A stretch of DNA of 64,000 bases from Candidatus Woesearchaeota archaeon. GTDB taxonomy: Archaea > Nanobdellota > Nanobdellia > SCGC-AAA011-G17 > GW2011-AR20. The translations under genes and the position numbers were made by a program. Positions 1-64,000 of this stretch are shown here, piece by piece (position 1 is the stretch's first letter; each line of letters begins with the position of its first letter). Under the pieces are notes generated by a model. The model did no database searches. It had not been told where the DNA came from and saw only the letters and a program-made list of their open reading frames with translations. The stretch is taken from NCBI GenBank assembly GCA_018303005.1, contig JAGVYY010000031.1, positions 24,994 to 88,993 on the forward strand, written 5' to 3'.

Positions 1-852
1 TGGAACGTTCATTTCTCGGGCAATTTCTCTTAATATATGTTGATATCTTAGCTTGATTCTTGGAAGAACCATGTCTAGCTCTAAAGCATTTCCATAATTT
101 CCAGCCTTAAATTCTCTTAATGCTCTTTCTAACTCCTTCCTTACCTTTTTATCAGCTAATTCATCTAAGGCTTCTCCAAATTCACTCTTATGATACCCGG
201 ATCTTATACCAGGTTCCCAATCATAATGAACAACAGGCATAATCAAAATAGGTCTTGCATCATAATCTCTTGTTGTTTCTACCATATCTCTAAGATTCCT
301 TCTATAATCTTCAACACTTACTCTATACCCGTCACTTTCAGGAGTTGATTTCTTTCTATTTAATCTCACTTTATCTTCTTCTTTATTGTAGGTTGCATCA
401 TTATTTCCGAAATAGAAAGTTGTAAAATCAACATCAATGCCTTCACTAGCAAACCTTCTTAATAATTGCTCTAAATACTTCTTTCCTTGTAAGCTTGAAT
501 ATCCTGGAACTCCCCCATTAACAACTTTTAAATCAGTTTGCTCTTCCATTAACTGAGAATATGTTTTATATGTGAAAAATGGAGCATTTGGATTTTTATT
601 ACCTCTGTATATTCTATTACTATTCCATCCAGAAGTTGAAGAATCACCCATATTTATAACAATCCTGTCTCTCGCTTCAATATTTTCTATAATATCCTCT
701 ACCGAGACAAATTCTGTAGGGGTAATCAATTTCTTTTTTGGAAATACAAATCCTAAATTATCGTCACCATCATAGATCTTACTATCATATCCCATCATAA
801 ATGGATTATGTGAAAATCCACTAGGTAACAATCCCTTTAATTTTCTTATCAT
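1..852 (-). CDS. SGNH/GDSL-family hydrolase; 5' end is in the window (ATG at 852 on the reverse strand) and the ORF runs off the window edge at base 1
   Basis: The reverse-strand translation contains GDSST (block I), GNND (block III) and a later H-containing block. This ORF is absent from the supplied track because it has no stop inside the window. Confidence 0.55.
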   Translation of the reverse strand, partial: MIRKLKGLLPSGFSHNPFMMGYDSKIYDGDDNLGFVFPKKKLITPTEFVSVEDIIENIEARDRIVINMGDSSTSGWNSNRIYRGNKNPNAPFFTYKTYSQLMEEQTDLKVVNGGVPGYSSLQGKKYLEQLLRRFASEGIDVDFTTFYFGNNDATYNKEEDKVRLNRKKSTPESDGYRVSVEDYRRNLRDMVETTRDYDARPILIMPVVHYDWEPGIRSGYHKSEFGEALDELADKKVRKELERALREFKAGNYGNALELDMVLPRIKLRYQHILREIAREMNVP

Positions 853-949
853 ATAGTAGTAGTAACTAAATAAGTAGTATAAATATATTAACTCTCTCAA
901 TTGGGAGAGTAATAGAAAGATTTAAATATGCTAAAATTAACTAAAATTT

Positions 950-1660
950 ATGAATATTAAAGTATTAGAAGATTTAGGATTTTCAGATTCAGAAATAGAA
1001 ATTTATGGTTTTTTATTAGAATCTGGCTCAACCAAAGTAGGACCGATTATAGACAAATCCAATCTAGCTAGTTCTGTAGTCCATAGAGCCTTAAATTCTT
1101 TAAAAGATAAAGGTCTAATAAATTATATTAAAAAAGGTCTAATAAAATATTACCAAGCAGAAGATCCTAAAATCTTAATAGAATTTATAGAAAATAAGAA
1201 AAATGAGGTTCTAGATTTAGTAAAAGAACTAGAAATTAAAAAAATACCAAAAGAAAAACAGGAAGCTGAAATATTTGAAGGTATAAAAGGGATTACTTCC
1301 CTGTTATATGAACTAATTAAAGAGGGTAAAGAAGATGATGAATATTTATTTTTTACAGTAAATGTAGAAGAAGAAAATGAGGAAATACAAACATTTTTTA
1401 GAAAATATGATACTAAAAGAAAACAAAAAGCATTAATTGTAAAAGGATTAGCTTCTAAAAATTTAAAATCTTTATTTAAAGGAAGAAATCTAAAAATGAA
1501 ATTTACAGATTATCCAATTCCTTCCAATATAAGTATATGTAATAATAAGGTTGCTATATTTTCATGGGGAGATAAACCAATAGGATATTTAATCAGCTCA
1601 AAACAAATATCTAAAATGTTTACGGATTTGTTTCATTCGGTCTGGGGAATAGCAAAATGA
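950..1660 (+). CDS. TrmB-family winged-helix transcriptional regulator
   Basis: The N-terminus LGFSDSEIEIYGFLLESGSTKVGPI...VHRALNSLKDKGLI matches the TrmB HTH. The length is about 236 aa. Confidence 0.55.
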   Translation: MNIKVLEDLGFSDSEIEIYGFLLESGSTKVGPIIDKSNLASSVVHRALNSLKDKGLINYIKKGLIKYYQAEDPKILIEFIENKKNEVLDLVKELEIKKIPKEKQEAEIFEGIKGITSLLYELIKEGKEDDEYLFFTVNVEEENEEIQTFFRKYDTKRKQKALIVKGLASKNLKSLFKGRNLKMKFTDYPIPSNISICNNKVAIFSWGDKPIGYLISSKQISKMFTDLFHSVWGIAK

Positions 1661-1755
1661 TGATACTAACAGGGCAAGATATTATCAATACTTATAATAA
1701 AAGACAGCAAGAGCAATCAAGGCTTTATTTGGAATATAAAAAAATAAAAAAATAA

Positions 1756-2730
1756 AATCCAAAGCACGGCTACAAAAAAATTGCAAAAATTTTACGTCAA
1801 CCGTACGGAAAAACAAGATGGTGGCATGCAAACAAACACATCCCCATACCAATTCAAACAATCAAATGGCTAAAGAAAAGGAAATTAATTCCTTTAAATA
1901 AAAACAATGAAAGACTTTCCCTAATCTCAAAAATTCTAGGAACAACCATTGGAGACGAGCGAATCTTTGGAAATCTAAATGGAATTTTCCTATCAAGTTC
2001 AGAATTAGAATCGGTAAAAGAATTTGAGAAAGATTTGGAAGCAATTTTCGGAAAAGAAATAAAGAAAAACTCAAGGGTTATTGAAGGAGGAGGATACGGT
2101 CATTCATGGTGTTATCAAAATACAAACAGAAATGTAATAAGGTTCTTCAAAGCATTAAGGTCGCCAATAGGAAGAAAGTCAGACAAAGAGTTCCAAATTC
2201 CAAAATGGATATATTACGATCAAAAAGCTGAAGATTACTTTTTCAGTTCATTTTTCGGAAATGAAATAGGCATACCAAAGATACACAAGGATATCAAAAG
2301 AACAAATTCTTTAGACATCGGCCTAGTTTGCAAAAAGGACCAATATAAAAATAGAATGGATTTTCTAAAAAAGATTCAAGATTATCTAAAATCTAAAGAT
2401 ATCAAAGCAGATAAAATATATGCAAGACAACACAAAAATGATAAAAATAGTTTTCTCATAAAATTAGCACTAAATTTAAATTTTGATAATCTAATGAACT
2501 TCTATACAAATATAAAGAGATCATATTCAAAAAGAAAAGAAGAAAAATTAATAAATACGTTAAATGATTTAAAAGATATAAAATTACAAAGATTTAATAG
2601 CCTTTCAAATATGTATAATAAATTAACCAAAAGAAACTATTCAAAGGAATGGATTAAAAATAACTTAAGGTTAACAGAAAAATCTTTAAACTTTATCTTA
2701 AAACAAGAGAATCTGGAAAAATGGAACTAA
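1756..2730 (+). other. Intein remnant: a degenerate LAGLIDADG-type homing-endonuclease region (ILGTTIGDE and FFSSFFGNEIG blocks). It has no start codon and no N-terminal splicing blocks A/B
   Basis: The frame is open from 1756 and has no ATG until a TTG at 2035. It ends at 2730 but overlaps the intein C-terminal block in the next frame (a frame change near 2664-2730 in an A-rich run). Confidence 0.45.
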
Positions 2731-4079
2731 AATCAGAAAAAATAAAAAAAATAGAGAAAATTAAATATGAAGGATATTTATACAATTTAACAACAGAAAC
2801 AGGCAATCTTTTTGCAAATGGAATTTTAGTTAAAAATTCTGGTGGTTTAGGAACTCCTGCTTATGAGCGTTTAATTCCCGGTATGATCCATAGGTCTAAC
2901 GGTGGCGTCCTTTTTATAGATGAAATTGCTAATTTAAGACCTGAATCACAGCAAGAACTTCTAACAGCCATACAGGAAAAAAAATATCCAATAACAGGCC
3001 AATCAGAAAGATCAAGCGGTGCCATGACAAGATCAGAGCCAGTGCCTTGCGATTTTGTATTGATAGCATCTGGAAATCCAGAAACAATAAAAAAAATACA
3101 CCCTGCCTTAAGATCAAGGATAAGGGGTTATGGTTATGAAGTATATATGAACTCCACCATTGAAGACAATGAAGAAAATAGGGAAAAAATGGCCCAGTTT
3201 ATAGCACAAGAAGTGAAAAAAGATACAAAAATACCACACTTCACAAAAGATGCAGTATTGTCAATACTAGAAGAGTCTCGGAAAAGAGCAGGAAGATCAG
3301 GAAAGTTAACATTAAGGTTAAGAGAATTGGGGGGTCTAATAAGAGCAGCCGGCGATTTAGCACTTGAAGAAAAGTCAAAGTATGTACTACCTATACATAT
3401 AGAAAAAGCAAAATCCCTGGCAAGGACATTAGAACAGCAGATGGCAGATAGATATATAGAACATAAAAAAGAATATCAGATGATAGTAACACAAGGCACA
3501 TTAATAGGTAGGGTAAATGGTTTGGCAGTTTTAGGTTCTGAAAATTATTTTTCAGGAATTGTTCTACCAATAGAATCTGAAATAACTCCAGGGGGTAAAA
3601 AATCAGAGATAATCGCAACAGGCCAATTGGGAAAAATAGCAAAGGAAGCAGTAAAAAATGTTTCAGCAATCATATTGAAATATTTTGGAGAGGACATAAA
3701 AGAAAAATATGATGTTTTTGTGCAGTTTGTTCAGACATCAGAATCAGGTGTAGAAGGAGATTCAGCATCAATAGCAGTGGCAACAGCAATTGTATCGGCA
3801 TTAACAAAAGCACCTATAAAGCAAGATTTTGCCATGACAGGTTCATTATCAATAAAGGGTGAGGTTCTGGCAGTAGGAGGGGTTACACAAAAAATAGAAG
3901 CAGCCATTGAAGCAGGCATCGCAAATGTTATAATTCCAAAATCAAATGAAAAAGATATTGTTTTGTCAGAGAGTCAGTTGAAAAAGATAAAAATAATTCC
4001 TCTATCAACAATACAAGAGGTTCTTAAATTAGCCCTGGATTGGACAAATAAAAAAAATCTACTTAAAAAATTACAGTAG
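2721..4079 (+). CDS. lonB: Archaeal LonB protease, C-terminal part. An intein C-terminal splicing block ([21 protein letters not shown]|S) is followed by the Walker B motif, sensor and Ser-Lys protease domain. Walker A and the N-extein are absent from this locus
   Basis: [12 protein letters not shown] is the Walker B motif. [18 protein letters not shown] holds the catalytic Ser, with a downstream Lys. Blocks F/G of the intein sit at residues about 15-39. Confidence 0.8.
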
Positions 4080-4107
4080 TAATCCAAATAATTAATTATC
4101 TTTAAAA

Positions 4108-4386
4108 TCAAGAAATTTCCTTATAGAATTTAAGCATATTTTGAGGTATCCTCCATTTCACTCTTTTTTCATATTTTTTCCCTTTCATATTTTTTACAAT
4201 TCTTTCCACTAATCCATTCTTTTCCATCTCTATCAATAACTGTTTGGTAAATTCTTTATCTCTTCTTAATTCAAAAGCAATCTCTTTGGTAAACATAGCC
4301 TTTAAAGGGTTTTCATACAGAATAGAGCTTATGTCTGCTTTTAGAGCCAATCTTGTTTTTTCTGATAGCCTAACCATCTTACACAC
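4108..4386 (-). CDS. Small winged-helix DNA-binding protein (putative regulator)
   Basis: 92 aa ORF with an HTH-like segment KEIAFELRRDKEFTKQLLIEMEKNGLV. Confidence 0.35.
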   Translation of the reverse strand: MCKMVRLSEKTRLALKADISSILYENPLKAMFTKEIAFELRRDKEFTKQLLIEMEKNGLVERIVKNMKGKKYEKRVKWRIPQNMLKFYKEIS

Positions 4387-4489
4387 AAATAACTCTAAAA
4401 ATAACTCTAAATATATAAATTATTCTACTAGGCGTTATAACGCTCATACAAATAAGCAGTTTTTTATATCTTAATATTATCTCAAGAAA

Positions 4490-6199
4490 ATGCAGGTCTT
4501 CAAAAATGAAGTAATCAATCTAGTAGAACAGATTACAGGATTAAAAAAAGAAAAAATAATTGTTTTGTTAGAACATCCTTCAGACCCATCTTTCGGAGAT
4601 CTTTCTCTCCCGTGCTTCTCTTTAACAACCATATATAAAAAAAATCCGGCCGATATCGCCAAAAGTCTAATGTCAGATGCAATTGTTTTAAAAAAATCAA
4701 CAATAAGAAGGATAGATGCAAAAGGGCCATATCTGAACTTTTTCATAAACTACAACGAGTTTGCACAATTAATTCTTAAAACAATATTAAGAGAGAAACA
4801 GCATTATGGAAGATTAAAAGGCAAGGAAGAAAAGATTATGATAGAGTACAGTTCCCCAAACACAAATAAGCCATTACACATAGGTCATTTAAGAAATGAC
4901 TCTTTAGGTATGTCGCTCTCAAACATATTGGGGTTCTCTAATCGTAAAGTGATAAGAACAGCAGTGATAAATGACAGGGGCGTCCATATCTGTAAATCAA
5001 TGTTAGCTTATAAAAAATGGGGGAATAACAAAACTCCTCAATCAACAAACACAAAATCAGATCATTTTGTAGGCTCTTTTTATGTGTTGTTTGAACAAAA
5101 ATTAAAAGAAAATCCAAATCTAGAGAGAGAAATCCACGATATGCTAAATAAATGGGAAAATAATGATAGGGGAACAAGAGAATTATGGAAGAAAATGAAC
5201 ACCTGGGTCTTGGCAGGTATGAAAAAGACATACGCTCTTTATGGGTCAAAATTTGATTTTTGGACATTCGAAAGCAACATATATGATAAAGCAAAAGAAA
5301 TAGTGAATGAAGGAATCAAAAAAAATATCTTTTCAAAAAATGAGAAAGGTGATTATATTGTTGATTTAGAACCAGAACTTCCTAATAAAGTCGTCCTAAG
5401 ATCTGATGGAACTTCAGTATATATTACACAAGATATAGCATTGGCCGAATTAAGGTTCAAAAAATACAAGATAAAAAGGTTAATCTATGTAGTGGCATCA
5501 GAACAGGTTTTACATTTTAAACAACTCTTCAGAATTTTAAGTTTGCTCGGATATGACTACTGCAAAGATTGTTACCATCTGTCTTATGGGCTTGTTAATT
5601 TACCAACGGGAAGAATGAAGACAAGAGAAGGAACAGTGGTTGATGCAGATGATCTGATAGAACAAGAGATTGAATTAGCCAAGAAAGAGATATTACAACG
5701 GAACAAAAATATAAAAAAGAAGGAGTTAGAGGAAAACTCATTGAAGATTGCCCTCTCAGCAATAAAATATTATCTCCTTAAAACAGATCCCATAAAAGAC
5801 ATATTGTTCGATTCAGAAAAAGCAATAAGATTTGAAGGCGATACAGGACCGTACGTATTATACACAATCGCCAGATGTAATAGTTTACTTGAAAAAACAA
5901 AAGAAAGCAAAGAAAGGTTCTTATCAATAGAAATTAATGATGAAGAAAGTCAGATAATAAAAAAATTGTCATTATTTCAGGATATTTTAGAGAAGGCAAC
6001 TACAGATTTAAAACCAAGTTATATTTGTGTTTATACATCAGAGTTAGCAACATTATTCAATAATTTTTATGAAAAACATAGGGTCATCGATATAGAAAAC
6101 AACACAAAAGGGTTCAGGATTGCAATTGTCAAGTCAACAAAACAAGTGTTGGAGATTTGCTTACACCTTCTTAACATCCAGTCAGTGAAACATATGTGA
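4490..6199 (+). CDS. argS: Arginyl-tRNA synthetase
   Basis: The class I HIGH motif is present (SSPNTNKPLHIGHLRN). The protein ends in Met, as ArgRS typically does. 569 aa. Confidence 0.9.
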   Translation: MQVFKNEVINLVEQITGLKKEKIIVLLEHPSDPSFGDLSLPCFSLTTIYKKNPADIAKSLMSDAIVLKKSTIRRIDAKGPYLNFFINYNEFAQLILKTILREKQHYGRLKGKEEKIMIEYSSPNTNKPLHIGHLRNDSLGMSLSNILGFSNRKVIRTAVINDRGVHICKSMLAYKKWGNNKTPQSTNTKSDHFVGSFYVLFEQKLKENPNLEREIHDMLNKWENNDRGTRELWKKMNTWVLAGMKKTYALYGSKFDFWTFESNIYDKAKEIVNEGIKKNIFSKNEKGDYIVDLEPELPNKVVLRSDGTSVYITQDIALAELRFKKYKIKRLIYVVASEQVLHFKQLFRILSLLGYDYCKDCYHLSYGLVNLPTGRMKTREGTVVDADDLIEQEIELAKKEILQRNKNIKKKELEENSLKIALSAIKYYLLKTDPIKDILFDSEKAIRFEGDTGPYVLYTIARCNSLLEKTKESKERFLSIEINDEESQIIKKLSLFQDILEKATTDLKPSYICVYTSELATLFNNFYEKHRVIDIENNTKGFRIAIVKSTKQVLEICLHLLNIQSVKHM

Positions 6200-6351
6200 T
6201 GGGGTTCTGTTAAGTTAATTAATGTTTTATAAATAAAGCCTCTTTTCAAAAGATATTAAAATGAAGTTCTTCCCGAGAAAGAAGGTCATATCAACCTAAA
6301 ATAACTCTAAAAATTAATCAGCATTACTTAAGTTAACACTTCCTGTGATGG

Positions 6352-6366
6352 AAAGGTTTATATAAA
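6352..6366 (+). promoter_or_regulatory. Archaeal BRE/TATA promoter AAAGGTTTATATAAA, about 22 nt upstream of the ATG at 6386 (near-leaderless)
   Basis: The same AAAGGTTTATAwATA motif recurs upstream of several genes (6352, 9601, 11175, 17541, 26469). Confidence 0.5.
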
Positions 6367-6385
6367 TTGTTTAAATAGCAAAAAA

Positions 6386-6820
6386 ATGCAAGTAATAGGT
6401 TTTAACATAGAAAAGATAGAAGCAGAAAAGACAGTCCAGGAAGTCAGAGATTTAAAGGTAAAATACAATACAAACATAAAATCTGTAACCTTGGAAGAGA
6501 TGAATATAGGAAAAAAACAAGAGGTTTTAAGGGTTAATTTTCAATTTAAAGTTGAATATGACCCAAACATAGGGAATATTTCTTTTACAGGCCATGTACT
6601 AATCTTAGAAGATCCTAAAAAAGCAAAAGTAATAATAGAGCAATGGAATAAAAATCAGGACAATACCACCCCATTTTCTGTTCAGGTAATTAATATAATT
6701 CTTATAAGGGCGAATATAAAAGCATTGCTAATAGCACAGGAAGTTAATCTACCTCCCCACATACCAATGCCGCGGTTGGCACCAAACAAGAATATTAGGC
6801 CAGATAACTACATTGGTTGA
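6386..6820 (+). CDS. Hypothetical protein
   Basis: 144 aa ORF preceded by the promoter motif. No recognisable domain. Confidence 0.4.
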   Translation: MQVIGFNIEKIEAEKTVQEVRDLKVKYNTNIKSVTLEEMNIGKKQEVLRVNFQFKVEYDPNIGNISFTGHVLILEDPKKAKVIIEQWNKNQDNTTPFSVQVINIILIRANIKALLIAQEVNLPPHIPMPRLAPNKNIRPDNYIG

Positions 6821-6951
6821 TCCTACCAAAACAACACATCATTTATTATATATTCCATAACTAACAAAAATAGCTTACATCCTCATTCCATTAATTCCAA
6901 CCCAAGATATAGTATTTATATTCAAAAACAAACAACAATCAACAATAATCA

Positions 6952-7527
6952 ATGATCAACAACCAAGAACAAAGGATAAAGAATTCTTTTTCAAAGGTCA
7001 AAAATGAGATAGACACAATAAAAAACCAATTAAAAGCCCTAGATAGCAAAATAACCCAATTAATCCAAGAATCATCAAAAACAACCACTCACCATCCAAA
7101 AGACATTTTTTTTGATATTTCCAGTGGAAATGAAGGGGTAATCAACAATCAACAACAATCAACAACAATCAACAATGATAATCAAAAGCCAATAATAAGC
7201 CTAAAAAAAGAGCTTAACGATCAATTCAAAAACCTCACAGATAGGGAATTTTCCATCTTCCTAGCCATATACTCCATCGAGGAAGAGATAGGAAAAGCAG
7301 TTGTTTTATCAGATATAGCCAATAAGTTAAAGATATCAGAAATCACTATCAGGGGATATCTAAACTCATTAATTTCTAAGAATTTACCAATTATCAAAGA
7401 AAGACCATTTAATCGGAAATTGCAACTCTCAATAACCAAGGAATTTAGAGATCTAACTCTCATTTCCAGGATAATTTCAATAAGGAATAGGTCAAATACG
7501 TCTCAAAAAACTCTTTTTGACACATGA
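6952..7527 (+). CDS. Coiled-coil protein with a C-terminal winged-helix domain (putative DNA-binding)
   Basis: The N-terminal half is a predicted coiled coil with N/Q-rich low complexity. The C-terminal segment LTDREFSIFLAIYSIEEEIGKAVVLSDIANKLKISEITIRGYLNSL looks like a wHTH. Confidence 0.45.
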   Translation: MINNQEQRIKNSFSKVKNEIDTIKNQLKALDSKITQLIQESSKTTTHHPKDIFFDISSGNEGVINNQQQSTTINNDNQKPIISLKKELNDQFKNLTDREFSIFLAIYSIEEEIGKAVVLSDIANKLKISEITIRGYLNSLISKNLPIIKERPFNRKLQLSITKEFRDLTLISRIISIRNRSNTSQKTLFDT

Positions 7528-7639
7528 TTCAACTCTCAAAGTCAGCAATAACAAAAGATGGATCACAATTCAGCAACTAATCTCTAAATATAAAACTCAT
7601 AATATCTCAATACGTCTACGAACTTCGAAGACGTCTACG

Positions 7640-7676
7640 ACATGTCTACAGACGTCTAAGACGTCTGTAGACATGT
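7640..7676. repeat. Perfect 18-bp inverted repeat with a 1-nt spacer (ACATGTCTACAGACGTCT a AGACGTCTGTAGACATGT), preceded by two direct ACGTCTACGA repeats at 7611-7640
   Basis: Read directly from the sequence. It lies about 45 nt upstream of the ORF starting at 7719 and is relatively GC-rich in an AT-rich intergenic region. Confidence 0.8.
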
Positions 7677-7718
7677 AAAATAGTAAGATATTTATATATA
7701 AACAATGTTACAAAGTAT

Positions 7719-8336
7719 ATGGTTTGGTGGATATTTAGAAGAAAAAGAGTAGATGAACAGCAACTGCAAAACTTAATAATCAATCTAAGATACTCTTTCA
7801 ATAACATTAAGAAAGATATTGCAGCAATACACAATCAAATAAAAAGATTAGAAGACACAGATGATAATATAGAAAAAAGAGTATCATCATTAGACACCAC
7901 AATATCAAATTTAGAGCCTAAATTTAAACAAATAGAATATAACTCTAGGAGGTATACAAAAGAAAAGATTACTAAACCTGATTTAGACATAAAAGATCAA
8001 AACCATTCTCATAGCATAATAAAATCATTAACTACAACACAGCAAGAGATATTTAGAACAATCTATACAATACAACACCAATTAGAAACAGAAGATGTTT
8101 CCATTAAATCATTAGCAAAGGTATATTATCCTGATAAAAAATACTCCGATGTAAGATCAACAATATCTGAATATTTAACGATACTCTCAACACTAGGTTT
8201 GGTTTCAAAAAAAAGGAAAGGAAAGGAAACCTTTGTTAGTCTCACAAACATCGGATCAAAAGCTATCGAACAGATTAAAAAAAAGTATGAAGAAAAAGAA
8301 GATTCAGATAAAAATGAACCAGAATATACTCAATAA
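7719..8336 (+). CDS. Coiled-coil plus wHTH protein, paralogous in architecture to the 6952-7527 ORF
   Basis: N-terminal coiled coil. C-terminal LTTTQQEIFRTIYTIQHQLETEDVSIKSLAKVYY...LSTLGLVSKKRKGKETFVSLTNIG resembles a MarR-like wHTH. Confidence 0.45.
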   Translation: MVWWIFRRKRVDEQQLQNLIINLRYSFNNIKKDIAAIHNQIKRLEDTDDNIEKRVSSLDTTISNLEPKFKQIEYNSRRYTKEKITKPDLDIKDQNHSHSIIKSLTTTQQEIFRTIYTIQHQLETEDVSIKSLAKVYYPDKKYSDVRSTISEYLTILSTLGLVSKKRKGKETFVSLTNIGSKAIEQIKKKYEEKEDSDKNEPEYTQ

Positions 8337-8739
8337 TTTGAATTTGAATTATGAAGAACTATTTCAAATAGCAGTTTCAGTATTGGAGAATATAATACCA
8401 TTACACCAAATATATGGAGATGTATCATCCAAAGATAATCTTGGTATTATTTCAATAAGTGAAGCCTACATCTCCAAATCCATCTTTTTATGTGAAAAAT
8501 ATCAGGATAAGATTGAAAAATACACTGAGGAATTGGTTTCTATATTTGACATATCTGAAGAAGGCAGTCTACTTGAAAAAGAATTATCAGAAGTTTTTAA
8601 ATTATCTTATGTTATAAACTATATAGCGAATTTTGAGAAAGGTGAAGACAAACAAGATATATTGAGAACAGCATCTTCCTGGGATAGATATACACAAATT
8701 AAAAATAAAGAAAGACAAAAATATTTAATCATGGTTTGA
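8314..8739 (+). CDS. Hypothetical protein
   Basis: ATG at 8314, overlapping the end of the upstream ORF. The track entry begins at an alternative TTG at 8233. Confidence 0.35.
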   Translation: MNQNILNNLNLNYEELFQIAVSVLENIIPLHQIYGDVSSKDNLGIISISEAYISKSIFLCEKYQDKIEKYTEELVSIFDISEEGSLLEKELSEVFKLSYVINYIANFEKGEDKQDILRTASSWDRYTQIKNKERQKYLIMV

Positions 8740-8895
8740 ATTTTTTATAAAAACAAGCTCTTAGGTTGTTAGGTCTTTGTAGAAATTATCAACATTAAAA
8801 GGTACACACATCTGATATTAAAACTTTTAAGCATTGACAAAAGATTATCTAAACATAGAAAGATTTAAATATATTACATTTATTACATTTAAACT

Positions 8896-9147
8896 ATGGA
8901 AGAAGTTACGATTTCATTAAGGGTAGATAAAGAAGTACATAAAAAAATGAAATTACATGATGAAATAAACTGGAGCGCCTTATTAAGGAAATCAATAATA
9001 AAAACAATTGAGGATTTTGACTTTATTGATAAAGAAAGAGCAGAAAAAGCAGCTTTAAGTATGGATAAATTGAGGAAAGTAAATGCATTTTCTTCTGGAA
9101 AAGAAAGTGTTCAGGTCATTAGAGAATGGAGAAACAGACGAAAATAA
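8896..9147 (+). CDS. vapB: VapB-like antitoxin
   Basis: 83 aa. It overlaps the downstream PIN gene by a few nucleotides. A paralog is at 13327-13551. Confidence 0.55.
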   Translation: MEEVTISLRVDKEVHKKMKLHDEINWSALLRKSIIKTIEDFDFIDKERAEKAALSMDKLRKVNAFSSGKESVQVIREWRNRRK

Positions 9148-9524
9148 TAGATGCATCAATAGTTGTAAAATGGTTTGTTGATGAAGAGAATAGTAAAAAG
9201 GCTTTAGATATAAGAAACGACCATATTAATGGGAACATAAAAATTATAGTACCAGATCTTACCTTCATAGAAGTGTTAAATGCTCTTAAATATAAAGGAA
9301 AAACAGAAGAAGATTTAAAAGAAGCAAATAAGGATTTATGGGACATTCAATTACAGATAATAAAAACAACTTCTTTCACTTTAAACAAAGCAATAGAAAT
9401 AGCATTAAAACATGACATAACACTATACGATGCGCTATACATATCATTAAGCACAATATATGGTTGTCCTTTAATAACAGCAGATAAAAAATTAGCAGAT
9501 CTCCCAAATGTTCAGCTTATCTAA
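9126..9524 (+). CDS. vapC: PIN-domain VapC toxin
   Basis: KIIDASIVVKWFVDEE...ITADKKL carries the PIN acidic residues. It is translationally coupled to the upstream antitoxin. Confidence 0.8.
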   Translation: MEKQTKIIDASIVVKWFVDEENSKKALDIRNDHINGNIKIIVPDLTFIEVLNALKYKGKTEEDLKEANKDLWDIQLQIIKTTSFTLNKAIEIALKHDITLYDALYISLSTIYGCPLITADKKLADLPNVQLI

Positions 9525-9531
9525 GTGATAA

Positions 9532-9615
9532 TTAAAACTTTTAAGCAAAGATAAAATACTAAACTTCTACAATAAAAACTATAAAGTAGTAACAAAGCGA
9601 AAGGTTTATAAATAA
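9532..9615 (+). repeat. About 84-bp direct repeat, copy 1 (TTAAAACTTTTAAGCAAAGATAAAATACTAAACTTCTACAATAAAAACTATAAAGTAGTAACAAAgCGAAAGGTTTATAA)
   Basis: It matches 11106-11188 almost exactly, with 1 mismatch. It contains the palindrome TTAAAAcTTTTAA and a BRE/TATA-like end. Confidence 0.85.
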
Positions 9616-9947
9616 GTCTCTAATATTTTAACAAGATTAAATGAAATAATGGAGTTAAAATGGAACAACCAGAATATTTTAAGGGTTTAACAAATAGAGA
9701 TTATGTTCTTTTGCATAATCATCTTACAACACCAGTAGTTATGATGACATAAATAAGGAATTATTAAATTTTCCCCAAGGATCTATAAGGTTTGGGCCTG
9801 CTCTAGACCCAAGGTCGGGGGATTATCACCAAAGTCGGCAAAGATTTTTAATAGGATTATATATAACAAATACCCAATGTAAATCGGTAATTTTATGTGA
9901 CGGTAAACCAATAATATTAGAGGAAGCAATTGAAAAAGCAAAAATAA

Positions 9948-10493
9948 GTGATGGGATTTAAAAAGATGAAGCAGATAGAAGAAATAAGTGGTATAATTGA
10001 ATCAATGGATGATGATTCATTCTGTAGTTTTGCAAGAGAGCTTCAATATGGATTAAAATGGCATGCAGAAGCATATCAAGCAACACAAGTATCAATCTAT
10101 TTTAATGAATCCCCACATTTTGCAGGAGATATAGTTAAAAAGAATGGAAAACATAAAGAGAGTGTTGAAAAAATTAAAACATCTCCTTTGTACGATATTA
10201 TTAGAAGAGAATTAGCTAGAAGAACGAGTGATAGTGTCGATAATGATTGGGCAGGTTGGATCGATTTTAATAATAGATTTTTAAAATCACGTGAGGATGT
10301 TGATACAATAAATAGCTGTATTAGTAGAATTGTCAAAGGAGTTTATCCATTACAAGGGGTGATTAGGACAGAAAAAGAAAATCAAAGCTCAAAAGAAGCT
10401 AAAGAAAGAATATCAGAATATGGAATTAAAGGTTTCTTTATAGGAGATGCGGATTTAATTGACATTTTCTTTCACCATTACAGACAAAAATAG
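9948..10493 (+). CDS. Hypothetical protein
   Basis: 181 aa ORF inside the repeat-flanked segment. Confidence 0.4.
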   Translation: MMGFKKMKQIEEISGIIESMDDDSFCSFARELQYGLKWHAEAYQATQVSIYFNESPHFAGDIVKKNGKHKESVEKIKTSPLYDIIRRELARRTSDSVDNDWAGWIDFNNRFLKSREDVDTINSCISRIVKGVYPLQGVIRTEKENQSSKEAKERISEYGIKGFFIGDADLIDIFFHHYRQK

Positions 10494-10576
10494 GTTTATT
10501 TAGAAAGTAGTCTTAATCCATACAGAAATTTGGATGAGTTAAATATATAAACAAGAATAAAAGGTTAAATTATACA

Positions 10577-10780
10577 ATGCAAATAGAAGTAGCAAAAGAC
10601 ATCTCGGAAAATCTTGAAAGGGCTTCTAAAGAGCTAGGGCTAAATAAAAAAGAGTTAATAACAAGGGCAATAAAATTATACCTTCACAACATAAAAGAAT
10701 ATATAATCTTGAAAGAAGAACTTGAAGCTTGGGAAAGAGCTGGAACAGAGGATCTATTAGCCTTTGAAAATAAGATATGA
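10577..10780 (+). CDS. Ribbon-helix-helix (CopG/MazE-like) antitoxin
   Basis: 67 aa with ELITRAIKLYL. It overlaps the downstream toxin gene by 4 nt (ATGA). Confidence 0.5.
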   Translation: MQIEVAKDISENLERASKELGLNKKELITRAIKLYLHNIKEYIILKEELEAWERAGTEDLLAFENKI

Positions 10781-11103
10781 AAAAAGGTGAATTATGGGTT
10801 CTAGAACTTCCATTTCTAAATGGAAGAGAACAGAGAGGCACTCGACCGTGTTTAATCCTAGCAGATACGAAAACAGACATGATTGTTGTAATTCCATTAA
10901 CCTCAAATCTTCAAGCTTTAAGATTCCCACATACTGTAGAAATAAAAAAATCTGGAGAAAATAAGCTTGAAAAAGATTCAATAGCACTAATTTTTCAAAT
11001 TCAATCGTTAGATAAAAAGAGATTTATAAATAAAATCGGAGTTTTAGAAGATTATTATTTAAGCAAGGTAGATGAAGTACTAAAAAGATTAATTCAGTTA
11101 TAA
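10777..11103 (+). CDS. mazF: MazF/PemK-family toxin (endoribonuclease)
   Basis: GELWVLELPFLNGREQRGTRPCLILAD...VIPLTS is the PemK/MazF signature. Confidence 0.7.
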   Translation: MKKGELWVLELPFLNGREQRGTRPCLILADTKTDMIVVIPLTSNLQALRFPHTVEIKKSGENKLEKDSIALIFQIQSLDKKRFINKIGVLEDYYLSKVDEVLKRLIQL

Positions 11104-11105
11104 TC

Positions 11106-11188
11106 TTAAAACTTTTAAGCAAAGATAAAATACTAAACTTCTACAATAAAAACTATAAAGTAGTAACAAATCGAAAGGTTTATAAGAG
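11106..11188 (+). repeat. About 84-bp direct repeat, copy 2, immediately upstream of the gene at 11208
   Basis: See copy 1 at 9532-9615. Confidence 0.85.
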
Positions 11189-11207
11189 ATGGCTTCTCCT
11201 TTAGAAT

Positions 11208-11957
11208 ATGAATTTGAAAAAATCTTTTAGAAATATTTTAGGAATTACCATAGCATCTACCATTATGTATTTTTCATTAGATTCTAAAATGCAAGATAGT
11301 ATAAAAGATGTTACTCTTATGCCTATCAGAAGACTAGCTTACAGATTTGCATCTCAAACCGAAGCAGGATATCATGATATAGACATAATTCTAGATGCTA
11401 TAGTCTTGGGCGATGGGGATTATCGGGGTTCTTATTATGATTATAATAACCGTGACTATCATGGTGGCCCCAACATTCTAAAGATGTATTTAGGTTTAGA
11501 ACCCATAACTTTAGACAGATCTTTATATAAACCAACATCACTAACAAAGTTTTCAGATGTTCCGCTATACAGTATAAGCAAATATACAAAGTTAGATGAG
11601 TACTTGAATTGGAATACTGATTTTCTAAAGAGAATTTCGGAATTAAAGGAAGGAGAGATAATAAGTGGTGGGATAATTGGTGCTATACATACAAAAATAG
11701 ACCTCGGCAGAGGGCGTACTGTATCAATAGGCAGAGATAAGAAAGGGGCTTATGTTAGTTTATTTGACATATGGGACTTTGATTATTCTGCTGAAAACTG
11801 TGCAAGAGGGGAAAAAGATAAAAATATTCTGTTATTAATTGAGCGTTACTTAATGGATAAAATAGGAAAAAACAAAATCGGTTTCTATGACAGATTCTAT
11901 TTAAATGAAGCAGCCATTCAAAGAGAAGCGGATTCATTACCCCCTCTATCTAAATGA
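11208..11957 (+). CDS. Hypothetical protein with an N-terminal hydrophobic segment (membrane-anchored or secreted)
   Basis: 249 aa with no recognisable domain. Confidence 0.4.
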   Translation: MNLKKSFRNILGITIASTIMYFSLDSKMQDSIKDVTLMPIRRLAYRFASQTEAGYHDIDIILDAIVLGDGDYRGSYYDYNNRDYHGGPNILKMYLGLEPITLDRSLYKPTSLTKFSDVPLYSISKYTKLDEYLNWNTDFLKRISELKEGEIISGGIIGAIHTKIDLGRGRTVSIGRDKKGAYVSLFDIWDFDYSAENCARGEKDKNILLLIERYLMDKIGKNKIGFYDRFYLNEAAIQREADSLPPLSK

Positions 11958-12082
11958 GAGAAATGAAAAAAGTATAGAGTTATATACACCAAATTCGGTA
12001 GATCATAATTTATTGGATTTACTTCAAGAATAGAACACCATAACTCCAATTTTTAATATCATAAAATAAATCTAATATAAGA

Positions 12083-12113
12083 AAGTAGGCTTAATCCATA
12101 TTAAGCCTACTTT
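12083..12113. terminator. Perfect 13-bp stem (AAGTAGGCTTAAT / ATTAAGCCTACTT) with a 4-nt loop, followed by TTTTAAATTT, between convergent genes
   Basis: Read from the sequence. It sits between the 3' ends of the ORFs at 11208-11957(+) and 12130-12660(-). Confidence 0.5.
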
Positions 12114-12129
12114 TAAATTTAAGATATCC

Positions 12130-12660
12130 TTATTTAATTAATAAATCCATATCTTGTAGCTCTTTGTAAACTATCATTATAAACTCGTTCGTTATTCTTA
12201 CTAAATCTTTTTTAGAATAACCCACATTCATAGGTATTCGTTTCAGCTCCTCAGTATTCTTTGTACGATATAGTAACATGATATTGTATCTTCCATCTCT
12301 CCAATCTCTTATCTTACTATCTTCCAATAAATATATTTCAAATCGATAGATTCTCCCATAATAACCTATATTCCCTCCATATTTTAGATGACCAATCTTC
12401 CCCGAAAATTCAAACTTTCCATTTCTAGGCAGACTTTTATTTAGATTTTTTATAATATCTCCCGTCATCTCTTTTATATCTTTATCTAATTTACTTGCAA
12501 ATGTTAACTTTCCAACAAGGCTAAGTTGCTCCTTCCTCTCTCTATCCCAATGATTTTTTTCTGACCAATAAATTTCATCATCTCCCATCTTTTTAAATTT
12601 CTCCCAAAACCATTTACCTCTAAAACTTAAATTCTCTTTATATATATATCTTTCTATCAA
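12130..12660 (-). CDS. Hypothetical protein
   Basis: 176 aa. The listed start is an alternative start codon, so the true start is uncertain. Confidence 0.4.
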   Translation of the reverse strand: MIERYIYKENLSFRGKWFWEKFKKMGDDEIYWSEKNHWDRERKEQLSLVGKLTFASKLDKDIKEMTGDIIKNLNKSLPRNGKFEFSGKIGHLKYGGNIGYYGRIYRFEIYLLEDSKIRDWRDGRYNIMLLYRTKNTEELKRIPMNVGYSKKDLVRITNEFIMIVYKELQDMDLLIK

Positions 12661-12672
12661 ATTCTACTTAAT
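12649..12672 (+). repeat. Core repeat copy C (TCTTTCTATCAAATTCTACTTAAT)
   Basis: It matches the repeats at 13240-13264 and 14785-14803. It is related to ACTAAACTTCTACAATAAAA inside the 84-bp repeats. Confidence 0.7.
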
Positions 12673-12892
12673 TAACAATAACCTCTACAGGCAGTTCATT
12701 AGGTTTTATCTTACTAGAAATAAAGTTTAATTTTTCAAAACCTATAACTTTATTTGTTTTTGGATCTTTTTTTAATATAACTTCCTCTCCAGTTTCCTCA
12801 CTAATAATCTTTCTAGGCTTTTCAAACCATACATCTAATGTATTTCCTTCTCTATCAAAAAATACCATGATTTTATTCATTTTTATTTTCAT
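12668..12892 (-). CDS. DUF2283-family small protein (putative antitoxin partner)
   Basis: MKIKMNKIMVFFDREGNTLDVWFEKP...EEVILKKDPKTNKVIGFEKLNF matches the DUF2283 pattern. Confidence 0.55.
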   Translation of the reverse strand: MKIKMNKIMVFFDREGNTLDVWFEKPRKIISEETGEEVILKKDPKTNKVIGFEKLNFISSKIKPNELPVEVIVN

Positions 12893-13193
12893 AAATCAGT
12901 TCTCCTTCTTTAATCCTATCTGTATGATACGTAGTTATAATAAAACTATCATTATTTATATGCTTTGCTACAACTGAAACCCATAATTTTCCATATTTTT
13001 TATAATAAAGATAAACTGAACTATCCTTCTCACTCACCCTTATTTCATCAGGATTCATTAATGTTTCTTTAACCTCTTTCTCTTTATTCTCAATATCCGG
13101 ATGTTTTGTTCTTATTATAAGATTCCATCTATATCTTGTGACTTGAATTCTTTTACCAAATTTAGATATTACTTCAAAATAAACTTCATCCAT
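12873..13193 (-). CDS. DUF4258-family protein (putative toxin partner of DUF2283)
   Basis: 106 aa, overlapping the downstream DUF2283 gene. The motif pattern H..DI......V...L.NPD......S..YLYY...VVAKH.NND.FIITT.H is the expected one. Confidence 0.5.
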   Translation of the reverse strand: MDEVYFEVISKFGKRIQVTRYRWNLIIRTKHPDIENKEKEVKETLMNPDEIRVSEKDSSVYLYYKKYGKLWVSVVAKHINNDSFIITTYHTDRIKEGELIYENKNE

Positions 13194-13239
13194 AAATAAT
13201 TAAATAATTCATTCTATATAAGTTTTATTAGTATTATTA

Positions 13240-13264
13240 TCTTACTATCAAAATTCTACTTAAT
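13240..13264 (+). repeat. Core repeat copy D (TCTTACTATCAAAATTCTACTTAAT)
   Basis: Together with copy C it brackets the DUF4258/DUF2283 pair exactly. Confidence 0.7.
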
Positions 13265-13326
13265 ATCACTTAAAGCACCAAAACCCAAATCGGACTTTTA
13301 AATATGTGAAATCACATATCAATGAA

Positions 13327-13551
13327 ATGCCAAATTTAACATTATCAATAACAGAAGAGTTACATGAAAAGATGAAAAGACATTCTGAGATTAGATGGGG
13401 TGATATAGTTAGAAAATCTATTTCTGAGAAAATTGAAGATTTGGAGATTATGGATAGGCTTGCTAAAAAAAGCAAATTGACACAAGCAGATATTGGGGAA
13501 ATATCTCATAAAGTAAACAGAGATATTTTTGAAGAATTAAACAAAAGATGA
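13327..13551 (+). CDS. vapB: VapB-like antitoxin (paralog of 8896-9147)
   Basis: MPNLTLSITEELHEKMKRHSEIRW...RKSI.EKIEDLE is similar to the first VapB. Confidence 0.5.
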   Translation: MPNLTLSITEELHEKMKRHSEIRWGDIVRKSISEKIEDLEIMDRLAKKSKLTQADIGEISHKVNRDIFEELNKR

Positions 13552-13918
13552 AAGTTATACTTGATGTAAATATTATCTTGTCAGCTTTGATTCGCGATTC
13601 AACAACAAGAAAGATAATTCTTAATTCTGGGTTGATTTATACTCTCCAGAGCCATCCATGCACAAAATCAGAAAGTACGAGGATTATATTCTAAGAAAAT
13701 CCGGATTGACAGCAGAAGAATATAACAAACTCATGACAACCTTGCTCAAATATGTTAGATTAGTTCCTACTGAAGAAATAGAAAGGAATTGGAATGAAGC
13801 AAAGGAAATAATGGAGCATATAGATAAAGAAGATGTTGTTTTTATAGCAACTGCATTAGGCATCAAAAATTCAGTAGTATGGTCAGATGATAGGCATTTG
13901 AAAGGCAGAATAAGATAA
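13548..13918 (+). pseudogene. vapC: PIN-domain vapC disrupted by a frameshift. The N-terminal part (MKVILDVNIILSALI...) is in one frame, and the C-terminal part (13658-13918; DVVFIATALGIKNSVVWSDDRHL) is in another
   Basis: The two reading frames overlap over 13624-13700. The PIN N- and C-terminal motifs are split between them. Confidence 0.5.
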
Positions 13919-14324
13919 AGATATTAAAAACAGAAGAGATAAGCTTTTAATTTTTCTAAAATTTATATTTTCATATATGCTATTAAACTTACTTTCATTT
14001 GGAATCTACTTTCTCAATTAGTAACCAATCTCTAATAATAATTCTAATTTCATTGTCCGCCGTTCTAATATTCTCGCCCAAATCAGTTACACTCTTTCGT
14101 AAAAGAATTAATTGGGTACTTAAATTTTTTTGGACCTTTAAGTCTAATGTATCTATCTTCGGTATATCCCTAATCAAAAAATCAATACGAGCCAGTACAA
14201 TGCTATATTGAGAGGATATACTTTCTTTGTTTGCCATAATTTTCAATTAAATTTTCGATATATATCTCTATTCTCAAAGATATATTTTACAATACATCAT
14301 AACTCGATATCTTCCTGTCAAATT

Positions 14325-14744
14325 TTATAAACTCAAAAAAGCTCTAACAAGCAGTACCATATAAAATAAAGTGATAAAGAAAAATATAATCGATAATATC
14401 AAATAAATCCATACGAATTTAACCCTTCGAGTTTTATAAAATACCCAGAAATATAAGCTCATTATGGCGATAGGACTAATCATAATATTCAAAAAATAAA
14501 CATAAAAGTTGTAACCACCAAAAGCATACAACTTTACAAGTAAAATCGGCATGATAATGAAAATACCAATTAAAAAAGAAGCCATCAATACTATTAATAT
14601 GATTCCAGCATATTTTGTTCCTTTACCTTTATAAATCCCCCAAAGTTTTAATCCACCAATAATAGATAAGATAAGCATAACAAATAATAAAATAATCATT
14701 ATTCCAAAATCAATTTCAGCCATGATTAAAAGATGATTAATCAC
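14325..14744 (-). CDS. Small polytopic membrane protein
   Basis: About four hydrophobic helices. 139 aa or shorter. Confidence 0.4.
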   Translation of the reverse strand: MINHLLIMAEIDFGIMIILLFVMLILSIIGGLKLWGIYKGKGTKYAGIILIVLMASFLIGIFIIMPILLVKLYAFGGYNFYVYFLNIMISPIAIMSLYFWVFYKTRRVKFVWIYLILSIIFFFITLFYMVLLVRAFLSL

Positions 14745-14784
14745 TTAATAAATTGTTTCATTTAAAAAAACACAAATTAGATAA

Positions 14785-14803
14785 ATCAAAAATTCTACTT
14801 AAT
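14785..14803 (+). repeat. Core repeat copy E (ATCAAAAATTCTACTTAAT), 4 nt upstream of the recombinase ATG
   Basis: Read from the sequence. Confidence 0.7.
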
Positions 14804-14806
14804 CTA

Positions 14807-15643
14807 ATGGAAAAAGAGTTGATATTAGAAAAATTAAGAACAGAACTAACAATACAGGGAAAATCGCAAAAAACAATAGACGCTTATCTATTACATACAC
14901 AAAAATTTCTTGAATTTATAAAGAAAGATTCTTCTAAACTGCAAAAACAAGATATAAAGAATTATTTAGCAGACTTAATGTCAAAAAACTTAAAACCAAA
15001 ATCAATAAACTTAAAACTGTCTACAATACGTTTCCTAAACAGATATATATTAAAAAACCCAAAGTTAATGGAAGATATCAAATCACAAAAAACAGCAGAG
15101 AAGATACCAACCTACCTGACAACTGAAGAAATTCAAAAGTTGCTAGCAACCATTAAAAATTCTAAGCATAAGCTTATGATAGAGATAATGTTAACATCTG
15201 GATTAAGAGTATCGGAGTGTATCAATCTAAAACAACAAGATATTAACGACGACAATACCATAACTGTAAGAGCAGGCAAAGGGAATAAAGACAGGATTAC
15301 AATAATTCCAAGTTCAGTATTACAACATCTGAAGAAGCATATAGAAGAGAGAAAACATGATTCAGATTATGTTTTGTGCAAAAAAAACGGTAATAAACTC
15401 AGTGTAAAATTACCCCAGAAAATCATAAAACAATTAGCAATTAAATCAGGAATCAAGAAGAACATAACACCTCATGTTTTAAGACATTCATTCGCAACCC
15501 ATCTCTTGCATAATGGCACAGATATTCGTTATATTCAAATATTGCTGGGGCATGCACAGATTCAGACAACTCAGATTTATACACACATCTCAAAAGAGCA
15601 GATTAAGCAGATCAAGAATCCCTTCAATGATATGATAAAATAA
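14807..15643 (+). CDS. xerA: Tyrosine site-specific recombinase (XerA/XerC/XerD-like integrase)
   Basis: The C-terminal catalytic region is HVLRHSFATHLLHNGTDIRYIQILLGHAQIQTTQIYTHI (R..H.R...Y). The N-terminal core-binding domain is present. About 279 aa. Confidence 0.8.
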   Translation: MEKELILEKLRTELTIQGKSQKTIDAYLLHTQKFLEFIKKDSSKLQKQDIKNYLADLMSKNLKPKSINLKLSTIRFLNRYILKNPKLMEDIKSQKTAEKIPTYLTTEEIQKLLATIKNSKHKLMIEIMLTSGLRVSECINLKQQDINDDNTITVRAGKGNKDRITIIPSSVLQHLKKHIEERKHDSDYVLCKKNGNKLSVKLPQKIIKQLAIKSGIKKNITPHVLRHSFATHLLHNGTDIRYIQILLGHAQIQTTQIYTHISKEQIKQIKNPFNDMIK

Positions 15644-15940
15644 TCTCAATAAATTATCTCTATTGGACTATAAAATGATAATATTTAAATATATAGCAAT
15701 TATTATACTTCTAAATGAAAAAAAGCCAAAAAAACGTTGAAACACCGAGGCAACAACGTATTAAAGCCAGGCACATATTGTGGATTTTTATTATAATTAT
15801 AATATTGGTAATATTGTGGGCAATCGGAACATATACAAAATTATACCTAAAATAAGAATTTTGATATAGATACCATAATTCAGATAAGTTTAAATATCTG
15901 GTAATAAATATAAATCGTCGATAAAAGGAGGCAAAATAAA

Positions 15941-16066
15941 TGGGAAAAGTAATTTTAAAGAATGCAATACAAAGAAAAGCAGGCCATCTTTATTATGTAG
16001 ACGGCAAAGGTAATGTGTGTGAAGCAGTCATGGCCCGTGGTGGAAAAAGAAAAAGAAAAAAATAAT
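15941..16066 (+). CDS. Small basic protein (41 aa), MGKVILKNAIQRKAGHLYYVDGKGNVCEAVMARGGKRKRKK
   Basis: A strong AAAGGAGG Shine-Dalgarno-like sequence lies 7 nt upstream. It is not in the ORF track (shorter than 60 aa). Confidence 0.3.
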
Positions 16067-16368
16067 TATCTCACAATTTCTCTGAAAAGAGCAAAAATAA
16101 TTTTTTTTGAGATTTTATATTCTCTTAAACCTTTTTTTGTGAGATGATACATTTTTTTTCTACCGATCTGTTTAAACTTAACAAGATTATACATTCTTAA
16201 TCTTTTTAATGTTGGATAAATAGTTCCTGGTGTCAGCTTATTTCCTTTTCTTCTGCCTATAATAAAAGCAAGATCTTCACCACAACAATGTTTTCTCTTT
16301 AGCTCTTTCATTATCTGGAAACTCAATAAGCCTCGAAGATCAATGTATTTTGGTAGTTTCATTTTCAA
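16066..16368 (-). CDS. PadR-family transcriptional regulator
   Basis: ELKRKHCCGEDLAFIIGRRKGNKLTPGTIYPTLKRLRMYNLV fits the PadR wHTH. Confidence 0.6.
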   Translation of the reverse strand: MKMKLPKYIDLRGLLSFQIMKELKRKHCCGEDLAFIIGRRKGNKLTPGTIYPTLKRLRMYNLVKFKQIGRKKMYHLTKKGLREYKISKKIIFALFREIVR

Positions 16369-16373
16369 TCAAT

Positions 16374-16390
16374 GATTAAAACTTTTAATC
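16374..16390. promoter_or_regulatory. Perfect palindrome GATTAAAAcTTTTAATC directly upstream of the padR-like gene start (candidate operator)
   Basis: The same core TTAAAAcTTTTAA occurs at 8818, 9533 and 11106, upstream of the TA cassettes. Confidence 0.45.
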
Positions 16391-16481
16391 ATATAGTCAT
16401 ATATTGCACATTCAATATATTTGACATCCAATATATAAACTTTTCCGAGTATTATACTGGAATTATTTTAAAGAATAAAAA

Positions 16482-16898
16482 TCAAAATAATTGAACTTCA
16501 AAATCCTTAAATCTATCATAATTGCTGATATAATTCTCTGAGCTTTTCACATTTTTGAATTGTTTTATCCTGTTATCTACCTTTCCGAAAAAATTTGTCA
16601 GTTTCATTTCAGTTTCATCCAATCTTTGGAAAGAGATTATCTTTAAATTAGCAAGGACATCATTTTTGTCATAAGCAGCATCTTTTTCAGATTCTGTCTT
16701 TTCTTTTTCTTTTATCTCTTTCAGCACCCTTTCAGTCATAATTTCAGGGTTGGATAGCTTATAATGGTTATAATATACCTTACTTTTGCCATTGACCTCA
16801 AAATTTACTCTTAGGTCAAAATCTTTGTCCCTTAATGAAAAGTTAGATGCTCCAATTTTCAATAACTTTATAGCAATATTTTGCATAAACCACTGCAT
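16482..16898 (-). CDS. Hypothetical protein
   Basis: 138 aa ORF. Confidence 0.4.
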   Translation of the reverse strand: MQWFMQNIAIKLLKIGASNFSLRDKDFDLRVNFEVNGKSKVYYNHYKLSNPEIMTERVLKEIKEKEKTESEKDAAYDKNDVLANLKIISFQRLDETEMKLTNFFGKVDNRIKQFKNVKSSENYISNYDRFKDFEVQLF

Positions 16899-16977
16899 TA
16901 TACTTATTGATTTTTAATCTTTTCTATGGAATAATATTAAAAACATTTTTATATACACCAAAATTGAACAGTAAAAT

Positions 16978-17063
16978 GGGTCCGTAGCTCAGCCTGGCCA
17001 GAGCACCTGTGTCTGATGAAACTCTTAATCAGGGTGGCGCGGGTTCAAATCCCGTCGGACTCA
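16978..17063 (+). tRNA. tRNA-Lys (anticodon CUU) with an inferred 11-nt intron at a non-canonical position inside the anticodon stem (about 17010-17020). No CCA is encoded
   Basis: Acceptor GGGTCCG/CGGACTC. T-arm GCGGG-TTCAAAT-CCCGT. Removing TGTCTGATGAA gives the anticodon arm CCTGA-CTCTTAA-TCAGG. Confidence 0.65.
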
Positions 17064-17174
17064 TTCAAATTAAAATAACAGTAGAATAGTTCCTATTATC
17101 AATCAGGAAAATGATAAACCACTAAAAAGAAGAGCCAGAAAAAGAGAAGAAACATTAAGATTATGGATTTTGCA

Positions 17175-17453
17175 TTAAAGCAAGTCTTTAATTCTCTCAA
17201 TATGTTCTGCAATTCTGTTTCCGTTTTCTGTCAGATTTATGGATTTTATTCTTCCATGCTTCTCAAAGTTCACTAACTTAGATCTTTCCATCTCTTGTAG
17301 TATCTTTACGGCATGACTATAAGTACAGTCAACTTCCTTTGCCAAGACGCTTCCATATCTGTTCTTACCACCCTTTCTAAGAGCAACTAACATCATTGCT
17401 GGCTTTTTCCTAAAAAATACCTCAAAGATATCTGTTTTTTTCTTTACCATCAT
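17175..17453 (-). CDS. Winged-helix transcriptional regulator
   Basis: 92 aa; GSVLAKEVDCTYSHAVKILQEMERSKLV. Confidence 0.5.
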   Translation of the reverse strand: MMVKKKTDIFEVFFRKKPAMMLVALRKGGKNRYGSVLAKEVDCTYSHAVKILQEMERSKLVNFEKHGRIKSINLTENGNRIAEHIERIKDLL

Positions 17454-17496
17454 ATACCATGGACTGATAATACTAATATTTAAATGTTTTGATTAA

Positions 17497-17514
17497 AACT
17501 ATAGTTTTAAAGAT
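17497..17514. promoter_or_regulatory. Palindrome TTAAAACtataGTTTTAA in the divergent promoter region between the wHTH regulator and serS
   Basis: Read from the sequence. A BRE/TATA (TAAGGTTTATATAAATAA, 17541-17558) follows, 23 nt upstream of the serS ATG. Confidence 0.45.
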
Positions 17515-17575
17515 AACCTTTAATATATATAAGCTTATGGTAAGGTTTATATAAATAAACTAAAGAAATTTACAA

Positions 17576-18883
17576 ATGCTAGATATAAATATTATCAGAA
17601 ATTCTATTGATATAGTAAAAAAAGATTTGGAAAAAAGGAGAGACCAAGAAAAAGTAAAATGGCTAGACGACCTAATCAAAAAAGACAGACAGGTCTTGGA
17701 AATAAAAAAACAGATTGATGATCTCAGGCATGAGAGAAACATAACAAGCGAATCCATAAACAAGTTAAAAAAACAAGGAAAAGATGCAGGTACAGAAATA
17801 AAAAAAGCTAAGGAGATACCAGTAAGATTGAAAGAGTTAGAAGAAAAATACGCTCTTTTACAAGAAAAGATAAGATATTACATGATGCGAATTCCGAATA
17901 TTTTACATGAATCAGTCCCATGTGGGAAAGATGATACTGAAAACAAGGAAATAAGGAAATGGGGTAAGATACCAAAATTTAGTTTCGAATTAAAACCACA
18001 TGGTGAGTTGTTGGAAAAAATGGGTCTGGCAGATTTTCAGAGAGCAGCCAAAATATCCGGCACAGGTTTTTATTTTCTTAAAAAAGAACTTGCTTTGATG
18101 GATCTGGCTTTGCAGAGATTCGCAATTGATTTTCTAATGCAAAAGAGATTTATCCTTATAGAACCTCCATTGATGATGAACAAGGAGGCATATGAAGGTG
18201 TCACATCCTTGGATGATTTTGAGAACGTAATGTATAAAATTGATAAAGAAGATCTTTATATGATAGCAACATCAGAACATCCAATGGTTGCAATGCATAA
18301 AGATGAGTTATTTGAAGAAAAAGATCTTCCATTAAAATACGTCGGTTTTAGTCCATGTTTCAGGAAAGAAATCGGAAGCCATGGTGTTGACACAAGGGGA
18401 ATTTTTCGAGTTCATCAGTTCAATAAAATAGAACAAGTGGTATTTTGTAAACCAGAAGATTCATGGAAGCTCCATGAAGAATTGCAAAAAAATTCAGAGT
18501 TAATGCTACAAAAATTAAACATTCCTTATCATATTGTTTCAATCTGTACAGGAGACATAGGTATAGTGGCAGCCAAGAAATATGATATAGAGGCTTATTT
18601 TCCAAGGGAACAAAAATACAGAGAAGTGACATCCTGTAGCAATTGTACATCATATCAAGCAGTAAGGTTGAATATAAAATACAGGAAAGACAATGATAAA
18701 TTGTATGTACACACATTGAACAACACAGGCATAGCGACAGCAAGGGTTTTAAGAGCAATAATAGAAAATTACCAGCGGGAAGATGGAACAATAAATGTTC
18801 CCACAGTCTTACAGAAATACATGAATGGAATCAAAAAAATAGGGGAGCAAAATGATACTAGGAGAATTAGAAAGAAAGATTAA
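17576..18883 (+). CDS. serS: Seryl-tRNA synthetase
   Basis: N-terminal coiled coil plus a class II catalytic core. 435 aa. Confidence 0.9.
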   Translation: MLDINIIRNSIDIVKKDLEKRRDQEKVKWLDDLIKKDRQVLEIKKQIDDLRHERNITSESINKLKKQGKDAGTEIKKAKEIPVRLKELEEKYALLQEKIRYYMMRIPNILHESVPCGKDDTENKEIRKWGKIPKFSFELKPHGELLEKMGLADFQRAAKISGTGFYFLKKELALMDLALQRFAIDFLMQKRFILIEPPLMMNKEAYEGVTSLDDFENVMYKIDKEDLYMIATSEHPMVAMHKDELFEEKDLPLKYVGFSPCFRKEIGSHGVDTRGIFRVHQFNKIEQVVFCKPEDSWKLHEELQKNSELMLQKLNIPYHIVSICTGDIGIVAAKKYDIEAYFPREQKYREVTSCSNCTSYQAVRLNIKYRKDNDKLYVHTLNNTGIATARVLRAIIENYQREDGTINVPTVLQKYMNGIKKIGEQNDTRRIRKKD

Positions 18884-19211
18884 TGATATGCACAAAACAG
18901 CAGATGAACTGACTGAATCGACAAAGATTGCTATCGATTCTTTAAAAATTGAAGGCGACAAGAGAAAAGCAATGGTACACTTAAAACAGGTAATCTTAAA
19001 GACATCAACACTGAAAGACCAGGTAACGCTGCTTGACAAACATATTAAAGATTATTATAAAACAATGAATAAGTAAGATGGCAAAGAAAAGAGCACAATC
19101 TAGATGTTTACAATAAGGATCTCTGGAAGAATTAGAAGAGGCAGATGAGATAGATGAGCTCGAACAGGGATTCATGGAAGGATATGATAAAGCAGGTAAA
19201 AATAAAAAAAC

Positions 19212-19361
19212 CTAAGAGAAAGAAAGATTAGATTTTCCTGTAGTGCATGTTGAGCAGATCCCTTTTTGACTATTATGATAAACACAAACTGAAGCCCCAC
19301 ATTTAAGGCATTTAAATCTCGCAATGTTATTGCAATATAAACATTTTTGTAGCAATTCCAT
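19212..19361 (-). CDS. Small zinc-ribbon protein (49 aa) with three CxxC pairs
   Basis: The reverse strand translates to MELLQKCLYCNNIARFKCLKCGASVCVYHNSQKGICSTCTTGKSNLSFS. It is not in the ORF track. Confidence 0.35.
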   Translation of the reverse strand: MELLQKCLYCNNIARFKCLKCGASVCVYHNSQKGICSTCTTGKSNLSFS

Positions 19362-19478
19362 TTTCCTGATGAATGATAAAGATATATAAATCTTGATATA
19401 AATATTAATAGTTTGTTATACTATTTAATAGTAATAAAATAGGAAAATTTTATAAACCCCTAATTTAATATATACAAA

Positions 19479-20003
19479 ATGAAAATATTGGCTGCTTCAG
19501 ACATACATGGAGATATCAATTTACAGTCAACTGCAGGCATAATAGGGCCGTTTGTAAAAAGAAATAAGAAAGTTCTCTTGATACCTGGAAATCATGAAAC
19601 TCCTGCAACAGCAGATTTCTTAGCAGAGTTGTATGGTGCTGTTAATCTACATGGCTACTCTTATAAAATGAAAGATATTGGTTTGTTCGGCTGCGGTTCA
19701 GCAAATATAGGACACTTTCAACTGTCAGAGGCTGAAATTTTTGACTTGCTTAAAAAAAGTTATAAATATATAAAAGATTCAAAGAAGAAGATAATGGTAA
19801 CACATGTCCATCCGAAAGGTTCAAGCATGGAAAGACTTACGAACTTTTTTCCAGGAAGTTCAGGTGTTACAAAAGCAATAAGAGAGCTTAAACCCGATCT
19901 TCTTTTATGCGGTCATGTGCATGAAGCAGAAGGTATAGAAGAGAAAATTGATAATACATTAGTAATAAACGTTGGCAGGAACGGAAAAATAATAGAGATC
20001 TAA
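19479..20003 (+). CDS. Calcineurin-like metallophosphoesterase
   Basis: SDIHGD...GNHE...GHVH motifs. Confidence 0.7.
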   Translation: MKILAASDIHGDINLQSTAGIIGPFVKRNKKVLLIPGNHETPATADFLAELYGAVNLHGYSYKMKDIGLFGCGSANIGHFQLSEAEIFDLLKKSYKYIKDSKKKIMVTHVHPKGSSMERLTNFFPGSSGVTKAIRELKPDLLLCGHVHEAEGIEEKIDNTLVINVGRNGKIIEI

Positions 20004-20005
20004 CA

Positions 20006-22042
20006 ATGACATATGAATTAATAATAGCAGAGAAAACAGATGCTGCTAAAAGGATTGCAGAAGCTTTGGCAGATATTAAAGCAGAGAAGAAAGTTACAAA
20101 TAAAATTCCATATTTTGAATTATCCCATGATGGAAAAAAGATTGTTGTTGCATCTGCAGTCGGTCACTTATTTGTCTTGGCAGAAAATAAAAAAACACAA
20201 GATTATCCAAATTTTGATATTTCTTGGCAGCCTAGTTATAAAGTCTTCAAAAAAAGTTATTTTACAAAAAATTATCTTGATCTATTAACGCAGTTATCAA
20301 AAAATGCTTCCTCTTATGTAATTGCATGCGATTATGATACAGAAGGCGAAGTAATCGGTAGAAATGTCTTAAAATTCATTTGTGAGAAATCTAATGCAAA
20401 AAGAATGAAATTCTCAACATTAACAAAAGAAGAGTTGTTTGACTCTTATAAAAATGCTTCAAAATCAATAGATTTAAAATTAGTTGAGGCAGGAGAAGCA
20501 AGACATTATCTGGATAACTATTGGGGTTTGAACTCCAGTAAAGCATTAACTTTAGCAATTAAAAATTCCGGTATGTTTAAGCTTCTATCTTCAGGCAGGG
20601 TACAAAGCCCAATCCTTACATTAATAGCGCATAAGGAAGAACAGATTGAATCTTTTATTCCAAAGCAATACTGGCAGTTATTGGCAAAAATCAACATAAA
20701 AGATCAGCTAATTGAAGCATTACACCAGGAGGATAAATTTTGGGATAAAAAACAGGCGAGTTTGATATATAAAAAATGTAAAGATAAAGATGCAACTGTA
20801 AAAGAGATAAAGAAAAGAGAGTACAATACAAACCCACCAACACCTTTTAATATTACCTCATTGCAAACAGAATCTTATAAGAATTTTGGATTTTCTCCTA
20901 AACAGACTCTGGATATTGCTGAAAGGCTCTATTTAAGCGCTCATATCAGTTATCCAAGAACTTCGTCAGAAAAATTGCCTCAAACAATAGACTATAAAAA
21001 AATAATAAAAAGCCTGTCTTCTATTAAGGATTTAAACAAAAATGCCGTGCTCTTATTACAGAAACAACATTTAAAACCAAATGAAGGAACAAAAACAGAT
21101 CCGGCACATATCGCAGTTTACCCAACAGCAAATATTCCCAATATAATAAAGCTAAATGAACAAGAAAAAAAGATATATATGTTGATTGCAAAAAGATTTT
21201 TGGCAGTGTTTGCAGATCCAGCATTAAGAGAATCCATGGAGATAAAATTTGATATCAACAATGAAATATTTAAGGCATCAGGTTCAAGGACAATAAATCC
21301 GGGATGGATGTCATTTTATGCACCGTATGTAAAATTTAAAGAAGTTCAACTACCAGAAACAAAAGAAAATGAAAAACATACTGTTAAAGACCTGATATTG
21401 AAAGAGGATAAAACAAAACCTCCTGCACGTTACACCCAAGGTTCTATAATCTCCGAAATGGATGAAAAAAATCTTGGAACAAGGGCAACAAGGGCCCAAA
21501 TATTGCAGATATTATACGATAGATACTACATTGAAGATAAAAGTATAAAAATAACAGAGATTGGAAAATCAGTTATCAAAGTTTTAGAGAAATATGTCCC
21601 GGAGTTAGTTTCAGAAGATCTGACAAGGCAATTTGAACTTGAATTAGAGCAGATACAGGAATCAAGAACAACAGAAGAAGAAGTTATTGAAAAAGCAAAA
21701 CAACTATTAACAAAAATATTTGTCAATTTCAAAAAACATGAAAAAAATATAGGAAAGCATTTAGTTGAAGCATTAAAAGAGACACAAGACAAAGCATCTA
21801 TCTTGGGAAAATGCCCTGTATGTATGGAAGGAGATCTAAGGATATTGTTCTCAAGAAAAACAAAAAAGAAGTTTGTTGCGTGTAATAAATATCCGGAATG
21901 CAAAACAACTTACAGTTTAACTTCAGGAAAGGTAATACCCACAGGCGAGACATGCCAATATTGTAAAACACCACTAATAAAGGTGCAAAGAACAGGAAAA
22001 AGGCCGTTTAAGAATCAAAGAAGAAAAATGAGACATGATTAA
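20006..22042 (+). CDS. topA: DNA topoisomerase, type IA, with C-terminal zinc ribbons
   Basis: Toprim N-terminus (IIAEK..AAKRIAEAL). 678 aa. C-terminal C4 motifs (CPVC...CNKYPEC; CQYC). Confidence 0.85.
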   Translation: MTYELIIAEKTDAAKRIAEALADIKAEKKVTNKIPYFELSHDGKKIVVASAVGHLFVLAENKKTQDYPNFDISWQPSYKVFKKSYFTKNYLDLLTQLSKNASSYVIACDYDTEGEVIGRNVLKFICEKSNAKRMKFSTLTKEELFDSYKNASKSIDLKLVEAGEARHYLDNYWGLNSSKALTLAIKNSGMFKLLSSGRVQSPILTLIAHKEEQIESFIPKQYWQLLAKINIKDQLIEALHQEDKFWDKKQASLIYKKCKDKDATVKEIKKREYNTNPPTPFNITSLQTESYKNFGFSPKQTLDIAERLYLSAHISYPRTSSEKLPQTIDYKKIIKSLSSIKDLNKNAVLLLQKQHLKPNEGTKTDPAHIAVYPTANIPNIIKLNEQEKKIYMLIAKRFLAVFADPALRESMEIKFDINNEIFKASGSRTINPGWMSFYAPYVKFKEVQLPETKENEKHTVKDLILKEDKTKPPARYTQGSIISEMDEKNLGTRATRAQILQILYDRYYIEDKSIKITEIGKSVIKVLEKYVPELVSEDLTRQFELELEQIQESRTTEEEVIEKAKQLLTKIFVNFKKHEKNIGKHLVEALKETQDKASILGKCPVCMEGDLRILFSRKTKKKFVACNKYPECKTTYSLTSGKVIPTGETCQYCKTPLIKVQRTGKRPFKNQRRKMRHD

Positions 22043-22048
22043 TACAAC

Positions 22049-22831
22049 TTAAAAAGCATAATTTATAACATCCTCAATATGGTCAACTTCTTTTATTGTT
22101 AGGTTTTTTTCCTGTTTAAAATAATCTACCAAATCAATTGTTTTTGGGACAAGCACTACTTTTTTTGCTTTTGTATTGCCGGAGTCTACTGTTTTTATTT
22201 GTCTCTCATAGTATGCAAACTTGCCCTGCCCTTTAGGTATCAGGAACAAGGTTAGGTTATTATCTGCAACAGCATCTGCTTTTTCTATAACTCCACCAAT
22301 CTGCCCTATTCTTCCGTCAGGTAAAATAGCTCCAGTAGCCACAACATTTTTAACTTTCTTTCCATTAATTGCTGATAGAACAGCCAGGGTCATTGCAGTT
22401 CCTGCGCTAGGGCCTCCAATAATACCGCTGTTTTCCGTATTTACATTAGGCATCTCAAAATCAATAATGACATTCACATTCCCTAGATCAACGCCAGTAA
22501 TGTTTTTTGCAACATTAACAGCAGTTATAGCACTCAATTGGGTATCAGGTTCGACAAAAGGGTTTGTGTTAACCAGGATTTTCCCTTCTCCTTCTTCAAT
22601 GTCAACATTGACTTTCCCGATAATACCAAAACCATTACTACCGACAGCAACAATATTGGCACTGCCATCTGTCTTTTTCATATCATTCTTTATGCCAAAA
22701 ACATCTGTATACAATCCAGGAATATCTGCTTTGTTGTCATTATTGTAGAAAACAAAAACACCAATCAAGAAGCCAATTAATAAAATTAGGATATAACTCC
22801 AAAAAATCTTATTCTTGTTTAGTTTTGTCAT
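22049..22831 (-). CDS. Membrane-anchored S16 (Lon-like) serine peptidase-domain protein
   Basis: N-terminal TM helix. GPSAGTAMTLAVLSAI...ATGAILPDGRIGQIGGVIEK carries the Lon proteolytic Ser/Lys signature. Confidence 0.6.
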   Translation of the reverse strand: MTKLNKNKIFWSYILILLIGFLIGVFVFYNNDNKADIPGLYTDVFGIKNDMKKTDGSANIVAVGSNGFGIIGKVNVDIEEGEGKILVNTNPFVEPDTQLSAITAVNVAKNITGVDLGNVNVIIDFEMPNVNTENSGIIGGPSAGTAMTLAVLSAINGKKVKNVVATGAILPDGRIGQIGGVIEKADAVADNNLTLFLIPKGQGKFAYYERQIKTVDSGNTKAKKVVLVPKTIDLVDYFKQEKNLTIKEVDHIEDVINYAF

Positions 22832-23450
22832 TATAAATTTCTATTCCACTCCCAATAATATTAAACAGAATCTCTTTTTTTATAGACTTCTCGATTATAA
22901 GACGTCTAAAACCACGTTCATTTACCAGCCTTATCTGTATATTACAAAAGTTTTTAAAAATATCCTCTCCCACCATATTTATTTTTTTATCATTTATATT
23001 ATAGTATACTTGATTTGTCAGCAGAACAGGTGTTTTTCTGGCTAAAATTTTTAAATGTCTCATCTGTTTTATCATCATTGCCCTTGCCAAATCTTTCTTT
23101 TTGCTTAAGAGAATTCTAAAGAAATTTGAAATTGAGTCCATGACAATTAAAGAAATGCTTTTAATATCATCTTCGTTTAGATGCAGTATCTGCCTATGCT
23201 GCCCATTAAAACTTTTAACTTTTATGTATATAAGATTATCCAGATACTTAACATAGTCCTTCCCTGCAATTTGTATGAATCTTTCCAATGAAAAGCTGTT
23301 TTCTGTATCAATAAACAAGACCCTTTTTCCTTGCCTGAGAATTTCAAAAGACTTCACAAGCATAAAGCAGGTTTTTCCAGTACCTCCTTCTCCATAAAGT
23401 ACGGAAATGCCTTTTTCAGGGTTTAAAATATGATTAAGTTTATCTTCCAT
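22809..23450 (-). CDS. RecA-superfamily ATPase (RadB/KaiC-like)
   Basis: Walker A GEGGTGKT and Walker B VLFIDTE. Likely start at MEDKLNHIL (the track ORF extends upstream in frame). Confidence 0.5.
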   Translation of the reverse strand: MEDKLNHILNPEKGISVLYGEGGTGKTCFMLVKSFEILRQGKRVLFIDTENSFSLERFIQIAGKDYVKYLDNLIYIKVKSFNGQHRQILHLNEDDIKSISLIVMDSISNFFRILLSKKKDLARAMMIKQMRHLKILARKTPVLLTNQVYYNINDKKINMVGEDIFKNFCNIQIRLVNERGFRRLIIEKSIKKEILFNIIGSGIEIYNDKTKQE

Positions 23451-23643
23451 CTTATTATTCTTATTGCAAATGCATATAAGGTCATTTAAAAGAATTTTTA
23501 TATATAAAGTTATAAAATCTATCTTGTTGAATAACACTTTTTGTGCAAAACGAGTAGTTATTGTGCAGAATTGAATATTTGTGCAAAGCCTTCTCAATCC
23601 AAAGATTTATATACATGATGTATACACACAAAGTATACACAAA

Positions 23644-24003
23644 ATGGAAGATGTATTTAACACAACTATATTATGTAATAATTGTAATCAAGCAACAAAA
23701 AAATCTTATATTAATAAAGATGGCTTTAAGATAAGGACAATGCAGTGCGATTCATGCAAGAAAGAATGGTATCATCCCGGAGACATGCAGGATTATGAAA
23801 ATTTTTCAAGATTAAGAAATAAGTGTTTTCAGGTAAAATTAAGATATGTTGGAAATTCATACGCTATCTCAATCCCAAGAGAGATTATACAATTTGAAGA
23901 AGAGATGCAGCGTGAAATAAATGAGATGATTCAGATGTCTTTAGAAAGCCCTGAAAGAGTAAGCATAACATTTTCAAAAAAAATAAAACACATACTAAAA
24001 TAA
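23644..24003 (+). CDS. Zinc-ribbon plus AbrB/SpoVT-like swapped-hairpin domain protein
   Basis: CNNC...CDSC followed by VKLRYVGNSYAISIPREI. Confidence 0.4.
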   Translation: MEDVFNTTILCNNCNQATKKSYINKDGFKIRTMQCDSCKKEWYHPGDMQDYENFSRLRNKCFQVKLRYVGNSYAISIPREIIQFEEEMQREINEMIQMSLESPERVSITFSKKIKHILK

Positions 24004-24004
24004 A

Positions 24005-26440
24005 ATGACACAAGAAAAAGATGTAAGGCTAAAAGTAATGGAGGCTTTGCAGGAAGAAGCTTACAGAGGTACTGTTAGAATAGACTCTGAAACAATGCAT
24101 AAAATAGGAGTTCATCCAGGTGATGTTGTCTCAATAGAGGGTGGTAGAGAAACAGTTGGAATTGTAGACAGAGCATACCCAACAGATGTTGGTCAAGAGG
24201 TTATAAGGATGGATGGAATCCTAAGGAGAAACGCAAAAACAGGCATAGGCGAACATGTGAAAGTAAGAAAAGCAGATGTAAAAGAAGCACGCTCAATCAC
24301 AATTGCTCCTGCACAAAAAGGTGTAATGATCAGGGCAGATCCAGAGCTATTTAAAAGAGCACTTATAAACAGAGCAGTTGTTAAAGACGATATAATTGTT
24401 CCAAGCAATACGAGAAGGCGTAGAAGACAACTCCCGGATTCTCCATTGTTTGATAATGATGTGTTTTCAATATTCGAAGAGTCTTTTACAGGAGCATTTG
24501 GTTTGTCAGGATTAAGATTTATAGTAGTTCAAACAACACCTCTAAAAACACCAGTACTAATAACAGAATCAACTAATGTAGTCCTAAACCCAAAAGCAGT
24601 TGAAATATCAGATGAAAAGATACCAGAGGTTACTTACGAGGATATCGGGGGTTTGAAAGAAGAGATAAAGAAGATAAGGGAAATGGTTGAATTACCCCTA
24701 AAGCATCCAGAGATATTTGAGCGTTTAGGCATAGAACCTCCAAAAGGTGTTTTGCTTCATGGCCCTCCCGGAACAGGTAAAACTCTGTTAGCTAAAGCAG
24801 TAGCAAATGAAGTTGAGGCAAATTTTATGGTAGTGAATGGCCCTGAAATTCTTAATAAATTTTATGGAGAGTCAGAAAAAAAGATTCGCGACATATTTGA
24901 TGAAGCTGAAAAAAATTCACCAACAATAATATTCTTTGATGAGATTGATGCAATTGCTCCAAAAAGAGAAGAATCCTATGGTGAATTAGAAAAAAGAGTT
25001 GTAAGCCAATTGCTTGCACAAATGGATGGACTAAAATCAAGAGGCAAAGTAATTGTTGTAGCAGCAACTAATAGACCAAATTCAATAGATCCTGCATTAA
25101 GAAGACCGGGAAGATTTGACAGAGAAATTTCTATAGGTGTTCCAAATAAAAAAGGTCGCTTGAATATATTAAAAATTCACACAAGAAACATGCCTTTGGC
25201 AAATGATGTTGCATTATTAAAAATATCTGAAATAACACATGGTTTTGTTGGGGCTGATCTTTCTGCATTATGTAAGGAAGCAGCCATGAATGTTTTAAGA
25301 AGGATATTACCGGATTTAAAATTAGGGGAGAAAGAAGAAATTCCAAAAGAGATCTTAGATAAATTAGTTGTAACAGGTAAAGATTTTAAAGAGGCTTTAA
25401 AATTGGTAAGACCAAGTGCAATGAGAGAAGTTTTAGTAGAGACACCAAATATTAAATGGGAAGACATAGGGGGATTGGAAAAATTAAAGCAGGAATTAAA
25501 AGAAGCTGTTAATTGGCCTATTAAATATCCGGGAATGTTTAAAAGAATAGGAATAAGAGCACCAAAGGGAATTTTAATGTATGGTCCTCCCGGAACAGGT
25601 AAAACTCTGTTAGCTAAAGCAGTAGCAAATGAATCAGAAGCTAATTTTATCCTAGTCAAAGGCCCGGAATTATTGAATAAATTCGTAGGAGAAAGTGAAA
25701 AAGGTGTAAAAAAAGTGTTTGAGAGAGCAAGACAAGTCTCTCCATGCATAATTTTCTTCGATGAAATAGATGCACTTGCTCCAAGAAGAGGTCTTGATGC
25801 AGGAAATCAGGTTACAGAAAGAGTTGTTAATACTTTATTGGCTGAGATTGATGGTCTGGAAGAATTAAATGATGTTGTAGTCATTGCAGCAAGTAATAGG
25901 CCCGACATTCTTGATCCAGCATTATTAAGGCCCGGAAGATTTGATAGACTATTGTTAACACCACCACCTGAAAGAAAAGGCAGATTAGAAATTTTCAAGA
26001 TTCACACAAAGGGCATGCCAATAAAAATTAGTAAGGAAGATATAAAAGAAATTGAAGAACAGTTTAAATATCATAAGATAAATATTGCATCAAAAATGGC
26101 TTCTGACGAACCAGTAGATAATTCTGACATTAAAAAAGAAACAAAGATTAATTTTCAAGGTTTACCGGACCGAGATAAATTCCATTATTATCTGGCAGAG
26201 AAAACAGAAGGTTATGTCGGGGCTGATATAGAAGGTGTTTGTAATGAAGCAGGAATATTGGCATTAAGAGAAGATATTAAAGCAACAGAAGTGAGAAAAA
26301 AACATTTTGACGAAGCTCTAATAAAAGTAAAACCTTCAATTTCAAAAGAGGCAATGGATCATTATACTTCAATGGAAGAAACTTATTTGAGAAATGCCAA
26401 AGCAGGGCTTGCTAAAGAAATACCAAGTTATATGGGTTGA
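24005..26440 (+). CDS. cdc48: CDC48/VCP-like AAA+ ATPase with two AAA domains and a long C-terminal insertion
   Basis: N-domain followed by D1 [17 protein letters not shown] and D2 [17 protein letters not shown]. 811 aa. Confidence 0.9.
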
Positions 26441-26468
26441 TATTATCTACTCTAAAATAGTAAAAATA

Positions 26469-26485
26469 GAAAGGTTTATAAATAA
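26469..26485 (+). promoter_or_regulatory. BRE/TATA promoter motif GAAAGGTTTATAAATAA upstream of the DGR target gene
   Basis: It matches the recurring promoter consensus. Confidence 0.45.
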
Positions 26486-26528
26486 AGAAATTCTAAAATA
26501 ATTAGTTAAATTGGAGGTTTAAATAAAA

Positions 26529-27398
26529 ATGAAACTAACACAGGGACAACCACTAATTCAGGTAAATGTTCCATATATATTTCAGGCTCAATATGATGAG
26601 CCAGGAAGAGAAGCAGTTAAGAAAATATTATCAGATTATAAAAATACAAATATAAGGTCTTTCAACCAGTTTCTGGAAAAAGGGCCTATAAAGGGAAGCA
26701 ATCCTTATTTTAGATTTGCTTTGGGAAATGCTTATAGGGAATTAACAAATCAAGATGTTCTCCCAATAAATCCTAAAGAAAGTGAAATAGCATTGGCAAA
26801 TAATACTTTAACAAATCCAGGAGAAACTTATGAAGAATTAGGATTATTAGTTTACTCTAATAAAGGCTATAATCTAGTATTATGGCAGCATCTAAGAGAA
26901 ATAGCAAAAACACAATACAAAGATTCTGTAGACCTAGAAATACCATTTGTAGTTACAGGCTTAATGAAACCGGTAAAAGATGATAAATTTGAAGATGGTT
27001 TAAGATTAGACACGATAGATGGATTAACATTAATGTACAATGTTCCAATATTAGCTCAAAGAACTAACAGATTTGATTCAGTTAATAAATTTGATTCAGA
27101 AGATCCAGAGTTACAAAGAACAGGATTTCCTGGTAAATTAGGAGAAGGTAATAGAATTCTATTCACACAAAATAATGGTGTCCATAGGTTGATTCGTGGT
27201 GGCGAGGGCTTGTATCTGTATGCTAGATATGGGAATCTTGTTACCATGCATGACGATTGTAGGATACATCTCGTCGCAAAAAATTCCAGTAGAAATCTTG
27301 ATGAATTAGTGCAACAGCTAGAACAGGAAAAGTTAAAACAACAACAAGAGTTAGAAACAAGATATAACCAAGCTCTTGAAATTTTAAAGAAAAGATAA
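26529..27398 (+). CDS. DGR target (variable) protein. The C-terminal region resembles the C-type-lectin/FGE-like fold that carries DGR variable regions (HRLIRGGEG...YARYG...DDCR)
   Basis: A variable-region-like repeat at 27177-27250 pairs with a template repeat downstream. 289 aa with no signal peptide. Confidence 0.6.
   Translation: MKLTQGQPLIQVNVPYIFQAQYDEPGREAVKKILSDYKNTNIRSFNQFLEKGPIKGSNPYFRFALGNAYRELTNQDVLPINPKESEIALANNTLTNPGETYEELGLLVYSNKGYNLVLWQHLREIAKTQYKDSVDLEIPFVVTGLMKPVKDDKFEDGLRLDTIDGLTLMYNVPILAQRTNRFDSVNKFDSEDPELQRTGFPGKLGEGNRILFTQNNGVHRLIRGGEGLYLYARYGNLVTMHDDCRIHLVAKNSSRNLDELVQQLEQEKLKQQQELETRYNQALEILKKR
27177..27250 (+). repeat. DGR variable region (VR) inside the target gene
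   Basis: About 70-nt similarity to 27573-27646. 9 of 12 mismatches fall where the template copy has A. One 3-nt indel. Confidence 0.6.
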
Positions 27399-27572
27399 TC
27401 TTAAAAGATAATCTTAAATATACTCTTTCATTTCTATTTTTACCTAGGCTTAGTCTAGGCCACAGGCTTACCCATAGTGCTATTTAAAATAGCCATGAAA
27501 TACAACTGATTATCTTTTGATAGAGAGATAATAAAAAGCAGTGAATGATATAAGAGTGGGCAAGCTATATCT

Positions 27573-27646
27573 GGTGTCCATAGGTTGGTTCATAGTAGGA
27601 ACTTGAATCTGAATGCTAGGTATGAGAATCTTGTTAACTCGAAATT
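27573..27646 (+). repeat. DGR template region (TR), rich in AAC/AAT codons, flanked by an inverted repeat (CCTAGGCTTAGTCT at about 27446 and AGACTAAGCTAGG at about 27689)
   Basis: Read from the sequence. Coordinates may be off by 1 nt. Confidence 0.55.
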
Positions 27647-27710
27647 TTCAGTTAGAAAAGAAAACGAAAATGACACCGGTAGAATGACATAGACTAAGCT
27701 AGGTTTTATT

Positions 27711-28757
27711 ATGAAAACTTACACCAGTCTTTACTTAAATTTATTTGATATAGATAGATTATATTTAGCTTATAAAAAAGCAAAAAAAGGTAAATCAAAT
27801 AAAGATTATGTTTAAAAATTTCAGAGAGATTTAATGAATAATCTATCTGCATTAAGGTTAGAACTATTCTTTCATTCCTATAAACCAAAACCATTAAAGA
27901 CTTTCATTATCAGGGACCCTAAAACAAGAAAAATCAGTAAATCTGATTTCAGGGACAGAATTGTGCATCATGCCTTAATCAATATTCTAGAACCAATATT
28001 CGATAAAGTTTTTATTTATGATAGTTATGCAAATAGGATTGGTAAAGGAACTACAAAAGCAATAGAAAGATTAAAATTATTTATTATAAAAGTTACTAAG
28101 AATAATAAAAGAAATACTTATTGCCTGAAACCAGATATTAAACATTATTTTGAAACTGTTAATCATGAAGTTTTATTGAATCTTATTAAAAGAAAGATAA
28201 GATAACAGAATAATATGGTTAATAAAAATAAATTTAGAAAACTATTATTTTAAAGAAAAAAATAAAGGTATGCCTCTAGGGAATTTAACCTCCCAATTTT
28301 TTGCTAACGTTTACTTAAATGAGCTTATCAATATATTAAACATAAATTAAAAGTTAAATATTATATAAGGTATGTGGATGATTTTGTTATATTACATGAA
28401 AATAAAAATAAATTAAATTTTTATAAGAATCAAATAAAGGAATTTTTAAAAAACAATCTAAAGATTGAGCTTCATAAAGATAAATCTAAAATATTTTTCA
28501 TAAGAAAAGGAATAACATTTTTAGGATTTAGGCATTTTTATTTTTATACCATATTAAATAAAAATAAAAGAAAACATGTCAATAATAAGATTAAAGATAT
28601 AATTAAAGAGAGTAAAGAAATGGAAGATTATAAAAAATTAATGCAAAGATTTGAATCTATTTTATCACATTTAGAAATTGGAAATACATATTATTTAAGA
28701 AACAATTTTATAGTTAAGTTAAACAATAATATTAATATGTTAAACATAAAGCAGTAG
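27711..28757 (+). pseudogene. DGR-type reverse transcriptase, degraded. Motifs 0-7 are all present but split over at least 4 segments by three in-frame TAA codons and at least two frameshifts
   Basis: Motif 0 is LYLAYKKAKKGK. Motifs 1-3 lie in the ORF at 27834-28205. Motif 4 is GMPLGNLTSQFFANVYLNEL (DGR hallmark). Motif 5 is YIRYVDDFVIL (ORF 28374-28757). Confidence 0.75.
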
Positions 28758-28834
28758 TAGTCTAGCGGCAGGACAGGAGCTTCCCAATAATAAGAAAAAA
28801 GCTTCTAACCCGGGTTCAAATCCCGGCTACTGCA
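28750..28834 (+). tRNA. tRNA-Gly (anticodon CCC) with a 13-nt intron at the canonical 37/38 position
   Basis: Acceptor GCAGTAG/CTACTGC. Anticodon arm GGAGC-TTCCCAA-GCTTC after removing TAATAAGAAAAAA. T-arm CCGGG-TTCAAAT-CCCGG. Confidence 0.7.
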
Positions 28835-29520
28835 TCGATTAATTCTCTCCACTCTTCAAAATTTAAAGCATAAACCTTCTTATTTAAAAAATTTAGCTTA
28901 GGAATTTTTTCTTCACCATGTTTCTTGCTTAAACCATACAATTGACGGTGGGTATCTCTGATTGCGTTTCTTAATTTTTTATCGCTTTGTAAATAAATCT
29001 TCTTTATTATACTCTCTTTTTCATTCAGATTTCTTAACTTAATCCTAATAATTTCAGAAGTTACTTTCGGCATTGGATTAAATGCCTTCCTAGGTATAAT
29101 GTCTAATCTTTCAATCTCAAAAAATATATTCATCAACAATCCCAATAACTTCACGTTCATAAAATCTTTTGGAACACTAAAAACAGCCAATTTGAAATCG
29201 CTATTAACCAATATTCTCATTAGTCCTTCTATAATAGAGTAAGGCAAATTTCCGACAATTTTATCATATTCTAATCTATAAAAGTGCAGTATATTGTCAT
29301 TGATAATATCAAAATCAGGAAACTTATCTTTTAGATATTGGTATAACTTTATGTCAATTTCAATTACAGTGATCTTTCCGGTTTTCTTTATTAATTCCTC
29401 TGTTAAAGCACCTTTACCACCACCAATCTCAACTATATCTTCATTTTCTTTGATTTCCAGATAGTCAACAATCTTACATATCAAATCCCTATCAGTCATA
29501 AAATGCTGGTCAAATTTCAT
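28816..29520 (-). CDS. ksgA: 16S rRNA adenine dimethyltransferase (KsgA/Dim1)
   Basis: SAM motif VEIGGGKG and the GNLPY motif. Its 3' end overlaps the tRNA-Gly on the opposite strand. Confidence 0.8.
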   Translation of the reverse strand: MKFDQHFMTDRDLICKIVDYLEIKENEDIVEIGGGKGALTEELIKKTGKITVIEIDIKLYQYLKDKFPDFDIINDNILHFYRLEYDKIVGNLPYSIIEGLMRILVNSDFKLAVFSVPKDFMNVKLLGLLMNIFFEIERLDIIPRKAFNPMPKVTSEIIRIKLRNLNEKESIIKKIYLQSDKKLRNAIRDTHRQLYGLSKKHGEEKIPKLNFLNKKVYALNFEEWRELIDAVAGI

Positions 29521-29521
29521 T

Positions 29522-30289
29522 TTAAGAGTACAGGCTTAAGACACCATAAGCGAATTCCCAATACAATTCCATAGCATTTTTTCCATTGTCTATACTGTCT
29601 AGAACAAAACCAAAAGCGACATCATGCAGCCCATTTCTTGCAGGTGATATGTCCAGAGTCAAAGAATCCCTCAGGTTCAAGATGTTCCTCTCTTTTATCT
29701 TCTTAATCCATTCGATGCAAAATGCAAAGGCTTTGGCTTCTTCATTATGCTTATCTCTCAGTTCATTGGTGAATATATGCCCCAATTCATGCCCTAATGT
29801 AATCAATGTGTTTCCTAAATCAGTCTTCTTCACAAAGATTATCTTTTCCCTGTTTATGCAGAAACCCTGCACATTTTCTCCAATAATACCAAATTCAGAT
29901 TGGATATTCCTGAATTTTTCAAGAGAGCATATGTTAATCTTTGCATCATTGCCTAAATCCTTGCCGGTAACTAAACAGAAGAGATACTTTCCGGTATCAT
30001 TAATCTCTTCATCCTTGAAATCCAGACTAGACAAATGTTTAATAAACAAAGATGATGTATTATCATAAAAAACATTTATATTCCTTCTTACAGTTTCATA
30101 ATTCTGTCTTGAATACACAAGATTACAATAGTTGATGTTTGTCAAATTATACATTTTTTTAGGTTTTTCTTCAGGAAAGACATTTTCTAATCTATTCATA
30201 TAAACATTTATGCCCGAATTGTCAAAAGCAGAATAATTACAAGGATAAATACTTACAGCTCTATCTAAGCTATAGACTTGTTTGTACAT
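29522..30289 (-). CDS. Putative zinc metallopeptidase (HExxH)
   Basis: TLGHELGHIF motif. 255 aa. Confidence 0.4.
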   Translation of the reverse strand: MYKQVYSLDRAVSIYPCNYSAFDNSGINVYMNRLENVFPEEKPKKMYNLTNINYCNLVYSRQNYETVRRNINVFYDNTSSLFIKHLSSLDFKDEEINDTGKYLFCLVTGKDLGNDAKINICSLEKFRNIQSEFGIIGENVQGFCINREKIIFVKKTDLGNTLITLGHELGHIFTNELRDKHNEEAKAFAFCIEWIKKIKERNILNLRDSLTLDISPARNGLHDVAFGFVLDSIDNGKNAMELYWEFAYGVLSLYS

Positions 30290-30613
30290 ATGAGATAGAT
30301 ATTGATTACTTTTATAAAGATTGTTCTGATCCTGATTACATTTGGCATTAATTCATAGATCAAAGAAATAAAAAAATAGCAAAGATTAAACTACAAAAAA
30401 AATCATTCTGAAAAAGAATGGTAATTATTCCATATAGGAAGCAAATCTCCTGACATAATATTTTTCATTGGTTTCTTTTCGGACTTTCTTGGCATATTTA
30501 TGTGCATAATACAAAAGTTCAGGTAATTTGTGCTGTTTTAGGCATTTTTTTGTTATTTCAATACATAATTCTAATGGGAGATCATATCCGGGAGAAATAA
30601 ATATTGGTTTTGC

Positions 30614-31071
30614 CTAGTCTTTAGTTCTCATTCTAAATCCTAAATTTTTGTCTTTTACATAAATCTTATCTCCCTCCAAATTTCCGAACAACAGCTTTTT
30701 TGATATGCCGATTGTGTTCTTTTTTAAAGCAACGCCAACATAGCATGCCTGCCCACAACCATAAGGATGTAAGATTCCATCACCATCAATCATCAAGACA
30801 TCGGGTTTATTCTCAAACAGTTCAAATGTCCTGATAATGGCAGGTCCTTCTCTGAAAGCCAATAATGTAGGCATAAAGAACATAGGCTCTTTATCGCTAT
30901 GAAACTTCTTTTCTATAATCTTATCTCCTTCCAGATCATATATTTTTTAGCGTTAAATATAACATCAAAACCTGCAACCTTCTTCACACTGCCAATATCT
31001 GTTTTACTATCCAAGATTACTTGTTCTGCAACCTTGTGCTGGAGTTCCTTCAATTTTTTGATATCAATCAT
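30614..31071 (-). CDS. nfi: Endonuclease V (nfi), interrupted by a -1 frame change in an A6 run near 30945
   Basis: The N-terminal 40 codons (MIDIKKLKELQHKVAEQVILDSKTDIGSVKKVAGFDV) are in one frame. The remainder (FMPTLLAFREGP...DGDGILHPYGCGQACYVGVALKKNTIGISKK) is in another. Adding one A restores a full-length EndoV. Confidence 0.6.
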
Positions 31072-31172
31072 TTTCCAATATGTCTCTATTATTAAAATAT
31101 CCAGAGAAATAAAAATATTTCCATTGAACTACTTCTACATGATAATCTAACAAAAGGTTAAATTTTAGGTAA

Positions 31173-31841
31173 CTATTTTTTAGCTATCCAAATACAACCA
31201 AGATTAGTTAATGAATAATATCCAGGTTTTAATTTCGTTTCTCTGAATAGCTTTTTTAATTCATCTTCTTTAAAATAGTGAGAGGTCACCCCATTATTAA
31301 TTTCTAATTGTAATCCTTTAACTTTTACTTTATGGCCAATTTTAGAAAAACATTTTATTCTTTCTTTTAAAACATATTTTTTATCTATTCCATAAGTAGA
31401 AACAATTATCTTACCATTTTTACAGGTAACTCTTTCACAGTCTTTAAGAACTTTAATAGGATTGTTCATTAATCCTAGAGTATTATACATCATCAGGCAA
31501 ATATCAAAAGAATTGTCTTTGAAAAGAAGATTTTGTGCATCCATTTGTAAAATTTGAATCTTTCTATTATTCTTATATTTATTTTTGAGAAAAGACAGGT
31601 TTGCAATTTCAATACCAGTTATCTCTCTTTTACCATTATTTAAAGCATCTATAATTCTACCCCGTCCAGCTCCGATTTCTAAAATAGTTGCTTTTTCTGG
31701 GACTATTCTTGTAAGGATATTTTCTTCCGCTTTAAGCCATCTCTTGTAAGAAGGTGTTAACCCAGAAATATCAATAATTTTTGCTGCATTATTATAATAT
31801 TTTATAACTTTACATATGGGGATGTTTAAGTTCATTAACAT
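31173..31841 (-). CDS. Class I SAM-dependent methyltransferase
   Basis: Motif I is LEIGAGRGR. Confidence 0.65.
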   Translation of the reverse strand: MLMNLNIPICKVIKYYNNAAKIIDISGLTPSYKRWLKAEENILTRIVPEKATILEIGAGRGRIIDALNNGKREITGIEIANLSFLKNKYKNNRKIQILQMDAQNLLFKDNSFDICLMMYNTLGLMNNPIKVLKDCERVTCKNGKIIVSTYGIDKKYVLKERIKCFSKIGHKVKVKGLQLEINNGVTSHYFKEDELKKLFRETKLKPGYYSLTNLGCIWIAKK

Positions 31842-31929
31842 AATTAACTCAAACAGATTAAACTTTATCAGGATTTAAATGTTTTTATTTAATTTATTTT
31901 ATCAATTCCATTGCTTGCCTTAAGTATTA

Positions 31930-32004
31930 TGCTCCTGCCGAGATTTGAACTCGGGTCTCAGCCGTGAGAGGGCTGAATCCTTGACCGGGCTAGACTACAG
32001 GAGC
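31930..32004 (-). tRNA. tRNA-Glu (anticodon CUC), intron-less
   Basis: Reverse-strand sequence GCTCCTG...CAGCC-CTCTCAC-GGCTG...CCGAG-TTCAAAT-CTCGG-CAGGAGC-A. Confidence 0.8.
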
Positions 32005-32006
32005 AT

Positions 32007-32106
32007 TAGCCCCGCGAGGATTCGAACCTCGGTCTCATGGTTTCTCCTGAAATCCAGAGCCATGAATGCTAAGTCCCAAATGGTTTGACCGCTACACTAC
32101 GGGGCT
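32007..32106 (-). tRNA. tRNA-Gln (anticodon CUG) with two inferred introns: about 15 nt in the D-loop region (non-canonical) and 12 nt in the anticodon loop
   Basis: A1:U72 and an A73 discriminator are typical of archaeal tRNA-Gln. The anticodon stem CATGG/CCATG encloses 19 nt. D-stem GTGT/GCAT encloses 24 nt. The mature length after removing both would be 73 nt. Confidence 0.55.
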
Positions 32107-32152
32107 ATGTACATTACTTTAAATTTGACTTAACTTTATAAATATTAATAAT

Positions 32153-32470
32153 TTGATTTATAAAATGATAATCTCGTACATAACATGCAAAAATCAAAAA
32201 GAAGCTGAGAAAATATCCTATACGTTGTTAAACAGAAGATTAGCAGCATGCTGCAACTTAATTCAAGCAAGATCATTATACCTCTGGCAAAATAAGTTAA
32301 ATAAAGACAATGAAGTAATCATATTGGCAAAAACATTAGATAAAAAATTTAATAAAATAAAAAAAGAAGTTTTAAAAATACATTCATATAAAGTCCCATG
32401 CATTTTAAAGATAAAAATAGAAGAAACAAATGATAAATTTTTAACATGGTTAAAAAGTGAGGTAAGATGA
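32153..32470 (+). CDS. cutA: CutA divalent-cation tolerance protein
   Basis: 105 aa with ...LAACCNLI...SLYLWQNKL...HSYKVPCIL. Confidence 0.65.
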   Translation: MIYKMIISYITCKNQKEAEKISYTLLNRRLAACCNLIQARSLYLWQNKLNKDNEVIILAKTLDKKFNKIKKEVLKIHSYKVPCILKIKIEETNDKFLTWLKSEVR

Positions 32471-33084
32471 CCTTTATAAAAAAAATATTCGAGGATAAGA
32501 TTGATGATTCTGTGCATAGAAACTTCATAAGATTCAGCAAAGGAACTTTTTATAACAGGGCATTGACTAAATTGAAAGTTTCAAAGAATAAATGTAATAT
32601 TTATGCTAGTTTTGACCTGGCAAATTCATTAGTAAAGATATTCAGTAGCATGATAAGTACTGCAAAAATCTCTGGCCGATTGATTAAGAAAGGTAAAAAA
32701 AGTGAAATAGATGAAGAAGTAACATCAGACCAGTTAAACAAAATTATCGATGAAAATGATTATTGCCTGATAGATATCTCTATTAATGAATATTTGCTTA
32801 AATGTAAAAAATCCCTGCCAAAACCAGGAAAAGCTTTAGATCCCAAATTCTGTTCAGCCACATTACCCGTAGATAAAATTAAGGATTTGATATTTGATAT
32901 AAATGAGAATTTTAAACAGGCTGAAATATCACATATTTTTGTGATTAATGAACTGTCGATACCAAAAGAATACGAAAAAGATCCTGAAAAAGCCCGCATA
33001 TTTGCTAAAAGGAAGGGCAGAATAATAAGAAAAATAATATTGGACGGGAAAGAAATAACCAGAGAAAAAGAATTGATTGTTTAA
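32467..33084 (+). CDS. Hypothetical protein
   Basis: 205 aa with no recognisable domain. Confidence 0.4.
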   Translation: MTFIKKIFEDKIDDSVHRNFIRFSKGTFYNRALTKLKVSKNKCNIYASFDLANSLVKIFSSMISTAKISGRLIKKGKKSEIDEEVTSDQLNKIIDENDYCLIDISINEYLLKCKKSLPKPGKALDPKFCSATLPVDKIKDLIFDINENFKQAEISHIFVINELSIPKEYEKDPEKARIFAKRKGRIIRKIILDGKEITREKELIV

Positions 33085-33304
33085 AATGATCTTTAAAGTA
33101 AAAGTTATACCTAATGCAAAAAAAGAATCAATATCCTGCCAGGATCAAAATTTAAAAGTCTATGTAAAAGCGCCTGCTTCAGACAATAAAGCCAACAAAT
33201 CTCTTATAGTATTATTGGCAAAACATTATAACACAAAAAAAGGTAGTATATTAATCTTGAAAGGCCAAAAATCAAGAGACAAAATAATCGAGATCACTAA
33301 GTAA
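33077..33304 (+). CDS. DUF167 (YggU) family protein
   Basis: KVKVIPNAKKESI...LKVYVKAPASDNKANKSLIVLLAK...ILKGQKSRDKII. Confidence 0.55.
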   Translation: MFKMIFKVKVIPNAKKESISCQDQNLKVYVKAPASDNKANKSLIVLLAKHYNTKKGSILILKGQKSRDKIIEITK

Positions 33305-33413
33305 AAACATTTAAAAAACCATCTATGATAGAAATGATATAAGAGAGTTTACATTCTCGGATAAAATGAAACAATAATATTTATAAACCTTTAATAGGGT
33401 TTTAAGGAATAAA

Positions 33414-34361
33414 ATGCCAAGAGCACATAAACCAAGGTCAGGAAGTCTGCAGTTTTGGCCAAGAAAAAGAGCTAGAAGAATCTACCCAAGAATAAGGTCA
33501 TGGGGTAAAACAGAGAAGGCAAATCTTTTGGGATTTATTGGTTATAAGGTTGGTATAACCCAAATACAAGGCATTGACCAGAATCCCAACAGGAAAATAA
33601 AAGATCCCATTGTAACTGCTGCCACAATAATAGAATGTCCGCCTCTGAAAGGGTTATCTGCAAGGTACTATAAAAAAACCAATAATGGACTAAAGGTTAT
33701 TGGAGAAACACTTGCTGAAAAACTTGACAAGAGCTTAGCAAGAAAGATAAGGCTCCCTAAAAAAGTAGCTAACAAGGAAATAAAAGAATATGATGATATA
33801 AGGTTGTTAATGTACACTCAGCCAGGCTTGACATCAATAGGGAAAAAAAAGCCGGAAATCATGGAAGTTGCTTTGTCTGGATCAAAAGAAGAAAAATTAG
33901 AGTTGGTTCATAAGTATTTAAATTCTGAGATTAAGGTTTCTGATATATTTAAAGATAATACATTTGTTGATATACATGCTGTGACAAAAGGTTATGGTTT
34001 TCAGGGTTCAGTAAAAAGATATGGCATAGCTTTAAAATCACACAAATCAGAAAAAACAAGAAGGTCTGTTGGAAATATGGGCTCTTGGACTCCAAAAAAA
34101 GTCTCTTTTAGAGTACCGCAACATGGTCAAACAGGATATCACACAAGAACTGAGTACAACAAATTTATTTATAAAATAAGCAATAACCTCTTAGATGTGA
34201 ATCCTAAATCAGGATTTTTACATTATGGTTTCATAAAAAATGATTATGTAATCATAAAAGGCTCAATTGCAGGTCCAGTAAAAAGACCTGTAAAATTCAC
34301 ATTTCCTATAAGGCAAATAAAAAACGCATATCCTTTCCAAATGATACAAGTCAAAAAATAA
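33414..34361 (+). CDS. rpl3: Ribosomal protein uL3
   Basis: MPRAHKPRSGSLQFWPRKRA... Confidence 0.95.
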   Translation: MPRAHKPRSGSLQFWPRKRARRIYPRIRSWGKTEKANLLGFIGYKVGITQIQGIDQNPNRKIKDPIVTAATIIECPPLKGLSARYYKKTNNGLKVIGETLAEKLDKSLARKIRLPKKVANKEIKEYDDIRLLMYTQPGLTSIGKKKPEIMEVALSGSKEEKLELVHKYLNSEIKVSDIFKDNTFVDIHAVTKGYGFQGSVKRYGIALKSHKSEKTRRSVGNMGSWTPKKVSFRVPQHGQTGYHTRTEYNKFIYKISNNLLDVNPKSGFLHYGFIKNDYVIIKGSIAGPVKRPVKFTFPIRQIKNAYPFQMIQVKK

Positions 34362-34362
34362 A

Positions 34363-35178
34363 ATGAAAATGAATGTTCTAGATTTAAATGGAAAAAATTT
34401 AAAGCAGATTGATGTTCCTGAACAATTTGAGGGAGAATACAATCAGGACTTGATTAAAAGAGCTGTTATGGCAATACAGTCAAATAAGAGACAGCCATAC
34501 GGGGCAAAACCAAGAGCAGGAAAAAGATACTCCTCGAAATTATCCAGAAGAAGAAGGCAATACAAAGGGTCATATGGCCATGGAATGTCAAGAGTTCCAA
34601 GAAAAGTGATGTGGAGAAGAGGAATGCAGTTTGGCTATGTTGGAGCCCATGCACCCGGAACAGTTGGTGGAAGAAGAGCGCATCCACCTAAGGCAGAGAA
34701 AAGATGGAATAAAAAAATAAATATAAATGAAAGAAGGAAAGCAATAAGATCATCTCTGGCAGCATCTTTGAATTTAGAGATAATAAAACAGAGAAATCAC
34801 ATAGCACCACAGAACTTCCCATTCTTTGTAACATCTGAAATTGAAGATATAAAAAAAACAAAAGACATTCTGAATGTTTTAAACACCTTAGGATTTAGGC
34901 AAGAGCTGGAAAGGGTTATAAAGAAAACTGTCAAGGCAGGAAAAGGTAAGAGCAGGAACAGGCCTTACAAAAAGAAAAAAGGACCTTTGATAGTTGTCTC
35001 AAAAAAATGTTCCTTGATTAAGTCAGCATCTAATATACCTGGTATAGATATAATAGACATAAAGAATATCAATGTTGAATTATTGGCACCAGGAACAATA
35101 CCTGGGCGTTTAACGCTCTATACAGAAAATGCTGTTGAAACATTAATAAAAGATAAATTATTCTTGAACAAAAAATGA
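34363..35178 (+). CDS. rpl4: Ribosomal protein uL4
   Basis: The expected archaeal L4 gene in the conserved gene order. Confidence 0.9.
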   Translation: MKMNVLDLNGKNLKQIDVPEQFEGEYNQDLIKRAVMAIQSNKRQPYGAKPRAGKRYSSKLSRRRRQYKGSYGHGMSRVPRKVMWRRGMQFGYVGAHAPGTVGGRRAHPPKAEKRWNKKININERRKAIRSSLAASLNLEIIKQRNHIAPQNFPFFVTSEIEDIKKTKDILNVLNTLGFRQELERVIKKTVKAGKGKSRNRPYKKKKGPLIVVSKKCSLIKSASNIPGIDIIDIKNINVELLAPGTIPGRLTLYTENAVETLIKDKLFLNKK

Positions 35179-35705
35179 AATATAACAATGACACTGGAAA
35201 AGTAATAAGCATACCTACACCTCTTAAAATAAAAGAAATTGTAATGGGGTTATTTGCAGTAGATGGAATATTAAAGAGTGAAGAAGCAATATCAGACATT
35301 GTAAGAAATCTTGATGGATATAATTTAAGGGTGTTTTACACAAATCAAAAGGTGGCAGATATAATCTCGAAAAATTATAATGGATCCATAGGTGAAATAA
35401 GTTTTATAATGCCGGATGATAAAAGAATGGGGGCAAGCATAGATGACTTTCTTTGTAGAGATGATACCTTAATCGATGGCGTCATATTTTACTGTGATGA
35501 TGCAAGTTATTATCCGATGCTCAATGCAATAGCAAATATAATCTATGCAAATCAGCAGATACCTGCTGTTGCCTTTCCAAATGCCGGGCAGATAGCAAGG
35601 ACTTTCCTGGACCATAACAGGAATAAAAAAACCATAGGTTTAGTTCGCACACCTGAAGAAGCCGTACATACAATAATAGAACAGATAAATCAATCAACTA
35701 CATGA
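35175..35705 (+). CDS. Hypothetical 176-aa protein (alpha/beta Rossmann-like pattern) inserted between rpl4 and rpl23 and translationally coupled to both
   Basis: The start overlaps the rpl4 stop (ATGA) and the stop overlaps the rpl23 start. It has no counterpart in the canonical archaeal operon. Confidence 0.5.
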   Translation: MKYNNDTGKVISIPTPLKIKEIVMGLFAVDGILKSEEAISDIVRNLDGYNLRVFYTNQKVADIISKNYNGSIGEISFIMPDDKRMGASIDDFLCRDDTLIDGVIFYCDDASYYPMLNAIANIIYANQQIPAVAFPNAGQIARTFLDHNRNKKTIGLVRTPEEAVHTIIEQINQSTT

Positions 35706-35992
35706 CCAATGCAAAAATGATAAAAAACAACACAGATCCATACAAAATAATAAAATATCCTGTATCAACAGAGAAAGCAGTAAGATTAATGGAAAAAGAC
35801 AATAAATTGACTTTTATAGTTGAAAGAAAATCAACAAAGTTAGACATAAAGAAAGCATTAGAGCATATATACAAACTGAAAATTTCAGAAATAAATACGG
35901 TAATAACAAACAAAGGTCTTAAAAAGGCATACATCAAGCTTTCAAAGGAAACCACTGCTTTGGACATAGCAACACAAATAGGAATAATGTAA
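35702..35992 (+). CDS. rpl23: Ribosomal protein uL23
   Basis: YPVSTEKAVRLMEKDNKLTFIV. Confidence 0.9.
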   Translation: MTNAKMIKNNTDPYKIIKYPVSTEKAVRLMEKDNKLTFIVERKSTKLDIKKALEHIYKLKISEINTVITNKGLKKAYIKLSKETTALDIATQIGIM

Positions 35993-35993
35993 G

Positions 35994-36707
35994 ATGGGAA
36001 AGAATCTGAAACAGCAAAGACGAGGAAAAGGATCTTTAAGATTTAGAGCTCCTAGCCATAATTACAAGACTAGAATAAACTTTCCAATTTCATCAGAGCA
36101 GGCATATGGTATAGTGGTAGATTTTATTCATGATCCTTCTAAAAATGCACCTATCGCAAAAATATCTTTGGATAATAAACAGGAAATGCTTATTCCTGCA
36201 GTTGAAGGAATCAAGGTTGGAGACAGGATAGGTTATATGAATAAAGAAACTTCTGTAGGAAGCATAGCCAGGTTAAAAGATTTGGCAATAGGAACAAACA
36301 TATCAAACATAGAGAAGATACCAAATTCGAGTAAAGGTGCATTCTGCAGATCAGCAGGTGCAACAGCAGCAGTGTTCTCAAAAACAGATAATGCTGTAAC
36401 ATTAGTCTTTAATTCAAAAAAACAAAAAACATTCCATCCTGAATGCAGGGCGATTGTTGGAGTAACTGCAGGCTCAGGCAGATTAGATAAGCCAATTGTT
36501 AAGGCAGGGAAAAAATATTTCATGATGAAATCAAGGAACAGGTTTTGGCCAAGGGTTTCAGGAGTATCAATGAATGCAGTGGCACATCCTTTTGGTTCAG
36601 GTAGAGGCAAGCATCTTGGAAAATCAAAGACACCCCCTAGATTTGCCCCGCCAGGAAGAAAAGTAGGACAGTTGCATGCCAGAAGAACCGGAAGAAGGAC
36701 GAAATAA
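35994..36707 (+). CDS. rpl2: Ribosomal protein uL2
   Basis: The expected archaeal L2 gene in the conserved gene order. Confidence 0.95.
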   Translation: MGKNLKQQRRGKGSLRFRAPSHNYKTRINFPISSEQAYGIVVDFIHDPSKNAPIAKISLDNKQEMLIPAVEGIKVGDRIGYMNKETSVGSIARLKDLAIGTNISNIEKIPNSSKGAFCRSAGATAAVFSKTDNAVTLVFNSKKQKTFHPECRAIVGVTAGSGRLDKPIVKAGKKYFMMKSRNRFWPRVSGVSMNAVAHPFGSGRGKHLGKSKTPPRFAPPGRKVGQLHARRTGRRTK

Positions 36708-36710
36708 AAA

Positions 36711-37106
36711 ATGGTCAAAAAATTCACTTTCAAAGGATATACAATAGATGAACTAAAGCAATTAGATTACAAGGAAGTTGCTAAAATCCTTCCATCAAGG
36801 CAAAGAAGATCCTTATTAAGAGGTTTTACAGAAGAGCAGAAAAAGTTATTAAAAAAAATAGACAAAGTTATTGCAGGTCAATACAAGAAACCAATAAAGA
36901 CACACTGCAGAGATATGATAATCCTGCCAAAAATGGTGGATCTAATAATACATCTCCATAAGGGAAATGCGTTTATTCCAGTGCAGATACAACCTGAGTC
37001 AATAGGAATGTATCTTGGAGAATTGCTTCTGACGAGACAAAGAGTGCAGCACTCTGCTCCAGGTGTAGGGGCAACAAAATCTAGTGCAGCAGTATCAGTC
37101 AAATGA
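36711..37106 (+). CDS. rps19: Ribosomal protein uS19
   Basis: LPSRQRRSLLRGFTEEQKKLLKKI. Confidence 0.9.
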   Translation: MVKKFTFKGYTIDELKQLDYKEVAKILPSRQRRSLLRGFTEEQKKLLKKIDKVIAGQYKKPIKTHCRDMIILPKMVDLIIHLHKGNAFIPVQIQPESIGMYLGELLLTRQRVQHSAPGVGATKSSAAVSVK

Positions 37107-37549
37107 AAATGGAAAAAGCAACTCTTAATGTCAAAAATCTGCCAATATCTACAAAGCATTCTATTGAGATATGCAGATTCATCAGGGATATGGGATTACA
37201 GAAAGCTAAATCAGTCTTGGCAAATGTTGTAGAACTGAAACAGGCAGTTCCTTTCGTCAGGCACAATATGAATGTCGGACACAAAGCAGGAATGTCATCA
37301 GCAAGATTCCCAACAAAAGCTAGCAAGCACATACTTGATCTGTTAAAGAGTGTTGAACATAATGCAATAAAAGATGGGCTTTCAAAGGATCTTGTTATTT
37401 CTCATATCTCAGCTGATAAAGGTGTAAGGCAATGGCATAATGGAAGACAGAGAAGAAGGAAGACAAAATCAACAAATATAAGAATAATACTGGAAGAATT
37501 TAAAAGAGAACTCCCAAAGAAGAAAAAAATAAAACAAGATAAAGAATGA
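37103..37549 (+). CDS. rpl22: Ribosomal protein uL22
   Basis: The expected gene in the conserved gene order. Confidence 0.9.
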   Translation: MKMEKATLNVKNLPISTKHSIEICRFIRDMGLQKAKSVLANVVELKQAVPFVRHNMNVGHKAGMSSARFPTKASKHILDLLKSVEHNAIKDGLSKDLVISHISADKGVRQWHNGRQRRRKTKSTNIRIILEEFKRELPKKKKIKQDKE

Positions 37550-38232
37550 TTGAAAGACAGATACTATCAAAGAAGATGAAAGAGAATTTGATAGAAGGTT
37601 ACATAGCTGAACAAATATCAAGCAAAGCATACAGCAGAATTGAGATAAAAAAAACACCTCTTGGAGAGCGCATCCTTGTTTATACTTCAAAACCAGGGTT
37701 AGTGGTGGGAAGAGGAGGTTCAAATATATCAAAACTTACACATGGCCTGAAAACAAGGTTTGATCTCGAAAATCCTCAGATAGAGGTCATAGAAATTGAA
37801 AACCCTAATCTTGACCCAAAGACAATTGCAGATAAGATAGTCGCAAATTTTGAAAGATATGGTCCGAAGAGGTTTAAGTCAGTAGGATACAGGTCACTAC
37901 AGGATATAATGGATGCTGGAGCAACAGGTGCTGAAATAGTGATATCGGGAAGAGGAGTTCCTGGAAGCAGGGCAAAGAGCTGGAGGTTCTCAGCAGGACA
38001 TTTGAAAAAATCAGGAGATATATCGGAAAATTATATGATAAGGGCGATTTCAGTTGCCCATTTAAAGTCAGGCTCTGTTGGCATTAAAGTAAGCATATTA
38101 ACACCAGATGTAGAATTGCCTGACAATATAAGAATGAAAGAACTGCCGGCAGAGGATAAAAAAATAAATCTAGAAAAAACAAAAAAGGAAGATAAGGAAA
38201 ATAAGGAAGATGCTGAAGAAAAAGAATCTTAA
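37546..38232 (+). CDS. rps3: Ribosomal protein uS3 (KH domain) with a K/E-rich C-terminal tail
   Basis: The expected gene in the conserved gene order. Confidence 0.9.
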   Translation: MIERQILSKKMKENLIEGYIAEQISSKAYSRIEIKKTPLGERILVYTSKPGLVVGRGGSNISKLTHGLKTRFDLENPQIEVIEIENPNLDPKTIADKIVANFERYGPKRFKSVGYRSLQDIMDAGATGAEIVISGRGVPGSRAKSWRFSAGHLKKSGDISENYMIRAISVAHLKSGSVGIKVSILTPDVELPDNIRMKELPAEDKKINLEKTKKEDKENKEDAEEKES

Positions 38233-38425
38233 AAAGCTTTCAGATCATGAGCTTAAAGGGAAACTTGAAGAGTTAAGGAAGGAAATGATTAAGATTAATG
38301 CACAAATTTCAACAGGTTCAGCGCCTGCAAACAAAGGCGGCATAAGACAAATAAAGAAAAATATTGCAAGAATACTGACATTTATAAATCAAAATAAAAC
38401 AAAAATACAGGAGGTTAAAAAATAA
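38210..38425 (+). CDS. rpl29: Ribosomal protein uL29
   Basis: Conserved gene order and a coiled-coil L29-like sequence. Confidence 0.8.
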   Translation: MLKKKNLKKLSDHELKGKLEELRKEMIKINAQISTGSAPANKGGIRQIKKNIARILTFINQNKTKIQEVKK

Positions 38426-38427
38426 TT

Positions 38428-38742
38428 ATGGCCAATGCATGCCCAAAATGTGGGCTGACGTTAGAGTTATGTGTTTGCGAGATAATAGCAAAAGAAGGAC
38501 AGCAGATAAAGATATATACCATAAAGAAGAGATTCGGCAAAACAGCGACGATGATTGAAGGTATTGATGCAAAGGACATAAACTTGAAAGATTTGGCAAA
38601 GAAACTAAAGTCAAAGTTAGCATGTGGGGGAACAGTGAAATTAGGTATAATAGAACTCCAGGGAGACCATATGCATAAAGTTAAAGACGAGCTGATAAAT
38701 CTTGGATTTGTTGCAAACACAATATATCTAAACAAAAAATAA
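38428..38742 (+). CDS. sui1: Translation initiation factor SUI1 (aIF1) with an N-terminal zinc ribbon
   Basis: CPKCGLTLELCVC, then the SUI1 domain GGTVKLGIIELQGDH. Confidence 0.85.
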   Translation: MANACPKCGLTLELCVCEIIAKEGQQIKIYTIKKRFGKTATMIEGIDAKDINLKDLAKKLKSKLACGGTVKLGIIELQGDHMHKVKDELINLGFVANTIYLNKK

Positions 38743-38746
38743 GAAA

Positions 38747-38938
38747 GTGGTAAACAAGTTGCCCGAAATAGAACTAATAGGTTCCGTTATTGAGGTAATA
38801 AAATCCAGAAATCCGGCATTAATCGGTATTAAAGGTAAGGTTATTGATGAGACAAAGAACATGATTGTAATAGAGGACAAAAACGAAAGAGTTAAAAAAT
38901 TAATTAGATCACAAGTGCAGATAAAGAAGATAAAATGA
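38747..38938 (+). CDS. rnp1: RNase P protein component Rpp29 (Rnp1)
   Basis: Conserved position between sui1 and rps17. Likely GTG start. Confidence 0.7.
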   Translation: MVNKLPEIELIGSVIEVIKSRNPALIGIKGKVIDETKNMIVIEDKNERVKKLIRSQVQIKKIK

Positions 38939-39267
38939 AATCAGAAACAAGAAACATAGGATTAGATGTGAAGACTCCTAAGGATAGATGCACTGATGTA
39001 AATTGCCCTTTTCATGGAACTGTAAAGATAAGAGGAAGGCTGTTCCGTGGAGGCATAACAAAGACAGATGTCTCAAACACAGCCACTGTTGTGCTATATT
39101 ATTACAATTATTTAAGAAAATATGAAAGATACGAAAAAAAGCAAACCAGATTAAAAGTTCATAATCCTCCATGCATAAATGCCAAAGTTGGTGATAATGT
39201 CCTTGTCGGAGAGACCAGACCAATATCAAAGACAAAACATTTTGCAATATTAGAGGTGTCTAAATAA
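38935..39267 (+). CDS. rps17: Ribosomal protein uS17
   Basis: The expected gene in the conserved gene order. Confidence 0.9.
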   Translation: MKSETRNIGLDVKTPKDRCTDVNCPFHGTVKIRGRLFRGGITKTDVSNTATVVLYYYNYLRKYERYEKKQTRLKVHNPPCINAKVGDNVLVGETRPISKTKHFAILEVSK

Positions 39268-39268
39268 A

Positions 39269-39670
39269 ATGAAATCAGTGCAGGCAAGAGTAACAAGAGC
39301 ATTACCTTTTGGCGCAAGAGTTGATGTTTGTGACAATTCAGGAGCCAAAACAATAAGAATATTTTCTGTTTACGGGCATAAGACTGTGAAAGGAAGATAT
39401 CAAGAAGCAGGCATTGGTGATCTAGTGAATGCATCAATCATAAAAGGTAAACCCGGAATGAAAAAACAAGTTGTTCAAGCCGTTATTGTGCGGCAGAAAA
39501 AACCATATAGAAGGTTAAATGGCGAAAGGATAAAATTTGAGGATAATGCTGCTGTTGTTCTTAAAGATGATAAGGGAAATCCAAAAGGTACAATAATAAA
39601 AGGACCAATAGCAAAAGAAGCAGCATCAAAATGGCCAGCAATAGCAAAAATAGCGAGCGCAGTACTATAA
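39269..39670 (+). CDS. rpl14: Ribosomal protein uL14
   Basis: The expected gene in the conserved gene order. Confidence 0.95.
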   Translation: MKSVQARVTRALPFGARVDVCDNSGAKTIRIFSVYGHKTVKGRYQEAGIGDLVNASIIKGKPGMKKQVVQAVIVRQKKPYRRLNGERIKFEDNAAVVLKDDKGNPKGTIIKGPIAKEAASKWPAIAKIASAVL

Positions 39671-39671
39671 A

Positions 39672-40052
39672 ATGAAATCAAAATTCTCAGTATCATGGAA
39701 ATCATCATGTCAAAAACGAAAGCAAAATAAATATAGGCATAATGCCCCTTTGCATATAAAACATAAATTTTTGTCAGTGCACTTTTCAAAAGAATTAAGG
39801 ACAAAGTATAAAAAAAGAAGTTTTCCTGTAAGAAAAGGCGATCTGGTAAAGGTCATGAGTGGCCAGTTCAAAGGTAAAACCGGAAAAATAAATGCAGTCT
39901 TACTTAAGAGAACAAGAGTTTACATCGACAATATACAAAGGAACAAGCAGGACGGAAGCAAACCATTCATACCATTGCATCCATCAAATCTGCAATTGTT
40001 GGACATTGACCTGACAGACAAGAATAGGATAAAAGCGCTAGAAAGAAAATAA
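39672..40052 (+). CDS. rpl24: Ribosomal protein uL24 (KOW)
   Basis: The expected gene in the conserved gene order. Confidence 0.85.
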   Translation: MKSKFSVSWKSSCQKRKQNKYRHNAPLHIKHKFLSVHFSKELRTKYKKRSFPVRKGDLVKVMSGQFKGKTGKINAVLLKRTRVYIDNIQRNKQDGSKPFIPLHPSNLQLLDIDLTDKNRIKALERK

Positions 40053-40053
40053 G

Positions 40054-40749
40054 ATGGCACATCTATCAAGACACAATACACCGAAAGGATGGAGAATTAA
40101 AAGGAAAGAAACCAAATGGATAACTAAGCCGCTTCCAGGGCCTCACGCAATCAAAAGAGCAATATCAATAAGCCTATTGCTCAAGAATCTATTATGTTAT
40201 GCCAAAACAACAAGAGAAGTTCATTATATCCTCCATAATAAGGAGATAATGATTAATAACGTAATAAGGGTGGATGAGAAATTTCCAATCGGTATCTTTG
40301 ATATTATAGAAATACCAAAAACAAAAGAATATTTCAGATTATTCCAGGATGAACATTCAAGATTTGTATTGCATAAAGTTTCAAAAGAAGAGGCAGGGAT
40401 AAAACCCTCAAAAATAATAAACAAAACTAGATTAAAGAAAGGTAAAACACAGATAAATTTATTTGATGGAAGAAACATGGTAGTAGAAGAAGATACATAT
40501 AAAGTATGTGACACATTAATCTTAGACCTTAAATCAAATAAGATAAGATCACACTTAAAATTAGAGAAAAATGTAAAAATATACCTGATGGAAGGAAAGT
40601 ATACCGGGCATGTGGCAGTAGTCGAAGATATAATCCAGACAAATAATCTTAATCCAAGCAGACTGATCTGCGGATATAAAAACAAAAAATTTGAAACATT
40701 AAAAAAATATGCTTTTGTAATAGGAAATGAAATTACCACACCAGAATAA
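40054..40749 (+). CDS. rps4e: Ribosomal protein eS4
   Basis: MAHLSRHNTPKGWRIKRKE... Confidence 0.9.
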   Translation: MAHLSRHNTPKGWRIKRKETKWITKPLPGPHAIKRAISISLLLKNLLCYAKTTREVHYILHNKEIMINNVIRVDEKFPIGIFDIIEIPKTKEYFRLFQDEHSRFVLHKVSKEEAGIKPSKIINKTRLKKGKTQINLFDGRNMVVEEDTYKVCDTLILDLKSNKIRSHLKLEKNVKIYLMEGKYTGHVAVVEDIIQTNNLNPSRLICGYKNKKFETLKKYAFVIGNEITTPE

Positions 40750-40750
40750 A

Positions 40751-41257
40751 ATGCGTGAAATAAAAATAGAAAAAGTTACACTGAACATGGGTGTAGGTAG
40801 TGCCGGAGATAAACTAAACAAAGCAAAGAGATTGTTAGAGCAGATTGCAGGAACAAAATCCATAGAGACCAAAACAATGGAGAGAATTCCTTCATGGGGA
40901 TTGAGACCTAAACTGCCTATAGGATGCAAAATAACTATCCGTGGAAAAAAAGCTGAGAAGCTGGCAGCAAGATTATTAAAGGCATTGGATAATAAATTAA
41001 AGAAGAAGAGTTTTGATGATTTTGGGAATATTTCATTCGGAATAAAAGAATATATCGATATACCTGAAATAGAATACAATCCGGAGTTTGGGATTATAGG
41101 GCTGGAGGCAGCAGTAACCTTGGAAAGAGCCGGGTTTAGAATTAAGAGAAGGATAAAATCAGGAAAAATACCGTCCAGGCATAAAATCATGAAAGAAGAC
41201 GCTATTGAATTTATGAAAGATAAGTTCAATGTAACAATAACAGAAGAAGAGAAATAA
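40751..41257 (+). CDS. rpl5: Ribosomal protein uL5
   Basis: The ATG at 40751 follows the rps4e stop. The track ORF begins at an upstream in-frame ATG at 40727 that overlaps rps4e. Confidence 0.9.
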
Positions 41258-41258
41258 A

Positions 41259-41489
41259 ATGTCATATAGTAATTATTCAAAAGCATTAAAGCAACTTGAG
41301 GTCAAACCACAGAAGCTTAAGAAATATCTCAAGCATAATGCACCAAAGAACAGAAAATTTGGCATAGCTGTAAGAAGATGCAGGTTCTGTGGCAGAATAG
41401 GAGGTCATATAAGAAAATACGGAATGGAACTCTGCAGGCATTGTTTCAGGGAACAGGCCAAAAAATTAGGGTTCAGGAAATACTCATAA
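41259..41489 (+). CDS. rps14: Ribosomal protein uS14 (zinc type)
   Basis: CRFCGR...CRHC. Confidence 0.85.
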
Positions 41490-41490
41490 A

Positions 41491-41883
41491 ATGTCAATGA
41501 ACGATCCATTAGCAAATGTATTATCTCACATAAATAATTGTGAGAAAACAGGCAAGATAGATTGTACTGTGAGACCTTCCTCAAAAATAATAATAAAAGT
41601 GCTGAACATAATGAAAGACCATGATTATATCAAAGACATGACAATAACTGAAGACGGTAAAGGCAATATAATAAAAGTAGGATTATTAGGGAATATAAAT
41701 CAGTGCAATGTAATAAAACCAAGGCTTTCATTTAAGATTCATAACATGGAAAAATTTGAGAAAAGATTCCTGCTTGCCAGGGATTTTGGAATATTGATTG
41801 TTTCTACACCAAAAGGTATTATGACCCATCTAGAAGCCAAAGATAAAAAAATCGGCGGCAGACTTATCGCTTACGTGTATTAG
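41491..41883 (+). CDS. rps8: Ribosomal protein uS8
   Basis: The expected gene in the conserved gene order. Confidence 0.9.
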   Translation: MSMNDPLANVLSHINNCEKTGKIDCTVRPSSKIIIKVLNIMKDHDYIKDMTITEDGKGNIIKVGLLGNINQCNVIKPRLSFKIHNMEKFEKRFLLARDFGILIVSTPKGIMTHLEAKDKKIGGRLIAYVY

Positions 41884-41956
41884 TTTTTCCATTTAATGAC
41901 AAGATTTGACCGGCATAACCTTTATAAAAGTTAATTTTCTCAGTCTAATACTCAAA

Positions 41957-42508
41957 ATGGTAAAAAACTTTGTCGAAGAGAAAATTGAAATTCCAGATAA
42001 TGTGGATTTGACTATTGACAATGATCTAGTAAAGGTTAAAGGACCAAAAGGAGAGAACCAAAGAAAGTTCAAGATTCCACTGGTCAAATTACAGAAAACA
42101 GATAATTTCCTTGTGCTGAAAACATCCAGAAATACAAAAAAAGAAAAAAGAATGCTTTACACAACAAGATCCCACATTAAAAATCTGATAGATGGGGCAA
42201 TAAATGAATATGTATACACATTAAAAATTCTCTCAAGCCATTTTCCAATGACAGTATCAATTTCAAATAACGAGCTGATAATAAAGAATTTTCTAGGGGA
42301 AAAAATACCAAGAAGAGCCCAGATATTAACAGGAATAAATGTCGATATCGCTGGAGATATAGTGACTGTCTCAGGAACAAATCTAGAATCAGCCGGGCAA
42401 ACTGCCTCAAACATAGAACAGGCATGTAGAATAACAAACAAGGACAGAAGAGTATTCATGGATGGCATATGGCTGACATCAAAAGCAAAGGATAAAGCTA
42501 AAAAATGA
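41957..42508 (+). CDS. rpl6: Ribosomal protein uL6
   Basis: ATG at 41957 (MVKNFVEEKIEIPDNV). The track ORF starts at an upstream alternative TTG. Confidence 0.85.
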   Translation: MVKNFVEEKIEIPDNVDLTIDNDLVKVKGPKGENQRKFKIPLVKLQKTDNFLVLKTSRNTKKEKRMLYTTRSHIKNLIDGAINEYVYTLKILSSHFPMTVSISNNELIIKNFLGEKIPRRAQILTGINVDIAGDIVTVSGTNLESAGQTASNIEQACRITNKDRRVFMDGIWLTSKAKDKAKK

Positions 42509-43050
42509 GAATTATAAAGAAGCCGGTGTTTCTAAGGACAGATGCCCCCCATCTTAAAGACCTGGAGATAAAATGGAAAAAACCCAGAGGTAAGCATAAC
42601 AAAATTAGGTTGGGAAAGAAAGGAAAAAGATTAAGGCCTAAGATTGGATATTCTAATTCAAAGACATTAAAGAATAAGATCCAAAATTTAATTCCTGTAA
42701 CAATAAAGAACGAAAAAGATATTAGTTTAATAAACAAAGAGGATAATATAGCAATAATTTCAAAGAGTCTAGGCATAAAAAAAAGAATAAATATAGTCAG
42801 GAAATTGCTGGACTCGAACATAAAAGTGGCGAATTTCCCTGATTTAGATGATTATTATAATAAAATTGAGAAGACAGTTGAGAAAAGAAAGGAAACAAAG
42901 TACCTGAAAGAGCAGAAAAAAGAAAAATCAAGAGAAGAAATAAAAAAAATTCAGGAGAAGACCCAGAAGGAAGAAAAGGCAAAAACAGAAGAGCAAAGGG
43001 AAAAGGAACAAGAAGAAGAAAAAAGAAGATTGCTGGAGAGCGCAAAATAA
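42505..43050 (+). CDS. rpl32e: Ribosomal protein eL32 with an unusual K/E-rich C-terminal extension of about 70 aa
   Basis: The N-terminal approximately 110 aa is L32e-like. The tail is ...KEQKKEKSREEIKKIQEKTQKEEKAKTEEQREKEQEEEKRRLLESAK. Confidence 0.8.
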   Translation: MRIIKKPVFLRTDAPHLKDLEIKWKKPRGKHNKIRLGKKGKRLRPKIGYSNSKTLKNKIQNLIPVTIKNEKDISLINKEDNIAIISKSLGIKKRINIVRKLLDSNIKVANFPDLDDYYNKIEKTVEKRKETKYLKEQKKEKSREEIKKIQEKTQKEEKAKTEEQREKEQEEEKRRLLESAK

Positions 43051-43051
43051 A

Positions 43052-43513
43052 ATGTCACTTAAGTTGCAGAAAAGAATAGCATCATATTTGCTTAATGTAA
43101 GCAAGAACAAAATAAAATTCAATGACAAGAATCTCCAGGAGATAGGAGACGCAATAACCAAGTCAGATGTAAGAAAACTAATAGGCAAGAAGATAATAAC
43201 AGTAAAAAAGGTCAATGCACAATCAAGGTATAGAGCACGTTTAAATCTGCTCAGGAAAAGGAAAGGAAGGAAGCAGGGCATTGGATCAAGAAAAGGAAGC
43301 AAAAATGCAAGACTCCCAAGCAAAAAAGCATGGATAAACAAGATAAGGATGCAAAGATCATTGTTAAACATCTTAAGGAGCAAAGGCCTGCTGACAAAGG
43401 AAATATACAGGGATCTTTACAAAAAATCAAAAGGCGGATTTTTCAGAAACCAAAGGCATCTCAAGGTTTATCTGGAAGAGCATAAAATACTAAAAAATGA
43501 TGAAAATAAATAA
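43052..43513 (+). CDS. rpl19e: Ribosomal protein eL19
   Basis: The expected gene in the conserved gene order. Confidence 0.85.
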   Translation: MSLKLQKRIASYLLNVSKNKIKFNDKNLQEIGDAITKSDVRKLIGKKIITVKKVNAQSRYRARLNLLRKRKGRKQGIGSRKGSKNARLPSKKAWINKIRMQRSLLNILRSKGLLTKEIYRDLYKKSKGGFFRNQRHLKVYLEEHKILKNDENK

Positions 43514-44078
43514 AAATTACACAATAGCATATAGAAGAAAGAGAAACAAAAAAACTAATTATAGGACAAGGTTGAAATTGCTTATTTCAAGAAAACCAAG
43601 ATTAGTTATAAGAAAAACACTTAAAAGGCTTAGTGCACAGATTATAGAATATGGCGCAACAGGAGATAGGGTGATTGCATCTGCATCCACAACAGAGCTG
43701 AAGGAATTAGGTTGGCATGGTGCCATGTCAAATACTCCATCATCATATTTGCTTGGTATGTTGATAGCAAAGAAGGCCTTGAATAAAAATATCAATGATT
43801 GTATTACAGACATTGGTTTACATCCTTCTACAAAAGGATCCAGGATATATGGTGTTATAAAAGGCGCAATAGACACAGGCTTGAATATACCTTGCAGCAA
43901 AGAAGTGTTTCCTAATGAAGAAAGAATAAAGGGCCAACATATAATTGATTATTTCACAAAAATAAAAGACCCTGAAAGACACAAGAGACAATTTTCCGCT
44001 CACATGAAAAATAATTTTCAAATAGGAGACTTATCAAAAGAATTTGATAAGGTCAAAGCAAGAATCTTAGGAAAATGA
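43497..44078 (+). CDS. rpl18: Ribosomal protein uL18
   Basis: The expected gene in the conserved gene order. Confidence 0.85.
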   Translation: MMKINKNYTIAYRRKRNKKTNYRTRLKLLISRKPRLVIRKTLKRLSAQIIEYGATGDRVIASASTTELKELGWHGAMSNTPSSYLLGMLIAKKALNKNINDCITDIGLHPSTKGSRIYGVIKGAIDTGLNIPCSKEVFPNEERIKGQHIIDYFTKIKDPERHKRQFSAHMKNNFQIGDLSKEFDKVKARILGK

Positions 44079-44821
44079 AAGAATCAATTGAAGAAAAAAA
44101 TAAAATTGAAGAAGTTCCACAAGGAATAGTTCTATCAAAAGGATTTGATAAAGAAGCTTGGGTTCCGAAAACAGAGTTAGGCAGAAGAGTAAAAAAAGGC
44201 GAGATAAAAAATATCAATGATCTGACGAACATGGGGAAAAAAATATTGGAACCGGAAATTGTAGATTATCTAGTGAATGATCTTGAATCTGAAATAATAG
44301 CTATTGGCCAGTCAAAAGGCAAGTTCGGTGGAGGAAAAAGAAGCATATGGCGCCAGACGCAAAAAAAGACATGTGAGGGTAATAAGCCAAAATTTGCTAC
44401 TTTAACAGCAATAGGAAACAGACAGGGCATAGTCGGAGTGGGTATGGGAAAATCTAAAGAAACAATGCCTGCAAAGGAAAAATCTCTAAGGAATGCAAAG
44501 CTAGACATAATAAGTATAAAAAGAGGATGTGGCTCATGGTCATGCTATTGCAAAACACAGCATTCTATTCCATTTACTGTTACAGGCAAATGCGGCAGCA
44601 CAAGAATAAAGCTCATGCCTGCTCCAAAGGGAACAGGTTTAAAGATGGATTCAGAACCGCAAAAGATTTTGCAGCTGGCAGGAATAACAGATATTTATTC
44701 TGATGCAAGAAATACAACAACGAAGATTAATCTCATATATGCATTATTTGGTGCATTAAAAAAATTGTCAAAGATTAAGGTTAATGAAAAATTCTCCAAG
44801 AGCTCAGGTATGACAAAATGA
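44075..44821 (+). CDS. rps5: Ribosomal protein uS5
   Basis: The expected gene in the conserved gene order. Confidence 0.9.
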   Translation: MKESIEEKNKIEEVPQGIVLSKGFDKEAWVPKTELGRRVKKGEIKNINDLTNMGKKILEPEIVDYLVNDLESEIIAIGQSKGKFGGGKRSIWRQTQKKTCEGNKPKFATLTAIGNRQGIVGVGMGKSKETMPAKEKSLRNAKLDIISIKRGCGSWSCYCKTQHSIPFTVTGKCGSTRIKLMPAPKGTGLKMDSEPQKILQLAGITDIYSDARNTTTKINLIYALFGALKKLSKIKVNEKFSKSSGMTK

Positions 44822-45288
44822 CAAAAGTGGCAATAATACGGATTAAAGGAAAAATTGGGCTTAAAAAAGAAATAAAAGATACTTTAAATATACTGAGGCT
44901 TTTTAACAAACATACATGTGTTATCATCGACAATAATCAGTATTACATAGGGATGCTGAAGAAAATTAAAGATGTAGTAACATGGGGAGAAATTGATCAG
45001 GAGACATTCGTTCTTTTATTCAGCAGGAGAGGAAAGATAATGGGCGACAAACCACTAACAGAAGATTACCTCAAAGAAAAGACAAATCTGGATTATGCGC
45101 AATTTGCAAAAGAATTTTTTTCCGGCAGCAAACAATTGAAAGACATACCCGGATTTAAACAATTTTTCAGATTAAGACCGCCTGAAAAAGGTTTTGAAAG
45201 AGCAGGCATAAAATTACCTTATTCACTTGGAGGAACATTAGGTTACAGGAAAGACAAGATTAATGATTTAATCAAGAGGATGTTATAA
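44818..45288 (+). CDS. rpl30: Ribosomal protein uL30
   Basis: The expected gene in the conserved gene order. Confidence 0.85.
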   Translation: MTKVAIIRIKGKIGLKKEIKDTLNILRLFNKHTCVIIDNNQYYIGMLKKIKDVVTWGEIDQETFVLLFSRRGKIMGDKPLTEDYLKEKTNLDYAQFAKEFFSGSKQLKDIPGFKQFFRLRPPEKGFERAGIKLPYSLGGTLGYRKDKINDLIKRML

Positions 45289-45750
45289 ATGGTAGTCCAC
45301 AAAAGAAAAAAATTAAAGAGATATAGGGGTTCAATGACCCATGGATGGGGTGCCAAGAAAAAACATAGGGGTGCAGGAAACAGAGGAGGAGTGGGGATGG
45401 CCGGCTCTGGAAAAAGAGCAGACCAAAAAAAGATATCAATAATAAAATATTATGGGCATGAATATTTTGGAAAAAAAGGATTCAGAAGACCACAAAAAAT
45501 GTTAAGAGAGATAAAATCAATAAATATCGCAAGTCTAGAGCAAAAAATCCCTCTCTATCTTTCAAAGCAGAAAATAAAAGAGGAAAACGGCAAATACATT
45601 ATAAACCTCACTGAGCTTGGATATGGAAAATTGCTCGGCTCAGGAAAAATAAAGACAAGAATGGAAGTGACAGTGCATACTGCATCAAGAAATGCAGTTG
45701 CAAGAATAGAAGAGGCCAAAGGCAAGGTCATTTCAGAAAGAAAAGAGTAA
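45289..45750 (+). CDS. rpl15: Ribosomal protein uL15
   Basis: The expected gene in the conserved gene order. Confidence 0.9.
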   Translation: MVVHKRKKLKRYRGSMTHGWGAKKKHRGAGNRGGVGMAGSGKRADQKKISIIKYYGHEYFGKKGFRRPQKMLREIKSINIASLEQKIPLYLSKQKIKEENGKYIINLTELGYGKLLGSGKIKTRMEVTVHTASRNAVARIEEAKGKVISERKE

Positions 45751-45762
45751 AAAAAGAGTAAA

Positions 45763-47142
45763 ATGCCATTTAAAGATTTTTTAACAAGCCTGCCGGAAGT
45801 CAAGGCACCTGATCAGAAATATAGATCATTCAAAGAGAAATTAAAATGGACATTGACTATATTAATCGCTTATTTCCTTCTGGGAGTTATTCCTCTTTTC
45901 GGTTTGGGGGAAAATGCACTTCAGCAATTTGAGTTTCTGTCTATAATTCTCGGGGCCCAATTCGGCTCCTTAATATCTCTAGGAATAGGGCCGATAGTAA
46001 CATCATCAATTGTTCTCCAGCTGCTAGTAGGATCTGGATTGCTAAAGATAGATACAACAAAACATGAAGACAGGGTTTTTTTCCAGGGATTGCAGAAGGT
46101 ATTATCCATATTCTTCATAATATTTGAAGGCCTGATATATGTATTTATGGGTGGTTTATCACCTGCTGCAGGATTCTCTCCCTGGATTCTTGTATTTCAG
46201 TTATTCCTGGGTGGTCTGCTGATATTATACATGGATGAAGTAACAAGCAAATGGGGATTTGGTTCAGGGGTATCATTATTCATTGCTGCAGGCGTAGCTT
46301 CACAAATTGTAATAAGCGCATTATCGCCACTCACAACAGCAGGGAATCTTGCTTTTGGTTCAGGACAGGCTCCAGTAGGCAGAATCTTTGTGTTTTTCAT
46401 TTCATTATTTCAGGGAAACATACTTGAGGCCGTTTTAGCTTTGTCTGCAATCTTAGCTACAATAGCAGTATTTTTTATTGCAGTATATGCGCAGGCAATG
46501 AAAGTTGAAATCCCTCTTTCTTTTGGCAGGGTAAGGGGATATGGCATAAGATGGCCATTAAGTTTTATCTATACAAGCAACATACCTGTTATTCTAGTGG
46601 CAGCGCTTCTTGCTAACATACAATTATGGGCGCGCTTACTGGAAAAAGCTGGTCATCCTTTATTAGGTACATTTTCAGGCAACGTACCTGTCGCAGGAAT
46701 AGTTGCATGGATATATTCACCGAATATAATCCAAGACCTGCTCACAGGCAATTTTATAAGCATAAATATTTTGAAATCATTGGTATATGTTGCATTTATG
46801 ATTATAGGTTCTGTCATATTTTCAATATTCTGGGTCCAGACATCAGGGATGGATGCCAAATCACAAGCTAAACAGATAATGGCATCAGGATTGCAGGTTC
46901 CGGGATTCAGGAGAGATGAAAGAGTCGTGGAGCATATACTCTCCAGATACATCAAACCATTAACAGTTATGGGTGCTGTTACAGTTGGTTTTTTGGCAGC
47001 TCTTGCAGACTTAACAGGGGCTCTGTCAAGAGGCACAGGAATTCTTCTGGCAGTAATGATAATATACAAGCTGTATGAAGACATAGCTCACCAGCATATG
47101 ATGGATATGCACCCTGCATTAAGGCAGTTCATGAAAAAATGA
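45763..47142 (+). CDS. secY: Preprotein translocase SecY
   Basis: 10 TM segments. It follows rpl15, as is conserved. Confidence 0.95.
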   Translation: MPFKDFLTSLPEVKAPDQKYRSFKEKLKWTLTILIAYFLLGVIPLFGLGENALQQFEFLSIILGAQFGSLISLGIGPIVTSSIVLQLLVGSGLLKIDTTKHEDRVFFQGLQKVLSIFFIIFEGLIYVFMGGLSPAAGFSPWILVFQLFLGGLLILYMDEVTSKWGFGSGVSLFIAAGVASQIVISALSPLTTAGNLAFGSGQAPVGRIFVFFISLFQGNILEAVLALSAILATIAVFFIAVYAQAMKVEIPLSFGRVRGYGIRWPLSFIYTSNIPVILVAALLANIQLWARLLEKAGHPLLGTFSGNVPVAGIVAWIYSPNIIQDLLTGNFISINILKSLVYVAFMIIGSVIFSIFWVQTSGMDAKSQAKQIMASGLQVPGFRRDERVVEHILSRYIKPLTVMGAVTVGFLAALADLTGALSRGTGILLAVMIIYKLYEDIAHQHMMDMHPALRQFMKK

Positions 47143-47609
47143 AAATAGTTAACTTTAAAAAAAATACTGATAATCATATAAAAATGGCAATAATAACAGG
47201 TTTTACAGTATGGGCACAAACATATCCGTTATATAGCATTGTATTGGTATCATTCTTGATAACATTATTTACAACAGTAATTTACAAATATGTTTCAGAC
47301 CAGAAAACAATGAAGATCTTAAAAGACGAGATCAAATTACTGCAGAAAGAGATGAAAGAAGTTAAAGACAATCCAAAGAAGATTTTAGACAAGCAAAAAG
47401 AATTAATGGAGAAAAATTTCTCTATGATGAAGCACTCATTAAAGCCTAGCCTTTATACAGCACTTCCCTTGCTCTTAATATTTTATTTTATTAGGAATGT
47501 ATATATAAATACCGGCGCAGTGTTGTTCAACCTGACATGGATATGGGCATATATAATATTTTCAATAATATTCAGCTTGATAATAAGAAAGATAATGAAG
47601 GTATACTAA
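47139..47609 (+). CDS. DUF106-family membrane protein (archaeal YidC/Oxa1/EMC3-like insertase homolog)
   Basis: TM1, then the coiled coil KILKDEIKLLQKEMKEVKDNPKK, then two more TM segments. Confidence 0.55.
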   Translation: MKIVNFKKNTDNHIKMAIITGFTVWAQTYPLYSIVLVSFLITLFTTVIYKYVSDQKTMKILKDEIKLLQKEMKEVKDNPKKILDKQKELMEKNFSMMKHSLKPSLYTALPLLLIFYFIRNVYINTGAVLFNLTWIWAYIIFSIIFSLIIRKIMKVY

Positions 47610-47610
47610 A

Positions 47611-47886
47611 ATGACAGCACCAAGATTTAGATCAAGGACATTTAGAAGGATATACACAAGAACACCAGGTGCCAATGTTGTATTGCATCACAAAAAAAGA
47701 AAACCTGGCAAGCTGAAATGTGCTAATTGTAAGAGCGTCTTAAAAGGCAGGAAATCAGATATCCCCTCAAGAATAAACAAGTTAACAAGATCAAAAAAAA
47801 CAATAAAGAGAATGTTCGGTGGTTATCTCTGTTCAAAATGTTCCAGAAGGACAATAATAAACAGGTTCAGGAGTAAAAATGAATAA
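47611..47886 (+). CDS. rpl34e: Ribosomal protein eL34
   Basis: RSRTFRRIYTRTPGANVVLHHKKRKPGKLKCANC. Confidence 0.85.
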   Translation: MTAPRFRSRTFRRIYTRTPGANVVLHHKKRKPGKLKCANCKSVLKGRKSDIPSRINKLTRSKKTIKRMFGGYLCSKCSRRTIINRFRSKNE

Positions 47887-48217
47887 TCTGGTTGGAAGGC
47901 TGTGTGTTAAACTAGCAGGGCGTGAGAGTGGAAGACATTGCATCATAGTAGATATTATTGATGACAATTCTGTTATAATAGACGGGAATGTTAAAAGAAG
48001 AAAGTGTAATATAAACCATCTGGAATTTCTGAATAAAAAAGCAAATATTGTAAATGGAGCATCAACAGAACAAACTATTGAAGCCATGAAAAAAATAGGA
48101 ATAGAAATAATGACAAAGACAAAAAAGGAGAGAGCGCCAAAAGCACAAGAGAACAAGGAAGAAAAGAGCCAGAAAAAAGAAGAAAAAAGAATCAAAAATG
48201 AAAAAACAAAGAAATAA
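47879..48217 (+). CDS. rpl14e: Ribosomal protein eL14 with a K/E-rich tail
   Basis: GRLCVKLAGRESGRHCIIVDIIDDNSVIIDG...KRRKCNINHLE. Confidence 0.85.
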   Translation: MNNLVGRLCVKLAGRESGRHCIIVDIIDDNSVIIDGNVKRRKCNINHLEFLNKKANIVNGASTEQTIEAMKKIGIEIMTKTKKERAPKAQENKEEKSQKKEEKRIKNEKTKK

Positions 48218-48219
48218 TC

Positions 48220-48642
48220 ATGGTAAAAGATAAAAAAGATCAAGAAGATTATATCCAACTACAGATTCTAACGCAACAATTGCAGCAATATCAGAATAAT
48301 CTTGAGATAATTGATCATAATCTAACAGAATTGAAGAGGCTGGAGTTAAGCCTGGATGATTTTGAAAAAGTCAAAAAACAAAGTGTAATCATGGTTCCTA
48401 TAGGGCAAAACATATTCACAAAAGCCAGGCTTGAGGATGAAAAAGACCTGCTGGTTGCTGTAGGTTCAAGTGTTCTGGTAAAGAAGTCTGTTGCAGAAAC
48501 AAAAGAATTCATGAAAAAGCAGGAAGACGAGTTAGTATTAATTTTTAATCAACTGCGGGAAGAAATGCAAAATATATATCTGTACATACAACAGATACAA
48601 AACAAAGAGCAGCCTAATGAAGATCACGCAAGTGTAGGCTAG
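48220..48642 (+). CDS. pfdA: Prefoldin alpha subunit
   Basis: Coiled coil, then the beta hairpin region VIMVPIGQNIFTKARLEDEKDLLVAVGSSVLVKKS, then another coiled coil. Confidence 0.7.
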   Translation: MVKDKKDQEDYIQLQILTQQLQQYQNNLEIIDHNLTELKRLELSLDDFEKVKKQSVIMVPIGQNIFTKARLEDEKDLLVAVGSSVLVKKSVAETKEFMKKQEDELVLIFNQLREEMQNIYLYIQQIQNKEQPNEDHASVG

Positions 48643-48743
48643 GTAACCGGATTTTGTTTAAAAGTTGTTAATTTTTTGCTGCATTTCAAACAAAGCCAGA
48701 TAACCAATAAACTATATAAAGATTGAAAAATAAAAGACAATTC

Positions 48744-50018
48744 ATGAAAAAGATTGGTGCCTTAGTACTTTTCGTCATTATATTAAATATCGATGTCACA
48801 GCCCAGGATAACGCCCCTCCTGTTGCAGTTGCAGGCGGAGATGTTACAACAACATCTGGAAAGATCATAGTAATAGATGCCTTTCAGTCATATGATATTG
48901 ACAATGATATTGATGATAGTTCTTTTAGATGGTATGAAAATGAGCAGCAGATAGGCACTGGTAAGATATTAAGAATCAGCTACCCGAGAACAGGCAGACA
49001 TTTTGTCACGCTGAAGATAACAGATTTTATAGGACTGTCAGCAGCAGATGTAATCTCTATAAAAGTGAAAGAAAAAGAAACATGCAAAGGCACTAATGCG
49101 ATATATTTTCCTGAAGATACAATCTGTAACAACAAATGGCCGTCTAGAGATGGGGATCTTATGTATATTAATAGTGAAGATTACTCATGTAACCTTATAG
49201 AGGTTTGCAGTGATGATCTTGATTATATAGTAGAAGACTCAATAAAATGCTGTAGTAGAGCAGACTTGAATAGTCCTTTGAAAGAATCTGCCTGTGATTT
49301 TGCATTGCAGAAATCAAATGGGAATTTTAAGAAATGCCAGGCATTGTATGTAACAAAAGGATTAGGCACAGATCAGGTATACATGAAAGATTACTTAGAA
49401 GCAGAAATGTGCTGCTCAGCAGTTGGAAGCCTTTGCAGAAATACCAAGAATTTCTACTCTTTTAGACCATTACCGAATTCAGCCCCTACAATAGATATCA
49501 AAAAGTTAAAATGTGGTAGCTCTCCTGAAAACAACATTCCTGGAGAATGGATATCTGATATAGATTTAGGCAAAAATAATTTAGCATTGGTAGACTTACC
49601 CGCCCATGTCACAATAAACAAGTTAAGAGCCGGAACCTGTGTAGATTTCAGCCTGGCCTTGACAACATTATTAAGAAAAATAGGATATACCACATCTGAA
49701 GTTTATACAGTATCAACATCTAATCACGCATTTAATCTAGTTAAATTTCCATTAGACAAGAAATTTACATTGATTGACACAACAGGAACATCTCAGGATA
49801 TTAGAATGGGAAAAACACCTTCAAGTTATAAATATTGTGAAGAATTAGACAAATGCTGGAACGATCTTGGACAAGTAGCATGTCCTGGATTGTCAAATAT
49901 ATTTGCATGCGAAAATACACCTGAGGATTTCCTTAAAAAAACAGAAAGGACAAAGTTTACAATAAAAGACAAGACAAAGAAGCTCGTAAGGGCTATAAAA
50001 GCAGAGGCACAATTTTAA
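48744..50018 (+). CDS. Secreted protein with a PKD domain, a cysteine-rich region and a C-terminal transglutaminase-like cysteine-peptidase core
   Basis: Signal peptide MKKIGALVLFVIILNIDVTAQD. PKD-like APPVAVAGGD...VTLKITD. RAGTCVDFSLALTTLLRKIGY...SNHAFNLV gives a Cys/His core. Confidence 0.55.
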   Translation: MKKIGALVLFVIILNIDVTAQDNAPPVAVAGGDVTTTSGKIIVIDAFQSYDIDNDIDDSSFRWYENEQQIGTGKILRISYPRTGRHFVTLKITDFIGLSAADVISIKVKEKETCKGTNAIYFPEDTICNNKWPSRDGDLMYINSEDYSCNLIEVCSDDLDYIVEDSIKCCSRADLNSPLKESACDFALQKSNGNFKKCQALYVTKGLGTDQVYMKDYLEAEMCCSAVGSLCRNTKNFYSFRPLPNSAPTIDIKKLKCGSSPENNIPGEWISDIDLGKNNLALVDLPAHVTINKLRAGTCVDFSLALTTLLRKIGYTTSEVYTVSTSNHAFNLVKFPLDKKFTLIDTTGTSQDIRMGKTPSSYKYCEELDKCWNDLGQVACPGLSNIFACENTPEDFLKKTERTKFTIKDKTKKLVRAIKAEAQF

Positions 50019-50037
50019 AAAGAAAGAAAACTACAAA

Positions 50038-50787
50038 ATGAGAATGAATTACAAACCAGCGATTATTATTGTACTGATGTTGGTAAATATATATATAGTT
50101 CAGGCAGATGATATAACCATAACAAGATCAGTTCCGCCAGAATCTAAATATGGTGACCAGATAAAGATTACTATTTCTTTAACAAATAACATAGATGTCA
50201 AAAAAACTTATGAAGTAAAAGAAAGACTCCCTTTGAATACAGTTCTGATAGATCCACAAAAACCTTCTGAAACAAGGATGTTTAATGCAGTGGAAGTATC
50301 ATTTCTTGCATGGACATTAGATCTAAATCCGGGTGAAACAAAATCAGTTTCATATACAATAAGACCGGATAGAATAGGAGATTATACCATAATAAATGCA
50401 GAAGCAGTTGATATTTCAACAACAGAGATTTATAACAGTGCCAAGTCCCAGTTTGACGTAACATGCATATCAGACAATATATGCAACACTGACATAGGAG
50501 AAAATTACCTGACTTGTCCGGCAGATTGTACAACAGGATTTGGAGATGGCATCTGCAATTCTATTCCTGATAATCAATGTGATCCAGACTGCACAAAAGA
50601 TCCAGACTGTGCACCACATAGGTTCAATATATTGTACATAATAGTGCCCATCTCAGTGATAGTCCTGGTTCTCTTGTTTTATTTCTTCAGGAAACCAAAA
50701 AGAGGTATACCCTACACAGAAAACCAAGAAAAACAAGGGCAAAATAACAGCCATGAACAAAAGCCAGAAGGAGTGCTTTATAGCTAG
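50038..50787 (+). CDS. Cell-surface protein with a DUF11/CARDB-like domain, a cysteine-rich module, a C-terminal TM anchor and a short cytoplasmic tail
   Basis: Signal peptide, then ...LNPGETKSVSYTIRPDRIGDYTIINAEAV, then multiple CxxxC, then TM ILYIIVPISVIVLVLLFYFF. Confidence 0.5.
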   Translation: MRMNYKPAIIIVLMLVNIYIVQADDITITRSVPPESKYGDQIKITISLTNNIDVKKTYEVKERLPLNTVLIDPQKPSETRMFNAVEVSFLAWTLDLNPGETKSVSYTIRPDRIGDYTIINAEAVDISTTEIYNSAKSQFDVTCISDNICNTDIGENYLTCPADCTTGFGDGICNSIPDNQCDPDCTKDPDCAPHRFNILYIIVPISVIVLVLLFYFFRKPKRGIPYTENQEKQGQNNSHEQKPEGVLYS

Positions 50788-50866
50788 TCTGTAAAAAAAA
50801 CAGCCAATACTGATAGCAGTTAATATTAATATAAATCTATATAAATAAATTCAATCCAATTGTTAT

Positions 50867-51920
50867 ATGGAATTTTTTAAGGCGTTAAAATATTATTCAA
50901 GAAAAGATATACAGGCAGAGATGTTAAATTTTTCAAAGAATCGGGAATTTATACCTCAATTCAGGGGAAGCTTCGGGAAAAGGCCTGATATAATCCAATA
51001 CAATGGAGCTTGATCAGTTAAGGTTTTCATGGGATCTTGTTATTGATGTTGATTTTGAGATATTTGAATGCTCACGAATAATAACAAGCCATATAATAAC
51101 AGCATTGAAGGAGCATGGTATAAAGAACATGTTTGTTAAATTCTCCGGAAATAAAGGATTCCACATATTAATACCTTTTGAATCTTTTCCAGAAAATATT
51201 AAAAAATATAAGACAAAAGACCTGTTTCCAGAAATCCCGAAATCTATATTATTCTATCTAAGCGATTATGTAGATAATGAAAAAAACGGATTTAAGCTCT
51301 CTAAAGAGATATTGGCAAATAAAAGTTTCCAGGATTATTTAAGATCGAAAAATAAATCAGAAAAAGATTTTGTCCAGGAGATATGTACAAAATGCAAAAA
51401 GCAAAAAATTAACGAGGAAAAGATAGAATTCGTTTGTCCTTACTGCAACAAGGTTTATATTGAGGACATAAAGACCAAATTCAAGACGTGCGAAAGGTGC
51501 AAAAAATTAACAGAAAAGATAAATTCAATAAAGATAAAATGCTCTTGCGGCAATACAAGATATGCAAGAAAGATAAATCTTTCCCTAGATTCTATTCTAA
51601 TATCAAGCAGGCATTTGTTTAGAGCTCCATATTCATTAAACGAGAAATCTGGGCTAGTGTCAGTTCCTGTAAACCCAGACAGTGTGTTAAGTTTTGATAG
51701 GGAAAAAGCCAGGATGGAAAATATAAAGGAAATAAAGCCATTCATAGATAAATCCAGAATTAAATCAGAAGAAGCCAAGAGGCTTTTTAACATAGCATTC
51801 CAAGATGTGGAAGAATCTGAATCAGGTAAGAAATACAAAGAATTTGAAATACCAAAAGAAGCATTAAATATCGATAATTTTCCACCATGCATCTTGCTAG
51901 GGCTTAATGGACTTAGATAG
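50867..51920 (+). CDS. priS: DNA primase small (catalytic) subunit PriS. The N-terminal 48 codons (50867-51013) are in a different frame from the main ORF (51003-51920)
   Basis: The main ORF has DLVIDVDFE and SGNKGFHILIPF catalytic motifs plus a zinc knuckle. The upstream frame encodes MEFFKALKYYSRKDIQAEMLNFSKNREFIPQF...IIQY. Deleting one A near 51001 joins the frames (..IIQYMELDQLRFSWDLVIDVD). Confidence 0.65.
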
Positions 51921-52220
51921 TGTTAGAATGGAATAAGAAAAATTCACAGCCTTTAAAAGACGGCTACATACAATCCCAGATATCATGGCATAAAAGGCAA
52001 AAGCAGGTTCCCCCACCAAATTGCCCGGGCAATTCAGGAATGGCTTATTATACTGATCTGAACATTTGCAGGCCTGACAGCATATGCAAATCAATAAAAA
52101 ACCCAGCACAATACACAGTCAAGAAAAGCAAGCTGCATAAATAGATTTAACACATATTCAGTTAAGTTTAAATAATAAATTAGATAACTTAAATCTCAGG
52201 ATAAGAAAAAAGAGGAGATT

Positions 52221-53807
52221 ATGAAAGAAAAATTTGTCGTATTTTTTTTACTGTTTATAATATTTATACCGTTGGTAAATGCAGATTTTAACAAAAAGAG
52301 TTCAATCGACTGGCTGACAAAGAATACTAAATGGCAGCAGGATCAAATACAAGATGTTTCTCTTGCTTTATTGGCGTTATTATCAAACAATATAAATCCA
52401 ACAACACAGGCATCTATACTGCTGCAGAGGCAGGATAGCAATCACTGTTATCCAAAAAATAACTGCAATGTCAAGGATACAGCATTTGCACTTCTTTTTT
52501 TAAACAAGTTGGGGATTGAAAGAGAGATAAATGCAACATTAACCTGGATGGGATCGACAAAAACAAAGGCGAATATAAATGGACAATGGCTAATCCAAGT
52601 CTTGACAGACAAAACAGGTAAATGTGTTTTAACACACAACAACATAAATTTTAATTTTTCAATAGATGATAAGGGCAAAATCCAGCCCTATGATGTTAAT
52701 TGGCTTGATATAAAAAACAATCTGAAAATAAGCATAGAACAGCCCATAGAGAGATTTTCAGTGGAATGTAAAAGCATTAATGATCCAAACATGGTAACAT
52801 CGCTATTGAGACAGTCAGGAGATGAGATATATATAGTAAAACAGGAAAGTGGGGACAGGGCAGAAGTAGAACTAAACAGCGCCTGTTATCCATTGACAAA
52901 AGGGGGATCTTGTGATGTTGAAACATCATTCTTAACATCATGGGTTATCTACAAGACAACAGGAAAGATAGATACAATGCCCTTTTTAGAGGACAATGCA
53001 CAAACAAACATTCATTATGCAATACTTAATGAGCTCAACAAAGGCAATCAAAAATATGTTGGTTTATTGACAGAAGGAAAAAACAAGGAGAAATATTGGG
53101 ATGATGTATTTACGACTTCATTCGTAATTGATTCTTTAAAAAGTACAGGAAATTCAGTATTGGTAAGCGACTCAATTGAATGGTTAAAATTACAGCAGAT
53201 ATCAACAGGAGAAAACAAAGGGTCTTTTAACAACGGAAATATGAAAGATACAGCAGCAGCCATTTATCTCGGTTTAAATGATCAGTCTACATTTAATCCA
53301 GGCTCGACAGATATTCCTCCTGAAGATGCATATACAAATCAGACACAGAACAATAAAACACAATCTGTTGTACAGTGTGTGACAGATTATGATTGCTATC
53401 CAGGCATTTGTAACCAAGGGACTTGTAAAGAAGTGCAGCAAGTAACATCATCAACCACAATACAAGAACCATTATTAACCACTTCAACCACAATAGAAGG
53501 AGATACTTCTGGTACAGAAGGAGATACCTCTGATACGGGAAATGGTTCTTCCATCTTGAAGATCATAATTCCTTTAGCAATAATTATATTCGCAGGCATT
53601 GGAATATTTTTATACAAAAAATTTTCAAAAAAGCCAGATATTAACGAGGATAATTTTTTCTTAGAACAAAAGAGAGAATCAGAAACAAGCAGGGAAATGC
53701 CAACAGAACAGCGAAGAAGCTATAGACCAAGCCCGAAGGATGAAGCTATAGAGAGAGAGTTAGAGAAATCGCTTAATGACGCCAGAGATTTGTTCAAAAA
53801 GAAATAA
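52221..53807 (+). CDS. Large surface protein. It has a signal peptide, alpha-alpha toroid (prenyltransferase/terpene-cyclase-like) repeats, a Cys-rich module, a Thr/Ser-rich linker and a C-terminal TM anchor
   Basis: 528 aa. C-terminal ...TSSTTIQEPLLTTSTTIEGDTSGTEGDTSDTGNGSS plus the TM helix ILKIIIPLAIIIFAGIGIFLY. Confidence 0.45.
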   Translation: MKEKFVVFFLLFIIFIPLVNADFNKKSSIDWLTKNTKWQQDQIQDVSLALLALLSNNINPTTQASILLQRQDSNHCYPKNNCNVKDTAFALLFLNKLGIEREINATLTWMGSTKTKANINGQWLIQVLTDKTGKCVLTHNNINFNFSIDDKGKIQPYDVNWLDIKNNLKISIEQPIERFSVECKSINDPNMVTSLLRQSGDEIYIVKQESGDRAEVELNSACYPLTKGGSCDVETSFLTSWVIYKTTGKIDTMPFLEDNAQTNIHYAILNELNKGNQKYVGLLTEGKNKEKYWDDVFTTSFVIDSLKSTGNSVLVSDSIEWLKLQQISTGENKGSFNNGNMKDTAAAIYLGLNDQSTFNPGSTDIPPEDAYTNQTQNNKTQSVVQCVTDYDCYPGICNQGTCKEVQQVTSSTTIQEPLLTTSTTIEGDTSGTEGDTSDTGNGSSILKIIIPLAIIIFAGIGIFLYKKFSKKPDINEDNFFLEQKRESETSREMPTEQRRSYRPSPKDEAIERELEKSLNDARDLFKKK

Positions 53808-54096
53808 GCATAATTCTAGAAAGTATAGATAAGAATTTCTTTATAGAATAATATCTGGGTAATATCTAATAAGAAATGAATGGAAAAACCAAGGAAAACC
53901 ATACAAAAAAGGCAGGAGGATAAATTGTTAGGTGCTATAATAGGGTTAATAACAGGGTAATAATGTTTTTTGGTATAAGAATTAAAGAGGTATAAGATAT
54001 AAAAATGAATTATCTTTTCATAAAATAAAAGTTTAAATACCTATAGAGAAAGGAATATAAACATAAGAAATTGATTGACATTAAAAAGAGGGAATA

Positions 54097-55116
54097 ATGC
54101 AACTGCTGTTCAGATTAATAGAATCATTTGGGACTTCTGGAAATGAGGGTATCATAAGAAACATAATCTCAAAAGAAATAAAACCATATGTTGATGATTT
54201 AATGACAGACAAGCTTGGCAACCTTATTGCCCATAAAAAAGGCAAAGAACCAAAATTAATGATAGCTGCCCATATGGATGAAATAGGCCTGATGACCAAG
54301 AGCATTGATGAAAGAGGAAGAATATACTTTTCAAATATCGGTGGCATAAACCCACTGGTCCTGATAGGCCATTCAGTGTATTTAATTGCAAAAAAAAGTA
54401 AAATCCATGGTGTAATAACAACAGAAGAGCTAAGCAATGATTTTTCAGTCCAGAGATTACCAAAGATTGAAGATTTGTTTGTAGACACAGGTTTGTCAAA
54501 AAAACATTTGATTAAACTAGGCATAAGACCCGGTAATTATTTGATTCTGGAACATAAGTTAAACCCTTACCTGGGAAATAAAAATCTGATTGCAGGCAAG
54601 GCATTGGATGATCGAATAGGCTGCTACATCTTGGTAGAGTTGATAAAACAGCTGGAAAATTTAAGAAATGAGGTCTTTTTTGTTTTTACAGTGCAGGAAG
54701 AGATAGGGCTTTATGGTGCAAAGACGTCAGCATATAGGATAAATCCGGATTGGGCAGTTGCTGTTGATGTGACTAATGCAGATGATATGTCAAGTCATCC
54801 AACAATAATTCTTGGAAAAGGTCCTTGTCTGACAATAAAAGATGCTGACATGGTTTCAAGCAGATGTTTAAACAATCATTTAGAGAAAATAGCAAAAAAA
54901 AAGAATATCCCGATACAATATGATGTTTCAGACTTCGGCGCAACAGATGCTGTGAACATAGCAGCGTCAAAGGAAGGGGTCGCATCGACGGTAATATGCA
55001 TTCCAGTGAGAAATCTGCATTCTACGATAGGTATTGCTCATAAGAAAGACATAACCAATGCAATACAATTATTAAAAGAATTAATAAAGAATCCTCCGAA
55101 GACCTGTGATGATTGA
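54097..55116 (+). CDS. M42-family aminopeptidase (TET/FrvX-like)
   Basis: AAHMDEIGLM...GKALDDRIGC...VQEEIGLYGA. 339 aa. A paralog is at 61755-62774. Confidence 0.8.
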   Translation: MQLLFRLIESFGTSGNEGIIRNIISKEIKPYVDDLMTDKLGNLIAHKKGKEPKLMIAAHMDEIGLMTKSIDERGRIYFSNIGGINPLVLIGHSVYLIAKKSKIHGVITTEELSNDFSVQRLPKIEDLFVDTGLSKKHLIKLGIRPGNYLILEHKLNPYLGNKNLIAGKALDDRIGCYILVELIKQLENLRNEVFFVFTVQEEIGLYGAKTSAYRINPDWAVAVDVTNADDMSSHPTIILGKGPCLTIKDADMVSSRCLNNHLEKIAKKKNIPIQYDVSDFGATDAVNIAASKEGVASTVICIPVRNLHSTIGIAHKKDITNAIQLLKELIKNPPKTCDD

Positions 55117-55228
55117 TTATAGTTTATAATTCTAAACTACAAATAAAAGGCAGTTTCCTTAGGCATTTTTGATATTGATAATTAGATTACTGTTTAATAG
55201 ATATTAATAAAGAATAACAGCGATATGA

Positions 55229-55876
55229 CTATTCTTCAAAGACAATCCTTGCATCAACAACTTTTCCGCTGATGTCATTTATTATAATAGGATTAATATC
55301 CATTTCAGTAAGATTATCATTTATCATAGGTATCTTAGATATTTTAACAAGTATGTTCTTAAGAAACCTAAAGTTTACAGGCTTTTGCCCTCTTACACCA
55401 TATAATATTTTTTTCGTCCTTAATTCGTCAATCATTTCTTGTGCATCTTTCTCTGTAATCGGGCAGACTCTGAAGGTTACATCTTTCAGAACTTCAGTGA
55501 ATATGCCACCAAATCCAAAGCCAATAACATGCCCAAAAGTGCAATCTTTTTTAATTCCAATCAGCAGTTCTTTGCCATATATATATTCCTGTGTAAGTAT
55601 GCCTTCAATATTCTTAATTTTTAATTTTTTTATAATCTTCATTATTTCTTCATATTCTTTAGGGATGTCTTCATAATCATAGCATATCCTTACCCCACCA
55701 ATATCGCTTTTATGTATCACATCAATAGAGATTATCTTCAGGTCAATAGGAAATCTCATGGTTTTGGCAACTTTCATCAGTTCATCATAAGAATGTGTCA
55801 AGAATCTTTTAGATACAGGAATTCCATGCTTGATCAAAAAATTCTCTGCCTGGTATTCAGCATATATTTTCTTCAT
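55229..55876 (-). CDS. Acetyl-CoA synthetase (ADP-forming) beta subunit, ATP-grasp domain
   Basis: ATP-grasp-like; HKSDIGGVRI...GFGFGGIFTEVLKD. Confidence 0.55.
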   Translation of the reverse strand: MKKIYAEYQAENFLIKHGIPVSKRFLTHSYDELMKVAKTMRFPIDLKIISIDVIHKSDIGGVRICYDYEDIPKEYEEIMKIIKKLKIKNIEGILTQEYIYGKELLIGIKKDCTFGHVIGFGFGGIFTEVLKDVTFRVCPITEKDAQEMIDELRTKKILYGVRGQKPVNFRFLKNILVKISKIPMINDNLTEMDINPIIINDISGKVVDARIVFEE

Positions 55877-56395
55877 GCAAAGATAATCACAAAAATCTTA
55901 TATAAATGTATTCTACTATTCCATAATTATAACAAATAGATTGTACATTTTTTACATTATTATAGAATTATTATAAATTAGAACAATCACAATATAATGA
56001 CTACTTAAGAATAATAAAAATAGAAAGTTTTATATACTATTTATTACCATAATTTAGTAGTAGTTTATACATGAACTTAATACAAAAATGTTAAAAATTT
56101 TTACGATAACAAAAAAATAGCAAAACATGGAACCCAATCTGTAATAGTTATACCTTCCTTTCTTAAAGAAGAATTAAGACCAAAAACTATTGTAGAGGTT
56201 AAGATTAATGTTATTAAGGAGTTTAAAGATGGCATTTAGACCTATAGTTTATAAGAATAGAACCGAATTAGCTAATCTTAATGGTATGCCTGTTTATATG
56301 CATGATATGATAGATGATGCTTTAAGAGGCAGGTTAAATACATTTTTACAAGGTGATACAGGATATCTGGCAAAACACAAATAGTAAGGGACGTT

Positions 56396-56755
56396 ATGCA
56401 TTATTTCGGAGACAAATCTTTATTTATTCTAGGAAGAAATGACATGGATACAAGAGAATTATTCCAGCAGATAAATCCTGAATTCTTAAGAGCTATAAAA
56501 GAACATCAACAAATTACTACATCAAATGTAAAATTTAAAGAATTAACAGATAAGGTGGGTTATCATTTAATTGCCGTAGATGAATTAACAAATAGTGTTC
56601 CAGATGTCAGAGCTCAATTATTTAATTTATTTGATGGTTTTATAGAAATAGATGGAAAAGCTTATCCAATAGGTTCTGATTATTCAATATGGGGTGATAC
56701 ATTCAATTATCGGAATAAAATAATTAAAGGGATAAATAAAAGAAAAACATTATAA
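56396..56755 (+). CDS. Hypothetical protein
   Basis: 119 aa. A 51-aa ORF at 56229-56384 sits just upstream in another frame. Confidence 0.3.
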   Translation: MHYFGDKSLFILGRNDMDTRELFQQINPEFLRAIKEHQQITTSNVKFKELTDKVGYHLIAVDELTNSVPDVRAQLFNLFDGFIEIDGKAYPIGSDYSIWGDTFNYRNKIIKGINKRKTL

Positions 56756-56774
56756 TCAAATTAAACAGAGAACA

Positions 56775-57521
56775 TTATCTCATAAATTTCCATTCATCCT
56801 TCTTGAATTTATTTTTTGACAGAAATTCAGCTCTTTTTAATTCCATGATCTCCCATTCTCCAAAATCAAATTCTTTATTTTTTGTAAAACCATGAATCAA
56901 AGCATTAACAACATCATTCTTACTTACATCTGTAAGATCTTTGACACATGTAACCCTTTCCTTAACATTGCTGATAAACTTATCAGAAATCTTTTCTTTT
57001 GCGACATTCAGAAAAGAGAACATCTTCTCGACATTAAGATCGTACAATAAAGTCCCATGCACCAGGATACAATCATTTTTTATACTTAAGGCATTACCGG
57101 ATATTTTCTTGTTGTTTGCAGTTATGTCATTGATGGGCTTAAATTCCCCTTTGATTCCTAAATTGTTCAGGCTGTCTATAATCCAGTCACCAACTATCCG
57201 GTAGCATTTGCTTATGTCATTCTCAAAATACTTCTTTGGCACAGCTACACTATATGTCAGACCTCCATCATTATCCTGATAAACCGCTCCTCCGCCAGAG
57301 ATTCTCCTTACAAATTCAATACCATTCTTTTTACAGTTTTCAAGATTGACCTCATCCTTCATTTTTTGGAAGTAGCCTATTATAACGGCACTATTTTTCC
57401 ATCCATAAAACCTGATTGTTGGTTTTACAAATTCTTTACCAACAAACTCAGTCAGGGTTTCATCAAGGGCAAGATTCATGTAAGGATCATGCATTTCTAG
57501 TTTTATAACTCTCCATTTCAT
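56775..57521 (-). CDS. lplA: Lipoate-protein ligase A, catalytic N-terminal domain (LplA-N)
   Basis: RRISGGGAVYQDNDGG and KISGNA motifs. Confidence 0.75.
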   Translation of the reverse strand: MKWRVIKLEMHDPYMNLALDETLTEFVGKEFVKPTIRFYGWKNSAVIIGYFQKMKDEVNLENCKKNGIEFVRRISGGGAVYQDNDGGLTYSVAVPKKYFENDISKCYRIVGDWIIDSLNNLGIKGEFKPINDITANNKKISGNALSIKNDCILVHGTLLYDLNVEKMFSFLNVAKEKISDKFISNVKERVTCVKDLTDVSKNDVVNALIHGFTKNKEFDFGEWEIMELKRAEFLSKNKFKKDEWKFMR

Positions 57522-57820
57522 TTTACAGCCTCTTTTATGACATTTGTCAGGTCTTCTTCATCAAAACCGATCAGTTTTATATCCCTCATCCTAATGAAGT
57601 TCCTAAGTTTGTATTCTATAACTTCTTTCTCTAATCTAACATCCAGGCCAACAAGGAATTCCTCAATTTCATTTATTGATTCTTCAGGATGTATGAAAAA
57701 ATCACCAGAGATCCGAATCTTTCTTATCATATCATGGTAATCTATCAGAACTGTTACTAGCTTGCCATTTAATACCTTCTTACTGGCCATGCCTATCATA
57801 AATAAACTAAATATAGACAA
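57518..57820 (-). CDS. lplB: Lipoate-protein ligase C-terminal domain protein (LplB), encoded separately as in Thermoplasma-type split LplA
   Basis: 100 aa, translationally coupled upstream of lplA-N (4-nt overlap). Confidence 0.55.
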   Translation of the reverse strand: MSIFSLFMIGMASKKVLNGKLVTVLIDYHDMIRKIRISGDFFIHPEESINEIEEFLVGLDVRLEKEVIEYKLRNFIRMRDIKLIGFDEEDLTNVIKEAVK

Positions 57821-57894
57821 GTTTTTTATACTTTCTTATGTTGCAAAAGATATTTAAATTCAATAAGACTACTTAAATTAAAAAGAGAGGTAAA

Positions 57895-58326
57895 ATGAAA
57901 GTAAAAGAAGTAATGGAGAAACCAGTATTTATCCCAATAGGTTCTACTAAAAAACAAATTCTTTCAATTGTAAAAAAATATCCAAAAACAAAAATTTTTC
58001 TTATTGTGGATAAAAACAAAAAATTTTTAGGAGACATTCATGAGGATGATTTATTCTATATGATGATACCAAATGAAAAGTATGAAGATATCGGTATAAG
58101 TTTATCTTTTGATCTTGAAAAAAAGTTTTTTGCAAATAATGCTAAGGAAATTATGCGCAAACATGATGTTACATGTTATGAAGATGATGGTATTTTAGCC
58201 ACATCATTAAAATTCGCAGGTGCTGAAGTTAATGAAATCCCGGTTTTAAATAAAAAAAATAAAGTTGTAGGAGTAATAACACAAGGTATACTATTAAGGA
58301 ATATAAACAAAACCAAAAATGATTGA
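57895..58326 (+). CDS. CBS-domain pair protein
   Basis: Two CBS motifs. 143 aa. Confidence 0.7.
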   Translation: MKVKEVMEKPVFIPIGSTKKQILSIVKKYPKTKIFLIVDKNKKFLGDIHEDDLFYMMIPNEKYEDIGISLSFDLEKKFFANNAKEIMRKHDVTCYEDDGILATSLKFAGAEVNEIPVLNKKNKVVGVITQGILLRNINKTKND

Positions 58327-59512
58327 GAATGTATTATTAGTCTTATTAGTGGTATTAGTGGTAGCAAAATTAATGGGTGGTTTATTTCAGAAGATAGGTT
58401 TAGACAGTTCTATTGGTGAATTATTGACAGGTGTTATTTTGGGTTCATATTTATTAAATCTTGTTGATGCTGAAAAAATAGAACCCTTTGCTTTATTAGG
58501 CTCAATTCTTATTTTATTTATCGCAGGATTAAAGCAGAGTGATATTCAAGAAATGCTAGAAGAAAAAAAGGCGTTTCACATAGGGATTACATTGCTTTTT
58601 GTAACATCTATTTTAATGAGTCTATTATTTTATTATGTTTTAAGGTATTTTGGAATTGAATTCAGTATTGTGCAGGCCATTGTCTTGGGGATTGCATTTG
58701 CTATTATTGATATTGGAGTTCCAGCCAAAGTATTTATATCAAATGGGCTTATTAATTTACCAATTGGAAAACTAATAATTAGGTCGGCAATAATAAATAT
58801 CATTCTTGGCTTATTCTTATTCACAATAGTTACTATATTCTTTAAGCCAAGTTTTTTTGACATATTAACTAAGATTGTAGGAATTTTATTATTTGTCGGA
58901 ATTATAATAGGCCTCATTTATTTCCTGACTAAAATATCTCAATTTGTGATGAAACTTCACATAGAAGAAGCTGAATTATCTTTATCTTTAATATTGGTAC
59001 TTGCATTGGCTTATTTAAGTGATAAGATTGGTTTTTCAAGTGTTTTAGGTGCTTTTATAGCCGGAGTTTTAATTGCAAAAATGCCTTTTAGCGAGACAAC
59101 CACATTCTCACAAAAAATAAAATCAATTTCATTTGGTTTGTTTATTCCATTATTCTTCGTATGGTTTGGTTTAGAGATTGATGTTAATTATATAATACAA
59201 AATATTCTTCTGATATTTCTTATTTTTGTTTCATACACAGCCATAAGGTTTTTCTTAATGTATTTGTTTATGAAAAAATATAAAATTAAAACGATAGGAG
59301 TAGTAAGTTCCTCAATGCTTTCAATAGATGTTGAAAGCTTGGTTATATTATTGGTTGCGAAACAATTGGGGATTTTTACAGATGAAATTCCTCTTTCTCT
59401 ATTTGCACCATCTGTTTTATTAAGTACATTAGTAATAGTGATATTAGTGGCCGTATTTTCAAAAAAAGAATTAAAAAATAAAAAGAGGTTAATAAGCATA
59501 AATGAATCTTGA
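58319..59512 (+). CDS. Monovalent cation:proton antiporter (CPA2/Kef-type)
   Basis: About 11-12 TM helices with the N-terminal motif GELLTGVILG. Its start overlaps the stop of the CBS gene. Confidence 0.7.
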   Translation: MIENVLLVLLVVLVVAKLMGGLFQKIGLDSSIGELLTGVILGSYLLNLVDAEKIEPFALLGSILILFIAGLKQSDIQEMLEEKKAFHIGITLLFVTSILMSLLFYYVLRYFGIEFSIVQAIVLGIAFAIIDIGVPAKVFISNGLINLPIGKLIIRSAIINIILGLFLFTIVTIFFKPSFFDILTKIVGILLFVGIIIGLIYFLTKISQFVMKLHIEEAELSLSLILVLALAYLSDKIGFSSVLGAFIAGVLIAKMPFSETTTFSQKIKSISFGLFIPLFFVWFGLEIDVNYIIQNILLIFLIFVSYTAIRFFLMYLFMKKYKIKTIGVVSSSMLSIDVESLVILLVAKQLGIFTDEIPLSLFAPSVLLSTLVIVILVAVFSKKELKNKKRLISINES

Positions 59513-60860
59513 CAAATTCTTTAAAGCAAAATCTATTGCAATAGTAGGAGTTTCTCAGAATCCAAGTAAGGTAGGCCATGTGATATTTAGAAATTTAATA
59601 GATTCAGGATATAAAGGAGATATATTTATTATAAATCCAAACACAAAAGAGATTCTTGGGTATAAGTCATATAAGAAAATTTATGATATAAAAAATGAGA
59701 TTGATCTGGCAGTAATAGCAGTGCCGGTAGATTTGGTCTTTCAAGTGCTAGAGGATTGTAACAAAAAAAGAGTCAAAAATATTATTATTGTAACCTCAGG
59801 CTTTAAAGAAATAGGAAACTATCAGTTAGAAAACAAGATTAGGAACTTCTTAATTCAGAACAAGATAGATATGATCGGGGTAAATTGTCTTGGAGTGCTG
59901 GACACTTACACAAATGTTGATACATTATTCCTGCCAAGATTCAGATTGAAGAGACCACCTAAAGGAGGGATATCTTTTATTTCACAATCTGGTGCAGTAG
60001 GCTCAACAATATTAGATTTGGCTGCAAAGAATGATTATGGCTTTTCAAAGTTTATAAGTTACGGCAATGCAACTCAAATTGATGAATCTGACTTGATGGA
60101 TTACCTGATTAATGATAAGCAGACAAAAGTTATTTGTATGTACATTGAAGGTGTTGTTGACGGAAAGAAATTCATAGAAACTGCAAAAAAAGCAACAAGG
60201 AAGAAACCAGTGCTTGTGCTTAAAGGGGGGATTACAGAAGAAAGCAATACAGCAACTATAAGTCATACAGGATCTTTGGCAGGAGACGCAGCAATATACA
60301 AAGGTGTATTTAAGCAGACAGGTATCATACAGGTTTCAACAATGGAAGAAATATTTGATTATAGCAAATTACTTGAAAATTCCATAAAACCGAAAGGCCG
60401 AAGAATTCAGGTAATAACAAATGGTGGTGGTTTTGGCATAATAACTACTGATTCCATAATAAAGAATGATCTGGTTTTGGCAGAGCTCTCTGATTCAAGT
60501 AAAAAGATATTAAAGAAAAATTTTCCACCAATAGCCCAGATACATAATCCACTTGATCTTTTAGGAGATGCTAATACAGAAAGATATAAGCTGGCAATTG
60601 AAACATGTATGAATGACAGTAACATAGACATTATATTGGTGATTGCCTTGCTCCAAACACCTTTAGTCACAGTAGATATCGTTGATGTAATAACAGAGTT
60701 AAACGATATAAAGAAAAAACCGATAATTGTGGTATGCACGGGAGGAAACTTCACGCAGGTATTGAAGGATTCATTAGAAGAAAACGGTGTGCCAACATTT
60801 ACTTTTCCAGAGAACGCAGTGAAATCTATTAAATCATTAGTTGATTACGCAAGGAAGTGA
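59502..60860 (+). CDS. Acetyl-CoA synthetase (ADP-forming) alpha subunit (CoA-binding / succinyl-CoA-synthetase-like)
   Basis: IAIVGVS...KVG Rossmann motif and the phospho-His loop ISHTGSLAG. Confidence 0.75.
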   Translation: MNLDKFFKAKSIAIVGVSQNPSKVGHVIFRNLIDSGYKGDIFIINPNTKEILGYKSYKKIYDIKNEIDLAVIAVPVDLVFQVLEDCNKKRVKNIIIVTSGFKEIGNYQLENKIRNFLIQNKIDMIGVNCLGVLDTYTNVDTLFLPRFRLKRPPKGGISFISQSGAVGSTILDLAAKNDYGFSKFISYGNATQIDESDLMDYLINDKQTKVICMYIEGVVDGKKFIETAKKATRKKPVLVLKGGITEESNTATISHTGSLAGDAAIYKGVFKQTGIIQVSTMEEIFDYSKLLENSIKPKGRRIQVITNGGGFGIITTDSIIKNDLVLAELSDSSKKILKKNFPPIAQIHNPLDLLGDANTERYKLAIETCMNDSNIDIILVIALLQTPLVTVDIVDVITELNDIKKKPIIVVCTGGNFTQVLKDSLEENGVPTFTFPENAVKSIKSLVDYARK

Positions 60861-61748
60861 TTATCTTAGTCTTCTTCCAGTGATATTGAGTATTTCCTGG
60901 AAGAACATAGTATTGAATTTTTTGCTGCCATAGTCTTTGAAGTATATCTTTTTCAAGTTGCTGAACATGCCGTCAAGTTTTTTAATCTTTATGTTGGAAT
61001 TATCTTCAATATACTTCAAAAATAAGTCATAATTATAAATCTCGAATTTTTCAGCAGGCCAGATAGCAGTGAACAAAGAAAGTTGGATCTTAAGGACATC
61101 ATCTATGAACCTGCTGTTTTTAATGTCCTTATTTTTGAATAAGGCACCCAGATCTCTTTTTTTCGAAAAATACTGATAATAATATCTCATAAGATAATTT
61201 CCAAGATCCATCTGCATAAGTCTTTCATTGACATATAAATCCTTTAGCAGCATCATAGAATGCTTCATTATGTCAAATATCACATTAGAATCCTTTTTTT
61301 TAACTCTGCTTTTTTTAATGTTTATATAAATGACTTTTTTTAAATCTGATATCATTCTCTTATCAAAATAATCAGGGGTTTTTATATGCATTAATTCATG
61401 TAATATAAGGCCCGTGAGAGCATCCCTGTCATAAAGAAGATAATCTTCATTTTTTAGATCTATTATGATGTAATTAATATTGTCATGTACATAGGAAAAA
61501 GAGACTTCTTTCTTACACAGGTTAATGAATTCTTTCTTTGATTCTGCAGTAAGCTTGTTTATTGCAGAGATACAGTCGCTCTTATTATGTATTATGTAGA
61601 ACACAACATTATTGGGTATCTTGGTTATCATATTTACATGTTTTATTACATCCAAAAAATATCCTCGGTCAAAACCTTTTTTAATAATGGCTTTCATGAG
61701 AGGAATCTTAGAAGAGTTTATATATAAGTTTAATTGTTTTATATACAA
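60861..61748 (-). CDS. Hypothetical protein with an HExxH motif (LILHELMHI), a possible metallopeptidase-like fold
   Basis: 295 aa. Confidence 0.35.
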   Translation of the reverse strand: MYIKQLNLYINSSKIPLMKAIIKKGFDRGYFLDVIKHVNMITKIPNNVVFYIIHNKSDCISAINKLTAESKKEFINLCKKEVSFSYVHDNINYIIIDLKNEDYLLYDRDALTGLILHELMHIKTPDYFDKRMISDLKKVIYINIKKSRVKKKDSNVIFDIMKHSMMLLKDLYVNERLMQMDLGNYLMRYYYQYFSKKRDLGALFKNKDIKNSRFIDDVLKIQLSLFTAIWPAEKFEIYNYDLFLKYIEDNSNIKIKKLDGMFSNLKKIYFKDYGSKKFNTMFFQEILNITGRRLR

Positions 61749-61754
61749 TGAGAG

Positions 61755-62774
61755 GTGATTTTATTGCATCTATTACATAAATTGATGAATGCATCAGGAA
61801 TCTCTGGTTCTGAAGAAGACGTGCGAGAAATTCTGAAAAGAGAAGTAAGGAAGTATGTCTCGGATGTCAAGGTTGACAAATTAGGAAATTTAATAGCGCA
61901 TAAAAAAGGCAAAGCGCCAAAAATAATGCTCGCTGCCCATATGGATGAGATAGGTCTGATAATAAAAAGCATCGACCAAAAAGGAAGGATTTACTTTTCA
62001 AGTCTTGGAGGAATTGAACCATTGACGTTGTTGGGGCAGAGAGTGCATGTTCTAAAGAAAAATGGTTTTATCAATGGTTTTATAACTTTGAATGAGATAA
62101 GCAATGATGCATTAATGAACAGATTGCCTGAAATGACAGATCTATTTATTGACACTGGTCTTGACAAGGCTGAATTGGAAAAGGCAGGTGTTGAGATTGG
62201 GTCTAACATTTCTCTCGGATTCAGACACAATTTCAATCTAGGAAAAAAAGACATAATTGCAGGCAAGGCATTGGATGACAGAATAGGATGCTATATACTG
62301 ACAGAGCTGATAAAGAAGTCTCATAAATTCAAATCTGAGGTATTTTTTGTTTTTACCGTGCAGGAAGAGATAGGGCTTTATGGTGCAAAGACATCAGCAT
62401 ATGAAATAAATCCTGACTATGCAATCGTAGCAGAAGCAACAAGCTCTGACGATATGAAGCCTGAGCCAACAATAAGCATCGGAAAGGGTCCTTGCTTGAC
62501 AATAAAAGATGCTGAATCTGTTTCAGATAAGAAGCTAAACAAGTGGATTAAAGAAGTAGCAAAACAGAAAAGTATAGCAATACAATATGACATAAATGAT
62601 ATCGGAACTACTGATGCGATGACTATAAGCATTTCAAAAGGAGGGGTGCCTGCTGCTGTGATATCAGTAGCTATAAGAAATATACATAGTGCAATGGGCA
62701 TAGCACATGCAGAGGACATAAGGAATGCAATATTGCTTTTTGAGGAGCTGCTGAAGAAGCCTATAAATTATTAG
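61755..62774 (+). CDS. M42-family aminopeptidase (paralog of 54097-55116)
   Basis: AAHMDEIGLI...GKALDDRIGC...VQEEIGLYGA. Confidence 0.8.
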   Translation: MILLHLLHKLMNASGISGSEEDVREILKREVRKYVSDVKVDKLGNLIAHKKGKAPKIMLAAHMDEIGLIIKSIDQKGRIYFSSLGGIEPLTLLGQRVHVLKKNGFINGFITLNEISNDALMNRLPEMTDLFIDTGLDKAELEKAGVEIGSNISLGFRHNFNLGKKDIIAGKALDDRIGCYILTELIKKSHKFKSEVFFVFTVQEEIGLYGAKTSAYEINPDYAIVAEATSSDDMKPEPTISIGKGPCLTIKDAESVSDKKLNKWIKEVAKQKSIAIQYDINDIGTTDAMTISISKGGVPAAVISVAIRNIHSAMGIAHAEDIRNAILLFEELLKKPINY

Positions 62775-63000
62775 GATGAAACGAAAATCATTGCAACAGA
62801 TTGAAGATTTCTACATTACAAAGGGATATCATGGAGAAAATATTAGAAAAGCTCTTGGAAAAGATAATGAATATCAAGGAGCATCAAGGCTTACTAAAAG
62901 AAAACAAAAATTAACAAAAAAATTTAAGGTGAATAACACAGAAAGGAAAAGATGTTGAAAACATCAAACAAGATCATAAAAAAATATTAAAATATTTACT

Positions 63001-63942
63001 ATGAAAAGAAAAACTGTTTTAATTGCTTTAGGCGGAAATGCTATCATAAAAAAAGGGGAAGAAGAAACTTACTCTAATCTAATTAAGAATATTAAGATTA
63101 TCTGTGAGAATTTAATTCCAATAATAAAAAATAACAAAGTAATTATTACTCATGGGAATGGATCAGAGATAGGATTCATTCTTCTACAAAATGAACTTGC
63201 CAGAAGAAAAGTCCCACCAATGCCTTTAGATATTTTAGGAGCAGAATCCCAAGGTTTGATTGGTTATCCTTTAGAAGAACAGTTATTGAATAGATTAAGA
63301 AAACATAGAATAGATAAGCATATAACAACAATATTGACCCAAACATTGGTTAACAAAAATGATACAGCTTTCAAAGATCCAACAAAGTTTATTGGCCCGT
63401 TTTACACAAAAAAACAGACTTTTGAACTGATTAAGAGGGGAATGAAGATTAAGGAAGACCAAGGAAGAGGCTATAGAAGGGTTGTTTCGTCTCCAAAACC
63501 AATAAAGATTCTAGAGGCGGATTCAATTAAAGATTTATTAAAACAAGATAGTATTGTAATTGCAGCAGGTGGCGGTGGAATTCCAGTAATAAAAGACAAA
63601 AAAGGAAATCTAAAAGGTGTTGAAGCTGTCATCGACAAGGACTTGGCAAGCTCTTGCTTGGCTAAATCAATCAAAGTAGACATTATGCTGATATTAACAG
63701 GCGTACATAAAGTTCCCATAAACTTCAGAAAGAAAAACCAAAAATACTTAGACAAGCTAAATATAAAAACTGCAGAGTATTACATGAAACAAGGACAATT
63801 CCCTCCTGGAAATATGGGGCCGAAGATAGAAGCTGCAATTGATTTTATAAAAAGCGGAAAAGGGAAAAAAGTTATAATAACAAGCCCAGAAAATGCATTA
63901 AAAGCTTTAAAAGGAAAAACAGGAACTTTGATTGTAAAGTAA
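63001..63942 (+). CDS. arcC: Carbamate kinase
   Basis: VIALGGNAI...ITHGNG...AAGGGGIPV motifs. 313 aa. Confidence 0.8.
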   Translation: MKRKTVLIALGGNAIIKKGEEETYSNLIKNIKIICENLIPIIKNNKVIITHGNGSEIGFILLQNELARRKVPPMPLDILGAESQGLIGYPLEEQLLNRLRKHRIDKHITTILTQTLVNKNDTAFKDPTKFIGPFYTKKQTFELIKRGMKIKEDQGRGYRRVVSSPKPIKILEADSIKDLLKQDSIVIAAGGGGIPVIKDKKGNLKGVEAVIDKDLASSCLAKSIKVDIMLILTGVHKVPINFRKKNQKYLDKLNIKTAEYYMKQGQFPPGNMGPKIEAAIDFIKSGKGKKVIITSPENALKALKGKTGTLIVK

Positions 63943-64000
63943 TGTTATAACTCCAAATTAATACCCAAACCATAAACAAGCTTATCATTCAGGTCTTTGC

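Follow-up and report, generated by a model that had tools for sequence, protein, structure and literature searches.

An open reading frame that encodes the C-terminal part of an archaeal LonB protease, yet opens within an intein, raises the question of where the remainder of the enzyme is encoded and whether a full-length LonB could still be formed. The frame (ORF 2721–4079) lies in a 64-kb stretch of DNA (the window) of a tiny groundwater DPANN archaeon (Woesearchaeota/Nanoarchaeota). A preliminary description of the window had found the N-extein and N-intein to be missing and considered that lonB is either truncated or split, with its trans-splicing partner located elsewhere. Analysis of the 89,270-nt NCBI contig containing the window identified lonB as two separate genes, parted by the halves of a split intein (gene table and translations), both of which are on this contig. 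The N-terminal parts are indeed absent from the window, but are present immediately outside it in a gene whose end lies 316 nt before window base 1, on the same strand as the C-half. The partner is therefore elsewhere only with respect to the window, as it belongs to the same locus, about 3 kb upstream.

Organization of the lonB locus

The two halves of lonB (L001 5939–6964 and window 2721–4079) are separated by 3036 nt, which hold two genes and a homing endonuclease pseudogene (psiHEN). The features of the locus, in window coordinates unless given for L001, are as follows:

L001 5939–6964 (window −1341 to −316), plus strand: lonB N-half (N-extein and IntN, 341 aa), from its translation
L001 7005–8132 (window 1–852, reaching window −275), minus strand: GDSL-family lipase, 375 aa, passenger gene 1 (Pfam)
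921–928, plus strand: TATA-box-like TTTAAATA, read from the sequence, 21 nt upstream of the TrmB ATG
950–1660, plus strand: TrmB-family regulator, 236 aa, passenger gene 2 (Pfam TrmB, E-value 5.7e-11)
1657–2730, plus strand: predicted LAGLIDADG homing endonuclease pseudogene (psiHEN), 357 codons, collinear with intact relatives
1753–1755, plus strand: in-frame TAA at endonuclease codon 33, where intact relatives have Gln or Glu
1933–1971, plus strand: LAGLIDADG motif 1, ILGTTIGDERIFG, catalytic Asp kept, near-invariant GDGG replaced by GDER
2239–2271, plus strand: LAGLIDADG motif 2, FFSSFFGNEIG, acidic Glu kept
2721–2730, plus strand: 10-nt overlap of the endonuclease stop TAA (2728–2730) with the lonB C-half ATG (2721–2723)
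2721–2837, plus strand: IntC, 39 aa, blocks F and G, terminal Asn, penultimate Lys (TIGR01443, Pfam Intein_splicing)
2838–4079, plus strand: LonB C-extein, 413 aa and stop (TIGR00764 195–606; Lon_C, E-value 3.1e-33; LonB_AAA-LID)

The TGA stop of the TrmB gene overlaps the ATG of the endonuclease frame (ATGATGA), an overlap also found in the related locus L011, and in L017 a TrmB gene occurs just upstream of the homing endonuclease (HEN) gene. TrmB, psiHEN and the lonB C-half (lonC) form a string of overlapping genes on one strand and, judging from this layout, probably constitute a single operon. TATA-like boxes were picked out by eye, and TTTAAATA is a possible promoter of a leaderless TrmB–psiHEN–lonC transcript. 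A comparable element, TTAATATA, is located at about equal distance upstream of the TrmB ATG in L011, and the free-standing HEN genes of L012 and L013 are preceded by TTTATA-type elements. The neighborhood of the locus is cellular in nature, with genes for PolD, Cdc6, and ArgRS (gene table, L001). The arrangement goes unrecognized in public annotation, where the two halves appear as “ATP-binding protein” and “LonB” and the endonuclease as “hypothetical”.

The two halves of LonB

ORF 2721–4079 encodes 452 aa, comprising the 39-residue IntC followed by LonB residues 195–606. Its match to TIGR00764 (model positions 195–606 of 608, E-value 3.4e-183, 610.5 bits with the cutoff at 516.6) confirmed its earlier assignment to the Walker B and Ser-Lys protease part of LonB. 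The C-extein opens with the +1 Ser of SGGLGTP and possesses a Walker B motif (VLFIDE, 2907–2924), a LID domain and a Ser-Lys protease domain (GDSASIA, 3756–3776, with the second motif at 3876–3905). The N-extein possesses a Walker A motif (GLPGVGKS) and two hydrophobic segments, starting at approximately residues 119 and 148 and predicted to be transmembrane, and ends with HDPLQ. Across the two genes, the order of features is that of LonB (TIGR00764), namely Walker A, membrane hairpin, Walker B, LID and Ser-Lys protease.

When spliced in silico, the two exteins gave a 633-aa LonB that aligned without gaps to the intein-less homolog P0123, with 89.2% identity over 610 aa. The C-extein by itself is 87.9% identical to that of P0123 and 64–79% identical to those of 62 relatives. 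In silico splicing also restored a motif found in the structure of Thermococcus onnurineus LonB (3K1J), to which P0123 also matches.

A separate protein with a Lon protease domain, which had been noted previously, was also identified (22049–22831, 260 aa; Lon_C, E-value 3.9e-9). It has one N-terminal hydrophobic segment, and no AAA+ module was found in it using Pfam. No Walker A motif or intein block A or B occurs between 1660 and 1756, and P-loops in the 64-kb window are confined to Cdc48 and a RadA/KaiC-like gene. A second intact lonB may be present elsewhere in the genome, the analysis having covered a contig.

The intein halves

IntN, of 121 aa, follows HDPLQ with SFSDKSKI (block A, Ser1), contains TITPEHKV (block B) and ends at a stop codon. 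On the C-side, the junction of intein and extein is GILVKN/SGGLGTP, between 2837 and 2838. Residues 19–40 of ORF 2721–4079 match TIGR01443 with 18.1 bits (cutoff 15.6), bearing out the previous recognition of blocks F and G with Lys in place of the penultimate His. The intein piece at the start of the frame had been called a remnant, a description that does not hold, as IntC is a complete and conserved C-fragment. Its homologs are 37–44 aa in length, with the terminal Asn followed by Ser in 83 of 83 and Lys as the penultimate residue in 78 of 83. Among 108 family members, intein residue 1 is Ser in 84, Cys in 15 and Thr in eight, while the TxxH of block B has His in all 108 and Thr in 105. The NX-motif region of the family has a conserved VLSVN(K/R)Y. 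The conservation of residue 1, block B, the terminal Asn and the +1 Ser indicates that the catalytic residues of the intein halves are under purifying selection.

When IntN and IntC were joined, they scored 44.3 bits on Pfam Intein_splicing (PF14890, cutoff 35.8), whereas the single halves fell below this cutoff with 22.1 and 19.4 bits. Against solved inteins, the IntN profile best matched Mja KlbA (E-value 3.9e-10), followed by PolB, CDC21, PolB16, and VMA; in the PDB, the IntC profile best matched the C-terminal segments of the Mja KlbA, NrdJ-1, and N. equitans PolB inteins. The pair has the attributes of a class 1 intein, with a nucleophile at residue 1, the TxxH of block B, and Asn followed by a +1 Ser, and those of a split intein, with IntN and IntC in separate genes and each fused to part of LonB. 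There is no cysteine in either fragment, the nucleophiles being Ser1 and Ser+1.

Some features of the pair count against trans-splicing. Block F (YNL...GNLF) is not canonical, with Asn at both the usual Asp and the usual His positions, and block G has Lys for His. The net charges of IntN (+15) and IntC (+2) also show no obvious complementarity. The Asp and His of blocks F and G are regarded as assisting residues, with the block F positions being less conserved (PMC4031507), and splicing without the penultimate His is reported in work cited in the same review.

The homing endonuclease gene and its decay

The region 1756–2730 had been described as a degenerate LAGLIDADG endonuclease-like region lacking a start codon. 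It does represent an endonuclease and has no usable start, but it is a separate gene, outside the LonB frame, that begins at ATG 1657 and has been inactivated by a nonsense codon. Its frame consists of a 32-codon head, the TAA at 1753–1755 and 324 open codons, and it is this single in-frame TAA that makes it seem to lack a start. The first in-frame ATG, GTG, or TTG after the TAA is TTG 2035, downstream of motif 1, and the gene is not an intact ORF. The TAA is present in all 10 population contigs compared, L003 and L009 with their variant haplotypes among them, while collinear intact ORFs of 356–362 aa occur in L011, L012, and L013.

The frame at 1756–2727 matches the intein part of NF038162, a model of intein-containing RtcB (E-value 1.1e-23), and the endonuclease frame is 44–72% identical to about 100 clusters, most of which are about 357 aa. 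No match was found in a Pfam search or a PDB sequence-profile search, so structure prediction and Foldseek were needed to place it. An AlphaFold2 model of the family (pLDDT 93.5) matched I-DmoI, E-DreI, I-Tsp061I, and the TliVMA intein endonuclease, with a probability of 1.0 and a target-normalized TM-score of 0.65–0.70 for I-DmoI. According to this model, the endonuclease is of the double-motif LAGLIDADG fold with acidic catalytic residues.

Within-population SNPs were used to assess selection, as synonymous sites are saturated at 30–50% amino-acid divergence in this 32% GC genome. The endonuclease carries 12 nonsynonymous SNPs to one synonymous SNP; the count for lonC (0 nonsynonymous) is biased, as exact identity to the lonC protein was the basis for selecting the contigs. 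The endonuclease deviates at three of 99 highly conserved columns, compared to a mean of 3.1 for intact homologs. The sequence evidence indicates that the gene was recently inactivated by a nonsense codon in this population.

At 2721–2730 the endonuclease frame reads AAA TGG AAC TAA over ATG GAA CTA AAA of the C-half, and L001, L011, and L013 all retain this overlap, as GAAAAATGGAAnTAA or GAAAAATGGATCTAA. In L015 (Nanoarchaeota archaeon SCGC AAA011-G17), in which lonB is split too, the endonuclease gene is deleted and the last ~20 nt of the overlap element survive. As the endonuclease ORF of this population ends early, translational coupling of the endonuclease to the start of the C-half would be lost.

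Distribution of the split among relatives

More than 100 protein clusters of Woesearchaeota/Nanoarchaeota were found with the split and with conserved catalytic residues, and the split arrangement is kept in about 70 related genomes; the gene architecture, its homologies and their conservation are matters of observation. A census was made of 72 loci (the window's own contig and 71 relatives), with the following forms:

N-extein, IntN and endonuclease in one ORF, C-half separate: 37 of 72
Three ORFs: 14 of 72 (e.g., L013, L016)
No endonuclease detected between the halves: 9 of 72 (among them L072, a classification artefact in which the HEN ORF and the end of the N-half overlap)
Endonuclease remnants (this window among them): 8 of 72
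Contiguous mini-intein: 1 of 72
Incomplete: 3 of 72

The commonest form, with the endonuclease domain on the N-fragment, has no description as a natural split intein in the literature searched. Likewise, nothing on a split intein of LonB or of Woesearchaeota was found in the open-access literature searched, and the family may still be described elsewhere.

Contiguous inteins at the same lonB site were found in T. nautili (WP_042693108.1) and in three uncultured sequences. Among the one-ORF relatives, the penultimate residue is Lys in T. nautili P0372, in P0362 and P0364 and in the mini-intein of L036, and Ser in P0352. L082 (P0147) may be a further contiguous intein, but has a frame break inside the helix-turn-helix region of its endonuclease. 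The exact C-half protein is present on 12 contigs, 10 of which, from separate samples, were examined and all share the same layout. The C-extein tree mixes split alleles with intein-less ones, the state having changed at least 10 times, and the nearest relatives of this organism lack the intein.

Proposed trans-splicing and alternative explanations

Given that the gene is broken into two separate genes, full-length LonB is probably joined at the protein level. The explanation we favor, and consider likely, is that lonB is a “fractured” gene with a naturally split intein at HDPLQ/SGGLGTP, and that protein trans-splicing rebuilds the 633-aa LonB. The intact N-half, with its Walker A motif and blocks A and B, lends support to the earlier suggestion of a split gene and leaves the truncated alternative without its premise. 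The N-half and C-half polypeptides would be translated separately, after which IntN and IntC would associate to form one HINT (intein splicing) domain. Class 1 trans-splicing would then proceed through an N–O acyl shift at Ser1, attack by Ser+1 and cyclization of the terminal Asn, with 633-aa LonB formed and the intein fragments released. The former LAGLIDADG endonuclease of the intein would have become the separate gene at 1657–2730, inactivated later by the nonsense codon, and the GDSL lipase and TrmB regulator would have been inserted between the lonB halves as passenger genes. The splicing chemistry, the expression of the halves and the operon are what we infer from sequence.

A different possibility is a non-covalent assembly of the halves, in which the intein fragments serve only as dimerization handles and no peptide bond is made. 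A precedent for reassembly via interaction domains is the NrdA of phage Aeh1, split by an endonuclease gene, as given in PMC3045599, and the non-canonical blocks F and G (penultimate Lys, Asn for Asp/His) would fit such a role. However, more than 80 diverged sequences conserve residues that are required for splicing chemistry alone, with position 1 restricted to Ser, Cys, or Thr and the block B His, terminal Asn and +1 Ser invariant. The one-ORF relatives, moreover, must splice to give a collinear LonB, yet have Lys or Ser rather than His, and we regard assembly of this kind as unlikely. That lonB is dead and truncated, its C-half a decaying remnant replaced by another Lon-like protein such as that at 22049–22831, might be supposed from the window alone, which lacks an N-terminal half and holds this Lon_C-domain protein. 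It is very improbable given the intact N-half 316 nt upstream of the window, the well conserved C-extein with its Walker B and Ser-Lys dyad intact, the retention of the same split in about 70 genomes, and the lack of an AAA+ module in the 260-aa protein.

Least probable is an artefact of assembly or sequencing, that is, a frameshift or chimeric join in a contiguous intein-containing lonB. The frame changes at 2721–2730 in an AT-rich region with A-runs prone to sequencing error, and the junction had been singled out previously for checking. It proved to be a genuine stop/start overlap, conserved in L011 and L013 at about 69% amino-acid divergence; 10 contigs from separate samples agree, with no indel in any, and on these grounds a frameshift or assembly error at 2664–2730 was ruled out. 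The halves are also set apart by two complete genes, of which one is on the minus strand, and L015 and dozens of MAGs from other studies are likewise split. With respect to the endonuclease, it could be argued that it still functions through read-through of the TAA or re-initiation, the element being still mobile, as its 324-codon frame is fully open, its three deviations in 99 columns are no more than the mean of intact homologs (3.1), and both acidic LAGLIDADG residues are kept. This is doubtful, as no ATG, GTG, or TTG precedes TTG 2035, past motif 1, the SNPs are 12 nonsynonymous to one synonymous, and two near-invariant glycines of motif 1 are replaced. Reassignment or read-through of TAA was considered unlikely, as this codon is a normal stop in neighboring genes, ending both the N-half and the endonuclease gene and serving lonC as its second stop.

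As an extension of the trans-splicing explanation, to which we give only tentative credence, the split intein, LAGLIDADG gene and any passengers might represent a still-mobile composite cassette, with the split perhaps co-opted for regulation. Homing or allelic recombination may add or remove such a cassette as a whole in DPANN populations. If the split is regulatory, active LonB would be assembled only when two transcription units, each with its own control, are expressed together, the C-half being governed by a TrmB-family regulator.

Significance

To our knowledge, natural split inteins in cellular genomes are few, being those of cyanobacterial DnaE and N. equitans PolB. The locus would represent a new archaeal, cellular, LAGLIDADG-type variant of the fractured-gene arrangement, in which dozens of species from a large archaeal radiation carry a housekeeping protease in split form. 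Judging from the genes, an active LonB in these organisms of reduced genome probably requires protein trans-splicing. All of the proposed intermediates are found side by side in relatives, namely the contiguous intein with endonuclease, the contiguous mini-intein, the endonuclease on the N-fragment, the free-standing, decaying and lost endonuclease, and the insertion of passenger genes, and the origin of split inteins is thereby open to comparative analysis. The predicted cysteine-free Ser1/Ser+1 pair also belongs to a class called rare and useful in the protein-engineering literature.

Comparison with known systems

The nearest parallel is with fractured genes, in which a homing endonuclease gene stands free between the halves of a split intein (Dassa et al., 2009; PMC2677866). 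The lonB locus resembles these in the same-strand order of N-part with IntN, endonuclease gene, and IntC with C-part, in the overlap of the endonuclease coding region with the start of the downstream half, in the split at the canonical endonuclease-insertion site and in the existence of versions without the endonuclease, such as gp41-7 among the fractured genes and L015 and others among the lonB loci. In the 14 loci with an intact endonuclease, a free-standing gene for it lies between the halves, all on one strand; in the window the gene is present but interrupted by the nonsense codon, and one passenger is on the opposite strand. The fractured loci of PMC2677866 were proposed to be mostly of phage origin, with enzymes of DNA metabolism, GIY-YIG or Vsr-like endonucleases and spacers of 27–51 nt, none of which applies here. 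The lonB locus is, by PolD, Cdc6, and ArgRS, on a cellular DPANN chromosome and encodes a protease; its endonuclease is of LAGLIDADG type and collinear with the domain that contiguous Lon inteins carry in frame; about 2 kb with two genes separates IntN from the endonuclease; and the window has the two passenger genes as well as a nonsense codon in the endonuclease.

The split inteins of N. equitans PolB and cyanobacterial DnaE are also found in cellular genomes, at a canonical site, with a long IntN and an IntC of ~30–40 aa, and the LonB IntC profile matches NEQ528 (N. equitans IntC) in register. Their halves, however, are at distant loci with no endonuclease gene (PMC2677866), whereas the lonB halves are in one locus with an endonuclease gene, in another host protein, and have Ser as both nucleophiles and fragments without cysteine. 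In the latter respect they resemble the cysteine-less split inteins Aes123 PolB1, PolB16 OarG, and LCGC14, which are from phage or metagenomic DNA polymerases and are called rare (PMC10189870; PMC12707363). The Ser1/Ser+1 oxyester chemistry predicted here and the fragment sizes (about 120 and about 39 aa) are similar, but no invariant counterpart of the NX-motif His reported for Ser1 inteins is evident in the LonB family.

A Lon intein of Pyrococcus abyssi is cited in PMC4031507. The LonB intein of T. nautili (WP_042693108.1) is inserted at an identical site (HDPFQ/SGGLGTP), as established by the comparison with Thermococcales that the preliminary description had proposed. It has a homologous LAGLIDADG domain (E-value 2.3e-41 to the family profile) and shares the unusual block G, VKN/S, with its penultimate Lys. 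It differs in being a single ORF of 1108 aa with Cys1, whereas the intein described here is split, begins with Ser1 and has its endonuclease as a separate gene.

The C-terminal half of lonB

In the AT-rich window (GC 32%), the ORF at 2721-4079 matches the LonB equivalog model TIGR00764 (E 3.4e-183, 610.5 bits vs. a cutoff of 516.6), with the match confined to model positions 195-606 of 608. The first 39 residues of the ORF, the last of which is Asn, are intein (the C-fragment, IntC) and are followed by Ser+1, with the intein C-terminal model TIGR01443 matching residues 19-40. Walker B (VLFIDE), the LonB LID domain and the motifs of the Ser-Lys protease are all intact. Between the TrmB gene and 1756 there is neither a Walker A nor an intein block A/B, and the 64-kb window has three P-loops, all of them in proteins other than Lon. 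As the profile matches and the P-loop scan agree with it, the preliminary description of a LonB ORF opening with IntC, and with these motifs absent upstream, was accurate.

A 260-aa Lon_C/S16 protease-domain protein (22049-22831, minus strand) has one N-terminal hydrophobic segment and GPSAG...K, lacks an AAA+ module and is no LonB substitute. Its gene and a same-strand gene for a RadA/KaiC-like ATPase (22809-23597) overlap.

Identification of the N-terminal half

The exact C-half protein is present on 12 contigs, 10 of which were retrieved, from separate ENA and JGI samples. Contig L001 (40.5 kb, same population) has 3 mismatches to the window across the first 6.2 kb and reaches 7,280 nt further upstream.

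Features of the lonB locus (negative coordinates lie upstream of window base 1, read on L001)
-1341 to -316 (L001 5939-6964), same strand as the C-half: lonB N-half, 341-aa ORF (translation)
1-852, minus strand: GDSL lipase gene, between the halves (gene table)
950-1660: TrmB gene, between the halves (gene table)
1657-2730: homing endonuclease (HEN) gene
2721-4079: lonB C-half, 452-aa ORF

The N-half begins with the LonB N-terminus, which includes Walker A (GLPGVGKS); two hydrophobic segments and GALLGDVLHDPLQ follow, and then the intein N-fragment (IntN), with SFSDKSKI (block A, Ser1), LTITPEHKV (block B) and KLKKGEEIFIN before the stop. The content of this ORF places the N-extein (220 aa) and IntN (121 aa) about 3 kb upstream of IntC. 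The two halves belong together on three grounds. Joined in silico, IntN and IntC score 44.3 bits on Pfam Intein_splicing and pass the curated cutoff of 35.8, which the single halves (22.1 and 19.4 bits) do not. The predicted spliced LonB (633 aa) aligns without gaps to the intein-less 631-aa LonB of a close relative (P0123; 89.2% identity over 610 aa), and the HDPLQ/SGGLGTP junction forms a motif that is strictly conserved in LonB, the T. onnurineus structure 3K1J included. It had been suggested that lonB was either truncated or split with a partner elsewhere; finding the N-half upstream of the window on L001 rejects the former and, as a 341-aa ORF some 3 kb away on the same strand, supports the latter.

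Further upstream, L001 1-5517 carries PolD DP2, DP1 and Cdc6/Orc1 on the minus strand. Between Cdc6/Orc1 and the next gene, which encodes a PRC-domain protein and precedes the N-half, is a ~500-nt intergenic region, a possible replication origin; relatives keep this synteny. Downstream of ArgRS are toxin-antitoxin-like genes (window ~8896-9524 and 10777-11103; RHH_12 + PIN, and PemK in the L001 gene table).

Homologs of the N-half form more than 100 clusters (mostly 315-345 aa, 46-71% identity) and those of the C-half many clusters of 450-461 aa, each opening with a 37-44-aa IntC; source names, where given, are mostly Woesearchaeota, Nanoarchaeota or Nanoarchaeia. Of 108 sequences, 84 begin the intein with Ser, 15 with Cys and 8 with Thr, all three nucleophiles, and block B has His in 108/108 and Thr in 105/108. 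The terminal Asn and Ser+1 occur in all 83 homologs and the penultimate Lys in 78. Median identities to the window pieces, from 53-62 loci, are 55.5% for the N-extein, 38.7% for IntN, 47.9% for the endonuclease, 62.8% for IntC and 69.0% for the C-extein.

The endonuclease gene between the halves

The frame from ATG 1657 overlaps the TrmB stop (ATGATGA). Its 1756-2727 portion has no match in Pfam and matches the intein portion of NF038162, a model of intein-containing RtcB (E 1.1e-23). The whole frame from ATG 1657 is collinear end to end with intact ORFs of 356-362 aa in L011, L012 and L013, with the sole exception of TAA 1753-1755, opposite which relatives have Gln or Glu. Homologs form ~100 clusters (44-72% identity, mostly ~357 aa), and those with source names are labelled "hypothetical protein" except for two partial sequences named Lon protease (JGI). 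Foldseek matched the family's AlphaFold2 model (pLDDT 93.5, pTM 0.89) to the LAGLIDADG enzymes I-DmoI, E-DreI and I-Tsp061I and to the TliVMA intein endonuclease domain (probability 1.0, target-normalised TM-score 0.65-0.70).

In the window copy the acidic residue of each motif (1933-1971 and 2239-2271) is retained, with the near-invariant GDGG changed to GDER. We read this gene as a recently inactivated pseudogene, because TAA 1753-1755 is present in 10/10 contigs compared from the same population, including two variant haplotypes, the next candidate start (TTG 2035) lies downstream of LAGLIDADG motif 1, population SNPs are concentrated here (13 sites, 12 nonsynonymous, vs. none in TrmB and one synonymous site in ArgRS), and the frame departs from consensus at only 3/99 highly conserved columns. 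The GDSL lipase gene also has a SNP density far above TrmB or ArgRS (6 nonsynonymous and 2 synonymous in 852 nt), which may reflect relaxed constraint.

At 2721-2730, the HEN stop and C-half start overlap by 10 nt (AAA TGG AAC TAA vs. ATG GAA CTA AAA). This overlap is kept in L011 and L013, and an assembly error as the source of the split is rejected. In Nanoarchaeota archaeon SCGC AAA011-G17 (L015 8363-8406) the halves are 42 nt apart and the HEN gene is deleted; its last ~20 nt (TTGGAAAAATGGAACTAA), kept before the C-half ATG, are a scar of this deletion that preserves the C-half start.

Proposed mechanism

The two separate genes each encode one half of a single HINT domain, joined to one half of LonB, all nucleophile and block B assistant residues of class-1 splicing are conserved, and the predicted product is collinear with LonB. 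At the level of sequence, these features support the trans-splicing arrangement proposed in the preliminary description. IntN and IntC would associate, and Ser1, Ser+1 and Asn chemistry would join the exteins into the 633-aa LonB. Two caveats weigh on this model: the block F and G residues are non-canonical, the penultimate Lys being common to a contiguous Thermococcus nautili relative, and the fragments are without charge complementarity. As TrmB, the dead HEN gene and the C-half form a chain of overlapping genes on one strand, and a TATA-like TTTAAATA stands at 921-928, they probably share one transcript, and the N-half would be expressed separately.

Architectures among relatives

An IntN profile search covering a single genome for each GTDB species gave 67 loci; these and the loci found earlier were scored on stop-to-stop ORFs with four HMMs.

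Architecture of lonB intein loci
37 loci: N-extein, IntN and endonuclease in a single ORF; IntC and C-extein in a separate ORF
14 loci: three separate ORFs
9 loci: endonuclease not detected between the halves (one of these, L072, was placed here in error, as its HEN ORF overlaps the N-half end)
8 loci: fragmentary endonuclease, including the window
1 locus (L036): contiguous mini-intein
3 loci: incomplete

The largest class (L024, L026, L028, L033-L035, L037-L046, L048, L049, L051-L062, L065, L066, L069, L075, L076, L079, L080), whose ORF junction is often an ATGA overlap and sometimes a gap of 200-600 nt, appears from its reading frames to be a split intein with the whole LAGLIDADG domain kept on the N-fragment, of which no natural example was found described in the literature searched. 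Six loci (L001, L011, L017, L018, L025, L032) have 2.2-3.9 kb of extra sequence between the halves, with annotated called genes in L001 and L011. TrmB lies directly upstream of the HEN gene in L001, L011 and L017, with the stop/start overlap in L001 and L011.

At the same LonB site, L036 (7332-9719) has a mini-intein without endonuclease in one 796-aa ORF, and would be a naturally occurring, cis-splicing equivalent of the split intein. Further inteins occur near N-extein position 55 in the Walker A region (L023, L071, L079) and inside the C-half near position 110 (L064), and lonB looks like a hot-spot for inteins in the clade. In L082 (1-900, P0147 contig), N-extein and IntN are in one frame and endonuclease, IntC and C-extein in another; the break, within the N-terminal helix-turn-helix region of the endonuclease, reflects either a sequencing error or a split of a different type.

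The nearest C-extein relatives of the window LonB are intein-less (87.9, 84.5 and 84.2% identity, against 80.1% for the best of the split ones), and split and intein-less forms interleave in a neighbor-joining tree of 120 C-exteins (at least 10 changes by parsimony). The nearest relative by flanking genes, L014 (PRC-domain protein 79%, ArgRS 63%), has an uninterrupted lonB. Such a distribution implies that the intein was repeatedly gained or precisely lost by allelic exchange, in either direction, and would fit a homing cycle driven by the endonuclease. Directly downstream of the L014 lonB, a free-standing 364-aa LAGLIDADG_3 + HTH_11 ORF (5379-6473, Pfam E 4.5e-7) has no match to the Lon-intein endonuclease HMM and is a different LAGLIDADG.

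Comparison with known systems

Contiguous one-ORF forms outside the split group are P0352, P0362, P0364 and T. nautili LonB WP_042693108.1. Comparison with this Thermococcales Lon intein, as had been proposed, placed it at the identical insertion site (GDVRHDPFQ/CFSGNES at the N side, NGLFVKN at the C side), with a homologous endonuclease and the penultimate Lys. The start of the endonuclease domain in these one-ORF proteins (IDEQDIINTYD) coincides exactly with that of the free-standing ORFs and so, given the shared site, the split form is the known Lon intein broken at both borders of its endonuclease domain.

LonB inteins have been listed for Euryarchaeota only (Novikova et al., 2016; PMC4760082), and no report of a split LonB intein, or of one in Woesearchaeota LonB, turned up in full-text searches, an absence that is not proof. 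The IntN/IntC pair has Ser1 and Ser+1, and both of its fragments lack Cys; cysteine-less split inteins have been called rare and useful (PMC10189870, PMC12707363). The value of this family lies in its breadth, the complete evolutionary series in relatives and a possible use in protein engineering.

The window arrangement is a "fractured gene" as the term is used by Dassa et al. (2009; PMC2677866), whose cases it resembles in gene order, strand, overlap of endonuclease and downstream gene, and endonuclease-less derivatives. It differs in residing on a cellular archaeal chromosome rather than phage-like DNA, in interrupting a protease rather than a DNA-metabolism enzyme, and in a LAGLIDADG endonuclease from the intein's own domain, whereas those described are GIY-YIG or Vsr-like. 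Also unlike the published cases, passenger genes are inserted at this locus and its endonuclease gene is dead.

Follow-up and report, generated by a model that had tools for sequence, protein, structure and literature searches.

The genome of an uncultivated Woesearchaeote carries a variable island of about 6 kb directly upstream of xerA (8.8–14.8 kb in the window, the whole 64,000-nt stretch of DNA analysed here), with a cargo of toxin-antitoxin modules and unknown genes. As compared to its closest relatives, the gene content of the island is wholly different, whereas three families of short repeats (A, B, and C) are kept, one of which (C) includes a perfect dif-type site. These sequence features suggest that the Xer system beside the island also captures genes. 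Our favored explanation, to which we assign about an even chance (roughly 0.5), is that small gene cassettes, mostly toxin-antitoxin pairs, accumulated at a xerA–dif module via Xer-type recombination. If true, IMEX arrays or dif modules would have their archaeal counterpart in this locus.

Gene families were assigned by Pfam and NCBIfam matches, and the basis for each call is given in parentheses.

8896–9524, + strand: vapBC module, VapB-like antitoxin (8896–9147) and PIN toxin (9126–9524) (Pfam/NCBIfam)
9948–10493, + strand: hypothetical 181-aa gene without a family match, with a 30-aa ORF (9660–9752) ahead of it (ORF call, profile searches)
10577–11103, + strand: RHH/RelB-like antitoxin (10577–10780) and MazF/PemK toxin (10777–11103) (Pfam/NCBIfam)
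11208–11957, + strand: hypothetical 249-aa protein with a hydrophobic N-terminus (ORF call, profile search, comparison with the relative L028)
12130–12660, − strand: hypothetical 176-aa ORF (ORF call, comparison with relatives)
12668–13193, − strand: DUF4258 (PBECR2/RelE-like nuclease, 12873–13193) and DUF2283 (12668–12892) (Pfam/NCBIfam)
13306–13918, + strand: second VapB-like antitoxin (13306–13551) and a PIN_2 toxin split by a frameshift (13548–13694, 13658–13918) (Pfam/NCBIfam)
13995–14246, − strand: hypothetical 83-aa gene (ORF call)
14325–14744, − strand: 139-aa multi-pass membrane protein (ORF call, comparison with relatives)
14807–15643, + strand: xerA, chromosomal archaeal Xer tyrosine recombinase, 278 aa (NF040815, synteny)
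16066–16391, − strand: PadR-family regulator (16066–16368) with a palindromic A-type site, TGATTAAAACTTTTAATCA, at 16373–16391 (profile search, repeat search)

A preliminary description of this DNA had proposed a cassette-like accessory island, rich in toxin-antitoxin modules and adjoining a Xer-like recombinase. Our analysis supports this. Pfam and NCBIfam matches confirm its vapBC, RHH-MazF, and DUF4258/DUF2283 modules and its second vapB with a frameshifted vapC; a profile match likewise confirms the tyrosine recombinase at 14807–15643. The split PIN_2 gene calls are identical in all population contigs. The 176-aa ORF likely starts at an in-frame ATG (MGDD...) about 70–75 nt inside the listed ORF, and the DUF4258/DUF2283 genes, which lie between B1 and B2, form a putative toxin-antitoxin pair. 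The cassettes carry their own promoters and occur in two orientations.

The recombinase is the housekeeping chromosomal XerA. Its product passes the NF040815 XerA equivalog of NCBIfam (243 bits, cutoff 220), and the order ArgRS...xerA-41aa-padR...SerRS-phosphoesterase-topoisomerase is kept in relatives whose xerA is 77%, 76%, 72%, and 59% identical. Given this match and this synteny, an integron integrase or a virus-type integrase was rejected as its identity. The tRNA gene downstream is also syntenic in relatives and is unrelated to the island. ARAGORN calls it Arg(CCT) at 16977–17064 with an odd anticodon position, and Rfam places a tRNA at 16978–17063 with a 20-nt anticodon-loop region; manual removal of an 11-nt intron gives CUU, so the initial assignment to Lys may be right.

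Window positions 6900–17500 were compared by unbiased blastn with L028, which among the relatives having a long contig is the closest (xerA identity 77%). The flanks of the L028 locus are colinear with 7098–8297 and 14767–17064, but the DNA that they enclose matches solely in the A, B, and C repeats, all short and non-coding. Island proteins have no counterparts in L028 except for a DUF2283 protein (30%) and a match of the 176-aa protein to a 161-aa protein (22%); the 249-aa protein shows no homology to the 255-aa protein that follows the equivalent repeat there. The cargo is hypervariable between conserved flanks, and the repeats recur across species. Distant homologues of the 176-aa protein adjoin xerA in L028 (the 161-aa protein) and in L303, and a homologue of the 139-aa membrane protein adjoins xerA in L301 and L302 too. 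In L303, the 176-aa homologue lies near xerA with one B core only, whereas the window has two B-delimited units inserted between. The repeats are confined to the xerA neighborhood; neither the remaining ~55 kb of the window nor the rest of the relatives' loci contains further copies. The preliminary description had named a conserved gene order, or repeats without conservation, as outcomes that would speak against cassettes; the comparison gave the opposite of both.

The repeats of the island, all found by repeat search unless stated, are as follows.

8815–8847, + strand: A1, first copy of the A core (TTAAAACTTTTAAGCA at 8818–8833), at the left edge of the variable region
9529–9611, + strand: A2, 80–84-nt repeat made of A core, spacer, and archaeal BRE/TATA CGAAAGGTTTATAA
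10502–10522, + strand: C1, half copy of the dif-type site, AGAAAGTAGTCTTAATCCATA (95% identity; also by alignment)
11103–11185, + strand: A3, second 80–84-nt promoter-bearing repeat, starting at the MazF stop codon
12084–12111, no strand assigned: C2, perfect 11-6-11 palindrome AGTAGGCTTAA-TCCATA-TTAAGCCTACT (palindrome search, 11/11 complementary)
12656–12672, + strand: B1, ATCAAATTCTACTTAAT
13247–13264, + strand: B2, ATCAAAATTCTACTTAAT
14785–14803, + strand: B3, ATCAAAAATTCTACTTAAT (also by comparison with relatives)

C2 is a candidate dif, the predicted target of XerA, judged within 64 kb of genome, outside which another dif may lie. It is one of only two perfect palindromes with 11-bp arms in the 64 kb, has a DNA fold z of −6.2, and is the second-best paired dif-PWM match in the window. 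It is kept in L028 with one mismatch and in L029 in inverted form, and one of the L029 arms, AAAAGTTCCCTTAA, agrees in 12/14 positions with AAAACTTCGCTTAA, the arm of the canonical Woesearchaeal dif. C1, which lies 1.58 kb upstream, repeats 21 nt of C2: it retains the left arm and the 6-nt spacer and is 18/18 identical to the L028 site, whereas its right arm is unrelated. The homology ends exactly at the border between spacer and right arm, which in Pyrococcus abyssi is the XerA cleavage point (PMC3646895). Together, C1 and C2 bracket RHH-MazF and one further gene, 1578 bp in total. Also in favor of Xer-type recombination, a 73-nt indel within the population begins at the outer edge of the C2 right arm. 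Our search also yielded sites beyond those described initially, namely family C itself, two more A cores (one marking the island's left edge at 8818, the other in the padR palindrome at 16376), and a degenerate fourth B-like copy at ~14307–14332, between the 83-aa and 139-aa genes.

The B repeat, AAATTCTACTTAAT, has three copies. The exact string TTCTACTTAA occurs three times in 64 kb (12662, 13254, and 14793), always on the + strand and within 2.2 kb, and the exact 13-mer AATTCTACTTAAT is found at those three places only. B1 overlaps the DUF2283 stop codon and sits just upstream of the − strand BRE/TATA AGAAAGATATATATA of the 176-aa gene. B3 ends 3 nt before the xerA ATG, between a putative TATA and the start codon, and six lineages (xerA 72–100% identical) all have AAA(A/G)TTCTACTTAAT at this position without change. 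A longer version, B-long, is found with genes of weak homology to one another in the window, L028, and L303. The A core has four copies, two of which (A2 and A3) extend to 80–84 nt with an archaeal promoter. A2 starts 5 nt past the vapC stop; A2 and A3 are 99% identical over 80 nt (9532–9611 versus 11106–11185), and with starts at 9529 and 11103 the match reaches about 84 nt. A1, upstream of the vapB BRE/TATA AAAGATTTAAATATA, is 94% identical to L028 6328–6359, and A2 is 85% identical to L028 6327–6411, where the copy precedes a non-homologous gene.

These results revise the initial account of the repeats in part. The long repeat is real and contains ACTAAACTTCTACAATAAAA, with the copy placed at 9548 now at 9558 and the other at 11132. 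The short motif at 12656, 13247, and 14785 is also real, with three exact copies in 64 kb, two of which bracket the DUF4258/DUF2283 pair as claimed; the last copy adjoins xerA with a gap of 3 nt (end 14803, ATG 14807) rather than 4 nt. The two do not hold up as forms of one related sequence, because only AAA[C/A]TTCTAC is common to both and the segment reads CAAATTACTA in the relative's 84-nt repeat; instead of two forms of one site, there are three separate families. The concern that the repeats might be duplicated promoters holds for the 84-nt repeat, which carries a duplicated archaeal promoter, but the repeats are conserved in relatives. A chromosomal XerA with a dif elsewhere had also been expected to weaken the cassette idea. 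The recombinase is indeed chromosomal XerA; with the candidate dif located within the island itself and not elsewhere, however, this identity strengthens a Xer-linked reading.

The best dif-like palindrome per whole locus was scored by matrix in 100 DPANN xerA loci. It lies ≤300 nt upstream of xerA in 19 (8 of them outside the matrix training), 0.37–9.6 kb upstream in 28, and downstream in only 2. The canonical DPANN dif, exemplified by GTGCATATAA TGCATA TTATGCGAAC and GGGCGTATAA TGTATA TTACGCGTC, sits in nearly every case on the upstream side of xerA, at a distance of 30 nt to several kb. In the distant L103 it abuts the xerA ATG, as the B core does in six lineages; in L064 and L062, toxin-antitoxin-like genes occupy the DNA between dif and xerA. 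Homology between related genomes begins exactly at dif. In L047, although its xerA is only 45% identical, a gene pair upstream of xerA matches the DUF4258/DUF2283 pair at 67% and 83% identity. There, the pair is bracketed by direct repeats ending in canonical dif right arms, CATTAGACGAATTTT and CTTAGGCGAACTTTT; in the window, the pair, oriented the same way with respect to its genes, lies between copies of ATTAAGTAGAATTT(T). The dif-module architecture suggested initially thus gains support from the palindrome in the island and from the DPANN comparison.

In the mechanism that we propose, XerA would bind the dif-type site C2. Small circular DNAs having one good arm and a matching spacer would then integrate by strand exchange at the spacer border, each event leaving a hybrid half-site on one side (C1, and probably the B copies) and regenerating a usable site on the other. 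Because every event would leave a half-site and restore a site, repeated events could build an array. Cassettes would bring or acquire archaeal promoters (the A and B-long repeats), with the toxin-antitoxin cargo stabilizing the array, and the B copy between the xerA TATA box and ATG may let XerA repress its own gene. We infer the binding and cutting of C, B, or A by XerA, the movement of cassettes as circles, and the direction and order of the insertions.

The strongest alternative, which we consider possible but doubtful, is an ordinary variable genomic island, a toxin-antitoxin/defence hotspot whose nearness to xerA is incidental. Its repeats would be regulatory parts, with A as a PadR operator and propagated promoter, B as an upstream element of − strand and xerA promoters, and C as a bidirectional terminator, and genes would turn over by homologous recombination on the conserved flanks or on short modules. 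Several observations favor this alternative or count against xerA–dif cassettes. A2 and A3 clearly bear promoters, their BRE/TATA lying 22–58 nt upstream of start codons, and the conserved palindromic A core at 16376, directly upstream of padR, looks like an operator: it sits between the padR promoter and start codon, has a fold z of −3.1, and is kept in the window, L028, and L301. Each cassette-type B copy directly adjoins a BRE/TATA of the − strand (ATATATATCTTTCT in − strand reading), always 40–90 nt upstream of a − strand gene, and could be promoter-associated; B has no recognizable inverted partner arm, and its likeness to the C arms (~9/13 positions) is not above chance in AT-rich DNA. 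C2 is the sole terminator-like match in the island and lies where + and − strand genes converge; it is plausibly a bidirectional terminator hairpin as well. With a dif matrix derived from distant relatives it scores 13.1, a value that shuffled sequences also reach (mean 9.0, max 14.4). Some relatives have dif-arm-like strings (AAAGTTCGTCTAAT) at ordinary promoters too, which confounds half-site counts there; the DUF4258/DUF2283 pair also occurs elsewhere without flanking sites; and a cdc6/orc1 gene lies only ~14 kb from C2, which would be an unusual place for a dif at the terminus. Among the near-identical population contigs, gene order is the same in 27/27, with no excision variants.

Against this alternative, the repeats are restricted to the vicinity of xerA. 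C1, with the loop and a single arm, is unable to fold into the C2 hairpin, but its identity up to the spacer border is still 95%, and the loop TCCATA, which a terminator does not need, is kept across three species. B3 is opposite in orientation and position relative to xerA as compared to the − strand gene cases. The upstream bias of dif across DPANN, with cargo between dif and xerA, is also left unexplained by this alternative.

A single integrated virus or plasmid, or its remnant, inserted with its own integrase near a tRNA gene is very improbable. A tyrosine recombinase does lie at one end, the tRNA gene is 1.3 kb downstream, and GC is slightly below that of the surrounding DNA, but xerA, padR, a 138-aa gene, and the tRNA are syntenic backbone with the variable DNA on the other side of xerA. 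Moreover, the repeat search found no copy of the tRNA 3′ end in the island, profile searches (Pfam/NCBIfam) detected no replication, capsid, or conjugation genes, and no similar site was found in IMG/VR contigs. Least credible is the integron-like architecture also raised initially, in which an IntI-type integrase and attI would serve attC-bounded promoterless cassettes, as reported from archaeal MAGs: the array on the 5′ side of the recombinase gene, adjacent cassettes transcribed away from that gene, a cargo rich in toxin-antitoxin modules as in chromosomal integrons (PMC9668308), and repeats more alike within a genome (99%) than between genomes (~85%) would suit it, but it is largely refuted by a syntenic housekeeping recombinase of 278 aa that falls short of the integron-integrase subfamily model (199 bits in two stretches, cutoff 265) and of the IntI equivalog (116, cutoff 435), by A and B repeats that do not fold (z +0.4 to +0.9, both strands) where attC sites are defined by folded structure (PMC9668308), and by cassettes with their own promoters in two orientations.

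The locus resembles several known systems in part. Integrons, among them the archaeal ones of Ghaly et al. 2022 (PMC9668308), share a recombinase gene with a primary site at its 5′ end and an accessory array rich in toxin-antitoxin modules; the window differs in lacking the IntI-specific signature, attC structure, and promoterless cassettes of uniform orientation. Single-recombinase modules, namely XerS/difSL of streptococci, XerH/difH of epsilon-proteobacteria, and archaeal XerA/dif, likewise link one Xer recombinase genetically to its own site with the same 11-6-11 architecture (PMC2958812), and dif lies 30–300 nt upstream of xerA in many DPANN loci. Some archaea carry such a xerA/dif module (PMC5357621), and in Thermococcales dif is not adjacent to xerA (PMC2958812). 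Known modules are described solely as dimer-resolution systems, without the variable cargo between site and gene or the extra half-sites seen here. Acinetobacter pdif (dif) modules are small, often toxin-antitoxin, and delimited by Xer-type sites; they are shuffled between replicons with host XerC/D as the presumed recombinase (PMC6449649, PMC13141974). They reside on plasmids and have full 28-bp XerC/XerD sites in alternating (inverted) orientation, whereas the window copies are direct, mostly half-sites, chromosomal, and adjoining xerA. IMEX, such as CTX-phi, TLC-phi, and VGJ-phi at Vibrio cholerae dif1, the gonococcal genetic island, and LME-1 at Legionella dif, are phages or large islands. 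The window instead holds cassettes of one or two genes (0.6–1.6 kb, mostly toxin-antitoxin) between dif and the xer gene itself, known here from sequence alone, in an archaeon that has XerA as its only recombinase and lacks FtsK. Like the proposed cassettes, IMEX have no integrase of their own and are located at chromosomal dif, and their integration duplicates part of the site, placing a hybrid (one good arm plus spacer) beside a regenerated full site. Successive insertions yield arrays, a pattern that the C1/C2 pair and the B [arm + spacer]n arrangement fit.

The window is AT-rich (~30% GC), and its host is an uncultivated Woesearchaeota-type DPANN archaeon recovered in aquifer metagenomes. 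An ORF listing combined with profile searches bears out the inventory of toxin-antitoxin modules, hypothetical genes, and a recombinase given in the preliminary description. The genes and repeats of the island are as follows.

8815-8847: repeat A1
8896-9524: VapB-like and PIN genes
9529-9611: repeat A2
10502-10522: repeat C1
10577-11103: RHH/RelB-like and MazF genes
11103-11185: repeat A3
12084-12111: repeat C2
12656-12672: repeat B1
12668-13193, minus strand: DUF4258/PBECR2-like and DUF2283 genes
13247-13264: repeat B2
13306-13918: second VapB-like gene, then a frameshift-split PIN_2 gene
14785-14803: repeat B3
14807-15643: tyrosine recombinase, 278 aa

The cargo has the organization of type II toxin-antitoxin systems, in which small antitoxin and toxin genes with matching domains are adjacent. 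The PIN, PemK/MazF, PIN_2, DUF4258/PBECR2, and DUF2283 domains were matched through Pfam and the VapB- and RelB-like antitoxins through NCBIfam, several of these matches scoring under the curated cutoffs. Several island genes have no family match in profile searches, which also place no recombinase domain in any ORF of the cargo, and a search of the island for known RNA families returned the tRNA as its sole match. The cassette genes are preceded by BRE/TATA boxes and form two orientation blocks that converge on C2.

The recombinase gene is chromosomal xerA and not a mobile-element integrase, because it passes the XerA equivalog model, fails the integrase models, and lies in a setting whose synteny is kept in relatives. 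Its score against NF040815 (243.1 bits, cutoff 220) gives a more definite identity to what had been called a Xer-like tyrosine recombinase. It carries a SAM-like N-terminal domain (PF13495) and a tyrosine-recombinase catalytic domain (PF00589), and it falls within the XerA family of the archaeal XerA/dif chromosome-resolution system. It does not reach the cutoffs of TIGR02249 (199 bits against 265, with the match in two stretches) or NF011946 (116 bits against 435), and the XerC, XerD, and XerS models also fail. DPANN homologues, at ~45% identity, number in the thousands. The locus is kept in relatives whose proteins are 77%, 76%, 72%, and 59% identical, with ArgRS-side genes on one side and a 41-aa gene, padR, the tRNA, SerRS, a phosphoesterase, and topoisomerase I on the other. 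The tRNA is part of the conserved backbone, unconnected to the island. The close relatives are represented by few contigs, and many of these end a short way upstream of xerA, as would be expected if that spot is repetitive or variable; the xerA relatives from metagenome and genome scans, at 52% identity or less among the matches listed, served a survey of dif sites and were useless for the B motif. The tRNA itself (16978-17063) has a 20-nt anticodon-loop region and is called by ARAGORN as Arg(CCT) with an oddly placed anticodon; removing an 11-nt intron at a noncanonical position in the anticodon stem yields a perfect stem and the anticodon CUU (Lys). A syntenic 86-nt tRNA lies at 12197-12282 of L028, the closest relative with a long contig (xerA 77% identical).

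Comparison with close relatives separates the cargo from its surroundings. In an all-against-all BLASTP of the island ORFs, the flank genes all have orthologues and the cargo has essentially none. When positions 6900-17500 were compared with L028 by blastn, colinear flanks were found at 7098-8297 and 14767-17064, and the matches between them were short noncoding repeats only (A, 84-94% identical; B, 87-96%; C, 86%), with C1 and the L028 C site identical at 18/18 nt. The L028 island is also rich in toxin-antitoxin genes (VapB/PIN, a MazE-like protein, and DUF2283), whose sequences are unrelated to those of the window. The island is thus hypervariable, and its repeats are conserved. Contig L303 (xerA 77% identical) carries, a short distance from xerA, a gene homologous to the 176-aa gene, and has a single B core; in the window, two B-delimited units lie between the 176-aa gene and xerA. 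Between the promoter of the 176-aa homologue and xerA, L303 also holds a ~130-nt element (190-345) with terminal inverted repeats, GGATTAAGTGAAATTG ... CAATTAATTTCACTTAACC, and a flanking 9-nt direct repeat, GAAAATCAG, which looks like a MITE insertion.

Within the source population, sampled as 27 contigs from many samples at >99.7% identity to the window, gene order is uniform and no presence/absence polymorphism of cassettes was found. Two alleles are present at C2 (window 12109-12114 versus 14399-14465 of contig L008): a 73-nt indel starts at the outer edge of the right arm, where several assemblies break. Most contigs carry the additional 73 nt, which hold an A-like string, GCTAAAAGCTTATCA, directly after the right arm, and this majority allele also differs by a C/T change within that arm; the 73 nt are missing from the window and from four contigs that come from two samples. 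Elsewhere, the window has 77 nt (not a multiple of 3) fewer than most same-population assemblies at 19523, inside the metallophosphoesterase gene, and ~54 nt fewer at 22010-22013, near the end of the topoisomerase region; these absences are either real minor variants or local assembly errors. At 27443-27573 there is a match to the Rfam RT-16 RNA (50.3, gathering score 50), followed 3' by a reverse-transcriptase (RVT_1) gene in two ORFs (27834-28757), with a tRNA starting at 28751. The region looks like a degraded retron-like or group-II-like RT element; the syntenic region of contig L032 contains RVT_1 intact.

The island repeats form three families, not one, and copies of all three are in direct orientation, most lacking a second arm. 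The repeats of the preliminary description are real: an 80-nt repeat (84 nt with its edges; 9532-9611 and 11106-11185) is 99% identical between its two copies, and an exact 13-mer, AATTCTACTTAAT, occurs three times in 64 kb. The proposal that ACTAAACTTCTAC, within the 84-nt repeat, is a form of B did not hold, as the two overlap by 10 nt and the segment is unconserved in the relative's copy. The core of family A, TTAAAACTTTTAAGCA, is found beyond the two long copies on the left border of the island (8818) and at 16376, where, immediately 5' of a PadR-family gene, it takes the form of a near-perfect palindrome, TGATTAAAACTTTTAATCA. A2 and A3 extend from just past the stop codon of the preceding gene to an archaeal BRE/TATA (CGAAAGGTTTATAA) before the next. 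The same 84-nt promoter repeat heads three nonhomologous genes, of 181 and 249 aa in the window and 255 aa in L028, and a C-type sequence lies 3' of all three. The arms of A share the inner GCTTAA/TTAAGC with C at unlike spacing. The role of family A is ambiguous; its palindromic padR-proximal copies look like an operator. A-type cores also occur in tandem in L029, another relative (8886-8937, two copies 36 nt apart), and in L032 (8197-8303, three within ~100 nt), an iteron-like arrangement poorly accounted for by an operator or a recombination site.

The three copies of the 13-mer that defines family B (12660, 13252, and 14791) are all on the plus strand within <2.2 kb, and a degenerate fourth copy lies at ~14307-14332. 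Cassette-type copies have a common longer left flank, ATATCTTTCTATCAAAA, which, read on the minus strand, is the BRE/TATA of the adjacent minus-strand gene. Two copies bracket the DUF4258/DUF2283 pair, as the preliminary description stated, the first including the DUF2283 stop codon. The last copy does adjoin the recombinase ATG, at a gap of 3 nt rather than the 4 nt reported. Six lineages share the core, AAA(A/G)TTCTACTTAAT, without change at 3-4 nt before the xerA ATG, in intergenic DNA that otherwise diverges. Attempts to read B as a canonical 11-6-11 site in several registers, among them a left arm ATTCTACTTAA with its right arm in the first xerA codons and a spacer TTAATA with right arm TTATGCAAAAA, gave inverted arms in none.

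Family C, which is absent from the preliminary description, provides the candidate dif. In bacteria and archaea, dif consists of 11-bp inverted arms around a 6-bp spacer (PMC2958812, PMC8371274). C2 has this architecture: AGTAGGCTTAA TCCATA TTAAGCCTACT (12084-12111) is a perfect 11-6-11 palindrome with 11/11 complementary arms. Just one other perfect palindrome of the type is present in the 64 kb. C2 sits at the junction where the plus-strand and minus-strand halves of the island converge. The C site is kept in three species (the window, L028, and L029) in the variable region upstream of xerA, and one of the L029 arms, AAAAGTTCCCTTAA, agrees with a canonical Woesearchaeal arm, AAAACTTCGCTTAA, at 12/14 positions. 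A paired position-weight matrix built from the xerA-proximal dif sites of distant DPANN relatives ranks C2 second in the window with a score of 13.1, a range also reached by shuffled sequence; single-arm and paired matrices are suggestive for C2, not above shuffled sequence. A matrix match at 23466 was taken as chance because it lies inside a RadA/KaiC-like gene and is unconserved in L028. The other perfect palindrome (7644-7672, GTCTACAGACG TCTAAGA CGTCTGTAGAC) lies between coiled-coil/HTH-like genes of 191 and 205 aa, has related copies conserved in L028 (4512-4569), and is probably an operator. In the archaeal XerA/dif system, dif is one site per chromosome, located at or close to the replication terminus and recombined by XerA. 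A cdc6/orc1 gene lies ~2.3 kb left of window position 1 (at L008 position 1), which puts it ~11 kb away from where the island starts on the left and ~14 kb from C2; if it marks an active origin, dif would lie away from the terminus in the host genome.

C1 is a 21-nt copy of the left arm and spacer of C2, and the homology between the two stops precisely at the spacer/right-arm border, where XerA of P. abyssi cleaves (PMC3646895). C1 and C2 are direct repeats 1578 bp apart that enclose RHH-MazF, the A3 promoter repeat, and the 249-aa gene. This is exactly the pattern that Xer-mediated (IMEX-type) integration would leave.

Linkage of dif to xerA extends well beyond these relatives. In distant Woesearchaeota, an unmistakable dif lies just upstream of xerA, such as GTGCATATAA TGCATA TTATGCGAAC, GGGCGTATAA TGTATA TTACGCGTC, or ACTTCGTATAA TACACA TTAAGCGAAGT. 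We surveyed the best dif-like palindrome at each of 100 DPANN xerA loci, most of which included up to 10 kb to the left and right of the gene. It lay within 300 nt upstream of xerA in 19 loci (11 of which trained the matrix, the other eight being independent) and 0.37-9.6 kb upstream in 28; only 2 had it downstream. In alignable related genomes (six loci), homology starts exactly at dif and continues through xerA, and the DNA left of dif differs. Toxin-antitoxin-like pairs lie between dif and xerA in L064 and L062, two of the compared loci. Upstream of xerA in a third, L047, single genes separate three dif-like sites that are in direct orientation, and the DUF4258/DUF2283 pair of this locus is bracketed by direct repeats ending in canonical dif right arms. 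The window pair, 67% and 83% identical to that of L047 as compared with only 45% for the xerA proteins, is bracketed in the same orientation relative to its genes by B, which reads ATTAAGTAGAATTT(T) on the gene strand. This shared bracketing is the best argument that B may be a Xer arm-type half-site, with the caveat that, in some of the compared genomes, ordinary promoters too have strings resembling half-sites. The pair is not always a site-bounded cassette; in contigs L304 and L306, its neighbors on both sides are housekeeping genes and it has no flanking repeats. Homologues of the DUF4258 toxin (12873-13193) are carried almost entirely on very short contigs (0.6-3 kb), a pattern that would be expected of poor assembly from repeats or strain variation. 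In several Woesearchaeota, the gene exactly between dif and xerA encodes a conserved protein of ~160-175 aa that has repeated double zinc ribbons of the CxxC type. The protein is a candidate accessory or regulatory factor for Xer, and its gene lies at these positions.

L040, 9484-10002: CxxC double-zinc-ribbon gene
L049, 2726-3244: CxxC double-zinc-ribbon gene
L229, 172-699: CxxC double-zinc-ribbon gene
L051, 829-1305: CxxC double-zinc-ribbon gene

These data allow us to propose a mechanism, to which we assign a probability of about one-half. Its observed elements are the identity of xerA, the architecture of the sites, their pattern of conservation, the variable cargo, and the linkage of dif to xerA; binding and cleavage by XerA, circular intermediates, and the part played by A are inferred. 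The lineage would carry a xerA-dif module, and XerA would bind, cleave, and integrate small circular DNAs whose site has one good arm and a compatible spacer. Each integration would leave a hybrid half-site (C1 and the B copies) and a usable site, so that the array would grow between and around dif and xerA. The cassettes would bring their own promoters, and the toxin-antitoxin cargo would stabilize the array. Because B3 lies between the xerA TATA box and start, XerA may also be autoregulatory. In IMG/VR viruses and plasmids, a 16-nt pattern of the B site gave 106 single scattered, chance-like matches, and a 20-nt pattern of the C site gave none.

The strongest rival is an ordinary variable island whose repeats are a promoter that has been propagated, an operator, and a terminator. 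It accounts for the A2/A3 promoter and for the promoter-adjacent position of B, and C2 does score as a terminator-like hairpin. However, it leaves C1 unexplained, which is incapable of forming the C2-type hairpin, as well as the loop of C, whose sequence is conserved across three species and which a terminator would not need. It also does not explain the confinement of all three families to the xerA neighborhood or the DPANN-wide upstream bias of dif, and we consider it less likely. Even if it held, short promoter, operator, and terminator modules would be conserved while the genes between them are completely replaced. A true integron is very unlikely given the integrase models and the folding of the repeats, and synteny speaks strongly against a single virus or plasmid integrated at the tRNA and against use of the tRNA as an attachment site.

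Extended beyond this locus, the XerA-mediated integration model suggests, tentatively, that in Woesearchaeota-type DPANN archaea XerA and its linked dif act as a gene-capture platform. Small cassettes with their own promoters, in many cases toxin-antitoxin pairs, would enter at dif or at half-sites derived from it and accumulate in the interval between dif and xerA. The window would exemplify such a platform with three classes of site (A, B, and C), and B, which overlaps the promoter and start of xerA, would tie expression of the recombinase to occupancy of the site. The platform would serve archaea as a Xer-based functional counterpart of integrons and dif modules. To our knowledge, Xer-based gene capture through xerA-linked dif in archaea has no known description. 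If correct, this proposal extends Xer-exploiting gene mobility from bacteria to archaea, lets tiny-genome organisms with few dedicated mobile-element enzymes acquire and swap accessory genes through a housekeeping recombinase, and bears on the exchange of defense and toxin-antitoxin genes among DPANN archaea. It also means that dif in uncultivated DPANN lineages can be found by searching upstream of xerA, that the dif-to-xerA distance flags recently acquired cargo, and that biochemistry gains compact, testable substrates in the 278-aa recombinase and the 28-bp site, for which natural half-sites exist.

Among known systems, xerA-dif modules are described in some archaea (PMC5357621); in the literature, we found no description of variable cargo with half-sites between dif and xerA and no Xer-exploiting elements in archaea. 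The integron-like architecture suggested at first does not fit. Integrons use an IntI-type integrase with an additional domain, as captured by the family model, whereas the window recombinase fails the IntI models. Their attC sites are imperfect palindromes that fold as single strands, whereas DNA folding of the three B copies and of either strand of the A repeat yields z-scores from +0.4 to +0.9, indicating no structure. Integron cassettes are promoterless, in one orientation, and served by a common promoter, whereas those of the window have their own BRE/TATA and lie in two orientations. Acinetobacter-type dif (pdif) modules, which lie on plasmids, are bounded by a pair of full 28-bp Xer sites that point in opposite directions, in contrast to the direct, mostly one-armed copies of A, B, and C. 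An IMEX is recognized by the demonstration that an extrachromosomal circle with an attP integrates in a Xer-dependent way. IMEXs have a full and a partial (hybrid) site in direct orientation at dif, a layout matched by C1 and C2, and their cargo, like the island ORFs, includes no recombinase of its own. IMEX arrays at bacterial dif and Acinetobacter pdif modules are the functionally closest systems, and the locus is a member of neither.

What the first reader, a model, noticed from the sequence alone, without database searches (positions are those of the whole stretch)
9532..11188. Near-identical 84-bp direct repeats flank a 1.5 kb segment (hypothetical gene plus RHH/MazF pair)
The sequences at 9532-9615 and 11106-11188 differ at a single position. 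Each contains the palindrome TTAAAAcTTTTAA followed by a BRE/TATA-like AAAGGTTTATAA. A weaker third copy of the first half is at 8818-8870, upstream of vapBC. This looks like a duplicated promoter-operator leader or att-like site. It points to recent insertion or duplication of the enclosed module, and identical regulation of consecutive cassettes.
Basis: seen in the sequence. Interest (0 to 1): 0.6.

Follow-up and report, generated by a model that had tools for sequence, protein, structure and literature searches.

The report
Duplicated promoter flanking an inserted gene block
An 80-base promoter region in a groundwater Woesearchaeota genome occurs twice, 1.57 kb apart. The extra copy came with a gene block that a related genome lacks, so two unrelated genes share one promoter; this is ordinary genome turnover, not a new mobile element.

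Summary
The repeat is real. R1 (9532-9611) and R2 (11106-11185) are 80 nt long and differ at one base. The quoted 84/83 nt overrun by 3-4 unmatched bases. Fourteen independently assembled contigs carry both copies, so it is not an assembly artefact.

R has two parts. Box A (TTAAAACTTTTAAGCAAAGATAAAA) is a palindrome-bearing box. Box B ends in the archaeal BRE/TATA AAAGGTTTATAA. R2 puts the TATA 22 nt before the ATG of a 249-aa orphan gene, the spacing seen at three other genes in the window.

A syntenic relative (L038, about 70% identical in coding DNA) has one R, 85% identical, right after a PIN toxin gene. An unrelated gene and a conserved hairpin T follow it. The window therefore gained about 1.57 kb: either X1 plus RHH/MazF, or mazEF-R2-X2.

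Island genes differ between species, yet R, T and a second promoter element S are 85-96% conserved. Box A also sits upstream of a conserved PadR-like regulator gene in three genomes, which makes that regulator the candidate binder.

There is no RNA fold, no integron integrase, no copy elsewhere and no deletion variant. The best reading is promoter-operator duplication by recombination in a toxin-antitoxin-rich variable island. An att-like site is not supported.

The parts
9532..9611 (+). R1: 80-nt promoter-operator element. Box A is 9532-9556, box B is 9575-9611, and BRE/TATA AAAGG+TTTATAA is 9600-9611. It starts 7 nt after the vapC stop codon.
11106..11185 (+). R2: second copy, matching R1 at 79 of 80 positions. 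It starts 2 nt after the mazF stop codon. The TATA ends 22 nt before the ATG of the 249-aa gene. Three alleles occur in the population.
8815..8872 (+). R3-type short promoter: box A (8818-8842, 22 of 25 matches) plus BRE/TATA GAAAGATTTAAATA. The vapB ATG lies 23 nt after the TATA.
8896..9524 (+). vapBC toxin-antitoxin pair: VapB/RHH 8896-9147 and PIN toxin 9126-9524.
   Evidence: Pfam PIN 3.8e-17; VapB NF050799 9.3e-8
9612..9661 (+). Leader after R1, with GGAG 8 nt before the ATG at 9662. It aligns with the leaders after R in L038 and L039, so R1 sits at the ancestral position.
9662..9960 (+). A 31-codon ORF (9662-9757) followed by a start-less open frame of about 80 codons. Probably a decayed remnant. 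No family match.
9966..10493 (+). X1: 175-aa all-helical protein of unknown function.
   Evidence: 35 distant relatives; AF2 mean pLDDT 90.8; no PDB fold match, best E = 0.51
10502..10522 (+). T1: copy of the left arm and loop of hairpin T (20 of 21 matches to 12080-12100), at offset 1578 against 1574 for R.
   Evidence: 0 of 300 shuffles reached it
10577..11103 (+). RHH/RelB-like antitoxin (10577-10780) and MazF/PemK toxin (10777-11103).
   Evidence: PemK 3.1e-22; RelB-like NF048017 5.4e-5
11208..11957 (+). X2: 249-aa orphan with an N-terminal hydrophobic segment. The ATG sits 22 nt after the TATA, which would fit a leaderless transcript from R2.
12082..12113 (.). T2: perfect 14-bp hairpin AAAGTAGGCTTAAT-CCAT-ATTAAGCCTACTTT at the convergent gene junction. 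Conserved in L038 (86%) and in L024.
12640..12671 (-). S element (TTAAGTAGAATTTGATAGAAAGATATATATA): a second conserved promoter type, upstream of the 176-aa gene.
13232..13263 (-). S element, second copy, upstream of the DUF4258/DUF2283 pair.
14753..15643 (+). XerA tyrosine recombinase (housekeeping). It bounds the variable island.
   Evidence: NF040815 242.9 bits against cutoff 220; integron integrase TIGR02249 198.6 against cutoff 265
16066..16390 (-). PadR-like winged-helix regulator gene with the palindrome ATGATTAAAACTTTTAATCAT (16370-16390) just upstream. Candidate binder of box A.

Best explanation
R is a composite archaeal promoter-operator element.
- Box A (25 nt) carries the palindrome TTAAAAnTTTTAA.
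- A spacer of about 20 nt follows.
- Box B (about 39 nt) ends in BRE/TATA.

R belongs to a toxin-antitoxin-rich variable island that lies between conserved housekeeping genes (the ArgRS side and the XerA/PadR/SerRS side).

Ancestral layout: TA pair -> R -> leader -> gene X -> hairpin T, with one R and one T.

In this lineage a stretch of about 1.57 kb was gained by recombination between variants of the island. The breakpoints lie in the loop of T and at the 5' edge of R. The result is R1-leader-remnant-X1-T1(left arm)-mazEF-R2-X2-T2. Two unrelated genes, and possibly mazEF by read-through, now sit behind the same promoter-operator.

Shown:
- the repeat itself;
- its promoter anatomy;
- the single-copy state in a relative;
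- the cross-species conservation of R, T and S around non-homologous genes.

Inferred:
- that R fires;
- that box A is bound by the neighbouring PadR-like regulator;
- that the gain was homology-assisted recombination rather than site-specific integration.
For: Repeat and population:
- 79 of 80 positions match.
- Fourteen independent contigs carry both copies.

Promoter anatomy:
- RAAAG-TTTAWAW plus 22-23 nt to the ATG occurs at the genes starting at 950, 6386, 19479 and 11208.

Ancestral single copy:
- L038 is syntenic from ArgRS to SerRS.
- It has one R (11611-11691, 85% identical) 8 nt after a PIN gene.
- A 255-aa gene unrelated to X1 or X2 follows, and then T (86% identical).

R1 sits at the ancestral position:
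- The leader after R1, but not the sequence after R2, aligns with L038 and L039.

Another TA insertion next to R:
- In L039 a DUF4258/DUF2283 pair sits between box A and box B.

Second in-register repeat:
- T1/T2 match at 20 of 21 positions at offset 1578; 0 of 300 shuffles reached this.

Island turnover:
- Island proteins are not homologous between species.
- R, T and S are 85-96% conserved.
- Population SNPs cluster in the island.

Candidate regulator:
- The box A palindrome lies upstream of PadR-like orthologues (80% and 56% identical) in the window, L038 and L031.
Against: - There is no expression data, so promoter activity and shared regulation are untested.
- Only three related contigs (L038, L039, L024) define the ancestral state.
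- The near-equal lengths of the two R-to-T intervals (890 and 894 nt) with unrelated content are unexplained.
- The near-identity of R1 and R2 could come from gene conversion between older copies rather than a recent gain.
- In L031, two box A copies lie in a convergent intergenic region after xerA, which does not fit a pure operator role.
Confidence: 0.62

Rival explanations
1. R is an att-like or cassette-boundary site. The 1.5-kb module would be a mobile cassette integrated by site-specific recombination, for example by the nearby tyrosine recombinase, which would make this an integron-like array.
For: - Direct repeats flank a TA-containing module.
- A tyrosine recombinase lies 3.5 kb away.
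- The conserved non-coding elements bracket non-homologous cargo in three species.
- Another TA pair is inserted within R in L039.
- Two box A copies lie right after xerA in L031.
Against: - The recombinase scores as archaeal XerA (242.9 bits, above cutoff 220) and below the integron-integrase cutoff (198.6 against 265). It is syntenic in L038 and L031.
- R shows no attC-like fold on either strand (z from +0.28 to +1.61).
- Every cassette carries its own promoter, unlike integron cassettes.
- No contig of 15 carrying VapC or 7 carrying X2 lacks the module.
- The palindrome arms are separated by 1 nt, whereas tyrosine-recombinase cores usually have a 6-8-nt spacer (my own knowledge).
Confidence: 0.1
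2. The two copies are old and are kept near-identical by gene conversion or by strong selection on a long regulatory site. On this view the repeat says nothing about a recent insertion.
For: - Box B matches at about 37 of 39 positions, and box A is invariant at most positions, across species that are only about 70% identical in coding DNA.
- One strain (L001) has R2 identical to R1, while other strains differ at one of two sites. That pattern fits ongoing conversion.
Against: - The spacer part of R (9557-9574) diverges between species yet is identical between R1 and R2. Selection alone therefore does not explain 79 of 80 matches.
- L038 and L039 have a single full R.
Confidence: 0.2
3. R encodes or is a structured RNA: an sRNA, a cis-regulatory leader, or a 3'-UTR/terminator of the upstream toxin operons.
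For: - R starts 2-8 nt after toxin stop codons in the window and in L038. It would therefore be part of any read-through 3' UTR.
Against: - There is no Rfam match in 8700-12200 even at E <= 1.
- Folding energies are no better than shuffles on either strand.
- The repeat ends at the TATA box, so its own promoter does not transcribe it.
- It contains only a T4 run.
Confidence: 0.05
4. Assembly duplication artefact.
For: None found.
Against: - The same arrangement appears in 14 contigs from different samples and assembly sources.
- The R2 alleles are distinct from R1.
- The flanks of the two copies are unique.
Confidence: 0.01

Closest known systems
Putative mobile promoters / promoter reuse (Matus-Garcia, Nijveen and van Passel 2012; PMC3575422)
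   Same: - Highly similar upstream sequence (at least 80% over at least 50 nt) in front of unrelated genes in one genome.
- Not an IS element or a known RNA family.
   Different: - This case is in a DPANN archaeon with a BRE/TATA promoter.
- The copies are adjacent (1.57 kb apart), not dispersed.
- The orthologous single-copy element can be traced in related species.
Integron cassette arrays, including the archaeal integrons I recall from Ghaly et al. 2022
   Same: - An array of small, mostly same-strand cassettes rich in toxin-antitoxin genes.
- Cassettes are separated by similar repeats.
- A tyrosine recombinase lies nearby.
   Different: - No IntI (XerA instead).
- The repeats do not fold like attC sites.
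- The repeats are promoters placed 5' of the genes.
- No cassette presence/absence polymorphism was seen.
Homology-facilitated illegitimate recombination, or allelic cassette replacement anchored on conserved flanks (my own knowledge; de Vries and Wackernagel 2002)
   Same: - Conserved flanks (R, T) with unrelated cargo between them.
- One breakpoint lies inside a conserved element (the T loop).
- The other end lies at a homologous anchor.
   Different: - The mechanism is inferred from anatomy only.
- It has not been demonstrated in archaea of this group.
Type II toxin-antitoxin islands in archaeal genomes (vapBC, mazEF, DUF4258/DUF2283)
   Same: - Several TA pairs of these families are packed into one variable region.
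   Different: - The notable feature here is the conserved non-coding scaffold (R, S, T), not the TA genes themselves.

Membership tests
Putative mobile promoter (PMP) | At least 80% identity over at least 50 nt in the upstream regions of two genes of one genome | tested here: met
   79 of 80 positions match. R2 spans -102 to -23 relative to the X2 ATG.
Putative mobile promoter (PMP) | The adjacent coding sequences are not paralogous | tested here: met
   blastn and tblastx of 9501-10580 against 11076-12135 find only R and T.
Putative mobile promoter (PMP) | Not a known RNA family | tested here: met
   No Rfam match.
Putative mobile promoter (PMP) | Not a known IS element | not tested
   No IS database was searched. 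Indirect only: no plasmid or phage match and no further copies in 83 kb.
Archaeal BRE/TATA core promoter | A purine-rich BRE followed by an 8-bp TATA box about 23 nt upstream of the TSS | tested here: inconclusive
   The motif, and a 22-nt spacing to the ATG, are shared with three other genes. The TSS was not measured.
Integron | IntI-type integrase | tested here: not met
   TIGR02249 198.6 bits against cutoff 265; NF040815 XerA 242.9 bits against cutoff 220.
Integron | attC sites that fold as imperfect hairpins | tested here: not met
   z-scores from +0.28 to +1.61 on both strands.
Integron | Promoterless cassettes | tested here: not met
   Each unit has its own BRE/TATA.
Integrated element with attL/attR | Identical direct repeats at both ends | tested here: met
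Integrated element with attL/attR | A recombinase inside the element | tested here: not met
   The module holds only X1, an RHH antitoxin and MazF.
Integrated element with attL/attR | Empty-site or excised forms in the population | tested here: inconclusive
   None among the contigs carrying VapC, MazF or X2. The junction-pattern scan found nothing, but that collection lacks this population.
MITE or dispersed repeat | Many copies | tested here: not met
   Only the island copies occur in 83 kb. Matches in GTDB representatives and metagenome contigs are chance hits or orthologues.
MITE or dispersed repeat | Terminal inverted repeats and target-site duplications | not tested
   R was not examined for terminal inverted repeats or target-site duplications.
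Type II TA (VapBC, MazEF) | A small antitoxin gene overlapping or abutting a PIN or PemK toxin gene | tested here: met
   PIN 3.8e-17 and PemK 3.1e-22; VapB and RelB-like antitoxins; overlaps of 22 nt and 4 nt.
PadR-family operator | A palindromic site bound by the regulator, typically upstream of its own gene | tested here: inconclusive
   The palindrome lies upstream of PadR-like orthologues in three genomes. Binding is not testable here.

The most novel reading that the evidence does not exclude
R, S and T may be fixed docking elements of a gene-capture locus. On this reading, unrelated orphan genes and toxin-antitoxin genes are swapped in and out between a conserved promoter and a conserved hairpin across Woesearchaeota species. 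A dedicated recombination reaction would do the swapping, for example XerA or another enzyme acting at the box A palindrome. That would be an integron-like platform with no IntI and no attC sites, in which each slot supplies the promoter.
Probability: 0.1. Interest if true: 0.7.

Novelty: new member of a known kind. Interest (0 to 1): 0.33.

Why it matters
- It is a clean, traceable case of promoter reuse in a DPANN archaeon. One conserved promoter-operator now drives two unrelated genes, and the single-copy ancestral state is visible in a relative.
- In this island the regulatory scaffold (R, S, T) outlives the genes it serves. This hints at how small-genome archaea plug orphan genes and toxin-antitoxin genes into existing regulation.
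- It gives a testable candidate regulon for a PadR-like regulator.
- It is not a new kind of mobile element on present evidence.

Tried and rejected
- RNA structure: the R regions on both strands fold no better than shuffles. Rfam finds nothing at gathering threshold or at E <= 1.
- Tandem duplication of a whole unit: rejected. The interiors of R1..T1 and R2..T2 share no DNA or protein similarity.
- Deletion junction: a pattern spanning vapC end, one R and X2 start found nothing in metagenome contigs. The R pattern did not recover the known Rifle contigs from that collection either, so this negative result is uninformative.
- Exact-protein look-ups for VapC, MazF and X2 gave only module-bearing contigs.
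- R in other collections: GTDB representatives gave 5 single hits, of which only L024 is an orthologue. Viral contigs gave none. Plasmids and phages gave no match to 9500-11250.
- Function of X1, X2 and the 9662-9960 remnant: no hits in Pfam, NCBIfam, PADLOC or PHROGs. A PDB profile search and a Foldseek search were not significant.
- P0009, a 228-aa protein 89% identical to X2, lies on a chimeric 970-nt contig and was not informative.
- Integron reading: rejected on the integrase score and on the lack of an attC-like fold.

Full report
**1. Observation**

R1 (9532-9611) and R2 (11106-11185) are 80-nt direct repeats that match at 79 of 80 positions. The enclosed segment is 1494 nt.

Both copies carry TTAAAACTTTTAA at the 5' end and CGAAAGGTTTATAA at the 3' end. 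A partial third copy lies at 8815-8847, upstream of vapB.

R1 starts 7 nt after the vapC stop codon. R2 starts 2 nt after the mazF stop codon.

**2. Not an artefact**

The window comes from a low-GC (about 30%) archaeon that NCBI labels Candidatus Woesearchaeota. Its contigs recur in many aquifer groundwater metagenomes.

Exact-protein look-ups for MazF, VapC and the 249-aa protein returned contigs from many samples and assembly sources.
- Fourteen distinct contigs carry both R copies with the same flanks.
- All are more than 99.2% identical to the window.
- R1 never varies.
- R2 has three alleles: identical to R1, G66T (as in the window) and A71G.
- No contig joins vapC directly to the 249-aa gene.

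**3. Anatomy of R**

R does not fold better than shuffled sequence on either strand. It has no Rfam match.

Its 3' end is a BRE/TATA. The same RAAAG-TTTAWAW motif lies 22-23 nt before the ATG of the genes at 950, 6386 and 19479, and 22 nt before the ATG of the 249-aa gene X2 at 11208. That spacing would fit leaderless transcription.

After R1 there is a 50-nt leader with GGAG, then a 31-codon ORF, then a start-less open frame, and then X1 (175 aa from 9966).

Neither X gene has a known function.
- X1 has 35 distant relatives and a confident all-helical model, but no PDB fold match.
- X2 is an orphan.

**4. A second repeat in register**

T1 (10502-10522) matches T2 (12080-12100) at 20 of 21 positions, at offset 1578 against 1574 for R. 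None of 300 shuffles produced such a match.

T2 is the left arm and loop of a perfect 14-bp hairpin (12082-12113) at a convergent gene junction.

The locus is therefore two R...T units of nearly equal length (890 and 894 nt). Their interiors are unrelated, and mazEF sits between the units.

**5. Relatives**

*L038.* This contig is syntenic from ArgRS to SerRS and about 70% identical in coding DNA.
- It has one R (11611-11691), 85% identical to R1, 8 nt after a PIN gene.
- A leader follows, then a 255-aa gene unrelated to X1 or X2, then T (86% identical).

*L039.* This contig keeps box A after its PIN gene.
- A DUF4258/DUF2283 pair follows.
- Then come box B, the leader and a homologue of the 255-aa gene.

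*L024.* This MAG (archaeon ARS1176) has an exact 25-nt box A, two small genes and a T-like hairpin.

*What the comparison shows.*
- The leader after R1 aligns with L038 and L039; the sequence after R2 does not. R1 is therefore at the ancestral position, and the T2 flank is ancestral too.
- The lineage gained about 1.57 kb.
- Island proteins are essentially non-homologous between these genomes.
- R, T and a second promoter type S (TTAAGTAGAATTTTGATAGAAAGATATATATA; window 12640-12671 and 13232-13263) are 85-96% conserved.
- Population SNPs also concentrate in the island.

**6. Likely regulator**

The palindrome occurs in five places in 64 kb. Four are intergenic: three in the island and one (ATGATTAAAACTTTTAATCAT, 16370-16390) directly upstream of a PadR-like gene.

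PadR-like orthologues in L038 (80% identical) and L031 (56% identical) also have the palindrome upstream. This makes the PadR-like protein the best candidate binder of box A.

This is inference only. In L031, two more copies lie in a convergent spacer after xerA, which does not fit a pure operator role.

**7. Mechanism of the gain**

The breakpoints are the T loop (T1 keeps only the left arm) and the 5' edge of R. This fits recombination between two variants of the island in close relatives: one side anchored on homology (R, or T and its flank) and the other joined illegitimately. I cannot separate this from a tandem duplication followed by cargo replacement.

Site-specific integration is not supported.
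- The nearby recombinase is XerA (242.9 bits against cutoff 220). It falls below the integron-integrase cutoff (198.6 against 265).
- It is syntenic in relatives.
- R lacks an attC-like fold.
- R is absent from a further 19 kb of this genome.
- R gave no further copies in GTDB representatives, none in viral contigs, and no plasmid or phage match.

**8. Comparison with known systems**

The pair meets the published operational definition of putative mobile promoters (PMC3575422). It resembles an integron array only superficially.

**9. Verdict**

The promoter-operator reading and the module-gain reading are supported. The att-site reading is not.

Novelty is modest: a new, well-resolved example of promoter reuse in a DPANN variable island. 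The conserved non-coding scaffold around changing cargo is the one feature worth a wider survey.

Noticed in passing
window 27443-27573 (+): Rfam RT-16 RNA match just at threshold (50.3 bits against a gathering score of 50).
   Followed up: no
window 7614-7676: A run of GTCTAC/AGACGTCT repeats with a perfect 18-nt inverted repeat (7640-7657 / 7659-7676), between the 191-aa and 205-aa genes. It is 96% conserved in L038 (9820-9846) and L039 (3502-3528), far above the neighbouring coding DNA.
   Followed up: partly
window 12113/12114 and 19523-19530: Compared with other strains (L001, L002), the window lacks 72 nt just right of hairpin T2. It also lacks about 75 nt inside the metallophosphoesterase gene (174 aa here, 200 aa elsewhere). 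Many population contigs break near 12.1-12.6 kb.
   Followed up: partly
window 10232-10349 (X1 gene): Strain L004 differs at 12 sites within 118 nt of X1 and is near-identical elsewhere. This looks like a short recombination tract. Population SNPs cluster in the 8.5-12.5 kb island.
   Followed up: partly
window 9966-10493: X1 belongs to a small uncharacterised family (35 representatives with E <= 1e-3). The AlphaFold model is confident (mean pLDDT 90.8) and all-helical, with no significant PDB match.
   Followed up: partly
window 12640-12671 and 13232-13263 (-); L038 13613-13659 and 15187-15239: A second conserved promoter-like element S is repeated upstream of minus-strand cassettes. It is 87-96% conserved between species.
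   Followed up: partly
L045 5525-7287 (about 2.3-3.5 kb upstream of the window start): The Cdc6/Orc1 and PolD genes, with a 515-nt spacer, lie just upstream of the window. The variable island therefore sits roughly 12 kb from the Cdc6/Orc1 locus, which may mark a replication origin.
   Followed up: no
L031 4900-5160 and 8640-8830: In a more distant AT-rich archaeal contig, a unit of about 200 nt with two box A palindromes occurs twice: once upstream of the PadR-like gene and once after xerA.
   Followed up: partly
L041 (JGI Ga0103680_10235629): A chimeric 970-nt contig: a GC-rich head joined to this population's X2 region.
   Followed up: yes

Follow-up and report, generated by a model that had tools for sequence, protein, structure and literature searches.

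A DUF4258/DUF2283 toxin-antitoxin-like gene pair in a woesearchaeal island and the short direct repeat on either side of it

DUF4258, PBECR2 and PBECR3 are nuclease families that share the BECR (Barnase-EndoU-ColicinE5/D-RelE) fold. DUF4258 has been described as a toxin family of type II toxin-antitoxin systems with unknown target (PMC11980606) and was assigned to the colicin-like branch in a recent preprint (bioRxiv 10.64898/2026.08.28.747851). The partners recorded for DUF4258 are HicB-like or MqsA-like antitoxins (PMC4963859, PMC11980606). Small units of this kind are found in several types of arrays. Integron gene cassettes, including those of archaeal integrons (PMC9668308), are co-oriented small units, several of them toxin-antitoxin systems, with a repeated sequence in between. 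Xer-dependent modules, e.g. the pdif modules of Acinetobacter and IMEX at dif, are also small and often encode toxin-antitoxin systems; short sites mark their boundaries, and the host genome or replicon depends on Xer. Both pdif and dif are 28-bp sites with 11-6-11 dyad symmetry. Finally, neighbouring archaeal operons can share operator or promoter elements, i.e. conserved sequences of 15-25 nt directly upstream of the BRE/TATA-like boxes of co-oriented units. Here, we compare with these systems a two-gene unit of a Candidatus Woesearchaeota archaeon that is located between two copies of a short direct repeat.

The window, i.e. the whole stretch of 64 kb that was analysed, is AT-rich (about 30% G+C). 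At NCBI, a protein identical to the first product of the pair is recorded for Candidatus Woesearchaeota archaeon, a DPANN archaeon genome, and a near-identical locus is present in more than 20 groundwater metagenome contigs. The pair is part of an island at about 8.8-14.8 kb which is dense in toxin-antitoxin genes and at which the GC skew shows no switch. Other members are the VapBC unit RHH_12-PIN (8896-9524), RHH-PemK (10577-11103) and RHH_12 with a frameshifted PIN_2 (13306-13918). The island adjoins xerA (14807..15643, plus strand) encoding a tyrosine recombinase of 278 aa, which matches the model NF040815 (recomb_XerA_Arch) with 243 bits at a cut-off of 220. With the integron-integrase model TIGR02249 it reaches 199 bits, below the cut-off of 265; this match is in two pieces, and about 50 profile positions around the extra domain are absent. 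The gene unit after the pair is a 176-aa ORF (12130..12660, minus strand), for which neither a family match nor, by exact-protein look-up, any record was found. It is split into 107 and 83 aa in strains L006 and L008, its ATG equivalent to the start in a sister species is out of frame, and it is apparently in decay. A PADLOC search yielded zero matches.

The first gene of the pair (12873..13193, minus strand) encodes a 106-aa protein, the putative toxin. Its profile scores are below the cut-offs of both candidate Pfam families: 20.8 bits against 25 for PF14076 (DUF4258) and 21.0 bits against 27.1 for PF18810 (PBECR2). The identical NCBI entry is named 'DUF4258 domain-containing protein'. Among 21 homologues (48-77% identity), 17 match PBECR2 and 13 match DUF4258 at E < 0.01, the best PBECR2 match having 9.7e-6, and five match PBECR3. 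The AF2 model (pLDDT 89, pTM 0.82) comprises two helices and a beta sheet. A Foldseek search of this model against BFVD retrieved phage MuF C-terminal and polyvalent-protein domains (E 5e-5 to 7e-4, TM 0.66-0.79). Against the PDB, no solved structure was found at E < 1e-3; non-significant overlaps were obtained with CdiA-CT (7m5f_C, TM 0.56), HigB, ParE, RelE and YoeB, and by sequence the solved structures gave weak YoeB matches alone (E 0.23). H31, E38, E43, S54, Y61-K65, D92 and K95 are invariant; R52, H78 and R93 are nearly invariant. These residues fit an active enzyme. Homologues and predicted fold place the 106-aa protein in the BECR-fold superfamily, although it scores below both Pfam cut-offs. 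With the DUF4258/PBECR2 toxins of type II systems and the phage polyvalent/MuF proteins it shares the small alpha/beta nuclease-like fold, conserved His, Glu, Arg/Lys and Asp positions and a two-gene operon with a small partner. In contrast to them, it falls short of both curated thresholds, the toxin gene comes first, and the partner belongs to DUF2283 instead of being HicB-like or MqsA-like.

This partner, the putative antitoxin or neutraliser, has 74 aa (12668..12892, minus strand) and matches PF10049 (DUF2283) with 26.1 bits at a cut-off of 23; residues 10-56 cover profile positions 2-47 of 49. With few exceptions, the 236 homologues are PF10049 members or named 'YuzE'. Since these homologues begin at the ATG at 12880, this codon is the likely true start. 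The AF2 model (pLDDT 77) shows five beta strands, and no HTH, RHH, AbrB or otherwise recognisable DNA-binding domain was found in it. A DNA-binding domain is not universal among antitoxins. The sole notable structural match of the model is the N-terminal part of YtpR in an integrative model, and a sequence search among solved structures gave no match. A link between DUF2283 and FseA/QseM (PMC4755241) was considered and set aside, as that paper treats a different family.

The two minus-strand ORFs overlap by 20 nt as called or by 8 nt with the ATG at 12880. A DUF4258-like gene followed by an overlapping DUF2283 gene was found in all nine unrelated genomic contexts that were read (the window, L011/L012, L013-L016, L017, L018/L019, L147, L148, L150 and L163-L165). 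On a contig of a sister species, L161, the start of the DUF2283 gene is also visible; the contig ends inside this gene. The neighbours vary from context to context and comprise dCTP deaminase, an SMC gene, HEPN-MNT and a histidine kinase. A sigma-70 gene on L018 marks this contig as bacterial; the contexts come from at least one bacterium and from DPANN archaea. No relatives of the pair were found on IMG/VR viral contigs. Conserved with different neighbours each time, the pair is therefore a unit that has moved between genomes, as is common for toxin-antitoxin loci. As expected for type II, the genes are small, adjacent and co-directional, have overlapping frames and are kept as a pair, which supports the reading as a conserved and translationally coupled toxin-antitoxin-like unit. 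In this type II-like module, the 106-aa BECR-fold nuclease would most likely cleave RNA, and the all-beta DUF2283 protein, translated from the overlapping start, would most likely bind and neutralise it. The pair may serve in addiction or defence. A preliminary description of this DNA had proposed a recurrent toxin-antitoxin-like pairing of two overlapping minus-strand genes for a 106-aa DUF4258 and a 74-aa DUF2283 protein. Both ORFs are present as placed, the profile search bears out DUF2283, and the nine contexts agree with a recurrent pairing; the DUF4258 assignment is approximately right, with a BECR fold and scores below both Pfam cut-offs.

The repeat is located on both sides of the pair and is read here on the minus strand. 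The left copy, L (12649..12672; plus-strand form TCTTTCTATCAAATTCTACTTAAT, minus strand ATTAAGTAGAATTTGATAGAAAGA), and the right copy, R (13240..13264; plus-strand form TCTTACTATCAAAATTCTACTTAAT, minus strand ATTAAGTAGAATTTTGATAGTAAGA), are identical except for one mismatch and an indel of 1 nt. The motif core recurs as a third copy, X (14785..14803, minus strand, ATTAAGTAGAATTTTTGAT), inside the 83-nt divergent region between xerA (ATG 14807) and a 132-aa ORF (ATG 14723), 3 nt before the xerA ATG. The core common to L, R and X is ATTAAGTAGAATTT[T]0-2GAT. L covers the DUF2283 stop codon and extends into the final sense codon of that gene; at its other end it borders on the TATA-like run (12636-12648) that belongs to the 176-aa ORF. 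R spans the region 47-71 nt upstream of the DUF4258 ATG, and its end is thus 47 nt away from this codon. A weaker similarity between L and R (74%) extends for about 20 nt to 12628 and 13219, respectively, through the TATA-like stretch. All three copies precede the start codon of a minus-strand gene by 66-79 nt, namely that of the 132-aa ORF, of DUF4258 or of the 176-aa ORF, whose first in-frame ATG (about 12588) was used for this spacing. Each is followed by a BRE/TATA-like sequence at a distance that is not constant. About 25 nt upstream of the DUF4258 ATG, a proximal BRE/TATA-like box, AAAACTTATATAG (13214..13226, minus strand), can be read from the sequence, and L161, L011 and L013 have an equivalent box, AAAAAGTTTATATA. 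It is probably the pair's own promoter. The two repeat positions given in the preliminary description proved to be exact. Its statement that the pair is 'exactly bracketed' holds insofar as the pair is situated between the copies, and does not hold for the ends, where L reaches into the DUF2283 gene and R is separated from the DUF4258 ATG.

Could the repeat be a chance match in AT-rich intergenic DNA in which a generic archaeal BRE/TATA consensus is shared? The genome has about 30% G+C, and the GATAGAAAGATATATA half of the motif resembles a common ATAGAAAGATTTAAATAT promoter consensus elsewhere in the window (families D11 and D14). Against this, the best local alignment of the 400-nt flanks scored 20.5 compared with 10.6 +/- 1.3 (maximum 15) in 200 shuffles, i.e. 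7.6 sd above them. The half outside the promoter-like part, ATTAAGTAGAATTT, is an exact 14-mer with three occurrences and no others in 64 kb, and the 11-mer TTCTACTTAAT has exactly three sites in the window, on the same strand and within 2.2 kb. Of direct-repeat clusters within 3 kb, about 6 would be expected and 26 were counted, among them the exact 14-mer shared by the flanks. In addition, the motif is conserved in a second species (see below). Shuffle score, 14-mer clusters and a five-way alignment effectively refute a chance origin, which we regard as extremely unlikely. A profile built from all junction copies did not detect further copies, even degenerate ones, in the other about 60 kb of the window. 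In database searches, the motif gave 90 single matches in genome_contigs, which came from unrelated organisms and did not include the source genome, and 37 in IMG/VR; both sets are noise. The one match in metagenome_contigs was a chance match on a bacterial contig.

The sister-species contig L161 bears on the assignment of the copies. Its toxin is 77% identical to the 106-aa protein of the window, and it carries two copies of the motif. The copy upstream of the pair (835-860) is of the right-hand type, and nucleotide homology between the two species starts exactly at its GTAGAA (L161 835 corresponds to window 13259). The other copy is part of a 65-nt match (L161 292-356) with 81% identity to the L region of the window (12618-12674) and is located upstream of an ORF of 147 aa that is distantly homologous to the 176-aa ORF (E 5e-7). 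The order is motif-pair-motif-176 aa in the window and motif-147 aa-motif-pair in L161. An alignment of all five copies revealed that GTAGAA..TTTGAT is invariant and that every copy is found upstream of a co-oriented start codon; the motif core is the best-conserved part of the intergenic regions. R type goes with the pair and L type with the 176/147-aa homologue. Therefore, the R copy is best read as the upstream region of the pair and the L copy as that of the next unit.

The explanation that we favour as a whole, with somewhat better than even confidence, is as follows. Both repeats would belong to a set of three copies of a head element specific to this lineage, TTRR-GTAGAATTT(T)(T)GAT, with BRE/TATA-like sequence behind it. 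In the island adjoining xerA, which is rich in toxin-antitoxin genes and varies between strains, the element would stand at the head of three consecutive minus-strand units: the group of the 132-aa gene, the DUF4258/DUF2283 pair and the 176-aa gene. The right copy would belong to the pair and the left copy to its neighbour, and the pair would appear bracketed because two units with the same head are adjacent. The head element is most likely a putative promoter-proximal binding site. Since the unit order differs between the sister species with breakpoints at the element, it is probably also a place where units were rearranged, and shuffling of units by recombination at the motif is possible. 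Like the shared operator or promoter elements of neighbouring archaeal operons, it is a short conserved sequence directly upstream of BRE/TATA-like boxes and is conserved across species with each unit. Unlike these, it has a variable internal spacing, its copies are confined to the island, and they coincide with rearrangement breakpoints. The variation by 0-2 T inside the motif does not sit easily with a rigid operator. A cis element close to the promoter that was also a point of past rearrangement appears most likely, and a dedicated cassette site is a minority possibility. The preliminary description had named duplication of a promoter region as its alternative, and shared sequence of the promoter region is close to the data.

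A direct repeat around exactly one functional unit would also result if a single cassette had inserted upstream of the 176-aa gene and generated a target-site or Campbell-type duplication. A locus with this appearance exists: In the DPANN-like L017 (GCA_964373255.1), a homologous pair lies between direct repeats of 143 nt (5771-5913 and 6528-6670; 95% identity) which are unrelated to the motif. The 3' end of a coiled-coil ORF (61 aa) forms the upstream copy, suggesting that the repeat originated from the target, and a stop codon is retained at the equivalent position of both copies (TAA and TGA). For the locus in the window, such an insertion is very unlikely. There is a third copy 1.5 kb away, and in the sister species the R-type copy is found upstream of the pair although the neighbour is a different one; on these two grounds, the insertion was rejected. 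Moreover, neither a transposase ORF nor terminal inverted repeats nor an empty site were found, and in six other contexts of the pair no flanking repeats scored above shuffles. The empty-site pattern GTGATATTAAGTAGAATTT(N)GATAGWAAGATATATAT had 0 matches in metagenome_contigs and genome_contigs. Exact-protein look-ups yielded about 22 contigs with the toxin and 24 with the neighbouring RHH gene, and every contig that was informative had the pair. The 'signature of a mobile cassette' in the preliminary description is therefore to be divided: The pair does appear as a mobile conserved unit, whereas the third copy and the L161 arrangement do not support the repeats as the ends of one inserted cassette. 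Likewise, the same unit with the same repeat does recur insofar as the R type heads the pair in L161, and none of the more distant copies of the pair has the motif.

The neighbourhood of xerA suggests another reading, in which the motif is a site for site-specific recombination and the island an integron-like or Xer-exploiting cassette array. X, by xerA, would be the primary site, units would leave as circles and re-enter at other copies, and the deletion junction would read GTGATATTAAGTAGAATTTGATAGAAAGATATATAT. We consider this unlikely. Several features resemble such an array: From the xerA start codon on, three same-strand copies separate successive gene groups, the recombinase gene is directed away from them, and one copy abuts it, as in integrons. 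Interspecies homology breaks at the motif, and the order of the units is permuted. The DUF2283 ORF terminates in the motif, which contributes its final sense codon as well as its stop codon, and short partial duplications of its first 4-8 nt are found just upstream of three copies. The island is variable between strains, and toxin-antitoxin cassettes are typical integron cargo (PMC9668308). The recombinase, however, is an ordinary XerA and lacks the additional domain that archaeal integron integrases have (PMC9668308). The copies do not have an attC-like hairpin: When the 101 nt that end at each copy were folded as single-strand DNA, the z values were +0.38, -0.29 and -0.58. In contrast to integron cassettes, where the repeat follows the ORF, it is here at the promoter end of the unit, and all copies are at promoter-like positions. 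They do not resemble dif-type sites either. L and R lack dyad symmetry (3/11 and 4/11 matching arm positions, respectively). The arms of X match at 7/11 positions, and the 15/22 match of X to the arms of the Pyrococcus abyssi dif sequence used for comparison (PMC2958812) is background in this window. Finally, neither an empty site nor a presence/absence polymorphism was found. A more specific form of this reading is distinctly unlikely: TTRRGTAGAATTT(T)(T)GAT (about 18 nt) would be the recombination site of an integron-like DPANN cassette platform run by the ordinary XerA or another recombinase, with the primary site abutting the xerA start codon and excisable cassettes that carry both site and promoter. 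With Xer-dependent modules, the locus shares small, toxin-antitoxin-rich units and an xerA gene 1.5 kb away. The sole good 11-6-11 palindrome nearby is a different sequence and does not flank the pair.

This perfect palindrome, AGTAGGCTTAA-TATGGA-TTAAGCCTACT (12084..12111), is located between the convergent 176-aa and 249-aa ORFs. It is unique in the window, and its DNA fold has -13 kcal/mol (z -5.3). Strain L003 diverges inside the 6-nt spacer into entirely different downstream genes (PadR and others), and a 67-nt indel, an insertion in other strains, is directly beside the palindrome. At 2.7 kb from xerA, it looks like a recombination or dif-like site.

The island contains a second junction repeat on the plus strand. 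A partial copy (8815..8847) is upstream of vapB, a second copy (9529..9611) starts just after the VapC stop codon and a third (11103..11185) extends from the PemK stop codon to 23 nt before the 249-aa ORF. The second copy is 99% identical to 11106-11185 over 80 nt. The repeat opens with the palindrome TTAAAACTTTTAA, ends at a TATA-like box and brackets the VapBC unit as well as a unit composed of a 181-aa ORF and RHH-PemK. All of its copies begin at, or directly behind, the stop codon of the gene before them, and this layout, from stop codon to TATA box, is the same as that of the motif around the DUF4258/DUF2283 pair. Descent of the two families of the island from one ancestral repeat was considered, as an alignment hinted at shared stretches; single-sequence nhmmer gave no support, and the idea was dropped. 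Repeat-bracketed toxin-antitoxin units therefore recur, with differing, locally derived sequences. That the repeats around the units are local and different points to recombination in repeat-rich islands and not to a repeat intrinsic to the pair.

Thus, the observation stands and describes something fairly ordinary. The module is an unremarkable toxin-antitoxin-like pair of uncharacterised proteins and, within the explanation favoured above, the repeat would be a lineage-specific head element common to neighbouring units. The pair adds an archaeal example of a putative BECR-fold toxin partnered with DUF2283, and this pairing is widespread. Furthermore, the locus is a reminder that direct repeats flanking a toxin-antitoxin pair do not in themselves constitute an insertion footprint. 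If the head motif were indeed a recombination site, this would show how DPANN archaea with reduced genomes rearrange their toxin-antitoxin and defence units in the absence of a dedicated integron integrase.

Some further observations concern the surroundings of the pair. A palindrome, ATATGTGA-AA-TCACATAT (13303-13320), extends into the region where the RHH_12 gene starts and is a plausible candidate for an autoregulatory operator, distinct from the repeat motif. The PIN_2 toxin gene that follows RHH_12 (13548-13918) is frameshifted into 48 + 86 aa in all strains with this arrangement. In L009 (1-582), an identical RHH gene is followed by an NTP_transf_2 gene and a 77-aa ORF without a family on record. 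Because the switch occurs exactly at the RHH stop codon, the toxin has been exchanged. Compared with the window, strain contigs contain about 77 extra bases at 19523 and about 55 at 22010. Several tRNA genes of the window were detected by Rfam and missed by ARAGORN in bacterial mode; those at 28751-28834 and 32007-32106 are probably archaeal tRNAs with an intron. At 27443-27573, Rfam matched RT-16 RNA (RF03019) with 50.3 versus a gathering score of 50, barely above the threshold. The 14-mer ATAAAATGAAATCA is present at 38930, 39264 and 39667, at the starts of three successive genes (38935, 39269 and 39672).
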